Shown here one piece after another: positions 1 through 32,000 of a stretch of 32,000 nt of DNA. Under the pieces are notes generated by a model. The model did no database searches, was not told the DNA's origin, and worked only from the letters and a program-made list of their open reading frames with translations. Made by a program: the position numbers and the translations under genes. Within the stretch, counting starts at the first letter, position 1; every line of letters begins with the position of its first letter. Origin of the DNA: Lachnospiraceae bacterium. GTDB taxonomy: Bacteria > Bacillota > Clostridia > Lachnospirales > Lachnospiraceae. The stretch covers positions 3,028-35,027 of the forward strand of contig JAGACB010000139.1 of NCBI GenBank assembly GCA_017614345.1, read 5' to 3'.

Positions 1-1519
1 AGTAGAAGACGATCCTGGCTGCCGTATCTGCTGCCATGGCTTTGCAGATGGAAGCGGTGACAAAGTCTCCCCGCTTTAACATCCGTAAATAGTTGCACTG
101 GGCGTACTGGCAGTATTCGTGGAAGAGGGTGGCAAGCATTTTTCTGCGCCAGTCTTCCGGCATTTCCTTCAGGAAGAAGTTACGGATCCTTGTTAAGCTG
201 CCCTCGGGATCTGTGTAGATCTCACCATTGACGGCAGCTGCGATTCCGCTGATCTCATTTTCTGTGGGATGGAACCAGTCGGGACAGGATTGAACCGACG
301 GATCATATCTGCCGATCTTTTCGGTTATCTCGGGGATCCCCGTGAGCTCCGTAAAGAAGCTGTCGATCCTGCGGACGCCGTGGCGGGCCAGGGGATCGGG
401 AGTCTTTCCGAAGGTTTTCAGATACAGTTCTGTATAGGCTGCTTCCAGCTCTGAGACGATCTGAACCGCAGGACTTTGTTCGGAGATCCAGAGACACACA
501 CCGACCTCGTAATCGTGATCCGATGAGATGTCATCATCAAAGCCGAAGTGCTCGGAGCCTTCTCCTGCAAAGCCGACACAAATGTAGGGAACGTAGTCCG
601 GGAAGGAACTATCCAGCATGGGACGAAGGGAGTTTTTATAGAACTCCCTTGCTTTTTGGGATAAAGGAGTATGACTCGTTGAAGTAACATTGTCCGTTTC
701 CGCATCGGAAACCGGTTCGATCCCTGCCTTCTTACAGCTCTCCAGATAGTTGTCCCAAATGCGGCCGACAGCTTCGGTATAACCGACATTTGCCTCCAAA
801 TGGTTCTTGGCGTGAAGGTAATGAGCGGCGGCTTTTTCAAAGTCTCCCGTAAGGAAGAAATAGTCGCCGAGGGCGCTTAAGGTGGCGGAATAGTGGAAGT
901 CCGTACCGTTTACCGTAGCGTGGATGGACTCTGCCTCGGAAAGATGCGTATGGGCAGCTTCCGTTTTCGGAGGTTCCTGATGGAGCTCTGCAACCGCCAG
1001 ATTGGTCAGAGTGGTGGCCACTTCAAACTGACGGCCCGGGAGCTTACGGATGACCGAAAGAGCCTTTAAAAACAGTTCTTCGGCACGAACATAATCCGAG
1101 ACTTCCTCAGCCAGTAAGCCCCAGTTGTTGTAGAGTCCTGCAAAGAGGTAATCCTCGGGAGAAAGCTGCTTTTGGAAAATGTCTTCCGCCTGCCGGTAAT
1201 GATCCTCGGATTCCTCCGGGCGTCCGAAGGCACGGTCTGCATTTGCAATGTTTAAGAGGATGGTTCCGTATTCCGGACGGTCCTGCAGGTTCATTGCCCG
1301 GGCAAGCTGCAGAAGGCGTGCGCCGGCCTCGAGCCCCTTCTCGTTCTGAGAGGTGTCACGGCAGTAGCCTAAGAGCTCCGACAGAAGGGAAAGAGCGGAC
1401 GGGTAGTCCGGTTCCTCCAATGCTGCATTGATATGATCCTCAAGGTAGGCTGTGATCTCGGCTACGGACTTTACTCCGAAGAGAGAGTCGTATTCGGCAA
1501 GGGTTTGATTCAGGTCCAT
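1..1519 (-). CDS. TPR-repeat protein with an uncharacterised C-terminal domain (start codon in window; 3' end beyond window edge)
   Basis: The minus-strand frame is open from the ATG (complement of 1517-1519) to position 1 with no stop. It is absent from the ORF track because it has no in-window stop. GGAGG (complement of 1528-1532) lies 8 nt upstream. Translation begins MDLNQTLAEYDSLFGVKSVAEITAYLEDHINAALEE. TPR-like helical repeats follow, e.g. GTILLNIANADRAFGRPEESEDHYRQAEDIF, AGLYNNWGLLAEEVSDYVRAEELFLKAL, LSALGDYFFLTGDFEKAAAHYLHAK. I cannot assign a function to the C-terminal half. Confidence 0.75.
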   Translation of the reverse strand, partial: MDLNQTLAEYDSLFGVKSVAEITAYLEDHINAALEEPDYPSALSLLSELLGYCRDTSQNEKGLEAGARLLQLARAMNLQDRPEYGTILLNIANADRAFGRPEESEDHYRQAEDIFQKQLSPEDYLFAGLYNNWGLLAEEVSDYVRAEELFLKALSVIRKLPGRQFEVATTLTNLAVAELHQEPPKTEAAHTHLSEAESIHATVNGTDFHYSATLSALGDYFFLTGDFEKAAAHYLHAKNHLEANVGYTEAVGRIWDNYLESCKKAGIEPVSDAETDNVTSTSHTPLSQKAREFYKNSLRPMLDSSFPDYVPYICVGFAGEGSEHFGFDDDISSDHDYEVGVCLWISEQSPAVQIVSELEAAYTELYLKTFGKTPDPLARHGVRRIDSFFTELTGIPEITEKIGRYDPSVQSCPDWFHPTENEISGIAAAVNGEIYTDPEGSLTRIRNFFLKEMPEDWRRKMLATLFHEYCQYAQCNYLRMLKRGDFVTASICKAMAADTAARIVFY

Positions 1520-1620
1520 GACATGTACCTCCTGTTAAGTTGCAGGCTTAAGGCCTGCAATAATCGGCGATCAAACAATGTCTGTTCAGCGCATATTATT
1601 TGGTTCGCCGGATTCTGTTT

Positions 1621-1654
1621 GAAATAAAAATGCCTTCGGAGGTTCTCCGAAGGC
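1621..1654 (-). terminator. Rho-independent terminator downstream of tRNA-Gly
   Basis: A 9-bp GC-rich stem (gccttcgga / tccgaaggc, 1632-1640 and 1646-1654) has a 5-nt loop. On the minus strand it is followed by ATTTTTATTTC. Confidence 0.75.
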
Positions 1655-1660
1655 GGGTCG

Positions 1661-1731
1661 AGCAGCTGACGGGAATCGAACCCGCCTGGCCAGCTTGGGA
1701 AGCTGGAATTCTACCGATGAACTACAGCTGC
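1661..1731 (-). tRNA. tRNA-Gly (anticodon CCC)
   Basis: The minus-strand read is GCAGCTG TA GTTC ATCGGTA GAAT T CCAGC TTCCCAA GCTGG CCAG GCGGG TTCGATT CCCGT CAGCTGC T. It has a 7-bp acceptor stem, GG in the D loop, a TTCGA T-loop, the anticodon loop TT-CCC-AA and discriminator U, for 71 nt in total. The next bases are CGA, so CCA is not encoded. Confidence 0.9.
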
Positions 1732-1749
1732 ATATCTGAAACTTTGTTT

Positions 1750-1778
1750 ATTATAGCACCTTCACGAATAATTGGCAA
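1750..1778 (-). promoter_or_regulatory. Sigma-70-type promoter for tRNA-Gly
   Basis: The minus strand reads TTGCCA, a 17-nt spacer, then TATAAT, with TGc immediately upstream of the -10 (extended -10). The -10 ends about 18 nt before the tRNA 5' end. Confidence 0.7.
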
Positions 1779-1836
1779 CCACCAATTTGATGACAGGGGG
1801 ACGATTCTTTTGTCATCTGACACCCTAATTTAAGCA

Positions 1837-1865
1837 TTGACGCTTTTTTTCCAAAGAGTTATAAT
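1837..1865 (+). promoter_or_regulatory. Sigma-70-type promoter for the CorC/HlyC transporter gene
   Basis: TTGACG (1837-1842), a 17-nt spacer and a consensus TATAAT (1860-1865) lie about 65 nt upstream of the ATG at 1932. Confidence 0.7.
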
Positions 1866-1931
1866 GTACTCCGTATATGCATGGGCATTTTCCAAAGATG
1901 ATTTGGAAGACGAATATCAAAGGAGGACGTA

Positions 1932-3293
1932 ATGGACGAAGGCCAGTATGCCTTGTGCGGCTTGATCATTTTTGTGTTATCACTGGTGATCCAGGCTGTG
2001 TTTTATTGTTTTGGTTCTGCAATTCAGGAGATCAGCGACGAAGATGTGGATGAGCAGGCGGAGTCGGGTGACGAGACTGCCGGGAAGATCAAGAAGATCA
2101 TGGATGATCCGGGAAGATTCATCAGGTGTATCCATCTGGTGACTGCCGGAACGGACGTGATCCTGGGATTCTTTGTGCTCCGGCACTTCGGTCTGTTTTT
2201 CGGAAAGCTCTTCGGACTTGCTGCGGATGATTACGGTTGGTATTTTCTGATCTATGCGTTACTGCTGGTGGTCATGATGATCATGGTGTTACTGCTGGGG
2301 ATCGCCCTTCCGAGACAGGACGGGGCCAATCACGCAGAACGGAATGCAAGGCGGTATGTGAATTTCATTTCCCTGATGCTGATCCTTTTGAAGCCGGTAA
2401 CGGCTTTGGTGGATCGTGCGACCAGAGGACTGGTGAAGGTCAGCGGCAATACCTATCAGGATGAAGAGGACGTGACGGAGGAAGAGATCATTTCCATGGT
2501 CAAGGAAGGTCACGAACAGGGGATCCTGGAGGAGAGCGAAGCGGAGATGATCAACAATATCTTCGAGTTTGACGATAAGAAGGCAGAGGAGATCATGACC
2601 CACAGGTCGGAGATCATCGGTCTGGATTCTTCGTTGACCCTGGAGGAAGCGGTTTCCGTGGCGCTTGCCGAGAGTAATACCAGATTTCCGGTATTCTCCG
2701 GCACCATTGATGAGGTTCTCGGTATCATGCATCTGAAGGATGCCATGCGGATGGCTCAGGATGAAGAGCTCAGAAAGAAGACCATCGGGACCATTCCCGA
2801 TCTGCTCCGGGAGCTGAAGTGTGTTCCTGAGACCAAGAATATCAACGACCTGTTCCGTGAGATGCAGCAGGAGCGTCTGGCTCTTGTGATCGTGGTGGAT
2901 GAGTACGGTCAGACTGCCGGTCTTATCACCATGGAGGATATCCTGGAAGAGATCGTGGGAAACATCGAGGATGAGTACGATGATCAGGATCAGGAGATCC
3001 GTCAGCTGGAGCAGGATGTGTTCCTGATCCGCGGAAGCTCTGCTCTTGAGGAGGTCAGTGAGGCTCTGGATCTGGATTTCGGAGAGGCGGATTATGATAC
3101 GCTGAACGGCTTTATGATCGCCAAGCTTGACCGGATCCCCAGAAAGACCGAGCGTCCCAAGATCTATTACCGCGGCTGGGTTTTCGAGACCCTTCGCATG
3201 AACAACAAGATGATCGCTCTTGTGCGGGCCGTAAAACGTCCCGAGGAAAATGAATCAGATCCCGGACTTTCCAAAACCGGAGAGCGGGAATGA
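1932..3293 (+). CDS. HlyC/CorC (CNNM-type) family transporter: DUF21 membrane domain + CBS pair + CorC_HlyC C-terminal domain
   Basis: 453-aa ORF with AGGAGG 5 nt upstream. The N-terminus is hydrophobic with about 4 TM segments. The family-typical MTHRSEIIGLD motif is followed by CBS-pair sequence (VVDEYGQTAGLITMEDILEEIVGNIEDEYD) and a C-terminal transporter-associated domain (TLNGFMIAKLDRIPRK...). Confidence 0.9.
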   Translation: MDEGQYALCGLIIFVLSLVIQAVFYCFGSAIQEISDEDVDEQAESGDETAGKIKKIMDDPGRFIRCIHLVTAGTDVILGFFVLRHFGLFFGKLFGLAADDYGWYFLIYALLLVVMMIMVLLLGIALPRQDGANHAERNARRYVNFISLMLILLKPVTALVDRATRGLVKVSGNTYQDEEDVTEEEIISMVKEGHEQGILEESEAEMINNIFEFDDKKAEEIMTHRSEIIGLDSSLTLEEAVSVALAESNTRFPVFSGTIDEVLGIMHLKDAMRMAQDEELRKKTIGTIPDLLRELKCVPETKNINDLFREMQQERLALVIVVDEYGQTAGLITMEDILEEIVGNIEDEYDDQDQEIRQLEQDVFLIRGSSALEEVSEALDLDFGEADYDTLNGFMIAKLDRIPRKTERPKIYYRGWVFETLRMNNKMIALVRAVKRPEENESDPGLSKTGERE

Positions 3294-3330
3294 GATAAAT
3301 GAAACCATTATAAAAGGAGTTTTTTACAAC

Positions 3331-4059
3331 ATGTCAGGACATTCAAAATTTGCCAACATTAAGCATAAGAAGGAGAAGAACGATGCCGCTAAGGGCAAGA
3401 TCTTTACCCGTCTGGGACGCGAGATCGCCGTTGCCGTTAAGGAAGGCGGACCCGATCCGAATAATAACTCAAAGCTGAAGGATATCATTGCAAAGGCAAA
3501 GGCAAATAACATGCCCAATGCCAACATCGAGCGCAGTATCAAGAATGCTGCCGGTGACACCAACGGAGCAAACTACGAAGCCCTTCAGTATGAAGGCTAC
3601 GGCCCCAAGGGGATTGCCATCATCGTAACCACTCTGACGGACAACAAGAACCGTACCGCTTCCAACGTGCGTAATGCATTTACCAAGGGCGGCGGAAACG
3701 TCGGAACCACAGGCTGTGTTTCCTATATGTTCGATCAGAAGGGCCAGATCATCATCGACAAGGAAGAGTGCGAGATGAGTGCCGACGATCTGATGCTGCT
3801 GGTACTGGATGCCGGTGCAGAGGACTTCAGCGAGGAAGAGGACAGCTTTGAGATCACCACAGCTCCGGATGATTTCTCCAAGGTGCTGGAAGTGATCGAA
3901 GAAGAAAAGATCCCCATGGTCAGTGCAGATGTTACCATGATCCCTCAGACCTTCGTAACACTGACTGATGAGCAGGATATCAAGATGATGAACCGCATCC
4001 TGGATCTTCTTGATGAGGATGATGACGTTCAGGAAGTATTCCATAACTGGGATGAATAA
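3331..4059 (+). CDS. yebC: YebC/PmpR-family protein (DNA-binding regulator / translation-associated factor family)
   Basis: Starts MSGHSKFANIKHKKEKNDAAKGKIFTRLGREIAVAVKEGGPDPNNNSKL, the hallmark N-terminus of the family. AAAGGAG lies at 3313-3319. The track ORF begins at 3250, but the ATG at 3331 matches the family N-terminus and the RBS. Confidence 0.92.
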   Translation: MSGHSKFANIKHKKEKNDAAKGKIFTRLGREIAVAVKEGGPDPNNNSKLKDIIAKAKANNMPNANIERSIKNAAGDTNGANYEALQYEGYGPKGIAIIVTTLTDNKNRTASNVRNAFTKGGGNVGTTGCVSYMFDQKGQIIIDKEECEMSADDLMLLVLDAGAEDFSEEEDSFEITTAPDDFSKVLEVIEEEKIPMVSADVTMIPQTFVTLTDEQDIKMMNRILDLLDEDDDVQEVFHNWDE

Positions 4060-4117
4060 TAACCGCCTGTGAGGGGCGTTCAAAAGACTGGTTTCTCTTT
4101 TGAGAAAGGTGAAAAAT

Positions 4118-6034
4118 ATGAATGAAAACGGTGGAATGAATCCGATGGGCCAAGGGATGCCGCAGAGTGCACCTCAGCCCGGACAGGGAATGCAGGGGAT
4201 GCCTCAGGGCGCACCTCAGCCCGGACAGGGAATGCAGGGGATGCCTCAGAGAGCACCTCAGCCCGGACAGGGAATGCAGGGAATGCCTCAAAGAGCACCG
4301 CAGGTCGCAGGGCCTCAGGGTATGCCGCAATATGCGGGTCCCGGGGGACCTCAGCGCAGGAACATGGGCAGACCGCCTCAGAAAAAGAAGTCCTATGCAG
4401 CCGGTCCTTATATCGGTATGCTGGGGATCTTCCTGGTCATGGGGGCAGATGCATTTGCCAAGCTGACCATCCTGATCGTGGCTTACCTGCTGCTGGTGGT
4501 CATTAATCCCGGCGGTATGTCCGGTGTCACCATTGATAATCGCGTGCTTATCATGGAGAAGATGGGCCTCAGGGATTCGGTCTATAATACAGATCTGGGA
4601 AAGAATCTGAAGGATTACAAGGATATGAAGGTTCCGGAAAAGGCAACCTACACCGTGATGGTCTATATGATCGGAACGGATCTGGAAACCGGAATGTCTG
4701 CAGGAACCAAAGATATCGAAGAGATGATAAATGCCGAGCTCGATGACGATGTTCAGGTGCTGATCTATGCCGGTGGTACCACCGGATGGAACAATGAGGT
4801 GCTTTCTCCTGCCAAGCATCATATCTGTCTCGTGAATAATCAGGGCTTTTCCGTTGTGGAAAGCCGTGACCGCGTCAATATGGCAAATCCTACCGTCCTT
4901 TCCGACTTTATTGAAATGGGCATGAAGGATTATCCGGCAGATCATTACGGTCTCATTCTCTGGGATCACGGAAACGGTCCGGTTGTGGGCTACGGATATC
5001 CCAGTGATGTGGAAGAAGATGATATCACCATGAGCTTGGCGGAGCTGGATCAGGCATTTTCTATCGGCTTTGACGGTCAGAAGGTGGATTTCATCGGCTT
5101 TGATGCCTGCCTCATGGGTTCCGTGGAAACGGTTCAGATGGTATCCGAGTATACCGATTGTATGATCGCATCTCCGGAGACCACCTACGGAACAGGCTGG
5201 TACTATACGCCTTTCCTGAGTCATTTGTCCGATCATAAGTATGATTCTGTATTCGTGATCGCCGATCGTGTGATCTCTGCGTATAACGAGAGTATTTTCG
5301 GTGAAGAAGACGGTTTCAATCCTCTTCATCCCAACACCAAGGATGAGACGGAAACGGAAGCAGAATCGGAATCCTTCCCTGACGGAGACGATCAGGGACC
5401 GCTGACGGTTCAGCAGGCAATGGATAATTATACCGGCATTCTGACGGATATGATGGGCAGAAAGAATACCAACGTGGTCATGGCGGTTTATGACTGCCGC
5501 AAGATCCACGATGCCATTGATGCTCTTGATGCTCTGACGGTAAGGATCCGTGAGGATTACAATGATGAGCAGATCGCAAACCGCGCCGGTGTTGTCAAGC
5601 AGTATGACAGCCCCGATATGATCGATGCCGGAATGTGGGCTCTGATGTATTTCCCCGAGTATCCGGAAGCAGAAGTGTACTATGACAGAGTAACCGACGT
5701 GGTTTATGACCACAGTGCCTCCGTGGATGTGGGCTATTGCTGCGGTATCAGCCAGTATCTGCCTACCAATGAGAACTCCTACGAGGATTATAAAGAACAT
5801 TACGATGATTTCATTCTGTATGACTGGGGATCAGAGGAATATCACACCATGGTGGGTGATATCATCGACTTCTATGAAAAGCCTGCTGCATCCAAGCCCG
5901 GCCTCTCTGAGCTTTGGAGCAGTATGGTAGATCTGTATCACGCAGAACAGAATGAGAAAGAGAACGCTTCCGAGACCGAATCCGGATCGGAGACGGAAAC
6001 AGAAACCGAAGAGAATATTTCCATGGGTAACTGA
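4118..6034 (+). CDS. Membrane-anchored clostripain-like cysteine peptidase (family C11) with a Gln/Pro/Met-rich repeat tail
   Basis: The C11 catalytic dyad contexts are present: LILWDHGNGPV (His) and DFIGFDACLMGSVE (Cys). The start of the peptidase core reads TYTVMVYMIGTDLE. The N-terminal about 90 aa are low-complexity PQPGQGMQGM repeats, followed by a hydrophobic anchor (YIGMLGIFLVMGADAFAKLTILIVAYLLLVVI). The C-terminal tail is acidic and ETE-rich. I prefer the ATG at 4118 (RBS-like agaaaggtg upstream) over the TTG at 4100 used in the track. Confidence 0.85.
   Translation: MNENGGMNPMGQGMPQSAPQPGQGMQGMPQGAPQPGQGMQGMPQRAPQPGQGMQGMPQRAPQVAGPQGMPQYAGPGGPQRRNMGRPPQKKKSYAAGPYIGMLGIFLVMGADAFAKLTILIVAYLLLVVINPGGMSGVTIDNRVLIMEKMGLRDSVYNTDLGKNLKDYKDMKVPEKATYTVMVYMIGTDLETGMSAGTKDIEEMINAELDDDVQVLIYAGGTTGWNNEVLSPAKHHICLVNNQGFSVVESRDRVNMANPTVLSDFIEMGMKDYPADHYGLILWDHGNGPVVGYGYPSDVEEDDITMSLAELDQAFSIGFDGQKVDFIGFDACLMGSVETVQMVSEYTDCMIASPETTYGTGWYYTPFLSHLSDHKYDSVFVIADRVISAYNESIFGEEDGFNPLHPNTKDETETEAESESFPDGDDQGPLTVQQAMDNYTGILTDMMGRKNTNVVMAVYDCRKIHDAIDALDALTVRIREDYNDEQIANRAGVVKQYDSPDMIDAGMWALMYFPEYPEAEVYYDRVTDVVYDHSASVDVGYCCGISQYLPTNENSYEDYKEHYDDFILYDWGSEEYHTMVGDIIDFYEKPAASKPGLSELWSSMVDLYHAEQNEKENASETESGSETETETEENISMGN
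4148..4330 (+). repeat. In-frame 42-bp tandem repeat (three near-perfect copies at 4169-4210, 4211-4252 and 4253-4294, with degenerate flanking copies)
   Basis: The unit gcacctcagcccggacagggaatgcaggggatgcctcagggc repeats head to tail with only 2-3 substitutions at the unit ends. It encodes APQPGQGMQGMPQ(G/R). Confidence 0.9.
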
Positions 6035-6110
6035 GTTTTGTTTTCTTCGGACATAAGTGTGGAATTAGGGTTCGGGGTCTTTGTACTCTGAACCGGAAGG
6101 AACATTTAAG

Positions 6111-7658
6111 ATGAATTCAAAGAAAACAATGCTGGTCGCAGCGGGGATCACTCTGGGGATCAGTGCTGCCGTGATCGCGGCAGGACCCATACGGAGTGTT
6201 CTTGCGGAGCCTTCCGGAGCTTCCGGATCCGAGGTAAATGTTACTGCGGCTCCTGTGACGGAAGAGGAAGAAACGCTCATTACCAAGCTGATGTCGATCC
6301 TGACCGGATGGTATATCGATCCGAAGGATGAGAAGCTGGCAGGAGGCTTTGGCTCCAATCTGGGAGATCAGAAGCCGGAGATCATCGAAGAGACCACGGA
6401 AGAGGTCTTTCAGATCGATCACAAGGATGCAAAATCTCTTGAAAAGGCTCTTCAGAAAACAGAAAAATCAAAGGATCCCGAGAAGGCCCTCAAGGAATTT
6501 GAAGGTCAGGCGGTGAGCCTGAAGGCGGCAGAGGCCGAAAAGGACAAGGATCTGGGTTATGTCATGGAGCTCGGAGATCATCTGAAGTTCGTGACAAAAG
6601 AAGATCCGGGCCTGAAGCCCAAGGAAAAGATCACGGTTAAGATCGATTCAGTGGAGAAGGATGGAGAGGATTGGATCATCCGTTACATTCTGGTGGATCC
6701 GGAAAGCGGAGAAGAGCTAGAGCCCAGTCCCACACCCGTTCCCACGAAGAAACCAACTGCTACACCTACTCCCGTGAAGGAACCTACCAAAGCACCTACC
6801 GAGGCTCCGAAGCCCACAACGGCTCCGGTCAATACCCCTACTCCGGTACCGACCCCGGTACCCACACCGGTTCCGACTCCCGTACCTACGCCTGTACCTA
6901 CGCCTGTACCGAAGCCGGTTGCCATTACGGGCTTCGTAAACGGAAATCAGACCTTCTATATCGGTGATACCATTTCAGCAGGAATGCTTACGATCCAGGT
7001 TCAGATGAGTGACGGAACCGTGCTGACCAATCCTGCGGGATATGCCGCATCTCCTCTGACCCTTTCTTCCGCATCGAATGTGATCACACTGAGTTATCAG
7101 GGAATTACGGGTACCATGACAGTGCCGGCAAAGCAGAAACCTGTGGCTACTCCGGTTCCTACGCCCGTACCTACGGCAGTACCTACGCCGGTTCCCACCA
7201 AGGCACCCACCCCGGTTCCTACCAAGGCTCCCACGGCGGCGCCTACACCTACCACGGTGGCTCAGGATCCCAATAAGTATCGTTCCCTGGCGGAAGAGAT
7301 CTTCAATCAGCAGAATCAGGTCCGTACCGGCAGCGGTATTCCGGCCCTTACCTGGGATGAGTCCCTTTATTCCCTGGCTTATACAAGAGCAGTGGAGTCT
7401 GCAACGGTCTACAATACCGGCGGAGGCGACGTGGGATATTATTACGCTCATGTTCATGACGGATTCCGTAATGCCAATGCCGAGAATGCCGGATTTGCCT
7501 CCGGTCCCATGGCTGCGGAAAAATGGGTCTCCATGTGGGTGGGCAGTGAAAGCCATCTGAAGAATATCAAGAACGAGAAGCTGACCAAGTGCGGTGTTGG
7601 TGTATATCAGGATCCTTCTACCGGATACTGCTACGTTATGGTGGTATTTAAGGTCTGA
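6111..7658 (+). CDS. Secreted CAP/SCP (YkwD-like) domain protein with Pro/Thr-rich linkers and an Ig-like middle domain
   Basis: Signal peptide MNSKKTMLVAAGITLGISAAVIAAGP, with GGAAGGAA upstream of the ATG at 6111 (the track starts at a TTG at 6081). Two PT linkers flank a beta-rich segment (ITGFVNGNQTFYIGDTISAGMLTIQVQMSDGTVLTNPAGY...). The C-terminal CAP-like region reads LAEEIFNQQNQVRTGSGIPALTWDESLYSLAYTRAVE...SESHLKNIKNEKLTKCGVGVY. Confidence 0.8.
   Translation: MNSKKTMLVAAGITLGISAAVIAAGPIRSVLAEPSGASGSEVNVTAAPVTEEEETLITKLMSILTGWYIDPKDEKLAGGFGSNLGDQKPEIIEETTEEVFQIDHKDAKSLEKALQKTEKSKDPEKALKEFEGQAVSLKAAEAEKDKDLGYVMELGDHLKFVTKEDPGLKPKEKITVKIDSVEKDGEDWIIRYILVDPESGEELEPSPTPVPTKKPTATPTPVKEPTKAPTEAPKPTTAPVNTPTPVPTPVPTPVPTPVPTPVPTPVPKPVAITGFVNGNQTFYIGDTISAGMLTIQVQMSDGTVLTNPAGYAASPLTLSSASNVITLSYQGITGTMTVPAKQKPVATPVPTPVPTAVPTPVPTKAPTPVPTKAPTAAPTPTTVAQDPNKYRSLAEEIFNQQNQVRTGSGIPALTWDESLYSLAYTRAVESATVYNTGGGDVGYYYAHVHDGFRNANAENAGFASGPMAAEKWVSMWVGSESHLKNIKNEKLTKCGVGVYQDPSTGYCYVMVVFKV
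6721..6916 (+). repeat. Pro/Thr linker-coding low-complexity repeat; core (PTPV)n at about 6835-6916
   Basis: Encodes PSPTPVPTKKPTATPTPVKEPTKAPTEAPKPTTAPVNTPTPVPTPVPTPVPTPVPTPVPTPVPKP. Synonymous codons vary between units, so the DNA repeat is imperfect. Confidence 0.85.
7138..7255 (+). repeat. Second Pro/Thr linker-coding low-complexity repeat
   Basis: Encodes KPVATPVPTPVPTAVPTPVPTKAPTPVPTKAPTAAPTPTT. Confidence 0.8.
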
Positions 7659-7726
7659 GTGTTCCTTTCACTTCAGGTAAGACCTGATAAGATCACATCT
7701 CATTGGAAATTTCATCACACAACAAC

Positions 7727-7764
7727 AAAAGCGGTTCCCGATGGATTCGGGAACCGCTTTTTTC
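7727..7764. terminator. Bidirectional Rho-independent terminator between convergent genes
   Basis: An 11-bp stem gcggttcccga / tcgggaaccgc has a tggat loop. An A-run lies upstream (aaaa) and a T-run downstream (tttttt), so it can terminate both the + strand CAP gene and the - strand membrane-protein gene. Confidence 0.85.
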
Positions 7765-7779
7765 AGGATGATGAAATGA

Positions 7780-8451
7780 TCACCGGATCATTTTCAGTTT
7801 CTTTTTGGTTTCTTCCGTCATGGGATATTCCTTCAGGAAGGAGCCGAAGAGTCCGTCCAGGGTTTCTTCCGCGGAAGCTTCTTTGGCCTGCGAAGGATAG
7901 GTCTCCTGCCATTCCTTTTCCAGTTCCGGGATCCCCAGGACCAGGATCTTTTCGGAATTAACCTCGAGAACGTAATATTTTCCCGGGATCTTGAACAGGG
8001 CGCTGGCCTTTCGGTAAGGATAGGAGACCAGTTGTTCCTTCTGTCTGATGGACAGATGGTCTTCGTAGAACGTTACGGATTGAACGGAGTTTAAGTGGCG
8101 CTTAAAGCCGCTCTTCCAGGTAAGCCGGTAATAAAGGTACTGCAGCTTTTTCGGCAGCAGGAGTATGGCGATGGTCAGATACACGAAGCACAGGATCAGA
8201 TTCCGGAGAGGCGGAGTACCGCTCAGACCGAACAGGTTCAGAAGCCGGAAGATACTGACGCCCGCAAGAACCAGAAGGCAGATCAGGGAGAGGATCCCAC
8301 ACAGAGTCATGGCCGGATCCCGTTTGCCGTAAGGCTCGGCGTTTTCTTCGGAAAGATGATAGGCGGCATCCGAGATCTCGTTCAGATCTTCTTCGTTCTT
8401 CGGATCTGTGGTGGAGAATTTGAGCCGTATCATGGAGTCGGTCTTAGTCAT
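7780..8451 (-). CDS. Two-TM membrane protein, YcxB-like
   Basis: The ORF has an ATG at 8451 (MTKTDSMIRLKF...); the track begins at a TTG at 8457. GAAAGG lies about 9 nt upstream. Two central hydrophobic helices are present (LCGILSLICLLVLAGVSIF; LILCFVYLTIAILLL). The C-terminal segment FYEDHLSIRQKEQLVSYPYRKASALFKIPGKYYVLEV resembles the YcxB-like family pattern. The function assignment is weak. Confidence 0.6.
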   Translation of the reverse strand: MTKTDSMIRLKFSTTDPKNEEDLNEISDAAYHLSEENAEPYGKRDPAMTLCGILSLICLLVLAGVSIFRLLNLFGLSGTPPLRNLILCFVYLTIAILLLPKKLQYLYYRLTWKSGFKRHLNSVQSVTFYEDHLSIRQKEQLVSYPYRKASALFKIPGKYYVLEVNSEKILVLGIPELEKEWQETYPSQAKEASAEETLDGLFGSFLKEYPMTEETKKKLKMIR

Positions 8452-8611
8452 AGGCAAAACCTTTCACAGTAGTTTTGTTACCAAAAGCGTGTCAAACACG
8501 GAAAAAAAGACATTTTTTTTCGGCTACGCCGTAATATGTCATTGAATCCGTCATTTATCCGACATTATAATTTGAAAAAGTGATAAAAGTATGAAAAATG
8601 AGCCCGTATTC

Positions 8612-8640
8612 TTGACGGATTCACGAAACGGTGCGATAAT
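8612..8640 (+). promoter_or_regulatory. Candidate sigma-70 promoter for the ABC export operon
   Basis: TTGACG (8612-8617), a 17-nt spacer and GATAAT (8635-8640) preceded by TGc. A second candidate lies upstream: TTGAAT (8542-8547), an 18-nt spacer, TATAAT (8566-8571). Either one gives a 240-310 nt leader. Confidence 0.5.
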
Positions 8641-8882
8641 CGAAAACGTGTGGAATAGGTAAATTTGGAGAAAATGTCAATATTCATATTTTATGATTAT
8701 GTTCCATTTTCAAGAATTTTCCAAAATCAGCCGATCGGGGAAATAAATTAAAAAATCTGAGAGTGTACCGAGGATCGGCAAAAATCGGTGATCTTTACGG
8801 AATTGGTGAGAATATTTTTATAGATAGTACTATACATTTAGCGCCAATGCCGTTGATACGAATTAAGGAGAGAAATATCAAA

Positions 8883-9971
8883 ATGAACAAAAACAGAAAG
8901 AGGAGAATTGCGGCAGTCGGCACGGTTTTGGTAACAACCGTGCTTTCAGGTTGTTCCGTGATCTTTCCGCCGGAAGAGGAGAACCGGCTGGTCCAGCTTG
9001 TGGAAACAGCGGAGGAACTGGATTATTCGGTGGAGTCCGTCATGGTAGGTGATGTGGTCCAGTCCACCACGGTCCGGGCTACGTATCAGCAGTCTCAGGA
9101 TGAGAATCTGTCATTTCCCGTGGAGGGAACGGTTCGGAATGTCTATGTCCGGACAGGTGATTCCGTTCAGACAGGAGATCTGCTGGCAGAGCTGGATACC
9201 GGAAATACTGCCGAGCAGCTTGAGGAACTGATCAAGGAAATGGAGAAGAATACTCAGGAGAAGGAGAATCTGCTGACCTTAAAGCAGTATGATCTGACGG
9301 ATCTGGCGTTAAAGTATCAGGCAGGCTATTACTCCGACTGGGCGGATTATTCCAAGGCGGTGAGCAATCTTGACAAGAGCTATTCCTCCAGGATCGGCCG
9401 GATCGATGATGATCTGACCATCGGGGAATTAAAGAAGGCCAAGTACGAGAAGATCCTTGAGGAAAGCCGGCTGGTTGCAGGGATGGACGGAACGGTATCA
9501 TTTATCATGGGCGGTCTTAAGGGAAAAGAAGTGAACCCTCAGATGAAGGCCATGACCATCATTGATGCCACGGAATGCGTCTTCTCCGGAAAGACCGAGT
9601 ATATCGACTATTTCACCGACGGCGAAGTCCTGATGATCACCAGCAACGATACCGAGTATGAGGTGACCGTTAAGAAGGGCGAAGAGGTGGAAGAAGGGAT
9701 CTATGAGATCTTCTTCGATCTTGTGACTCCGGACGCTACTTTGAATTTCGGCGCTCAGGGAAGCTATGAGCTGATCCTGAACAAATCAGAGAATACCCTT
9801 TATGTTTCCAGAAAGTGTATCCACGACGACGGAAACGGAAACAACTATGTATATCAGATCAATGAAGACGGAGTCAGAGGACTGACTTATGTCAAGGTCG
9901 GTATTTCCGGCGGTAACCTGACAGAGATCGTAGAAGGTCTTGAAGCAGGCGACATGGTCATTTCGAGGTGA
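8883..9971 (+). CDS. HlyD/MacA-family periplasmic-adaptor (membrane fusion) lipoprotein, paralogue 1
   Basis: Starts MNKNRKRRIAAVGTVLVTTVLSGCS (lipobox LSGC), with AAGGAGAG 9 nt upstream. Lipoyl-hairpin motifs are present (VEGTVRNVYVRTGDSVQTGDLLAELD and VAGMDGTVSFI). A coiled-coil middle region follows, and the C-terminus reads VKVGISGGNLTEIVEGLEAGDMVI. The track's GTG start at 8763 is rejected. Confidence 0.85.
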   Translation: MNKNRKRRIAAVGTVLVTTVLSGCSVIFPPEEENRLVQLVETAEELDYSVESVMVGDVVQSTTVRATYQQSQDENLSFPVEGTVRNVYVRTGDSVQTGDLLAELDTGNTAEQLEELIKEMEKNTQEKENLLTLKQYDLTDLALKYQAGYYSDWADYSKAVSNLDKSYSSRIGRIDDDLTIGELKKAKYEKILEESRLVAGMDGTVSFIMGGLKGKEVNPQMKAMTIIDATECVFSGKTEYIDYFTDGEVLMITSNDTEYEVTVKKGEEVEEGIYEIFFDLVTPDATLNFGAQGSYELILNKSENTLYVSRKCIHDDGNGNNYVYQINEDGVRGLTYVKVGISGGNLTEIVEGLEAGDMVISR

Positions 9972-9977
9972 TGCAGC

Positions 9978-11171
9978 ATGAAGACATCTTTTGAATACAG
10001 AAAAAAGAAACAGGGCGTAAGGCTCCTGGCCGGCGTTCTCTCAGCCGGTATGATCCTCAGCCTCTCTGCGTGCAGTACCGGAGAAAAGGGCTCTGAGTCG
10101 GAAATGATCGAACTGATCGAGCCCCAGGGTGCGGGTGTGGTAACGGAAACCGTTCAGAAACGGGATCTGCGTGTGATGTCCACCTCTTCCGCATCTCTTA
10201 CGGTAAGCTCGGAGGATCTTTCATTTTCCGGAGACGGCAGATTCGATAAGTACGAAGTGAGCTTAGGCGAATTTGTGAAGGAAGGAACGGTTCTTGCCCG
10301 GCTGATCACCAAGGATCAGGAGAAGGAGATCGAGGATTCCGAAAAGAAGTTAGAGGAACTGACGGCGGATTATGCATCGGCCAATCAGATGACGGAGCTG
10401 GATATTGCCATTGCAAGGCAGGAGATCGCGGAATATGCGGGAGCCGGAATGGCAGCTCAGGTGAATATCGCAACCAATCAGCTGAATAAAAGGCTGGTGG
10501 AATATCAGATCGAAAAGGATCGGCAGCAGGAGGAGCTGACAGAGCTTCAGACCCGTATCGAGGAACTGAGGGAAAGCATCTCCCATGCGGAGCTGGTGGC
10601 CCCCTGTGACGGTACCATGGTTTCAAGAAGAGATCTTCGTTACGGCGGAAACGTATCTGCCGAAACGCTGGTGATCTCATTTGCCCCTTCCGGGGAACCC
10701 TATCAGGAAGGGACTAAGCCGGTATACCATGAGGATCAGTTCAGGATCGTCACCTCTGCCGGTGATTTTGTAACAGAGCGTTATCTGACCAAGCAGTGCG
10801 TAGATCATTATGCACTGATCGACGGAAAGCGCCTGGAGCTGGAATACATCCCCTACTCGGAGGATCAGTCCAAGGCTTATTCTCTTGCGGGATTAAAGAA
10901 ACCCACGGTTTACGCGGTCAAGGATGCGGGAGACTGCACACTTGAGGTGGGTGATTACGTGATGGTCTGCTATGTGACGGATCAGGTGCTGGATACGGTA
11001 GCCGTCAGCAAGGATGCGTTACTCAGAGAAGGCCGTACTTATTATGTCTATGTCCTGGAAAACGGCGAACAGAAGCGCCGTGATGTGGAGATCGGTATCA
11101 CCAACGGGATCTATACCCAGATCCTTTCGGGGCTGGAGGAAGGAGATGTGGTCTATGTCCAGAATAAATAA
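9978..11171 (+). CDS. HlyD/MacA-family periplasmic-adaptor lipoprotein, paralogue 2
   Basis: Lipobox LSLSACS. Contains EVSLGEFVKEGTVLARL, a long coiled coil (EKEIEDSEKKLEELTADYA...QQEELTELQTRIEELRESI), APCDGTMVS and the C-terminal VEIGITNGIYTQILSGLEEGDVVYV. It starts 6 nt after the paralogue 1 stop. Confidence 0.85.
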   Translation: MKTSFEYRKKKQGVRLLAGVLSAGMILSLSACSTGEKGSESEMIELIEPQGAGVVTETVQKRDLRVMSTSSASLTVSSEDLSFSGDGRFDKYEVSLGEFVKEGTVLARLITKDQEKEIEDSEKKLEELTADYASANQMTELDIAIARQEIAEYAGAGMAAQVNIATNQLNKRLVEYQIEKDRQQEELTELQTRIEELRESISHAELVAPCDGTMVSRRDLRYGGNVSAETLVISFAPSGEPYQEGTKPVYHEDQFRIVTSAGDFVTERYLTKQCVDHYALIDGKRLELEYIPYSEDQSKAYSLAGLKKPTVYAVKDAGDCTLEVGDYVMVCYVTDQVLDTVAVSKDALLREGRTYYVYVLENGEQKRRDVEIGITNGIYTQILSGLEEGDVVYVQNK

Positions 11172-12447
11172 ACACTGCAAACGGACCATGATCCTTGCAA
11201 CCGGTCTTTGTACCGTGTTCCTCGGCGGCTGCAGCCTGCTTTCCTCCGGAACGGAAGAACAGCTGGAGGCCAGAGAACAGGATCTGTATCTGAAGGCTCT
11301 TGATGAGGATCATTCCGGGAATGCTTCCCTTTCCGTAGCGGAGGTGTCCAGAGGTCCCTTCACTCAGAAGCTTTCCTTCGAAGCAACAGCCATTTTCCCC
11401 ATTAATGAATCCGTCAGTGTGGCGGGAGATGCGGAGGATGCTCTTGCAAACCTGGAGGCCGGTTCTCCGGAGGCAGCGGATTATGAGTCCATCCGGGACG
11501 GTAAACTTCAGAAGGTTGTGGTTCAGGAGATCCTGCTCCCGGATTATGCCAGCTACGTGGAGGCGGGAACACCGCTATTTTCCTATACTCTGGCAGCGGA
11601 GTCCGATGAAGTGGCTCTGACAGCGGCAAGAATGGAGCTGGAGCGGGCGAAAACCAATTATGCGGATTATGTACAGAGCAGCAACGAGCAGTTTGTGAGA
11701 ACTCAGGAACGCATTGCCAAGATGGAAGGCGGCTTTGCCCGTACCAAGGAAGAACTGCAGTATCAGCAGTCAGTGATCTCTTATCAGGAAGAGGTGGCAA
11801 AACGGGAAAAGAAGATCTCGGATCTGGAAAAGAATCTGGAAAATATCCAGAACGACCGGGTCTGCATTGTCAAAGCCCCCATCTCCGGTCAGGTCAGCTC
11901 CCTGCGGATCCCGGATCCCGGAAAGGAACTGGCGGTAGGTGATTCAGTCATGATCATCAATTCCCTCGAGGATATCCTTCTTCGTGTGGATGATAAAAAC
12001 GGCGGCCTTCGTGTGAATCAGAGAGTGAAGGTCTATGCCGGTGAAATCGGTAAATCCGATTCCATGGACGGAACCGTGGTCAGTGCCATCAGCTCCGTAT
12101 CCATGGATATGAAGCAGTCTCTCGGCGAATACTCTTATATCAGACTTGACGGCGATACCTCATCCATTACCCAGAGCGCCATTGATGCACTGGGGAACTG
12201 GTGGAGCAGAGGAAACGGTCAGAGCTTTTCCGTGGTCTCGGATTATATTGAGATCAGCGATGCGCTTCTGGTCGATTCCAGAGCAGTGGTCTTTGACCAG
12301 GGACGTCCTTATGTCATGATCGCGGAAGACGGAAAGACAAGAAGAATGTTCTTCTCCTCCGGCGGAAACAATTCCACCGACTACTGGGTCCTTGACGGAC
12401 TGGAGGAAGGAACGGAAGTGGTCCTGAATCCCGCTGGTAAGCAATAG
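11155..12447 (+). CDS. HlyD/MacA-family periplasmic-adaptor lipoprotein, paralogue 3
   Basis: The preferred start gives MSRINKHCKRTMILATGLCTVFLGGCS (lipobox LGGC) at 11155, preceded by GGAGGAAGGAG and overlapping the paralogue 2 stop by 17 nt. It has a coiled-coil region (MELERAKTNYADYVQ...EEVAKREKKISDLEKNLENIQ), APISGQVSSLRI and the C-terminal YWVLDGLEEGTEVVLNP. The exact start is uncertain: ATGs at 11146 and 11155, and one further downstream at 11188 (MILATG...), are all possible. Confidence 0.8.
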   Translation: MSRINKHCKRTMILATGLCTVFLGGCSLLSSGTEEQLEAREQDLYLKALDEDHSGNASLSVAEVSRGPFTQKLSFEATAIFPINESVSVAGDAEDALANLEAGSPEAADYESIRDGKLQKVVVQEILLPDYASYVEAGTPLFSYTLAAESDEVALTAARMELERAKTNYADYVQSSNEQFVRTQERIAKMEGGFARTKEELQYQQSVISYQEEVAKREKKISDLEKNLENIQNDRVCIVKAPISGQVSSLRIPDPGKELAVGDSVMIINSLEDILLRVDDKNGGLRVNQRVKVYAGEIGKSDSMDGTVVSAISSVSMDMKQSLGEYSYIRLDGDTSSITQSAIDALGNWWSRGNGQSFSVVSDYIEISDALLVDSRAVVFDQGRPYVMIAEDGKTRRMFFSSGGNNSTDYWVLDGLEEGTEVVLNPAGKQ

Positions 12448-12465
12448 AGATAACCGGAGGTTGCT

Positions 12466-15300
12466 ATGTTAAGATTTATGATCCAAAAGCTGACCCATAA
12501 AAAGTGGATGGTGCTCAGTCTTTTGATTGGAAATATCCTGCTGATCGCAGTGGCGGCGTCGATCCCCATGTACAAGAACGCCTCCCTTCAGCGGATGCTG
12601 ACGGATGAATTTCAGACCTATTTCGAGGAAAATAACGTAAACCCCGGCATCATGGTCTTAAGTGCATCCATTCAGAAGCAGTACGGAAAGAGTGCGTTTC
12701 TGAAAATGAGAAACTACGAGAGTGAGATCCTGAAGGAACTGGGACTGACTCCCGCGGAAAAATACCCCGTGACGGAATATCTGTTCTTGAACCCCTCCGG
12801 AGCGGAGCCATTGTTCAAAAGAAGTGACGAAAACAGCAGCAGAAAGCTTCAGTTTTCTGCTCTGACGGATCTTGAGGACCATATCGAGATCGTATCCGGC
12901 CGGATGTATTCCGATCAGATCACGGAGGACGGCTTTATCGAGGTCATTGTATCCACCTCCTGCTTTTCCGATCAGGCCCTTCTGGTGGGAGATGAGTTCT
13001 CCTTCAAGGGCATCAAGGATGCAGACGGAAAGCCCAGAAAGGTCCGTGTGGTAGGCGTGTTCCAGGGCATTACGGATGAGGACGGCTACTGGGTCAAGTC
13101 CTCGGACTATTACCATGACGATATCTTTGTTCCGGTGAGCCTCTTTGACTCACAGTTCCTGGATCAGAGCGGAAAGCTCTATATTTCCGGCTACTTCTAT
13201 GTCCGTTATGATACTCAGAAGGTGGCCTTTGAGAAATCTTCCTTCATTTCCGAGAAGCTTTCCCGGATCGTGGAGGACAATGATGATCTTTACACCTCCA
13301 TCCAGGCAGATGCCCTTCAGGAGATCCTGGCTACCTATCTTGATAAGCAGGACCGGATCAATACAACGCTGATGATCCTTCAGGTTCCCGTTCTGGTGCT
13401 GATCTGTGCATTCCTGTTCATGATCTCCGACCAGATGCTCCAGATGGAGAGAAATGAGATCTCCCAGCTGAAGAGCCGTGGCGCAGGCCGTCTTCAGATC
13501 CTTCTGATCTACCTGCTCCAGTCACTGCTTCTTGCAGGCGTGAGTCTGGTGATCGGTATCCCTGTAGGTATGGTATTCTGCCGGGCGATCGGTTCCTCCA
13601 ATGCGTTCCTGGAGTTCGTCAGCCGGAGAAATCTTCGGATCTCCGTAGACCGGGAGGTATGGATCTACTGTGCGGCAGCATTCTTCGTTTCCGTCTGCAT
13701 GACGGTACTTCCGGTCATCGGCTACAGTAAGGTGACCATTGTCAGCTTAAAGCGCAGCAAGAGCCGCAGCGGCAAGCCCATCTGGCAGAAGTTCTTCCTG
13801 GACTTCCTGATCCTGGGTGTGTCCCTGTACGGATATTATTCCTTCTACAGACAGAGGGATGACCTGTATGCGCAGGTGCTCTCCGGAGCTTCCCTGGATC
13901 CCCTGCTGTTCTTAAGCTCTTCCCTGTTCATTCTGGGAGCCGGAATGGTGGCAGTGCGTCTGCAGCCCATCCTTGTAAAGCTTCTTTACAAGCTTCTGGG
14001 GCGGATCCTTCCTCCTTCGGAATTTGCCTCCTTCCTTCAGACCATCCGGACCGGACGGAGACAGTATTTCATCATGATCTTCCTGGTGCTGACCGTGGCA
14101 CTCGGTATCTTTAATGCAACGGTGGCCCGTACCATCATTTCCAATGCGGAGCGGAACATTGCCTACGTGAACGGTGTGGATGTGGTGCTTCAGGAACACT
14201 GGAATGACAACTCGGCCCAGATCCGTGCAGGTATGGCGGAAAAACTTGCCTATACGGAGCCGGACTTCGGACGTTATGAATCCACGGAAGGCATTGATAA
14301 ACTGACCAAGGTTTATCACTATGAGAAGGTCTACAGCCCCAGCATCAAGGGCATGGGCGTGGATGCCAACTCCATCAAGGTATACGGTATCAACACCAAG
14401 GAATTCGGTGAGATGACGGATCTGGAGAATGGTCTTCTGCCTTATCAGTACCGTCAGTATCTGAACGTACTGGCAACCAATCAGAATGCAGTGCTGGTTT
14501 CCTCTGCCTTCCGCGATACGGTGGGCTTAAAGCTGGGAGACAAGCTGACATTAACGGGAGGAATTGACGGAAAGACCTCCACCTCCTTTGAGATCTACGG
14601 CTTTGTGGATTACTGGCCGGGATATGTTCCCACGGATATCAGCGTTTCCGAGAACGGAACGGTGAATGTAACTCCGAACCTCATGGTCATTGCCAACTTC
14701 GGTGCTCTGGAAGAGCGCTGGGGCAAGGTGCCTTACGAGGTATGGATCAAGCTGAAGGACGGCGTCTCCGCAGACTCCGTTTATGACACCATTGTGGAGC
14801 AGAAGATCGACCTGGACAGCTTTACGGATTCCACCAGGGAAATGAGAAATGTCCGCAAGGACACTCTGTATCAGGGAACCAACGGTATCCTGACCATGAG
14901 CTTTATCATTATCCTGATCCTCTGTGTGGTAGGTTTCCTGATCTACTGGATCCTGTCCATCCGCTCGAGAGAGCTTCTCTTCGGTGTGTTCCGTGCCATG
15001 GGTATGGCGAAGAACGAGATCCTGAGAATGCTGATCGGAGAACAGCTCTTCTCCAGTGTACCCGCCATTTTGCTGGGTGTGGGCGTGGGCTGGATCGCAT
15101 CAAGACTCTTTGTTCCGCTGATCCAGATCGCTTATGCATCCAAGAATCAGATCCTGCCCCTTAAGATCCTGACAGAGAACAGTGACATGATGAAGCTCAT
15201 CGTGATCATTGCCCTGATGTTCCTGATCTGCATGATCATTCTGGCGAGAACGGTATTTTCCATGAAGATCTCTCAGGCTCTGAAGCTTGGAGAAGATTAA
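12466..15300 (+). CDS. Fused double-FtsX (MacB-type) ABC transporter permease, about 10 TM with two large extracytoplasmic domains
   Basis: 944 aa, with GGAGG 7 nt upstream. There are two FtsX-type modules: RNEISQLKSRGAGRLQILLIYLLQSLLLAGVSLVIGIPVG, and SRELLFGVFRAMGMAKNEILRMLIGEQLFSSVPAILLGVGVG. Each is preceded by a TM helix and a hydrophilic domain of about 250-260 aa. Confidence 0.88.
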   Translation: MLRFMIQKLTHKKWMVLSLLIGNILLIAVAASIPMYKNASLQRMLTDEFQTYFEENNVNPGIMVLSASIQKQYGKSAFLKMRNYESEILKELGLTPAEKYPVTEYLFLNPSGAEPLFKRSDENSSRKLQFSALTDLEDHIEIVSGRMYSDQITEDGFIEVIVSTSCFSDQALLVGDEFSFKGIKDADGKPRKVRVVGVFQGITDEDGYWVKSSDYYHDDIFVPVSLFDSQFLDQSGKLYISGYFYVRYDTQKVAFEKSSFISEKLSRIVEDNDDLYTSIQADALQEILATYLDKQDRINTTLMILQVPVLVLICAFLFMISDQMLQMERNEISQLKSRGAGRLQILLIYLLQSLLLAGVSLVIGIPVGMVFCRAIGSSNAFLEFVSRRNLRISVDREVWIYCAAAFFVSVCMTVLPVIGYSKVTIVSLKRSKSRSGKPIWQKFFLDFLILGVSLYGYYSFYRQRDDLYAQVLSGASLDPLLFLSSSLFILGAGMVAVRLQPILVKLLYKLLGRILPPSEFASFLQTIRTGRRQYFIMIFLVLTVALGIFNATVARTIISNAERNIAYVNGVDVVLQEHWNDNSAQIRAGMAEKLAYTEPDFGRYESTEGIDKLTKVYHYEKVYSPSIKGMGVDANSIKVYGINTKEFGEMTDLENGLLPYQYRQYLNVLATNQNAVLVSSAFRDTVGLKLGDKLTLTGGIDGKTSTSFEIYGFVDYWPGYVPTDISVSENGTVNVTPNLMVIANFGALEERWGKVPYEVWIKLKDGVSADSVYDTIVEQKIDLDSFTDSTREMRNVRKDTLYQGTNGILTMSFIIILILCVVGFLIYWILSIRSRELLFGVFRAMGMAKNEILRMLIGEQLFSSVPAILLGVGVGWIASRLFVPLIQIAYASKNQILPLKILTENSDMMKLIVIIALMFLICMIILARTVFSMKISQALKLGED

Positions 15301-15365
15301 GTGACAAGAGAAAGGAGAATGGTCCGGTTTTGTGTTATACGTAGCCGGGTCATGTGTGAGATAAT

Positions 15366-16052
15366 ATGAATATGATCACAGCAAAGGATCTCTGTCGCGA
15401 TTTCAAGCTCGGAGACGGAACCACCTTCCGTGTACTGAACAACATTCAGATCGAGATCCCGGAAAAGAAACTTGCGATCCTCAGGGGCCCTTCCGGTTCC
15501 GGAAAGACAACCCTGATGAATATCATCGGTGCGCTGGATATGCCTACGGCGGGGACCGTTACCTTTGACGGCAAGAACATCACCGCCATGAGCGAAGCAA
15601 AGCGCGAACAGTTAAGACGTCGGGATATCGGATTCATTTTCCAGTCCGTATCCCTGATCCCCATTATGACAGCCTATGAAAATGTGGAATTCGCCCTGAG
15701 AATGGGCGGCGGAAAAATGAGCAAGGCGGAGACTAAGGCCCGTGTCACCGAGTGCCTTTCCATGGTAGGCCTGGCGGGGCGTATGAACCATATGCCCCAG
15801 GAGCTCTCCGGCGGTGAGCAGCAGCGTGTGGCCATAGCCCGTGCCATTGCCCACCGGCCCAAGGTGATCTTTGCGGATGAGCCTACGGCGGAGCTGGACT
15901 CCCTGACCGCCAAGGCCGTGGTACAGATCTTTAAGAAGCTTGTGGAACAGGAGCAGGTCACCATCATCATGACCACCCACGACGTGGGACTCATGGATAT
16001 GGCGGATGTGGTATATATGCTTGAGGACGGAGAGATAGTGAAAAATGGCTGA
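15366..16052 (+). CDS. ABC transporter ATP-binding protein (MacB/LolD-type NBD), subunit 1
   Basis: Walker [11 protein letters not shown]-loop FIFQS, signature [14 protein letters not shown], Walker [10 protein letters not shown]-loop TTHD. 228 aa. The RBS is weak; the start could be 15366 or 15372. Confidence 0.92.
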
Positions 16053-16986
16053 TGAAATGATTTTAGCGGACAATCTTGTCAAGATCTACAAGACCGAGGA
16101 CCTGGAGGTCCTGGCGCTGCAGGGACTGGATCTGACCGTGCAGAAGGGTGAACTGATGGCCATCATCGGTAACTCCGGCTCCGGTAAATCCACCTTCCTC
16201 AACATGCTGGGCGGTCTGGACCGTCCCAGTGCCGGAAAACTCTACGTAGACGGCAAGAATCTGTTCACCATGACCGAAAAGGAACTGGTGGAATATAAAA
16301 AGAGAACCGTTGGTTTTGTGTGGCAGAACAATGCCAGAAACCTGCTGCCCTACTTAAGCGCCCTGGAAAATGTCATGACCCCCATGATGTTCTCCGGCGT
16401 GAAGAAGCGGAAAGAGCGTGCCTTGGAACTGCTGGATCTGGTGGGTTTATCTCACCGGAAGAACAGCCGCCTAAACCAGCTCTCCGGCGGTGAGCAGCAG
16501 CGTGTGGCCATAGCCATTGCCCTGGCCAATAATCCGAAGCTCCTTCTGGCGGATGAGCCCACAGGTTCTGTAGACCGAAAGAGCGCAGACTATATCCTGG
16601 ATGTATTCCGGAGACTGAACCGGGAAACGGATCTGACCATTGTGATCGTAACCCATGACGTAAATCTCTCCAAGAACGTAAGCCGTGTGGTATCCATCCG
16701 CGACGGACGTACCAGCAGCGAGATGATCATGAAGAAGGATTATGCGGAGGCCACGGATCTGGATCTTTCCAAGATCTGGAAGACAGAGGAAGAGACCCAG
16801 GAAGAGTTCGCCATCGTGGATAAGGTGGGCCGGATCCAGATCCCCAGAGAGCATCTGGATCAGTTGGGTATCAAGCACGGAACCGACCGTATGCGGGTGG
16901 AATTCGACGGAGAGCGGATCATCCTCCGTTCCTCGGAAAGTCCGGCACATACCTCCGGTGCTACCCAGAATCTGGATGATGAGTGA
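16045..16986 (+). CDS. ABC transporter ATP-binding protein, subunit 2, with a C-terminal extension of about 90 aa containing an AbrB/SpoVT-like motif
   Basis: Walker [10 protein letters not shown], signature [14 protein letters not shown], Walker B LLADEPT, H-loop THD. It overlaps subunit 1 by 8 nt (ATGGCTGATGA). The extension includes [39 protein letters not shown]. Confidence 0.9.
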
Positions 16987-17138
16987 TCCGGAATACGCGT
17001 TTGAAGCATGGTGTATATGTAACGATTCTTCATGCAGAATGACCCGGTCTGTCAGGTCTTTTGGCAAAACTGAGATCTTGTAATGGTTTTTTTGAGGTCA
17101 GAATGAAGAATTGCTTTGTCTGAAAGGAGTGAAAGAGA

Positions 17139-17366
17139 GTGGAAAGAAAAGATGCCATCAGCATGGCGGAACAGATCAGAAAGACTCTGCCCGAGGAAGA
17201 AAGGGTTTACATGGATGATCTGATCAAAGCATTAAAGAGTAAAAAGGGTCCGGAGGATCCGGATGATTATGCCGATCTTCTCCTTGGCTACGCCGAGGAA
17301 TATGAGGATGTCAATGAGCAACTCTGCTGCACACTGGCGGATTACCTCGCCGAGGAATTCGGCTGA
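17139..17366 (+). CDS. Small acidic hypothetical protein (75 aa)
   Basis: GTG start with AAAGGAG 9 nt upstream (an ATG at 17163 is an alternative). The sequence is very Asp/Glu-rich (…PEDPDDYADLLLGYAEEYEDVNEQLCCTLADYLAEEFG). A strong terminator follows immediately. I recognise no family. Confidence 0.5.
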   Translation: MERKDAISMAEQIRKTLPEEERVYMDDLIKALKSKKGPEDPDDYADLLLGYAEEYEDVNEQLCCTLADYLAEEFG

Positions 17367-17396
17367 ATTCTTAAATCAAAAGACAGTGTCAGGTAT

Positions 17397-17433
17397 ATCG
17401 TCTGCAGGTTTTGCCTGCAGACGATGCTTTTTC
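17397..17433 (+). terminator. Rho-independent terminator
   Basis: A 12-bp stem atcgtctgcagg / cctgcagacgat has a ttttg loop and is followed by gcttttt. Confidence 0.85.
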
Positions 17434-17444
17434 TGCCGAAAGGA

Positions 17445-17473
17445 TTGACGGAATCAAGGATTTTGAGTACAAT
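17445..17473 (+). promoter_or_regulatory. Sigma-70-type promoter for the MetRS-like / Cys-rich gene pair
   Basis: TTGACG (17445-17450), a 17-nt spacer and TACAAT (17468-17473), about 85 nt upstream of the ATG at 17557. Confidence 0.65.
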
Positions 17474-17556
17474 ACAAAGATACGAAAACAGTCCGGTTTG
17501 TTATAAGAGACCGGTCTGTTACGGAGAAAAGGACAGATATTTTTGGAGGAGCCAAG

Positions 17557-19539
17557 ATGTACGATAAGAGAATCAGACCTGACGAAAAGCCGGTATTTCC
17601 GAAGCGTTGTGTGATCACGGGCGGTATGCCTTACGGAAATAAGGAGCTTCACTTCGGACATGTGGGAGGGATGTTTGTTCATGCCGATATCTTTGCCAGG
17701 TTTATGCGTGACAGGATCGGAAAGGAGAACGTGATCTTTGTATCCGGAACCGACTGCTATGGTTCTCCGGCTCTTGAAAGCTACCGGAAGCTGAAGGAAA
17801 GCGGTTACACCGGTACCATTGAGGATTATGTCCGCTCCAATCATGAAAAGCAGAAGGTGACGCTGGAACGCTATCGCATCAGCCCCAACCTTTTCGGTGC
17901 TTCGGCGTTAGATGAGGCAGGAAAGTTCCACAAGGATACCTCTGCTAAGATCTTCAAGTCTCTGTATGAGAAGGGGGCTTTGGAGAAGCTTTCCACCCCT
18001 CAGTTTTTCGATGAGAAACTGGGCGTTTTCTTAAACGGACGTCAGGTAGTGGGCAGATGTCCCATTGAAGGCTGTACCAGTGAGAAGGCCTATGCAGACG
18101 AGTGTTCCCTGGGCCATCAGTACATGCCCAGTGATCTGATCGATCCCGTCAGCGTCCTTTCCGGCGAGAAGCCTGTGTTTGTGGATGTTACCAACTGGTA
18201 TTACAAGCTGGAAGATGATATTGACTATTTAAAGGAGTGCATTCAGGATCTTCGTGCGAATTCCAATCGCCGGAAGTATGAGATGGTCATCATCGATGAA
18301 TTCCTGAACAAGCCCTCCGTACATATCCCCAAGAAGTTTCTGGAAGGTATTGATCAGGATGCACTTCTGGCAAGCTTTCCCGAGCATGAACTGATCGATG
18401 AAGAGAAGCGGAAAGCCCTTCTCTGCGTCTTCAAGACCCTGGATGACCGTGATGCGGCCAGAAAGGCTCTGGATGCGGCAGGTGTTCATTATACCGCAGG
18501 CAAGACTCTGGTTCCCTTCCGTCTTACCGGTAACTGTGAGTGGGGCGTTCCCGTTCCGGATACCGAAGGAGAGAAGGATCTTACCTTCTGGGTTTGGCCC
18601 GAATCCCTTTGGGCTCCCATTTCCTTTACCAGAACCTATCTTGCTTCCCAGGGAAAGGATGAAGACGAATGGCAGAAGTGGTGGAACGATGAGGATTCCA
18701 TGGTATATCAGTTCATCGGCGAGGATAATATCTATTTCTACTCCATCGCGGAAATGGGCATTTTCCATGCCCTCGGAAATGTAAAGGCACCTCATATCAT
18801 TCCCAATCGCCACATCCTGTTCATGGATACCAAGGCCAGCAGCTCCTCTGCCATCAAGCCGCCTATGGCTGACGAACTTCTGGACCATTATTCCGTAGAT
18901 CAGCTCAGAATGCACTTCATGAGTCTGGGCCTTTCCAATAAGAGCACCGGCTTTAAGCCTCAGGTCTATATGCCGGAGGAGGAGAGAGAAGGCGTGGATA
19001 TGGTTGTGAAGGAAGGAAACCTTCTGACCAATGTCTACAACCGTCTGATCCGTTCCTGTTTCTATTCGACCCAGAACTCTTTTGACGGCATCCTTCCCGA
19101 GGGTGAGGTATCAGAAAAGATCAAAGCCCTTGCAGAGAAGAATGTATCCGACTATGAGAGACACATGTACAATCATGATTTCCACAGGATCTCCTATACT
19201 CTTGATGAGTACATCCGTGAGGTCAACAAGTACTGGGCTGCCACCAGCCGTGAAGCGGATAAGAACAATGATAAGGAGCTGATGAAGCAGCTTCTGGTGG
19301 ATACCTGGTATTCCTGCAAGGTCATGGCCGTTCTGTTCCATCCCATTGCACCTGACGGGTGCGAGATGTTCCGGGAGTATCTGAACCTGGATGAGAAGCT
19401 GTGGAGCTGGGATTACATCTTAGAGCCCCTTACTGCATATATTCCGGATCTGAAGGCTCATAAGTGTAAGTTCCTTGAGCCGAAGGTGGATTTCTTCAAG
19501 AAACCGGAGTGGCAGTTTGAGAGCAGCACAAAGGAATGA
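17557..19539 (+). CDS. Class I aminoacyl-tRNA-synthetase family protein, MetRS-like (divergent; KMSKS position reads KASSS)
   Basis: GGAGGA 6 nt upstream. The layout is MetRS-like. The HIGH region reads ITGGMPYGNKELHFGHVGG (E. coli MetRS has ALPYANGSIHLGH). A zinc-knuckle region reads GRCPIEGCTSEKAYADECSLGHQYMPSDLIDPVSVLSGEKPVF (E. coli has [37 protein letters not shown]). Also present are WGVPVP, FWVWPESLWAPISF, YQFIGEDNIYFYS and DQLRMHF. Where KMSKS is expected the sequence is FMDTKASSSSAIKP. There is no C-terminal tRNA-binding (EMAP/Trbp111-like) domain. Confidence 0.8.
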   Translation: MYDKRIRPDEKPVFPKRCVITGGMPYGNKELHFGHVGGMFVHADIFARFMRDRIGKENVIFVSGTDCYGSPALESYRKLKESGYTGTIEDYVRSNHEKQKVTLERYRISPNLFGASALDEAGKFHKDTSAKIFKSLYEKGALEKLSTPQFFDEKLGVFLNGRQVVGRCPIEGCTSEKAYADECSLGHQYMPSDLIDPVSVLSGEKPVFVDVTNWYYKLEDDIDYLKECIQDLRANSNRRKYEMVIIDEFLNKPSVHIPKKFLEGIDQDALLASFPEHELIDEEKRKALLCVFKTLDDRDAARKALDAAGVHYTAGKTLVPFRLTGNCEWGVPVPDTEGEKDLTFWVWPESLWAPISFTRTYLASQGKDEDEWQKWWNDEDSMVYQFIGEDNIYFYSIAEMGIFHALGNVKAPHIIPNRHILFMDTKASSSSAIKPPMADELLDHYSVDQLRMHFMSLGLSNKSTGFKPQVYMPEEEREGVDMVVKEGNLLTNVYNRLIRSCFYSTQNSFDGILPEGEVSEKIKALAEKNVSDYERHMYNHDFHRISYTLDEYIREVNKYWAATSREADKNNDKELMKQLLVDTWYSCKVMAVLFHPIAPDGCEMFREYLNLDEKLWSWDYILEPLTAYIPDLKAHKCKFLEPKVDFFKKPEWQFESSTKE

Positions 19540-19576
19540 TCCGTGAAACGCACTTTTTGAGAGGAGTCTGAAGACG

Positions 19577-20314
19577 ATGGAAGAAAAGCTTTATACGATA
19601 CCGGTGAATGACGCCTTCGATCAGAAGTGTGAATGTCCGGTCTGCATGATGCGAAAGAAACTTGAGGACGATGCCATTGCCTATACCTTAGGCCCCAGCT
19701 ACATGGAGGATGATGTCCGGATGGAAACGGACAAGCTCGGTTTTTGTTCCCGCCATCTGGATGTACTGTATCATCAGAGCAACCAGCTGGGACTGGCCAT
19801 TATCCTTTCAACCCACTTTGCAAAGATCAACGCCAATGTAGAGAAGCTTTCCGGCGCGGCAACTCAGCCGGTCCGTGCGAAGTTATTTGCCAAGAAGGAT
19901 TCTCTCCCCGGCAATCCCCTGACGGATTATCTCGACAAACTGAACGGCTCCTGCTTTATCTGCAACCGTGTGGACGGCACCTTTGGCCGGTACATTAATA
20001 CCATCTTTTACCTGTACCGGACGGAAGAGGATTTCCGAAAGAAGTTTGCCGCTTCGAACGGTTTCTGTACAGCACATTTAAGTCTCCTTTTACGTGAAGC
20101 AGGTTCCCATCTTCACGGTGAGACCCTTACTTCCTTCTGTAAGACCGGTACTTCTTTGTATCTGGAGAACATGAAGCGTGTTCAGGGTGACCTGGAGTGG
20201 TTTGTCGATAAGTTTGATTACCGCAATACCAACGAACCCTGGAAGAATTCCAAGGATGCGATTCCCCGTGCGATCACCAAGGTGGGCAGCATTGTATATG
20301 AAGATGATAAATGA
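19577..20314 (+). CDS. Cys-rich hypothetical protein with two tandem CxxC...FC(S/T)xH modules (putative double zinc site)
   Basis: 245 aa, with GAGGAG 10 nt upstream and starting 37 nt after the MetRS-like stop. Module 1 is CECPVC, 33 aa, FCSRHL. Module 2 is CFIC, 34 aa, FCTAHL. I recall similar clostridial proteins annotated only as a domain of unknown function, but this is unverified. Confidence 0.7.
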   Translation: MEEKLYTIPVNDAFDQKCECPVCMMRKKLEDDAIAYTLGPSYMEDDVRMETDKLGFCSRHLDVLYHQSNQLGLAIILSTHFAKINANVEKLSGAATQPVRAKLFAKKDSLPGNPLTDYLDKLNGSCFICNRVDGTFGRYINTIFYLYRTEEDFRKKFAASNGFCTAHLSLLLREAGSHLHGETLTSFCKTGTSLYLENMKRVQGDLEWFVDKFDYRNTNEPWKNSKDAIPRAITKVGSIVYEDDK

Positions 20315-20325
20315 TTTTTCAATGA

Positions 20326-20369
20326 TTCCGGTACCTCATATGAAAGCGGTACCGGAATCTTCGTTTCTT
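20326..20369 (+). terminator. Rho-independent terminator after the Cys-rich gene
   Basis: A 10-bp stem ttccggtacc / ggtaccggaa has a 12-nt loop and is followed by the T-rich tcttcgtttctt. Confidence 0.65.
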
Positions 20370-20420
20370 AGGGACTGTTTTGAATAGGGATTATCAGCGG
20401 ACTCGACAGTACTTGATTGT

Positions 20421-20447
20421 AATTTTGTCGAGTGACTCGACAAAATT
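20421..20447. promoter_or_regulatory. 27-bp perfect palindrome, candidate operator upstream of desulfoferrodoxin
   Basis: AATTTTGTCGAGT-G-ACTCGACAAAATT has 13-nt perfectly complementary arms around one central base. Related half-sites are nearby: GACTCGACA at 20400-20408, AGTCGATTGACAAAAT at 20454-20469 and GAGTCGATT at 20471-20479. Confidence 0.45.
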
Positions 20448-20635
20448 CTGTCTAGTCGATTGACAAAATAGAGTCGATTCTTGAATACAAATCAATCTAT
20501 GCTCGAATGAAGATATACTCAGAGGAATAACATTAGCCCTTTTCAGTTTCAGAAGAATGTGGTATTATAAGTGCATATTCTCACACGGATCTTTGGGGTG
20601 TGCAGAGAATGAACAATTCATATTGAGGAGGTACT

Positions 20636-21007
20636 ATGATGAGATTTTTTATTTGTGAGCATTGCGGAAACATTGTGGAGATGGTGAAGGATTCCGGCGT
20701 GAACGTTGTCTGCTGCGGTCAGAAGATGACGGAGCTGATTCCCGGAACATCCGACGGTGCTGTGGAAAAGCATGTACCGGTTGCAACGGTGGACGGAAAT
20801 AAGGTCAGCGTTGCTGTAGGCTCGGTTGATCATCCTATGCTGGATGTTCACTTTATCGAGTGGATCGCAATCGAGACTTCTGCCGGAGCTCAGAGAAAGT
20901 TTTTGAAGCCCGGAGAGGCACCGAAGGCAGAGTTTGTTCTTGCTGAGGGTGAGAGCTTTGTTGCGGCTTATGCTTATTGCAATCTTCACGGTCTGTGGAA
21001 GGCTTGA
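20636..21007 (+). CDS. dfx: Desulfoferrodoxin (class I / 2Fe superoxide reductase)
   Basis: 123 aa, with GAGGAGG upstream. The N-terminal desulforedoxin-like site is CEHCGN...CCG. The C-terminal SOR centre ligand contexts are EKHVP, HPM, HFIEW and YCNLHGLW. Confidence 0.9.
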   Translation: MMRFFICEHCGNIVEMVKDSGVNVVCCGQKMTELIPGTSDGAVEKHVPVATVDGNKVSVAVGSVDHPMLDVHFIEWIAIETSAGAQRKFLKPGEAPKAEFVLAEGESFVAAYAYCNLHGLWKA

Positions 21008-21021
21008 GACAGTTCTTTCGG

Positions 21022-21052
21022 AGCGGCCACTCTTCGGGGTGGCCGCTTTTCG
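21022..21052 (+). terminator. Rho-independent terminator after dfx
   Basis: A 9-bp GC-rich stem agcggccac / gtggccgct has an 8-nt loop and is followed by ttttcg. Confidence 0.75.
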
Positions 21053-21092
21053 TCTGTTACAGATTTTTCAAACTTTGGACATGATTTTTCGG

Positions 21093-21121
21093 TTGCAAAT
21101 CAAAGTCTGATATGCTACAAT
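21093..21121 (+). promoter_or_regulatory. Strong sigma-70-type promoter for the butyryl-CoA operon
   Basis: TTGCAA (21093-21098), a 17-nt spacer and TACAAT (21116-21121) preceded by TGc (extended -10). This gives a leader of about 110 nt before thl. Confidence 0.7.
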
Positions 21122-21237
21122 AGTGCATAAGACTGATAAAAAAATAACAATCTTTCAAGAGAAAGGATTTTTCACCGCCGGAAAGCGGTGAAAAGGGTTA
21201 TATTTATCACGAATAATTTATACGGAGGAAGTTTTTT

Positions 21238-22419
21238 ATGGCTAAGAAAATCGTATTAGCTGGCGCATGCCGTACCGCTATCGGTACCATGGGCGGATCA
21301 CTCAGCACAACCCCTGCGGTAGAGCTGGGACGGATCGTTATCCAGGAAGCAGTAAAGAGAGCAGGGATCAAACCCGAGGATGTTGACCATGTATACATGG
21401 GTTGTGTAATCCAGGCAGGTCTCGGACAGAACGTTGCTCGTCAGGCTTCCATCAAGGCAGGTCTTCCCATTGAGACTACTGCAGTAACTGTAAACGTTGT
21501 CTGCGGTTCCGGTCTGAACAGCGTAAATATGGCAGCTCAGATGATCGCAAACGGAGATGCTGATATTGTGATCGCCGGCGGTATGGAGAATATGTCTATG
21601 GCTCCTTATGCCATGATGAACGGCCGTTACGGATACAGAATGAACAACGGTACTCTTGTAGATACCATGGTAAATGATGCTCTTTGGGATGCATTCAACC
21701 AGTATCACATGGGTATCACAGCAGAGAATGTAGCAGAGAAGTATGGTCTTACCCGTACCGAGCTGGATGAGTTCTCCGCATGGTCTCAGCAGAAGGCTGT
21801 AGCTGCCATCGAGGCAGGACGCTTCAAGGATGAGATCGTTCCCGTTGAAGTTAAGAAGAAGAAGGAAACCGTTGTATTTGATACAGATGAAGGCCCTCGT
21901 CCCGGAACTACCGCGGAGAGCATTGCAAAGCTTCGTCCCGCATTCAAGCCCGACGGTATCGTAACCGCTGCAAACTCTTCCGGTATCAACGACGGTGCTG
22001 CAGCAGTTGTTGTTATGAGTGCTGAGAAGGCTGAAGAGCTGGGTGTTAAGCCTATGGCTACCTGGGTTGCAGGCGCTCTCGGCGGCGTAGATCCTTCCAT
22101 CATGGGTATCGGTCCTGTTGCTGCCGTTAACAAGGTATTCAAGAAGACAGGCCTGACCATGGATGATATCGATCTGGTTGAGGCAAATGAAGCATTTGCT
22201 GCTCAGTCCCTCGGTGTTGACCGTGAGCTTCATTTCGATCATGACAAGCTCAACGTAAACGGCGGTGCCATCGCTCTGGGTCACCCCGTAGGTGCTTCCG
22301 GTTGCCGTATCCTGGTTACTCTGCTTCATGAGATGCAGAAGAGAGATGCAAAGACCGGTCTTGCTACCCTTTGCATCGGCGGCGGTATGGGCTGCGCAAC
22401 CATCGTAAAGAGAGATTGA
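21238..22419 (+). CDS. thl: Acetyl-CoA C-acetyltransferase (thiolase)
   Basis: 393 aa, with GGAGGA upstream. Thiolase hallmarks are present: [12 protein letters not shown] (active-site Cys), [28 protein letters not shown] and CIGGGMG. Confidence 0.95.
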
Positions 22420-22512
22420 TTTTACAAATCAGCAGGCATAGATCGATGAAACTTCGGTCTATGCCCGCTTTGCGTATGTTATTTGTATTATATTTTTCGG
22501 AGGAAACCAGTT

Positions 22513-23301
22513 ATGGAATTTGTTTTATATGAGCAGAAGGGCCAGTACGCAGTGATCACCATCAGCCGCGAGAAGGCTCTGAACGCACTGAACAGCCAGG
22601 TACTCGATGAACTGAATGCAGTTCTCGATCAGGTAGATCTGGCAGAGGTTCGTTGTCTGATCCTGACCGGTGCAGGTCCCAAGTCCTTTGTTGCAGGTGC
22701 TGATATCGGTGAGATGAGCACACTGACCAAGGCTGAGGGCGAAGCATTCGGTAAGAAGGGAAATGATGTATTCCGCAAGCTTGAGACATTCCCCATTCCT
22801 GTGATCGCTGCAGTGAACGGTTTTGCACTTGGCGGCGGCTGCGAGATCGCCATGAGCTGCGATATCCGCATCTGCTCCGAGAACGCTCTGTTCGGACAGC
22901 CCGAGGTTGGTCTCGGTATCACACCCGGATTCGGCGGAACTCAGCGCTTAGCTCGTCTTGTAGGTCCCGGAATGGCTAAGCAGCTGATCTACACTGCGAG
23001 AAACATCAAGGCTGACGAGGCATATCGTATCGGTCTTGTAAATGCAGTTTATCCTGCTGAGGAGCTTATGGGTGCTGCAGAGAAGATGGCTGCAGGAATC
23101 GCAAAGAATGCTCCCATTGCTGTCAGAAACTGCAAGAAGGCCATCAACGAGGGTCTTGATGCTGCAACCATGGATGAGGCTATTGTGATCGAAGAGAAGC
23201 TCTTCGGTGACTGCTTCGAGACAGAGGATCAGCGTTACGGTATGGAATTCTTCCTTGACAAGAACAAGGAGAAGGTAAAGGAACCGTTCAAGAATAAGTA
23301 A
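22513..23301 (+). CDS. crt: Short-chain enoyl-CoA hydratase (crotonase)
   Basis: Starts MEFVLYEQKGQYAVITISREKALNALN at 22513, with GGAGGA at 22498-22503 (the track ORF starts earlier, at 22483). Crotonase-fold motifs are present: FVAGADI, AAVNGFALGGGCEIAMSCDIR and FGQPEVGLGITPGFGGTQRL. Confidence 0.93.
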   Translation: MEFVLYEQKGQYAVITISREKALNALNSQVLDELNAVLDQVDLAEVRCLILTGAGPKSFVAGADIGEMSTLTKAEGEAFGKKGNDVFRKLETFPIPVIAAVNGFALGGGCEIAMSCDIRICSENALFGQPEVGLGITPGFGGTQRLARLVGPGMAKQLIYTARNIKADEAYRIGLVNAVYPAEELMGAAEKMAAGIAKNAPIAVRNCKKAINEGLDAATMDEAIVIEEKLFGDCFETEDQRYGMEFFLDKNKEKVKEPFKNK

Positions 23302-23340
23302 AGAATAATAATTCTAATATAATTTCAGGAGGTACACAAC

Positions 23341-24174
23341 ATGAAGGTTGGTATTATCGGTGCCGGTACCATGGGTTCCGGAATCGCTCAGGCATTTGCC
23401 ATGACCGATGGTTTTGAGGTATGTCTTTGCGACATCAAGACCGAGTATGCAGAAGGCGGTCTTGCAAAGATCCAGAAGAACATGAATTTCCTTGTAAGCA
23501 AGGAGAAGATCACTCAGGAGAAGGCTGATGAGATCCTTTCCCGCATCACCACAGGTCTTAACGACATCTGTGCAGATTGCGATCTTGTCGTAGAAGTTGC
23601 TCTTGAGAAGATGGAGATCAAGCAGCAGATCTTTGCTCAGCTGATGCAGATCTGCAGAAAGGATTGCATCTTTGCTTCCAATACATCTTCCCTTTCCATC
23701 ACAAAGATGGGCGAGGGTCTTGACAGACCGCTCGTTGGTATGCATTTCTTTAACCCTGCAGATCGTATGAAGCTGGTTGAGGTGATCGCAGGCGAGAATA
23801 CTCCCGCTGAGCTGGTTGCTAAGATCAAGGAGATCGCGGAGCAAATCGGAAAGACACCCGTTGAAGTTAAGGAAGCTCCCGGATTCGTTGTTAACCGTAT
23901 CCTGATCCCTATGATCAACGAAGCGATCAACGTACTTGATGCAGGTACTGCTTCTGCAGAGGATATCGATACCGCTATGAAGCTCGGTGCTTCTCATCCC
24001 ATGGGACCCCTTGCACTCGGTGACCTGGTTGGTCTTGATATCTGCCTTGCCATCATGGAAGTTATCTACAATGAGACCGGCGATGCTAAGTACAAGCCCG
24101 CACCCCTCTTGGAGAAACTCGTAGCTGAGAAGAAGCTCGGAAGAAAGACCGGAGAAGGTATCTTTAAGTATTAA
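23341..24174 (+). CDS. hbd: 3-hydroxybutyryl-CoA dehydrogenase
   Basis: Starts MKVGIIGAGTMGSGIAQ (Rossmann GxGxxG). Also contains FASNTSSLSIT, GMHFFNPA, PGFVVNRILIPMINEA and MGPLALGDLVGLD. AGGAGG lies upstream. Confidence 0.95.
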   Translation: MKVGIIGAGTMGSGIAQAFAMTDGFEVCLCDIKTEYAEGGLAKIQKNMNFLVSKEKITQEKADEILSRITTGLNDICADCDLVVEVALEKMEIKQQIFAQLMQICRKDCIFASNTSSLSITKMGEGLDRPLVGMHFFNPADRMKLVEVIAGENTPAELVAKIKEIAEQIGKTPVEVKEAPGFVVNRILIPMINEAINVLDAGTASAEDIDTAMKLGASHPMGPLALGDLVGLDICLAIMEVIYNETGDAKYKPAPLLEKLVAEKKLGRKTGEGIFKY

Positions 24175-24197
24175 TATAAATGGAGGATCAATCGATC

Positions 24198-25364
24198 ATG
24201 GATTTCACGTTAAGTAAAGAACATGAGATGTGCAGAGAACTGTTCAGATCCTTTGCACAGAACGAAGTTAAGCCTCTGGCACAGGAAGTTGACGAGACAG
24301 AGAACTTCCCCAGAGAAACAGTTGAGAAGATGGGTAAGCTCGGATTCCTCGGAATCCCGATCCCGAAGGAGTACGGCGGACAGGGCGCAGACATCCTGAC
24401 CTATGTTATGTGTGTTGAGGAACTGTCCAAGGTTTGCGGTACTACAGGCGTTATCGTTTCCGCACACACCTCTCTTTGCGCTGACCCGATCCTGACTTTC
24501 GGTACAGAAGAGCAGAAGCAGAAGTATCTGCCTGATCTTGCTACAGGCCGTAAGCTCGGTGCATTCGGTCTTACCGAGCCCGGTGCAGGTACCGACGCTC
24601 AGGGACAGCAGACAAAGGCTGTTCTCGACGGTGAAGAGTGGGTACTGAACGGTTCCAAGTGCTTCATCACAAACGGTAAGGAAGCAGATGTTTATATCAT
24701 CATCGCTGTTACCGGTCTGATCGAGAAGAGAGGCAAGATGCAGAAAGAGATCTCCTCCTTCATCGTTGAAAAGGGAACTCCCGGATTCTCCTTCGGTACT
24801 AAGGAGAAGAAGATGGGTATCCGCGGTTCTTCCACCTATGAGCTGATCTTCCAGGATTGCCGTATCCCGAAGGATGCGCTTCTCGGTAAGAAGGGCGAAG
24901 GCTTCAAGATCGCTATGCACACCCTTGACGGCGGCCGTATCGGTATCGCTGCTCAGGCACTCGGCTTAGCAGAGGGCGCTCTTGAGAATACCATCAGCTA
25001 CACCCAGGAAAGAAAGCAGTTTGGTCGTTCCATTTCTGCATTCCAGAATACACAGTTCCAGCTTGCCGATATGGCAACCAAGGCTGAGGCAGCTAAGCTT
25101 CTTGTTTACAAGGCTGCTAAGACCAAGGATCAGTATCAGCTTGACCACAAGACCTCTTACAGTGTAGAAGCTGCTATGGCTAAGCTTTACGCTGCAGAAG
25201 CTGCTATGGAGATCACAACCAAGGCAGTTCAGCTGCACGGCGGCTACGGCTACACCAGAGAGTATGATGTAGAGCGTATGATGCGTGATGCAAAGATCAC
25301 TGAGATCTATGAAGGAACCAGTGAAGTTCAGAGAATGGTAATTTCTGCCAATATTCTGAAATAA
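24198..25364 (+). CDS. bcd: Butyryl-CoA dehydrogenase (short-chain acyl-CoA dehydrogenase, Bcd)
   Basis: Starts MDFTLSKEHEM at 24198, with GGAGGA at 24182-24187 (the track start at 24180 lies within the RBS). Acyl-CoA dehydrogenase motifs are present: GAFGLTEPGAGTDA, FITNG, QLHGGYGYTREYDVERMMRDAKITEIYEGTSEVQR. Confidence 0.95.
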   Translation: MDFTLSKEHEMCRELFRSFAQNEVKPLAQEVDETENFPRETVEKMGKLGFLGIPIPKEYGGQGADILTYVMCVEELSKVCGTTGVIVSAHTSLCADPILTFGTEEQKQKYLPDLATGRKLGAFGLTEPGAGTDAQGQQTKAVLDGEEWVLNGSKCFITNGKEADVYIIIAVTGLIEKRGKMQKEISSFIVEKGTPGFSFGTKEKKMGIRGSSTYELIFQDCRIPKDALLGKKGEGFKIAMHTLDGGRIGIAAQALGLAEGALENTISYTQERKQFGRSISAFQNTQFQLADMATKAEAAKLLVYKAAKTKDQYQLDHKTSYSVEAAMAKLYAAEAAMEITTKAVQLHGGYGYTREYDVERMMRDAKITEIYEGTSEVQRMVISANILK

Positions 25365-25383
25365 TGAAAGGAGCGAATAAACA

Positions 25384-26175
25384 GTGAAGATCATAGTATG
25401 TATTAAGCAGGTTCCCGATACAAAGGGCGGTGTGAAGTTCAATCCCGACGGTACCTTAAATCGTGCAGCCATGCTTACGATCATGAACCCGGATGACAAG
25501 GCCGGTTTGGAAGCAGCACTCAGATTAAAGGATCAGTACGGCGCAGAAGTAACCGTACTTACCATGGGTCTTCCCAAGGCTACCGATGTACTTCTTGAAG
25601 CAATTGCAATGGGCGCAGACAAGGGCGTTCTGGTTACCGACCGTGTACTCGGCGGTGCTGATACCTGGGCTACCTCCACAACAATTGCAGGCGCAATCAG
25701 AAACATGGAATATGACCTGATCATTACAGGTCGTCAGGCGATCGACGGTGATACCGCTCAGGTTGGTCCTCAGATCTCCGAGCATCTGGGCATTCCGGTA
25801 ATCTCCTATGCACAGAAGATCGAAGTAGAAGGCGATTCCGTGATCGTTGAGCGTCAGTACGATGACAGATATCATGTGGTTAAGGCTCAGATGCCTTGCC
25901 TGATCACAGCTCTCGGCGAGCTGAATGCTCCCAGATATATGACTCCCGGCGGAATCTTCAATGCCGTTAAGAATCAGGCTGACCTGATCACTGTTTGGGG
26001 ACGTGCAGACCTTAAGGATGTTGATGACAATGACCTGGGTCTGAAGGGTTCTCCCACACAGATCGCAAAGGCTTCTGATAAGGTTCGTAAGGGTGCCGGT
26101 GAGAAGGTTACTCTCGATCCCGCAGAGTCCGTTGACTATATCATTGGTAAGCTGAAAGAAAAGCATGTAATCTAA
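25384..26175 (+). CDS. etfB: Electron transfer flavoprotein, beta subunit
   Basis: GTG start giving MKIIVCIKQVPDT, the typical EtfB N-terminus, with AGGAG 9 nt upstream. Also contains DLIITGRQAIDGDTAQVGPQISEHLGIP. Confidence 0.93.
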   Translation: MKIIVCIKQVPDTKGGVKFNPDGTLNRAAMLTIMNPDDKAGLEAALRLKDQYGAEVTVLTMGLPKATDVLLEAIAMGADKGVLVTDRVLGGADTWATSTTIAGAIRNMEYDLIITGRQAIDGDTAQVGPQISEHLGIPVISYAQKIEVEGDSVIVERQYDDRYHVVKAQMPCLITALGELNAPRYMTPGGIFNAVKNQADLITVWGRADLKDVDDNDLGLKGSPTQIAKASDKVRKGAGEKVTLDPAESVDYIIGKLKEKHVI

Positions 26176-26201
26176 TCGTAAAGGAAAAGTGGTGAATAAA
26201 A

Positions 26202-27266
26202 ATGGCAAAAATGACAATCGAAGAGATGGAAAGCTACAAGGGCGTTTATGTCTTTGCTCAGCAGGTAGACAATAAAGTCAGCTCGATCGCTTTCGAATTG
26301 ATCGGTAAGGGCAAGGATCTTGCCGCTGACCTTGGAACAGATGTAACTGCAGTTCTGATCGGCTCCGATGTTAAGGGCCTTGCTGATGAGCTTGCAGAGT
26401 ACGGCGCTGACAGAGTGATCGTAGTTGACGATCCTGAATTAAAGGAATACAGAACAGAGCCTTATACTCATGCCCTGGCTTCCGTGATCAATGAATTCAA
26501 GCCTGAGATCATGCTGATCGGTGCAACAGCCATCGGCCGTGACTTAGGTCCCCGTGTATCCGCAAGAGTAAAGACCGGTCTGACTGCAGACTGTACTTCT
26601 CTTGACATCGGTGATTTCCCCATTGCTCCCATCCCCGGAAAGGAGCAGAAGCACAATCAGCTTCTCATGACACGTCCTGCATTCGGCGGCAACACCATTG
26701 CTACCATTGCATGCCCTGACAACCGTCCTCAGATGGCAACCGTTCGTCCCGGCGTTATGCAGAAGAAGGCTCGTGTAGCCGGTGCTAAGGCAGAGGTTGT
26801 TGAATTCAATCCCGGATTCACACCCAACAATATGTACGTTGAGATCCTGAAGGTAGTTAAGGCTGTTTCCGATACCGTTGATATCATGGATGCAAAGATC
26901 CTGGTATCCGGCGGCCGTGGTGTAGGCAGCGCTGAGAACTTCAAGATCCTTGAAGACCTTGCTGCAGTTATCGGCGGAACCGTTTCCTGTTCCCGTGCCG
27001 TTGTAGATTCCGGCTGGAAGCCCAAGGATCTGCAGGTAGGACAGACCGGTAAGACCGTTCGTCCTCATGTATACTTCGCAATCGGTATCTCCGGTGCCAT
27101 CCAGCATCTGGCAGGTATGGAAGAGTCCGATATCATCATTGCGATCAACAAGGATGAGACAGCTCCCATCTTCGACGTAGCTGATTACGGTATCGTAGGC
27201 GACCTGAACAAGATCGTTCCTGCTCTGACCGAGGCTTTGAAGGCTGAGCTTGCAGCTAACGCATGA
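26202..27266 (+). CDS. etfA: Electron transfer flavoprotein, alpha subunit
   Basis: 354 aa. The FAD-binding C-terminal motifs are present: ILVSGGRGVGS, GQTGKTVRPHVYFAIGISGAIQHLAGM, IIAINKDETAPIF, ADYGIVGDL. Confidence 0.93.
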   Translation: MAKMTIEEMESYKGVYVFAQQVDNKVSSIAFELIGKGKDLAADLGTDVTAVLIGSDVKGLADELAEYGADRVIVVDDPELKEYRTEPYTHALASVINEFKPEIMLIGATAIGRDLGPRVSARVKTGLTADCTSLDIGDFPIAPIPGKEQKHNQLLMTRPAFGGNTIATIACPDNRPQMATVRPGVMQKKARVAGAKAEVVEFNPGFTPNNMYVEILKVVKAVSDTVDIMDAKILVSGGRGVGSAENFKILEDLAAVIGGTVSCSRAVVDSGWKPKDLQVGQTGKTVRPHVYFAIGISGAIQHLAGMEESDIIIAINKDETAPIFDVADYGIVGDLNKIVPALTEALKAELAANA

Positions 27267-27298
27267 TCCATCACAGTATTGTGAATATGTAATGATCC

Positions 27299-27337
27299 GG
27301 CAGGAGTGCACGTTATGTGTACTCCTGCCTTTTTCTT
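27299..27337 (+). terminator. Rho-independent terminator ending the butyryl-CoA operon
   Basis: A 13-bp stem ggcaggagtgcac / gtgtactcctgcc (one G-U pair) has a 5-nt loop and is followed by tttttcttt. Confidence 0.85.
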
Positions 27338-27439
27338 TATGACGCTGCGTTCCCGCACTTGAAAAATACAGGGAAATGTGATAGAAAAATAATGAATAAA
27401 ATCATATCCTGAGGAACAACAGGAATATAAGGAAATAAT

Positions 27440-29638
27440 ATGCTAGGTAAATTATATCTGTTTTTATGTTTATATCTCGGAGGCGTTCTGGTGGAACTGT
27501 TTCTGCCGAGTCTCACGAAGAATCTTGACCGGACCTTTGACGGACGAAAGCTGAAGACCCCCATCCCTTCTTTTTTGGTCCTGCTTCCCGCGTGCTTTTC
27601 CGTAGGAGCGGTGGTCTCCGGCTGGGGAACTTATCTGCTGGGTTATCTGTTCCGTGCGGATTCAGAGCCCCTAAAGAAGGCCAATGCCATCTGGATGATC
27701 GGCTGTACCCTGTTCTGTTTTCTCATGAGCTTATATCTTCATAATCGTAAGGAAAAGAGAAGAGTGAAAGCCATTGAGGAAGCAACGATCGCAAAAAGAA
27801 TGGAGAGTGACATTGTAACAGAACACGACACGAATGCTGAGAATGACGGCGCTCTGATCAGTCCCGTTGACAAAACAAAAGGTATGTCGGTACCGGAAGA
27901 ACTGAATACGGCAGAAAACAAGACGGATGGAAGGACTACGGCCCAGATCATTCTGTCGGATGTCCTTCGTACGTTTCTGGACTTTTTGAAACCCGTGGAT
28001 CTGATTTATTTCTTTCTGGTCACCCTGCTTGTAGGTGCCCTGATGATCGCAACCTGCCATATGAAGGACGGCATTCTGAAGGTGGGTTTTACCGTGTATT
28101 CGGATTTTGCACCTCACCTTGCCATGATCCGGTCCTTCTCCTTCAGCAATAACTTTCCTACGGTGTATTCCCATTTCGGCGGTCAGGATATCAGGTATCA
28201 TTTCCTGTTCCAGTTTCTGGCGGGGAATCTGGAGTATCTGGGTCTTCGGATCGACCATGCCTTTAATTCCATCAGTATCATTTCCCTGATCGGAGAGTAT
28301 CTTCTGCTGTATGTGCTGGCGGTGAAGCTGACCGGAAGCCGGTTTGCAGCCTTTCTTTCCGGCATTTTCATGAGCCTTCGGAGCTCCTTTGCCATCTTTG
28401 AATTTCTGGCGACTCTGCCTAAGGGAGCGAATACCATTCAGACACTTCGTGATCACATGGATTATGTCGGGTTTACGGAGCATGAAGACTGGGGGCTCTG
28501 GAACCTGAACGTTTATGTGAACCAGCGTCATCTGGCCATCGGCATCTGCCTGCTGTTGATCGCAGTCCTGGCGCTTTCCGGCAGGCTGTTTTCCTCAGAC
28601 GGTCCGAAATCGGTACTGAAGAAGGTTGGATGGTTCAGCGGTAATCTGAAGGAGGCGATCCTTCTGGGGATCATTCTGGGCCTTGGCAGCTTCTTTAACG
28701 GAGCCTGTGTGATCGCAGCCCTTCTGGTCCTCTTTGTGATCGCTCTGTTTTCCGATCACAGGCTTGATTTTCTGATCGTAGCCGTGATCACCGTTGTCCT
28801 GACGAAGCTGGAGTCCATGCTCTTTATGACGGAAAGTCCCATGAGCTTTGAGTACTGGTACGGCTTCCTGGCGGAAAATAAGACCTTCTTCGGAGCACTG
28901 GTCTATGTGATCCGGATGATGGGTGTCCTTCCCTTTGTTCTTGCTGCGGCCTTTGTGATGCAGAAATGGAAGCACAGGGTCATGATCGCAGCTTTTTCCC
29001 TTCCCATTGTCTTTGCCTTTACCGTGAAAATGTCCGTTGAGATCACGGCCAATCACAAATATATCTTTATCGCCATGGCCCTGTTATCCGTCTATTCGGC
29101 GTATGTGATCGAGAAGATCGTGAAGTCCAAGGATGTCATCAGGATCTCGGCGGGAGTGGTGCTCAGCGTATTTCTGACGGCTACGGGAGTCTACGATCTG
29201 TATCAGGTATTCCACAAGAACTCGGATAAGAAGGGGTATGTGGCTGTCTATGACATGGATGACCCCATGATCGAATGGGTTCATGAAAATGCCACCTATC
29301 AGGATCTGTTCCTTTCCTACTGGCACACCACCAATGCAGTGACCCTGGGCGGCGGTTGTATGTATCTGGGATGGCCCTATTTTGCCTGGTCTGCCGGATA
29401 CGATACCTATTACCGGCGTGATCAGATGATCTTCATGTACGGGGCCGAAACACCGGAAGAGCTGATGGAGCTCACTGCCAGGAACAATATCCGTTTCATC
29501 CTGGTGGATCCGAATATCCGGGCGGATGAGGAGGTTACGGTCAATGAGGAAAATATCAAGAATACATTTACCTGTGTTTATAACCATCCATACTATAATG
29601 CACAGATCTATGATACCTCAAAACCTGTGGTGAAATGA
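27440..29638 (+). CDS. Large polytopic integral membrane protein (more than 12 predicted TM helices), possibly a GT-C-fold glycosyltransferase-like protein
   Basis: 732-aa ORF that is hydrophobic throughout. A first-loop-like motif reads FTVYSDFAPHLAMIRSFSFSNNFPTVYSHFGGQDIRYHFLFQF, which is reminiscent of the acidic-loop region of ArnT/PMT/STT3-type enzymes. The function is inferred from architecture only. Confidence 0.65.
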   Translation: MLGKLYLFLCLYLGGVLVELFLPSLTKNLDRTFDGRKLKTPIPSFLVLLPACFSVGAVVSGWGTYLLGYLFRADSEPLKKANAIWMIGCTLFCFLMSLYLHNRKEKRRVKAIEEATIAKRMESDIVTEHDTNAENDGALISPVDKTKGMSVPEELNTAENKTDGRTTAQIILSDVLRTFLDFLKPVDLIYFFLVTLLVGALMIATCHMKDGILKVGFTVYSDFAPHLAMIRSFSFSNNFPTVYSHFGGQDIRYHFLFQFLAGNLEYLGLRIDHAFNSISIISLIGEYLLLYVLAVKLTGSRFAAFLSGIFMSLRSSFAIFEFLATLPKGANTIQTLRDHMDYVGFTEHEDWGLWNLNVYVNQRHLAIGICLLLIAVLALSGRLFSSDGPKSVLKKVGWFSGNLKEAILLGIILGLGSFFNGACVIAALLVLFVIALFSDHRLDFLIVAVITVVLTKLESMLFMTESPMSFEYWYGFLAENKTFFGALVYVIRMMGVLPFVLAAAFVMQKWKHRVMIAAFSLPIVFAFTVKMSVEITANHKYIFIAMALLSVYSAYVIEKIVKSKDVIRISAGVVLSVFLTATGVYDLYQVFHKNSDKKGYVAVYDMDDPMIEWVHENATYQDLFLSYWHTTNAVTLGGGCMYLGWPYFAWSAGYDTYYRRDQMIFMYGAETPEELMELTARNNIRFILVDPNIRADEEVTVNEENIKNTFTCVYNHPYYNAQIYDTSKPVVK

Positions 29639-29682
29639 AAAAATCCCTGCGGACACAGTAGCTTCCGCAGGGATGATTTTTT
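29637..29682. terminator. Bidirectional Rho-independent terminator between convergent genes
   Basis: An 11-bp stem atccctgcgga / tccgcagggat has a 10-nt loop and is flanked by aaaaaa upstream and tttttt downstream. Confidence 0.85.
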
Positions 29683-29701
29683 AATTGGGATTGTAAGGCG
29701 A

Positions 29702-31021
29702 TCAGATGGCAACCGTTACGAAGATATCGTAGATCGCTTTGATGGCGGTTTCGAAATCGCTGTTGGAAACGCCGATGATGATGTTGAGCTCGGAGGAACC
29801 CTGGTCGATCATCTTAACGTTGATCTTCTGATGAGCAAGAGCGGAGAAGATACGTCCTGCAGTTCCGCGGGTGGACTTCATACCGCGGCCTACAACAGCG
29901 ATCAGTGCCAGGTCTGACTCAAGGTAGATCAGGTCGGGATCTGTCATGCGGTGGATACCTGCGATCACTTCCTGTTCCTTCTCAACGAATTCATCCTGAT
30001 GAACCAGAACGGTAAGGGTATCGATACCGGAGGGCATATGCTCGAAGGAGATGCCGTTCATTTCAAAGACCTGAAGCACACGACGGCCGAAACCGATCTC
30101 GGAGTTCATCATGGCCTTCTCTACGTTGATGGAGCAGAAGCCCTTGCGGCCTGCAATACCGGTAATGGTATATTTGGGAGCGCGGCAGGTGCTTTCCACG
30201 ATCAGTGTACCCGGATCCTCGGGATGATTGGTGTTGCGGATATTGATGGGGATACCGGCCTTGCGAACGGGGAAGATGGCATCCTCATGCAGAACGGAAG
30301 CGCCCATGTAAGCCAGCTCGCGAAGCTCGCGGTAGGTGATGGTCTCGATCACAGCCGGATGATCAATGATCCGGGGATCTGCTACCAAAAAGCCGGATAC
30401 ATCGGTCCAGTTCTCGTAAACGCTTGCATTAATAGCTCTGGCTACGATGGAACCGGTGATGTCGCTGCCGCCTCTGGAAAATGTCTTCACGGTGCCGTCA
30501 GGCATGGAGCCGTAGAAACCGGGGATCACGGCATTTTCCTTATTCTCAAGTACCTTTGCAAGTACGTCATTGGTCTTTTCGGAATCAAATTCGCCGTTTT
30601 CCTTGAAAAAGATCACCTCAGCGGCATCGATGAACTCAAAGCCCAGGTATGCAGCCATGATCTTGCCGTTTAAGAATTCTCCGCGGGACGCGGCATAATC
30701 GCTCCCTGCGATGGAATGGAACTGGTCCTCGATGATCTTGAAATCCTCATCGAGAGAAAGAGAGAGGCCCAGGCCTTCAATGATCTCGGTGTAACGAGCC
30801 TTGATATCTGCAAGAGCTTTGGCGAAGTTCTGATCTGCCTCAGCCAGCTCATAGCAGTGATAGAGCATATCAGTAACCTTTGTGTCCTTGGAAAATCTCT
30901 TTCCCGGAGCAGAGGGTACTACAAAACGGCGGCTTTCGTCCGCACGAATGATATTGCCGACTTTCTTGAACTGCTCGGCAGATGCAAGAGAGCTACCGCC
31001 GAATTTGACTACTTTTTTCAT
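29702..31021 (-). CDS. Aspartate kinase
   Basis: 439 aa, with AAGGAGGA upstream on the minus strand. Starts MKKVVKFGGSSLASAEQFKKV (the KFGG kinase motif). Also contains VVPSAPG and FSRGGSDITGSIVA. The C-terminal ACT-like region reads IAVVGRGMKSTRGTAGRIFSALAHQKINVKMIDQGSSELNIIIGV. Confidence 0.93.
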   Translation of the reverse strand: MKKVVKFGGSSLASAEQFKKVGNIIRADESRRFVVPSAPGKRFSKDTKVTDMLYHCYELAEADQNFAKALADIKARYTEIIEGLGLSLSLDEDFKIIEDQFHSIAGSDYAASRGEFLNGKIMAAYLGFEFIDAAEVIFFKENGEFDSEKTNDVLAKVLENKENAVIPGFYGSMPDGTVKTFSRGGSDITGSIVARAINASVYENWTDVSGFLVADPRIIDHPAVIETITYRELRELAYMGASVLHEDAIFPVRKAGIPINIRNTNHPEDPGTLIVESTCRAPKYTITGIAGRKGFCSINVEKAMMNSEIGFGRRVLQVFEMNGISFEHMPSGIDTLTVLVHQDEFVEKEQEVIAGIHRMTDPDLIYLESDLALIAVVGRGMKSTRGTAGRIFSALAHQKINVKMIDQGSSELNIIIGVSNSDFETAIKAIYDIFVTVAI

Positions 31022-31208
31022 GGATCATCCTCCTTAAAGGATCATATTGCGTTTTAACTATACCTATAATAAAATACATGATTTTTCACGAATTGCAAGT
31101 ATTTTTTTTACTTTTAAGGAAAAAACGGCTTGTTTTATCTTTGAAAAAAGGGCCGGAAAGTCCTTATATGCTTATATTCGGCGGGTTTTTGACGGATGAG
31201 ATTTTTTC

Positions 31209-31237
31209 TTGACCATTTCCCCTGAAAGTGCTATTCT
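31209..31237 (+). promoter_or_regulatory. Candidate sigma-70 promoter for ptb
   Basis: TTGACC (31209-31214), a 17-nt spacer and TATTCT (31232-31237) preceded by TGc, about 65 nt upstream of the ATG at 31302. Confidence 0.5.
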
Positions 31238-31301
31238 AGAAACGGCGTGTCCGGCGGGAAAGACCCGCGGATGAAGAAACACAAAAGGAGAAGAAGTTAC
31301 T

Positions 31302-32000
31302 ATGAGCAAGAGTTTTAAAGAGATCATCTCTAAGGTAGCAGAGTGCGACGTAAAGACCGTTGCTGTTGCCATTGCAGAGGATGAGAACGTTCTGGAAGCT
31401 GTTAAGGCTGCTAAGGAGCAGAATATCGCCAATGCCATTCTGGTTGGAAATGAAGCTGAGATCCGTGCGATCGCAGACAAGATCGGAATGGACCTGAGCC
31501 AGTTTGAGATCATCAACGAGCCCGACCATGCGGTTGCTCCTCTGACTGCAGTAGGCCTTGTACATGACGGAAAGGCTGATATGTACATGAAGGGTCTGGC
31601 AGATACCAAGTCCTTCTTAAAGAGCGTTCTGGACAAGGAGAGAGGTCTTCGTACCGGAAAACTCCTTTCTCATGTAGCTGTTTTTGATATTCCCGGACAT
31701 GACGGCCTTTGCTTCCTGACGGATGTGGCTTTCAACACCTATCCTACCATCGAGCAGAAGGTTGAGATCATCGAGAATGCCGTTGGGGTTGCAAATGCCT
31801 GCGGTATCGAGAATCCGAAGATCGCACCTCTGGCCGCTGTTGAGGTAGTAAACCCCAAGATGCCCGAGACCGTTGACGCTGCAGAGCTCACCAAGATGAA
31901 TGAAGAAGGCAAGATCACCGGCTGTGTGATCGACGGACCTCTTTCCTTCGACCTTGCATATGATGCAGAAGCAGCAGTACACAAGAACGCAACCGGAAGA
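31302..32000 (+). CDS. ptb: Phosphate butyryltransferase (phosphate acyltransferase family); 5' part only, continues past window end
   Basis: ATG at 31302 with AAAGGAG at 31284-31290. The frame is open to position 32000, so it is not in the ORF track. Translation reads MSKSFKEIISKVAECDVKTVAVAIAEDENVLEAVKAAKEQNIANAILVGNEAEIRAIADKIGMDL...MYMKG...SHVAVFDIPG...DVAFNTYP...GPLSFDLA, a typical Ptb/Pta-type layout. The butyrate pathway context favours ptb. Confidence 0.85.
   Translation, partial: MSKSFKEIISKVAECDVKTVAVAIAEDENVLEAVKAAKEQNIANAILVGNEAEIRAIADKIGMDLSQFEIINEPDHAVAPLTAVGLVHDGKADMYMKGLADTKSFLKSVLDKERGLRTGKLLSHVAVFDIPGHDGLCFLTDVAFNTYPTIEQKVEIIENAVGVANACGIENPKIAPLAAVEVVNPKMPETVDAAELTKMNEEGKITGCVIDGPLSFDLAYDAEAAVHKNATGR

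Follow-up and report, generated by a model that had tools for sequence, protein, structure and literature searches.

The six genes described here probably encode a monoderm ABC export machine of type VII (the MacB superfamily) in which no subunit is repeated, three adaptors are co-assembled and the cargo is amphipathic. Every single asymmetry of this system has a precedent; their combination has none.

Gene content and layout of the operon

All six ORFs lie on the + strand at 8883-16986 of the window (the whole stretch of 32,000 nt that was analysed), and the gene content, order and spacings described in a previous, sequence-only reading of this DNA were borne out by the ORF coordinates. The features are as follows:

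8542-8571 and 8612-8640, + strand: two sigma-70-like promoter matches, 10/12 consensus positions each
8883-9971, + strand: MFP1, MacA-like adaptor lipoprotein, 362 aa, lipobox LSGC
9978-11171, + strand: MFP2, MacA-like adaptor lipoprotein, 397 aa, lipobox LSAC
11155-12447, + strand: MFP3, MacA-like adaptor and the most diverged of the three, 430 aa, lipobox LGGC
12466-15300, + strand: single-chain double-FtsX permease, 944 aa, 10 TM helices, YbbP-like topology
12565-13368, + strand: extracytoplasmic domain 1 of the permease, aa ~34-301, between TM1 (15-33) and TM2 (302-320)
14125-14886, + strand: extracytoplasmic domain 2 of the permease, aa ~554-807, MacB_PCD PF12704 match
15366-16052, + strand: NBD1, ABC ATPase of the LolD/MacB/DevA class, 228 aa
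16045-16986, + strand: NBD2, second and different ABC ATPase, 313 aa
16792-16944, + strand: SpoVT/AbrB-like C-terminal domain of NBD2, aa ~250-300, 10-residue motif, PF04014 in orthologues
17396-17426, + strand: first strong terminator-like hairpin 3' of the operon, with a 14-bp stem and then a T run

A gap of 6 nt separates the MFP1 stop from the MFP2 start, MFP2 and MFP3 overlap by 17 nt (an alternative ATG for MFP3 lies at 11146), 18 nt lie between MFP3 and the permease gene, and the two ATPase genes overlap by 8 nt; the 65-nt gap between the permease and NBD1 genes had been missed previously. Shine-Dalgarno-like sequences occur 5' of five of the six starts, that of NBD1 being weak, and the MFP1 start is preceded by the ribosome-binding site AAGGAGAG. 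The 425-nt intergenic region 5' of MFP1 holds both sigma-70-like sites, which are consensus matches only and about as numerous in this region as expected from shuffled sequence. No + strand hairpin comparable to that at 17396-17426 was found within 8883-16986, and a 75-codon ORF (17139-17366) between the operon end and this hairpin is not conserved. Judging by their overlap or close spacing, without a strong internal terminator, the six genes are predicted to constitute one operon, which is set among housekeeping genes in DNA of uniform GC.

Three adaptors of the MacA fold

HMM searches recovered TIGR01730 with MFP1 (residues 49-360; E 1.1e-20), MFP2 (E 1.6e-22) and MFP3 (residues 133-427; E 4e-10), and MFP1 additionally matches Pfam Biotin_lipoyl_2 and HlyD_D23. 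The orthologue profile of MFP1 and the profiles of MFP2 and MFP3 align over their full length with MacA (4dk0) at E 8.8e-31, 2e-29 and 1.2e-22, respectively. Hence, all three lipoproteins have the MacA/MFP fold that the sequence-only reading had ascribed to them, and the lipoboxes and C-terminal GLE(A/E)G(D/T)xV motif on which it had remarked are present in the adaptor sequences. BLAST aligns the paralogues pairwise only in partial stretches at 25-36% identity, whereas profile-profile comparison unites them with a probability of 99.9-100% (E 1e-45 to 1e-34), which agrees with the earlier proposal that MFP1, MFP2 and MFP3 are, by sequence divergence, old paralogues. MFP3 is devoid of the lipobox in about half of the lineages, and its anchoring therefore varies. 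The RLS motif of the MacA hairpin tip was not evident by eye in the MFP1 consensus.

The permease

The permease is a single-chain pseudo-heterodimer. Pfam FtsX matches two stretches of it (E 6.9e-20), and hydropathy and the AF2 model (pLDDT 79.9) reveal 10 TM helices in a 4 + 2 linker + 4 arrangement. The two FtsX modules and two extracytoplasmic domains recognized earlier are thus supported concordantly by Pfam, hydropathy, the AF2 model and Foldseek, the description being amended by the two linker helices. Extracytoplasmic domain 2 matches MacB_PCD PF12704 (residues 541-776; E 8e-7; 30 bits, cut-off 27), and domain 1, which adopts a mixed alpha/beta structure in the AF2 model, has no Pfam match of its own. 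Only ~18% of the aligned columns match between the two domains (hhalign E 8e-4). Both have hardly any sequence in common with proteins of solved structure, which makes substrate inference by analogy weak. The two coupling-helix segments are unlike each other, the first displaying the invariant residues E328/E331/I332...K336-S337-R338-G339 and the second S831-I832/R835...R843-A844-M845-G846-M847. The best Foldseek match is E. coli YbbP (9ge6/9ge7; E 7e-21 and 4e-20), followed in order by BceB, MacB, LolC/E and Spr0695.

Two canonical ATPases, one with an AbrB-like tail

NBD1 and NBD2 match ABC_tran at E 1.6e-34 and 8.8e-34, respectively, and share 38% identity; that they are non-identical, as had been noted, is reinforced by their one-to-one co-conservation as far as Bacilli. 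Their top-scoring models are LolD and DevA (glycolipid export), with NBD1 matching DevA at E 7e-62 and LolD at E 7e-61, and NBD2 matching LolD at E 3.1e-68, all below the model cut-offs; matches to the bacteriocin-export ABC models TIGR03608 and DarD are likewise sub-threshold. Walker A, the Q-loop, LSGGEQQ, the D-E of Walker B and the H-loop are kept across orthologues of both NBD1 (51 sequences) and NBD2 (43 sequences). A degenerate ATP site, which had been raised with a hedge, is therefore not supported: comparison of the catalytic glutamate and H-loop shows both to be canonical.

NBD2 further carries a C-terminal domain of ~60 aa that had previously gone unidentified. PF04014 matches it in 21 of 34 orthologues (best E 1.6e-5), though the tail from the window itself, scanned alone, yields no Pfam match; in the AF2 model the tail has a pLDDT of 74-85, and a short helix and a beta-hairpin are resolved. 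The motif of this tail also occurs in Brevibacillus, Oscillospiraceae and a Spirochaetaceae-labelled contig. This AbrB-like tail is probably a regulatory or oligomerisation module.

Conservation, natural fusions and evolution

Wherever flanking DNA exists, the order MFP1-MFP2-MFP3-permease-NBD1-NBD2 is kept in all 38 sampled permease lineages (pairwise identity 34-82%); the arrangement of three adaptors, double-FtsX permease and two ATPases is thus conserved, and this, like the HMM E-values, is far beyond chance. In 7 of the 38 lineages MFP2 and MFP3 are a single polypeptide, and this fusion family extends over at least 120 protein clusters, Roseburia and Acetatifactor among them, with no Desulfitobacterium match in the search. 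Such fusions entail co-localisation at 1:1 and argue for a hetero-oligomeric adaptor assembly, lending indirect support to the adaptor ring envisaged earlier. The fusion joins only MFP2 and MFP3, not MFP1, a point against co-assembly. None of the 26 lineages with separate genes and complete upstream DNA is without any of the paralogues.

In Brevibacillus and other Clostridia, which are more distantly related, the permease is retained with only one adaptor and, in most sampled cases, the same two ATPases alongside; from Brevibacillus to Lachnospiraceae the one-to-one orthologues of the ATPases share 50-62% (NBD1) and 57-73% (NBD2) identity, whereas the permease falls to ~30%. Because these relatives combine the ATPase pair with a single adaptor, the pair is ancestral and the adaptor triplication derived.

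Any other gene family is present in the flanks of at most 4 of the 38 lineages, none co-varies with the operon, and no cargo precursor, modification or immunity gene is present, which accords with the earlier remark that neither cargo, immunity nor regulator genes are adjacent. The operon is widespread, and its neighbourhoods consist of variable housekeeping genes. In one abundant gut lineage an OmpR-type two-component system lies directly upstream of the operon, an arrangement common in detoxification modules and thus a hint of a stress-response role; it was found in 0 of the 38 sampled lineages. The host, a gut bacterium, is Lachnospiraceae-like and hence monoderm, and no TolC-like gene occurs within the 32,000-nt window, in line with the expectation that an outer membrane is lacking.

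Relationship to known systems

The sequence-only reading had contrasted the operon with characterised MacB-type systems as uniformly symmetric homodimers; this applies to MacB but is incomplete, as LolCDE is heterodimeric and the 10-TMH permeases BceB and YbbP are fused (PMC5985334, PMC12646458). The best structural match, with a full-length alignment, is YbbAP-TesA of E. coli (PDB 9ge6/9ge7; PMC12646458), whose single-chain 10-TMH permease likewise combines a pair of FtsX modules with two linker helices and two extracytoplasmic domains, the NBDs being separate polypeptides. However, YbbP shares only ~12-13% sequence identity, and its equivalog model scores 17 bits where the cut-off is 999. 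YbbAP is driven by one ATPase in two copies (YbbP-YbbA2, PMC8277102) instead of two different NBDs, and its partner is the hydrolase TesA instead of three MacA-like adaptors, a point against the reading proposed below. BceB is a fused 10-TMH FtsX permease too, in Firmicutes, and ranks 3rd to 7th among fold matches, but it bears a single extracytoplasmic domain and works with one type of NBD, without an adaptor and with BceRS as its obligate partner. LolCE is likewise an asymmetric permease pair, but it is encoded by two separate genes, with a LolD homodimer and no adaptor.

MacAB-TolC (E. coli, A. actinomycetemcomitans) resembles the system in its full-length MacA-like adaptor, FtsX fold with extracytoplasmic domain and NBDs of the MacB/LolD class, and mechanotransmission is expected in both. 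Unlike the operon, with its monoderm host, fused asymmetric permease, separate differing NBDs, three adaptors and no outer-membrane factor gene, it consists of a MacB homodimer of 4-TMH units with fused NBD, a homo-hexamer of one adaptor type and TolC as exit duct. S. pneumoniae Spr0693-0694-0695 and Bacillus YknWXYZ (PMC5768738, PMC4887032) share the monoderm setting, MFP adaptor, FtsX permease and separate NBD, but differ in their single adaptor, their homodimeric permease of 4-TMH units and their single type of NBD, and Spr0695 is only 14th among the permease fold matches. Their adaptor is believed to provide a channel through the wall zone, and they are implicated in antimicrobial-peptide and toxin resistance (PMC5768738, PMC4887032). 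Precedents for non-identical adaptors come from TriA/TriB, which form a hetero-oligomer, and from DSY0927 (PMC4338810, PMC4446572): TriABC-OpmH of P. aeruginosa uses two adaptors, and in Desulfitobacterium hafniense a fused dimeric adaptor, DSY0927, had been pointed out in 2009 (PMC4338810). These systems are the model both for an obligate hetero-oligomer and for adaptor fusions, natural or engineered, and the fused TriAxB chain (6vej) is among the top matches of the MFP1 and MFP2 profiles. However, TriC is an RND trimer of a diderm host served by two adaptors rather than three.

Proposed mechanism and alternatives

We propose that NBD1 and NBD2, both fully competent, would dock one per half of the 10-TMH YbbP-like permease, whose two non-equivalent FtsX halves would each engage through their own coupling helix and extracytoplasmic domain. 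ATP hydrolysis would take place at two canonical sites, and ATP-driven closure of the NBDs would reach the extracytoplasmic domains by way of the long TM helices, as in the mechanotransmission of MacB, LolCDE and YbbAP. The three MacA-like lipoproteins would assemble jointly on these domains as a tube, most likely a 2:2:2 hetero-hexamer (a hexamer being assumed by analogy with MacA and YknX), filling the three non-equivalent adaptor positions that a ring of six offers over each permease half. This tube would take up substrate in the outer leaflet of the membrane or in the wall zone and carry it away from there; an adaptor channel through the wall zone has a precedent in monoderms (PMC5985334), and YbbAP extracts hydrophobic compounds from the membrane (PMC12646458).

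The three adaptors might instead be exchangeable, each forming its own homo-oligomer on the same permease for different substrate ranges or conditions, with no joint ring. Single-adaptor relatives show that one adaptor type suffices for this permease family, so that three adaptors could have arisen for specialised uses and need not always assemble together; their adaptors score nearly alike against all three paralogue profiles, and the strong divergence of the paralogues and the varying anchoring of MFP3 point the same way. We nevertheless regard exchange as quite improbable, given the covalent MFP2-MFP3 fusion, the retention of every paralogue in the 26 informative lineages, the obligate TriAB hetero-oligomer (PMC4338810), and the gene overlap and close spacing, which suggest coupled, roughly equimolar translation.

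Instead of an efflux pump, the machine could also be one that transmits mechanical force or extracts membrane components, as FtsEX, LolCDE and YbbAP-TesA do. It would spend ATP on extracting a specific envelope lipid, lipoprotein or glycolipid and handing it to the wall, or on activating an extracellular enzyme, with the adaptors as scaffold. We consider this unlikely: its closest fold is indeed a membrane extractor (PMC12646458), LolD and DevA are the best NBD models, no cargo gene is linked, and the setting is one of housekeeping genes and uniform GC, but no hydrolase or carrier gene co-varies with the operon, the LolD, DevA and YbbP scores all fall well below curated cut-offs, and adaptors that resemble MacA from end to end and have a hairpin region are a hallmark of conduit-forming pumps. 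A further alternative is that the machine is dedicated to secreting one particular peptide or protein, for instance a bacteriocin or toxin, whose gene lies elsewhere in the genome; MacAB with enterotoxin STII and AS-48EFGH are parallels. MacB-family pumps do export peptides (PMC5985334), and the sub-threshold TIGR03608 and DarD matches would fit, but such a role appears very unlikely for a widespread operon in variable housekeeping neighbourhoods, with precursor, modification and immunity genes absent from the flanks of the 38 lineages.

For the co-assembled exporter, the most probable cargo is not a dedicated encoded product but a class of amphipathic or hydrophobic gut compounds (antimicrobial peptides, bile-acid-like detergents, lipids). 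Thus, the six-gene system is most likely an uncharacterised variant of the type VII ABC exporters that expels amphipathic compounds from the membrane surface via an adaptor tube.

Organization of the gene cluster

The six genes of the operon (MFP1-MFP2-MFP3-permease-NBD1-NBD2) lie at 8883-16986 on the forward strand of the window, and the ORF list places all six, co-oriented, at the coordinates that the sequence-only reading had assigned to them:

8542-8640, promoter-like sites (consensus matches only)
8883-9971, +, MFP1, adaptor lipoprotein
9978-11171, +, MFP2, adaptor lipoprotein
11155-12447, +, MFP3, adaptor lipoprotein
12466-15300, +, permease, 944-aa double-FtsX protein
15366-16052, +, NBD1, ABC ATPase
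16045-16986, +, NBD2, ABC ATPase
17396-17426, +, first strong terminator-like hairpin (14-bp stem; consensus match only)

Gaps of 6 nt (MFP1-MFP2), 18 nt (MFP3-permease) and 65 nt (permease-NBD1) separate the genes, whereas MFP2 and MFP3 overlap by 17 nt and NBD1 and NBD2 by 8 nt; a Shine-Dalgarno-like sequence stands ahead of five of the six starts, the weak one being that of NBD1. A scan of the forward strand inside the operon found no terminator-like hairpin of a strength comparable to that at 17396-17426, and GC content is uniform across the region. The permease sequence recurs unchanged in two independent metagenome assemblies, where the gene calls of the operon are nearly the same. The 65-nt gap between the permease and NBD1 is occupied by a 16-codon ORF (15319-15369) with a strong AAAGGAGA ribosome-binding site and a TGA stop that overlaps the ATG of NBD1 (ATGA); this ORF may act as a coupling device for the start of NBD1, which is weakly bound by ribosomes, or may have arisen by chance. 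Downstream of NBD2, a 75-codon acidic ORF with a GTG start and a good ribosome-binding site (17139-17366) is followed by the hairpin that ends at 17426. It matches no family and has no counterpart in the other loci compared; we left it out of the system.

Upstream of the operon are a clostripain-family (Peptidase_C11) protein with N-terminal GMPQ(G/R)APQPGQGMQ repeats before a hydrophobic segment (4100-6034), and a secreted CAP-domain (PF00188) protein with very long Pro/Thr-rich PTPVPT linkers (6081-7658), whose repeats give rise to spurious long ORFs on the opposite strand. Downstream, a promoter-like site (17445-17473) precedes a 660-aa class I methionyl-tRNA-synthetase-like (MetG-like; tRNA-synt_1g) gene, which is directly followed by a DUF6062 gene with Cys-x-x-Cys motifs (together 17557-20314). 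A butyrate-pathway cluster (21238-27266) encodes a thiolase, a crotonase, a 3-hydroxybutyryl-CoA dehydrogenase, an acyl-CoA dehydrogenase and an ETF subunit, with the ORF at 26202-27266 presumed to be the second ETF subunit; such a gene set is consistent with a host among the butyrate-producing Lachnospiraceae. After the cluster comes a 732-aa ORF without a Pfam match (27440-29638).

The permease is a single asymmetric chain

Pfam FtsX (PF02687) matches the permease in two stretches (E = 6.9e-20), and MacB_PCD scores above its cut-off for the second extracytoplasmic domain. Hydropathy together with an AlphaFold2 model (mean pLDDT 79.9) gives ten TM helices in a 4+2+4 layout: TM1, an extracytoplasmic domain of ~268 aa, TM2-4, two linker helices, TM7, a second domain of ~254 aa, and TM8-10; in both FtsX modules the large extracytoplasmic domain thus follows the first helix and precedes the second. 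Sequence and profile searches of the PDB returned only weak matches to FtsX regions (PsdB, LolF/LolC and YtrF, the TM regions of LolF/LolC being matched by profile); YbbP was absent from their results, so a fold search was needed. This recovered Escherichia coli YbbP as the best full-length match (9ge6, E = 7e-21; 9ge7, E = 4e-20; 12-13% identity), followed by BceB, MacB, LolC/E and Spr0695. The two halves of the permease are barely recognizable as duplicates (18% identity, hhalign E = 8e-4), which rules out a recent duplication. Across 23 homologues neither predicted coupling-helix segment varies, yet the two segments are unlike each other.

Three ancient adaptor paralogs

The NCBIfam model TIGR01730 (RND_mfp subfamily) matches the three lipoproteins nearly end to end (MFP1, E = 1.1e-20; MFP2, 1.6e-22; MFP3, 4e-10), with bit scores below its curated cut-off of 94.9. 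We built one profile per paralog from orthologs (profiles A3, A4 and A2 for MFP1, MFP2 and MFP3), and their best PDB matches were, over the full length, the MacA proteins of A. actinomycetemcomitans and E. coli (E = 8.8e-31, 2e-29 and 1.2e-22, respectively). All three profiles span the lipoyl, α-hairpin, β-barrel and membrane-proximal domains of MacA (4dk0, 3fpp, 5nik) end to end, which upholds the MFP fold proposed earlier and speaks against the possibility that these lipoproteins lack it. MFP1, MFP2 and MFP3 carry the lipoboxes LSGC, LSAC and LGGC, respectively, and share the C-terminal motif GLE(A/E)G(D/T)xV. Their description as old paralogs also stands: BLAST aligns them at 25-36% identity over fragments and profile-profile comparison gives E-values of 1e-45 to 1e-34, values that rule out a recent duplication. 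Inspection by eye showed the lipobox to be kept in 29 of 29 MFP1 orthologs and in nearly all of 26 MFP2 orthologs (one unclear), and in only about half of those of MFP3; in one MFP1 alignment, also judged by eye, the RLS tip motif of MacA is apparently absent.

In some lineages MFP2 and MFP3 form one polypeptide, in which the MFP2 lipobox is N-terminal and the MFP3-type C-terminal half has no signal peptide of its own. A search with one such protein recovered, at full coverage, at least 120 additional clusters with lengths of 697-774 aa, among them proteins labelled Roseburia and Acetatifactor, and the fusion is hence a real and successful variant. As Rosetta-stone evidence it suggests that MFP2 and MFP3 sit side by side. 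Together with strict co-conservation, these natural fusions indirectly support the presence of different adaptors in one complex at a fixed ratio, in the manner of TriAB.

Two canonical ATPases, one with an AbrB-like tail

NBD1 and NBD2 share 38% identity and belong to the LolD/MacB/FtsE class. Walker A, the Q-loop, LSGGEQQR, the Walker B D-E and the H-loop histidine are kept in NBD1 in 51 distinct sequences and in NBD2 in 43, so the suggestion that one ATP site might be degenerate is not supported; both ATPases are canonical, with intact catalytic motifs. A 548-aa protein of the metagenome collection (P0198) joins NBD1-like and NBD2-like domains and the AbrB tail in a single polypeptide. It may be a natural fusion, in which case it favors a heterodimer of NBD1 with NBD2, or an artefact of a frameshift where the two genes usually overlap by 8 nt; given this second possibility and its occurrence in just two metagenome contigs, each of at most ~3 kb, we give it little weight.

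NBD2 bears a C-terminal tail of ~85 aa, which the sequence-only reading had left unidentified. Its SpoVT/AbrB-like part corresponds to 16792-16944 of the window (residues ~250-300). PF04014 (SpoVT/AbrB, MazE-type) matches this tail in 21 of 34 orthologs (best E = 1.6e-5); the tail of the window's own NBD2, scanned alone against Pfam, gave no match, and the domain is recognized only through its orthologs. The AlphaFold2 model resolves a short helix and a β-hairpin in residues 255-300 (pLDDT 74-85), and the motif VLD(R/K/H)AGRxQIP is present in every NBD2 ortholog examined, from Brevibacillus to Lachnospiraceae. AbrB-type domains normally form a barrel by pairing, and there is one copy per NBD2; speculatively, it might serve to pair two transporters or to bind DNA or another protein.

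Conservation and evolution of the family

More than 120 full-length relatives of the permease at 45-57% identity are named only as proteins of Lachnospiraceae MAGs. A scan of GTDB genomes with the single permease sequence gave only 4 loci, and the neighborhood survey therefore consists mainly of metagenome contigs (80 loci), most of the surveyed loci being metagenomic and without taxonomy. Grouping the permeases at 85% identity yielded 38 lineages, with 34-82% pairwise identity between them, and across these the gene order is conserved wherever flanking DNA is present.

Adaptor genes in the surveyed lineages
Three separate genes MFP1, MFP2 and MFP3, each ORF scoring best on its own paralog profile: 26 of 38
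MFP2 and MFP3 joined in a single ORF (613-722 aa): 7 of 38
Contig cut upstream: 5 of 38

Many of the surveyed loci also contributed to the training of the profiles; six outside it (L003, L006, L021, L061, L083 and L065) give the same result. All-against-all clustering of the flanking ORFs found no other family in more than 4 of the 38 lineages, and no conserved hydrolase among these flanks, which bears out the earlier remark that no substrate, immunity or regulator gene is adjacent. In one lineage (L087-L089, 1-1984) an OmpR-type response regulator and a HAMP/HisKA kinase lie directly upstream of the same six-gene operon; this lineage is very abundant in the gut, its NBD2 protein (P0278) being indexed in 335 collection blocks. 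The L087 two-component system was specifically sought in the 38 lineages without success, and the window has none either.

An exhaustive HMMER search recovered 793 clusters (50% identity level) with E ≤ 1e-30; the best 150, nearly all of them full-length, have 31-47% identity. Named distant members include those from Brevibacillus ginsengisoli, Mahella australiensis, Oscillospiraceae MAGs and one MAG labelled Spirochaetaceae.

Gene content of distant loci
L091, Brevibacillus ginsengisoli: NBD1-like, one MFP, permease, NBD2-like with AbrB tail
L095, sporeformer: one MFP, permease, two NBDs
L092, Oscillospiraceae: three MFPs, permease, two NBDs
L093, contig labelled Spirochaetaceae: permease, two NBDs (upstream cut)
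L094, metagenome contig: upstream ORF cut by contig end, permease, two NBDs
L090, Mahella australiensis: one MFP and permease only
L096, metagenome contig: one MFP and permease only

The distant ATPases are one-to-one orthologs of those in the window (NBD1, 50-59% identity; NBD2, 57-63%), the permease being only ~30% identical, and the single adaptors score in the order MFP1 > MFP2 > MFP3 on the three profiles. On the basis of these relationships, both the heteromeric NBD pair and the AbrB tail are ancestral to the family, whereas adaptor triplication is derived in Lachnospiraceae and Oscillospiraceae, with the MFP2-MFP3 fusion secondary in some lineages. The L094 contig comes from sample ERZ27257290, also the source of one of the two assemblies with the window's permease; its permease is thus a second family member in that metagenome, only 37% identical, and its NBD2 homolog has an acidic N-terminal extension of ~75 aa.

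Relationship to characterized systems

The operon displays hallmarks of the type VII ABC (MacB-FtsX) superfamily, namely an FtsX module, a large extracytoplasmic domain and an NBD of the LolD/MacB/FtsE class, together with MacA-like anchoring of the adaptors by a lipobox or N-terminal helix. A comparison with individual systems showed that: 1) YbbP shares the single-chain 10-TMH (4+2+4) layout with two extracytoplasmic domains, but works with a single ATPase type, YbbA, and the hydrolase TesA, whereas here there are two different NBD genes, and the permease scores 17.2 bits on the YbbP equivalog NF041854 against a cut-off of 999. 2) MacB is a homodimer with a fused N-terminal NBD, in contrast to the separate NBDs and fused permease found here (NF007826, 176-193 bits against 966); with regard to MacAB-TolC, no OEP/TolC-like ORF was found in the window, and the relatives are Lachnospiraceae rather than diderms. 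3) The BceAB module has a 10-TMH permease with one extracytoplasmic domain, is accompanied by a co-evolved BceRS and lacks an adaptor, unlike the two domains and three adaptors of this operon. 4) Scores fall below the cut-offs of the models for LolCDE (TIGR02211/02212; LolD, 229.6 against 307.75), DevBCA (TIGR02982/02971; DevA, 208.9 against 295.8), ADOP (TIGR03434, 40 against 622.3) and DarC/DarD. Since all these equivalog models remain below their cut-offs, we assign the operon to no named characterized system; nor does it form a new category.

Each asymmetry has a precedent of its own: the fused permease in YbbP and BceB, the asymmetric permease in LolCE, two adaptors in TriAB and a fused adaptor in DSY0927. 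TriAB and the fused DSY0927 provide precedents for an adaptor ring of unlike subunits (PMC4338810, PMC4446572). No Desulfitobacterium protein was among the matches of the MFP2-MFP3 fusion protein. A full-text literature search found no description of three adaptors combined with a double-FtsX permease and two NBDs, of a YbbP-type permease with MacA-like adaptors, of a type VII system with a heteromeric pair of NBDs, or of three adaptor paralogs; one match (PMC5780487) concerned an unrelated Prevotella gene. An AbrB-like domain on an ABC ATPase was not mentioned in the reviews consulted, in a search not aimed at that domain.

Mechanistic and functional implications

Beyond the observed parts list, folds, intact catalytic sites, conserved order and fusions, a working model can be sketched by analogy. 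Since a single asymmetric chain makes up the permease, the most likely docking site of each NBD is one particular half of it. The adaptor ring of MacAB has six members and the permease beneath it is two-fold, which makes the three adaptor positions per half non-equivalent; three paralogs in two copies each would fill these positions, and MFP1 with a fused MFP2-MFP3 would satisfy the same arithmetic. If the permease behaves as other type VII ABC transporters do, it would offer no transmembrane pore for cytoplasmic substrates; ATP-driven closure of the NBDs would instead move the extracytoplasmic domains, which would act on the substrate at the outer face of the membrane (PMC5985334, PMC12646458). 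In a monoderm the adaptor tube would carry the substrate off the membrane through the wall zone (PMC5985334).

With no linked precursor or immunity gene in the 38 lineages, a broad class of membrane-active compounds is in our view a likelier cargo than a dedicated product. The two-component system of a single lineage hints faintly at a stress-responsive role in detoxification. A more specific proposal, which we consider improbable as a whole, is a fully asymmetric, fixed-register complex of one permease, one NBD1, one NBD2 and two copies each of MFP1-3, in which the adaptors would have distinct jobs (substrate entry, permease activation and wall-spanning conduit) and the AbrB tail would tie the ATPase cycle to DNA binding or transporter pairing. 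If true, the pump would itself inform gene expression of its transport activity, and no separate regulator would be needed.

The family touches on two questions: how a six-membered adaptor ring matches a two-fold MacB-type permease, and what adaptors do where there is no outer membrane. Here evolution seems to have tagged the adaptor positions, with three paralogs, two of them fused in many lineages. As different sequences encode the permease halves, the ATP sites and the adaptors, each position can be mutated independently, which to our knowledge is impossible in the homo-oligomeric MacAB, and relatives with one, two (fused) or three adaptors form a natural comparison series. The operon is common in abundant butyrate producers of the gut (Lachnospiraceae, including genomes labelled Roseburia), and its cargo could hence bear on the tolerance of these commensals to bile, host peptides and competitors.

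Follow-up and report, generated by a model that had tools for sequence, protein, structure and literature searches.

A clostridial protein family derived from methionyl-tRNA synthetase, with glutamine-specifying T-box leaders, may act on tRNA-Gln

A two-gene unit of a Lachnospiraceae bacterium, located in the 32,000-nucleotide stretch of DNA that we analysed and refer to as the window (assembly GCA_017614345.1, contig JAGACB010000139.1, positions 3,028 to 35,027), begins with a member of a large clostridial family that is descended from archaeal-type methionyl-tRNA synthetase (MetRS). From the regulation of the orthologues and the position of the gene, we favour on balance the view that this MetRS-derived synthetase acts on tRNA-Gln. 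The amino acid charged would most likely be glutamine, which would make the enzyme an analogue of glutaminyl-tRNA synthetase (GlnRS) with MetRS ancestry, while glutamate loaded onto tRNA-Gln and feeding GatCAB is an alternative substrate. That the family is a GlnRS evolved from MetRS, apart from the canonical GlnRS and the GluRS plus GatCAB routes, is a proposal that we advance tentatively. Relatives of gene 1 were found in at least 582 GTDB species, with family representatives extending down to 38% identity, and the mean column identity of 74% across 27 sequences (65-89% identity) indicates strong purifying selection.

Gene 1 (17557..19539, forward strand) encodes a class I synthetase-like protein of 660 aa that belongs to what we call the clostridial 'KASSS' family. 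The first-pass annotation of this DNA had described the product as collinear with MetRS, and the translation bears this out, with HFGH, a Cys/His knuckle, WGVPVP, FIGEDNIYF, DQLRMHF and TKASSSSAIKP all present. The HIGH motif, H32-F-G-H35 (17650..17661, forward strand), corresponds in the alignment to E. coli H21-H24, the Cys3His knuckle is formed by C168-P-I-E-G-C173 and C183-S-L-G-H187 (18058..18117, forward strand), and K426-A-S-S-S430 (18832..18846, forward strand) occupies the position of the KMSKS loop. The HFGH motif, the four ligand residues of the knuckle, most of FIGEDNIYF (including Tyr395) and K-A-S-S-S were invariant in the 27 homologues of 65-89% identity. HMMER matched residues 17-249 and 323-620 of the query to residues 3-223 and 229-529 of the P. 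abyssi MetRS chain, and the gap between the two blocks places an insertion of about 70-75 aa before WGVPVP (approximately residues 245-322; 18289..18522, forward strand), where one had been proposed. This insertion, which is common to the family and a sister clade, probably folds as an alpha/beta module according to the AF2 prediction ( block-mean pLDDT about 74-89 over residues 251-310) and has no Pfam match.

The AF2 model of the whole gene 1 product (pLDDT 79.5) retains the MetRS domain order, with a Rossmann core, a connective peptide bearing the knuckle, and a complete helical anticodon-binding domain. The top 50 Foldseek matches to this model were all MetRS and the full-length matches were MetRS structures only, the best structural relative being P. 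abyssi MetRS (1rqg, TM 0.70). Compared with archaeal/eukaryote-like MetRS (P. abyssi 1rqg; E. coli MetG), the protein is alike in its full-length fold, collinear domains, HIGH motif, connective-peptide zinc knuckle, K-x-S-x-S loop and helical anticodon domain, but identity is only 18-24%, the insertion sets it apart, and its knuckle is of the C-x4-C...C-x3-H type, whereas canonical and sister-clade proteins have CxxC...CxxC. Pfam assigned PF09334 alone (214 bits), with Anticodon_3 weak at 18.3 bits against a cut-off of 23.5. Also as first described, the alignment shows no PW motif, present in canonical representatives as P460-W461, and Pfam detects no C-terminal tRNA-binding domain, the protein stopping shortly past the anticodon-binding helices.

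The first-pass annotation had read the missing second Lys of KMSKS as a sign of non-translational chemistry, which the comparison does not support. KASSS aligns in HMMER with KFSTS of P. abyssi MetRS, and KASSS alone says little: of 14 diverse canonical MetRS representatives, 8 read K-x-S-T-S or K-x-N-T-S and so lack that Lys too. The loop reads K-A-[SA]-S-S in homologues down to 38% identity. The missing second Lys in the family and the low confidence of the AF2 model at this loop (residues 419-433) do count against our proposal.

Given such kinship, the protein could be a genuine but divergent MetRS: an additional or back-up copy, or one that resists inhibitors and is comparable with the MetRS2 enzymes of S. 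pneumoniae and B. anthracis. Every sequence and structure match is to MetRS, K-x-S-T-S-type loops occur in canonical archaeal-type MetRS representatives, and some databases name members 'methionine--tRNA ligase', although most carry only the NCBI name 'class I tRNA ligase family protein'. What makes this reading very improbable is the residue comparison, together with the regulation of the orthologues described below. The family keeps the adenylation-core residues Y15, H21, H24, D52, W253, D296 and K332 (E. coli MetG numbering throughout), but the Met-pocket residues, which are conserved in nearly all of 15 canonical sequences, are replaced (L13 by M, A256 by S, P257 by L, Y260 by P, H301 by Y and F/W305 by E/Q). 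A MAFFT alignment of 32 sequences runs without gaps through the segment A256-P257...Y260. Of the residues that recognise the CAU anticodon (N391, R395 and W461), all of which the 15 canonical sequences share without exception, the family has none. Gene 1 also scores far below the NCBIfam MetRS equivalog cut-offs, with 230 against 587 bits for PRK00133 and 185 against 336 bits for TIGR00398. Since the Met-pocket and tRNA-Met anticodon residues are all missing, the family is unlikely to be a housekeeping MetRS, and the earlier suspicion that gene 1 is not an ordinary metG is upheld. Neither the window nor any fetched locus contains a canonical metG.

A non-Firmicutes sister clade shares the remodelled pocket but keeps KMSKS, and if that clade consists of true MetRS, the pocket argument is weaker. 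The gene context of a sister-clade locus (L170) was uninformative.

The evidence pointing to tRNA-Gln comes from the leaders of the orthologues. T-box leaders were present in 33 of 83 upstream regions, which together with C. beijerinckii gives 34 loci, and the orthologue leaders contain all the elements expected under RF00230: Stem I carrying the specifier loop, a T-box sequence that includes UGGN, and the terminator/antiterminator. Full-length matches reached 127 bits (L001) and 108 bits (L002 and L072), and in L001 the terminator with its U-run abuts the start codon. All 34 leaders read GAA-N-CA[A/G]-G, and the specifier is always a glutamine codon, CAA in 31 and CAG in three; the covariance-model alignment places CAA inside the 8-nt specifier-loop segment of the model, and the preference for a 3'-A agrees with TBDB statistics (PMC7778990). 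Only the glutamine frame yields one amino acid across orthologues; in the ACA/GCA frame (Thr or Ala) or the AAG/AGG frame (Lys or Arg), orthologues would have to switch amino acid. An AUG specifier is not conserved and none of the 34 leaders specifies AUG, which argues against a divergent MetRS; in C. difficile, by comparison, the gene for canonical MetRS, CD3540, is preceded by a T-box of its own (PMC11477304). The N of UGGN is U in 20 leaders and C in 11, and no tRNA-Gln gene, from which the discriminator base could be read, lies in any fetched locus. No T-box was found in the closest relatives of the window copy (L003-L012), in the window's own leader (Rfam scan), or before canonical glnS in the loci examined. 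A literature search outside the main T-box comparative papers (PMC2271356, PMC2650889) found no report of a link between MetRS-like proteins and tRNA-Gln or of a glutamine T-box before MetRS-like genes.

Based on these leaders, expression of the T-box-bearing orthologues, though not of the window copy, would be coupled to the charging state of tRNA-Gln. The family keeps the aminoacyl-adenylate machinery and a complete anticodon-binding domain, and its Met and CAU recognition residues have been replaced. In the mechanism that we propose, uncharged tRNA-Gln, as it builds up, would pair with the CAA/CAG specifier of the leader, the bound tRNA would stabilise the antiterminator, and the MetRS-like gene would then be transcribed, giving many clostridia an inducible route. 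Beside a canonical GlnRS, the MetRS-like enzyme may be a back-up or high-affinity enzyme. The lineage of the window has no T-box; there the gene probably uses a promoter of its own and lies directly upstream of DUF6062, the family to which gene 2 belongs.

The position of gene 1 points the same way. In L167 (65% identity), the closest relative of gene 2 with a readable upstream flank, a canonical glnS lies directly upstream of DUF6062 on the same strand, whereas in the window, as in L169, a relative of 95% identity, it is the MetRS-like gene that lies there; the MetRS-like gene thus occupies the glnS position. A glnS gene is nearby in 19 of 44 well-flanked DUF6062 loci, although this closeness could be an inherited gene order without functional meaning. 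With GlnRS (PF00749 + PF03950 + PF20974), the family would share its predicted tRNA, from the glutamine specifier of the T-box, and it shares the position before DUF6062, but there is no sequence or fold kinship past the class I Rossmann core. Pfam finds only PF09334 in gene 1 and neither PF00749 nor PF03950, the domains of GlnRS/GluRS homologues, so that the protein does not belong to the GlnRS family, and GlnRS activity, should it have any, would reflect analogy and not homology. Both genes can coexist. One contig (L066) carries the MetRS-like gene, with its glutamine T-box, and a canonical glnS 1.8 kb apart. A canonical GlnRS thus coexists with the family in at least one genome, and at genus level it does so in both Roseburia and Herbinix, so that the MetRS-like enzyme does not have to serve as the sole GlnRS in these cases.

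This coexistence also suits another reading, in which the enzyme is induced by uncharged tRNA-Gln without charging it for translation and instead performs tRNA-Gln modification, supplies a non-ribosomal aminoacyl-tRNA or carries out a glutamine-sparing amino-acid ligation. There is a precedent in GluQRS, an aminoacyl-tRNA synthetase (aaRS) paralogue that modifies a tRNA. Synthetases are not the only genes under T-box control, which extends to biosynthesis and transport genes (PMC2494555). We regard this reading as unlikely, although less so than a divergent MetRS: the whole synthetase architecture is kept under strong constraint, there are no pathway neighbours, and the exchange with glnS before DUF6062 is more easily explained by equivalent function.

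Normally there is one synthetase lineage per amino acid. Known exceptions, textbook cases in genetic-code evolution, include LysRS, which exists in class I and class II forms, and Gln-tRNA and Asn-tRNA, each of which can be made by two routes. If the family does charge tRNA-Gln, a MetRS-derived enzyme for this tRNA would be a new exception. As a GlnRS, it would be a natural case of a class Ia scaffold that switched its tRNA and also its amino acid, from Met to Gln, the two being roughly isosteric. Second synthetases induced through a T-box by their uncharged cognate tRNA include thrZ and tyrZ of B. subtilis and the mupirocin-resistant ileS2 of the B. cereus group. These are likewise T-box-induced second enzymes for one amino acid, but they are same-family paralogues, whereas the candidate Gln back-up would descend from MetRS. 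Mupirocin-resistant tRNA ligases are among the T-box-associated ligase families (PMC2494555). Such an enzyme would show how nature can retarget a synthetase, which would help in the engineering of orthogonal pairs. It would account for a rare class of Gln-specifier T-boxes and would mean that the names 'methionine--tRNA ligase' and 'class I tRNA ligase family protein' need correcting in hundreds of Clostridia. These hosts live in the gut or rumen or produce solvents, and among them is C. beijerinckii, which is genetically tractable. Should the family have another function under tRNA-Gln control, it would still be a well-defined and directly testable orphan family.

Gene 2 (19577..20314, forward strand; 245 aa) is a full-length DUF6062 protein (PF19538; 315.5 bits where the cut-off is 27, with model positions 1-241 out of 243 aligned), a family of which we found no mention in the literature. 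The first-pass annotation had described two duplicated metal-binding modules with spacings of 33 and 34 aa. Two CxxC...FCxxH sites are indeed invariant in 21 homologues (C20, C23, C57 and H60; C126, C129, C164 and H167), but their spacers are 32 and 33 residues and C18 of 'CECPVC' varies. The duplication itself receives sequence support from the GFCxxHL segment only (pairwise BLAST, E = 0.004). The AF2 model (pLDDT 82) is all-helical and had no significant PDB fold match (best Foldseek E-value 0.62), and a profile search gave as its sole, weak match the UPF0371 protein 3bh1 (E = 0.003). DUF6062 is a helical protein in its own right and probably binds two zinc ions.

The same annotation had proposed an aaRS-derived enzyme in non-translational chemistry with DUF6062 as its dedicated zinc-protein partner. 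The altered KMSKS loop, the two invariant Cys3His sites and the arrangement of the genes, which in the window and its 95%-identical relative are separated by 22-37 nt that hold no terminator, are in keeping with that proposal. The pairing, however, was seen in those two loci only. At the 82 orthologous loci that are more distant (56-89% identity), no DUF6062 gene lies within about 4 kb of the MetRS-like gene, not even where identity is 85-89%. The annotation had itself named a lack of synteny of the downstream gene in relatives as grounds for giving up its reading, and these loci show such a lack. In the reverse direction none of 84 DUF6062 loci has the MetRS-like gene beside it, the usual neighbours being DUF2225, groES/groEL and glnS. 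Gene 2 is co-transcribed with gene 1 in the window but is not a family-wide partner. No conserved neighbours, biosynthetic or otherwise, accompany the MetRS-like gene in the 82 orthologous loci, and aaRS genes usually stand alone, as this one does. MshC, GluQRS, cyclodipeptide synthases and amino acid:carrier-protein ligases have in common with the family a divergent aaRS-like catalytic core, but they lack an anticodon domain and/or lie in biosynthetic clusters, whereas this family keeps the domain. The complete anticodon-binding domain, the lack of biosynthetic neighbours and the T-box ahead of 34 loci, a form of control that suggests tRNA charging, therefore indicate a tRNA-directed enzyme and leave a non-translational enzyme partnered by DUF6062 highly doubtful. 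The one recurring flank cluster at the orthologous loci consists of generic ABC ATPases.

The layout of the unit proved much as first described: the window's ORF calls give two co-oriented genes with 37 nt between them, preceded by a promoter-like site and followed by a terminator hairpin. Base composition over the pair shows no anomaly and hence no sign of horizontal transfer. The sigma-70-like site, TTGACG-17-TACAAT (17445..17473, forward strand), matches the consensus at 10 of 12 positions, a consensus match only, and such sites are not enriched around the pair (three found against 3.7 expected from shuffled sequence); L169 has TTGACG-17-TAATAT at the equivalent position. The 5' leader contains a hairpin (17483..17523, forward strand; -22.1 kcal/mol, z = -3.4), unlike the one carried by the leader of L169, and matches no Rfam family at the gathering score, nor any at E <= 1. 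The spacer (19540..19576, forward strand) has a ribosome binding site, AGAGGAG, at 19560-19566, and neither a hairpin nor a terminator was found between the genes (z = +0.67, no stable structure). Downstream of gene 2, the terminator (20324..20369, forward strand) consists of a hairpin at 20324-20359 with a 12-bp stem (-22.4 kcal/mol, z = -3.9) and a U-rich tail, the interrupted U-run UCUUCGUUUCUU lying 3' of the hairpin; the consensus scanner missed it because the hairpin loop is too long for that scanner.

The MetRS-like gene (gene 1, 17557..19539, + strand, an ORF of 660 aa) and the DUF6062 gene (gene 2, 19577..20314, + strand, an ORF of 245 aa) lie in the same orientation, separated by a 37-nt spacer with the ribosome binding site AGAGGAG and in which no hairpin was found. 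A terminator hairpin with a 12-bp stem follows at 20324-20359 on the same strand (-22.4 kcal/mol, z = -3.9), and upstream there is a sigma-70-like site (TTGACG-17-TACAAT, 17445-17473, + strand), a consensus-type match whose frequency is not above that in shuffled sequence. The arrangement described in the first-pass annotation, two co-oriented genes between a promoter-like site and a terminator, was borne out by the computed ORFs, spacer and hairpin, and every motif that it had quoted for the two genes was found in the sequence. On the upstream side the pair is isolated by the terminator (17396-17426) of a preceding small ORF; this ORF (17139-17366) lies directly before the gene 1 promoter and encodes an acidic product of 75 aa with no match in Pfam. 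The 5' leader of gene 1 contains a stable hairpin (17483-17523; -22 kcal/mol, z = -3.4) that matched no Rfam family and may serve in mRNA stabilisation or in regulation; at the equivalent position, L169, the locus of a 95%-identical relative, has a different hairpin. Base composition over the gene pair showed nothing unusual.

In Pfam the gene 1 protein matched PF09334 alone, and its closest solved structure was the MetRS of P. abyssi (E = 5e-44). The full-length structural matches of its AF2 model (pLDDT 79.5, pTM 0.82) were MetRS only, with a TM of 0.70 to 1rqg. Scores against the NCBIfam MetRS equivalogs were 230 and 185, below the respective cut-offs of 587 and 336; gene 1 has the MetRS fold, yet these models place it outside MetRS. 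The listed homologues, numbering more than 100 at 64-95% identity, are chiefly from Lachnospiraceae and Clostridium and are usually named 'class I tRNA ligase family protein' in NCBI. Relatives are spread over at least 582 GTDB species, and 50%-identity cluster representatives of the family, of which Ruminococcus champanellensis supplies one example, range down to 38% identity. Among 27 family sequences, with a mean column identity of 74%, HFGH, GTDCYGSP, C168/C173/C183/H187 and K-A-S-S-S were invariant and FIGEDNIYFY mostly so, Tyr395 included; the family is under strong constraint. Its patchy distribution within Clostridium sensu stricto points to a gene that is accessory or was transferred. 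Orthologues are present in C. beijerinckii, C. collagenovorans and Sarcina, and among the matches listed for the C. felsineum protein the nearest relative was just 82% identical and none was from C. acetobutylicum.

Residues of the gene 1 family were compared by alignment with those of a sister clade, of E. coli MetRS and of 14 diverse canonical MetRS representatives. The family retains the adenylation core (Y15, H21, H24, D52, W253, D296 and K332 in E. coli numbering), and its methionine pocket has M in place of L13, S-L at A256-P257, P at Y260, Y at H301 and E/Q at F/W305. In E. coli MetRS, L13, Y260 and H301 are the sites at which engineering has altered the amino acid specificity; PDB entries 3h97 and 8bru, which were among the structure matches of the gene 1 model, are mutants of this kind. 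The anticodon-recognition residues N391, R395 and P460-W461 were invariant in 15/15 canonical sequences, whereas the gene 1 family has none of them. Gene 1 encodes an enzyme of the MetRS fold whose adenylation core is intact and which has lost the canonical Met and CAU determinants. The replacement of KMSKS by KASSS, which the first-pass annotation had pointed out, is present and invariant, but taken alone it is weak evidence, with Thr in place of the second Lys in 8 of the 14 canonical representatives; KASSS itself aligned with KFSTS of the P. abyssi enzyme.

The sister clade (P0271, P0294, P0311 and P0327, 29-35% identity; locus L170) comes from non-Firmicute MAGs. Both groups share the insertion (~80-100 aa in the sister clade) and the VWPESL.APISF and DNxYFY segments, and both are without N391, R395 and W461. 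The sister clade retains KMSKS, GTDDHG and a CxxC/CxxC knuckle. Since it combines a remodelled pocket with KMSKS, the pocket remodelling is older than the KASSS change. This clade is possibly another orphan group of synthetases; one of its proteins appears in NCBI merely as 'class I tRNA ligase family protein'.

Leaders of ~500 nt precede the MetRS-like gene in C. felsineum and Lachnospiraceae bacterium KM106-2, and Rfam identified a full-length T-box in each (127 and 108 bits, respectively). With a leader HMM, a T-box element was found upstream of the MetRS-like gene in 33 of 83 loci. The genetically tractable host C. beijerinckii also has one (L172, 5463-5875), which falls below the Rfam gathering score because a ~130-nt insert separates Stem I from the Stem III/antiterminator part. 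In the L001 leader a terminator and U-run stand right before the ATG, as in a classical transcriptional T-box. In all 34 leaders the specifier loop has the sequence GAA-N-CA[A/G]-G and then enters the lower helix, giving the codon CAA in 31 and CAG in three (L020, L078 and L079), and in covariance-model alignments CAA falls in the model's 8-nt specifier-loop segment with the expected purine next to it. The neighbouring frames (Thr/Ala; Lys/Arg) were rejected because a single amino acid is encoded in the Gln frame only, and no AUG is conserved beside the loop. The variable base of UGGN was U in 20 of the leaders and C in another 11; the discriminator G73 typical of tRNA-Gln can pair with either, and tRNA-Met, with its A73, cannot pair with C. 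The CAA bias agrees with published T-box statistics, in which two-codon families are reported to prefer a 3'-A and Gln specifiers rank among the rarest (PMC7778990). From these leader features, the MetRS-like gene is predicted to be induced by uncharged tRNA-Gln in the genomes that carry the T-box, and Gln-specifier control extends to about 40% of the orthologous loci. In C. difficile, by contrast, the gene for canonical MetRS carries a T-box of its own (PMC11477304). Upstream of the gene in L033 (~3450-3875) and L066 (~1525-1920) there are two tandem leader-HMM matches, with an extra Stem I-like copy ahead of a complete T-box, which may represent a tandem or partly duplicated element. Herbinix MAG JAQSYO01 has two MetRS-like gene copies (L073 and L075), each with a Gln-specifier T-box.

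Gene 2 had been proposed as a dedicated zinc-protein partner of gene 1. We searched for DUF6062 in 82 orthologous loci of 56-89% identity, over up to ~4 kb on each side (8 kb for L001 and L002) where the contig permitted; it was detected in the window as a positive control and was absent from all 82, including the 85-89% identical L003-L008. Clustering of flanking ORFs revealed no conserved neighbour of the MetRS-like gene, and the same pair recurred only in L169, with a 21-nt gap. In the 82 loci the downstream gene is therefore not syntenic, which refutes the proposal of a dedicated partner.

DUF6062 is widespread in Lachnospiraceae (1992 matches), and its neighbours in 84 loci were groES (60), DUF2225 (43) and canonical glnS (PF00749 + PF03950 + PF20974; 26), never the MetRS-like gene. 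Where at least 3.5 kb was present on both sides, glnS was near DUF6062 in 19 of 44 loci, in two different orientations. For the closest DUF6062 relative with a readable upstream flank (P0125 in L167, 65% identity), glnS is the immediate upstream gene and has the same orientation, and for the next (P0126 in L083, 63% identity) the order is glnS-miaA-DUF6062. In the window and L169, the MetRS-like gene sits in exactly the position of glnS before DUF6062, and this positional equivalence is a second, independent glutamine link of gene 1, running through gene 2. The recurrent proximity of DUF6062 to glnS, and here to the MetRS-like gene with its glutamine link, could have a functional basis or could simply reflect inherited gene order. 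In a Clostridium MAG (L066) a single contig carries a canonical glnS 1.8 kb from the MetRS-like gene, which there has a Gln T-box; no T-box was found in the examined glnS genes. Among the DUF6062 loci (L083-L168) one Lachnospiraceae gene order, glnS - DUF2225 - DUF6062 - groES - groEL, is conserved, and DUF2225 ends 6-60 nt ahead of DUF6062 in many of them, suggesting a DUF2225-DUF6062 operon next to the chaperonin genes.

The predicted structure of DUF6062 is all-helical (pLDDT 82), with no significant match among solved structures. Both of the sites reported earlier in gene 2 are present, with their Cys-to-Phe spacers corrected to 32 and 33 residues, and C18 is not conserved. Because the two CxxC...FCxxH sites are invariant in DUF6062, two Cys3His metal sites are plausible. 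Residues 9-76 of the profile, covering the first module, weakly matched (E = 0.003) the UPF0371 protein DIP2346 (PDB 3bh1), an uncharacterised protein of solved structure.

The gene 1 family would be classed as aaRS paralogues with switched specificity, and its enzyme probably aminoacylates tRNA-Gln. More speculatively, Gln is favoured over Glu as its amino acid, given that Met and Gln side chains are alike in size, that the new pocket residues (Tyr at 301, Glu/Gln at 305) are hydrogen-bonding and not basic, and that a carboxylate in the pocket would disfavour Glu. The MetRS-like gene and glnS coexist in at least one genome, and this coexistence together with T-box induction makes a back-up, high-affinity or inhibitor-resistant role plausible, in parallel with known T-box-controlled second synthetases. 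In the window's lineage, the MetRS-like gene may have replaced glnS in position. The stronger reading, that the family is a MetRS-derived GlnRS, is possible but somewhat doubtful. Databases already list the family, with names that are generic or wrong, and the new element is its functional assignment; the searchable literature, in which coverage of T-box surveys is incomplete and a prior mention possible, contained no description of the gene 1 family, of DUF6062 or of a Gln T-box before a MetRS-like gene.

The genes around the pair are unrelated to it. A MacB/FtsX-type ABC export system (8763-16986) comprises an HlyD-like adaptor, two Pfam-less proteins (ORFs 9978-11171 and 11014-12447, with a 158-nt overlap), a 944-aa FtsX/MacB permease and two ABC ATPases. 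A 732-aa ORF at 27440-29638 had no Pfam match. Between 20636 and 27266, desulfoferrodoxin is followed by a complete thl-crt-hbd-bcd-etfBA butyryl-CoA operon (thiolase, crotonase, 3-hydroxybutyryl-CoA dehydrogenase, butyryl-CoA dehydrogenase, EtfB and EtfA), which marks the source organism as a butyrate producer among the Lachnospiraceae; a rumen origin is probable, as the gene 1 orthologues nearest to it occur in rumen MAGs.
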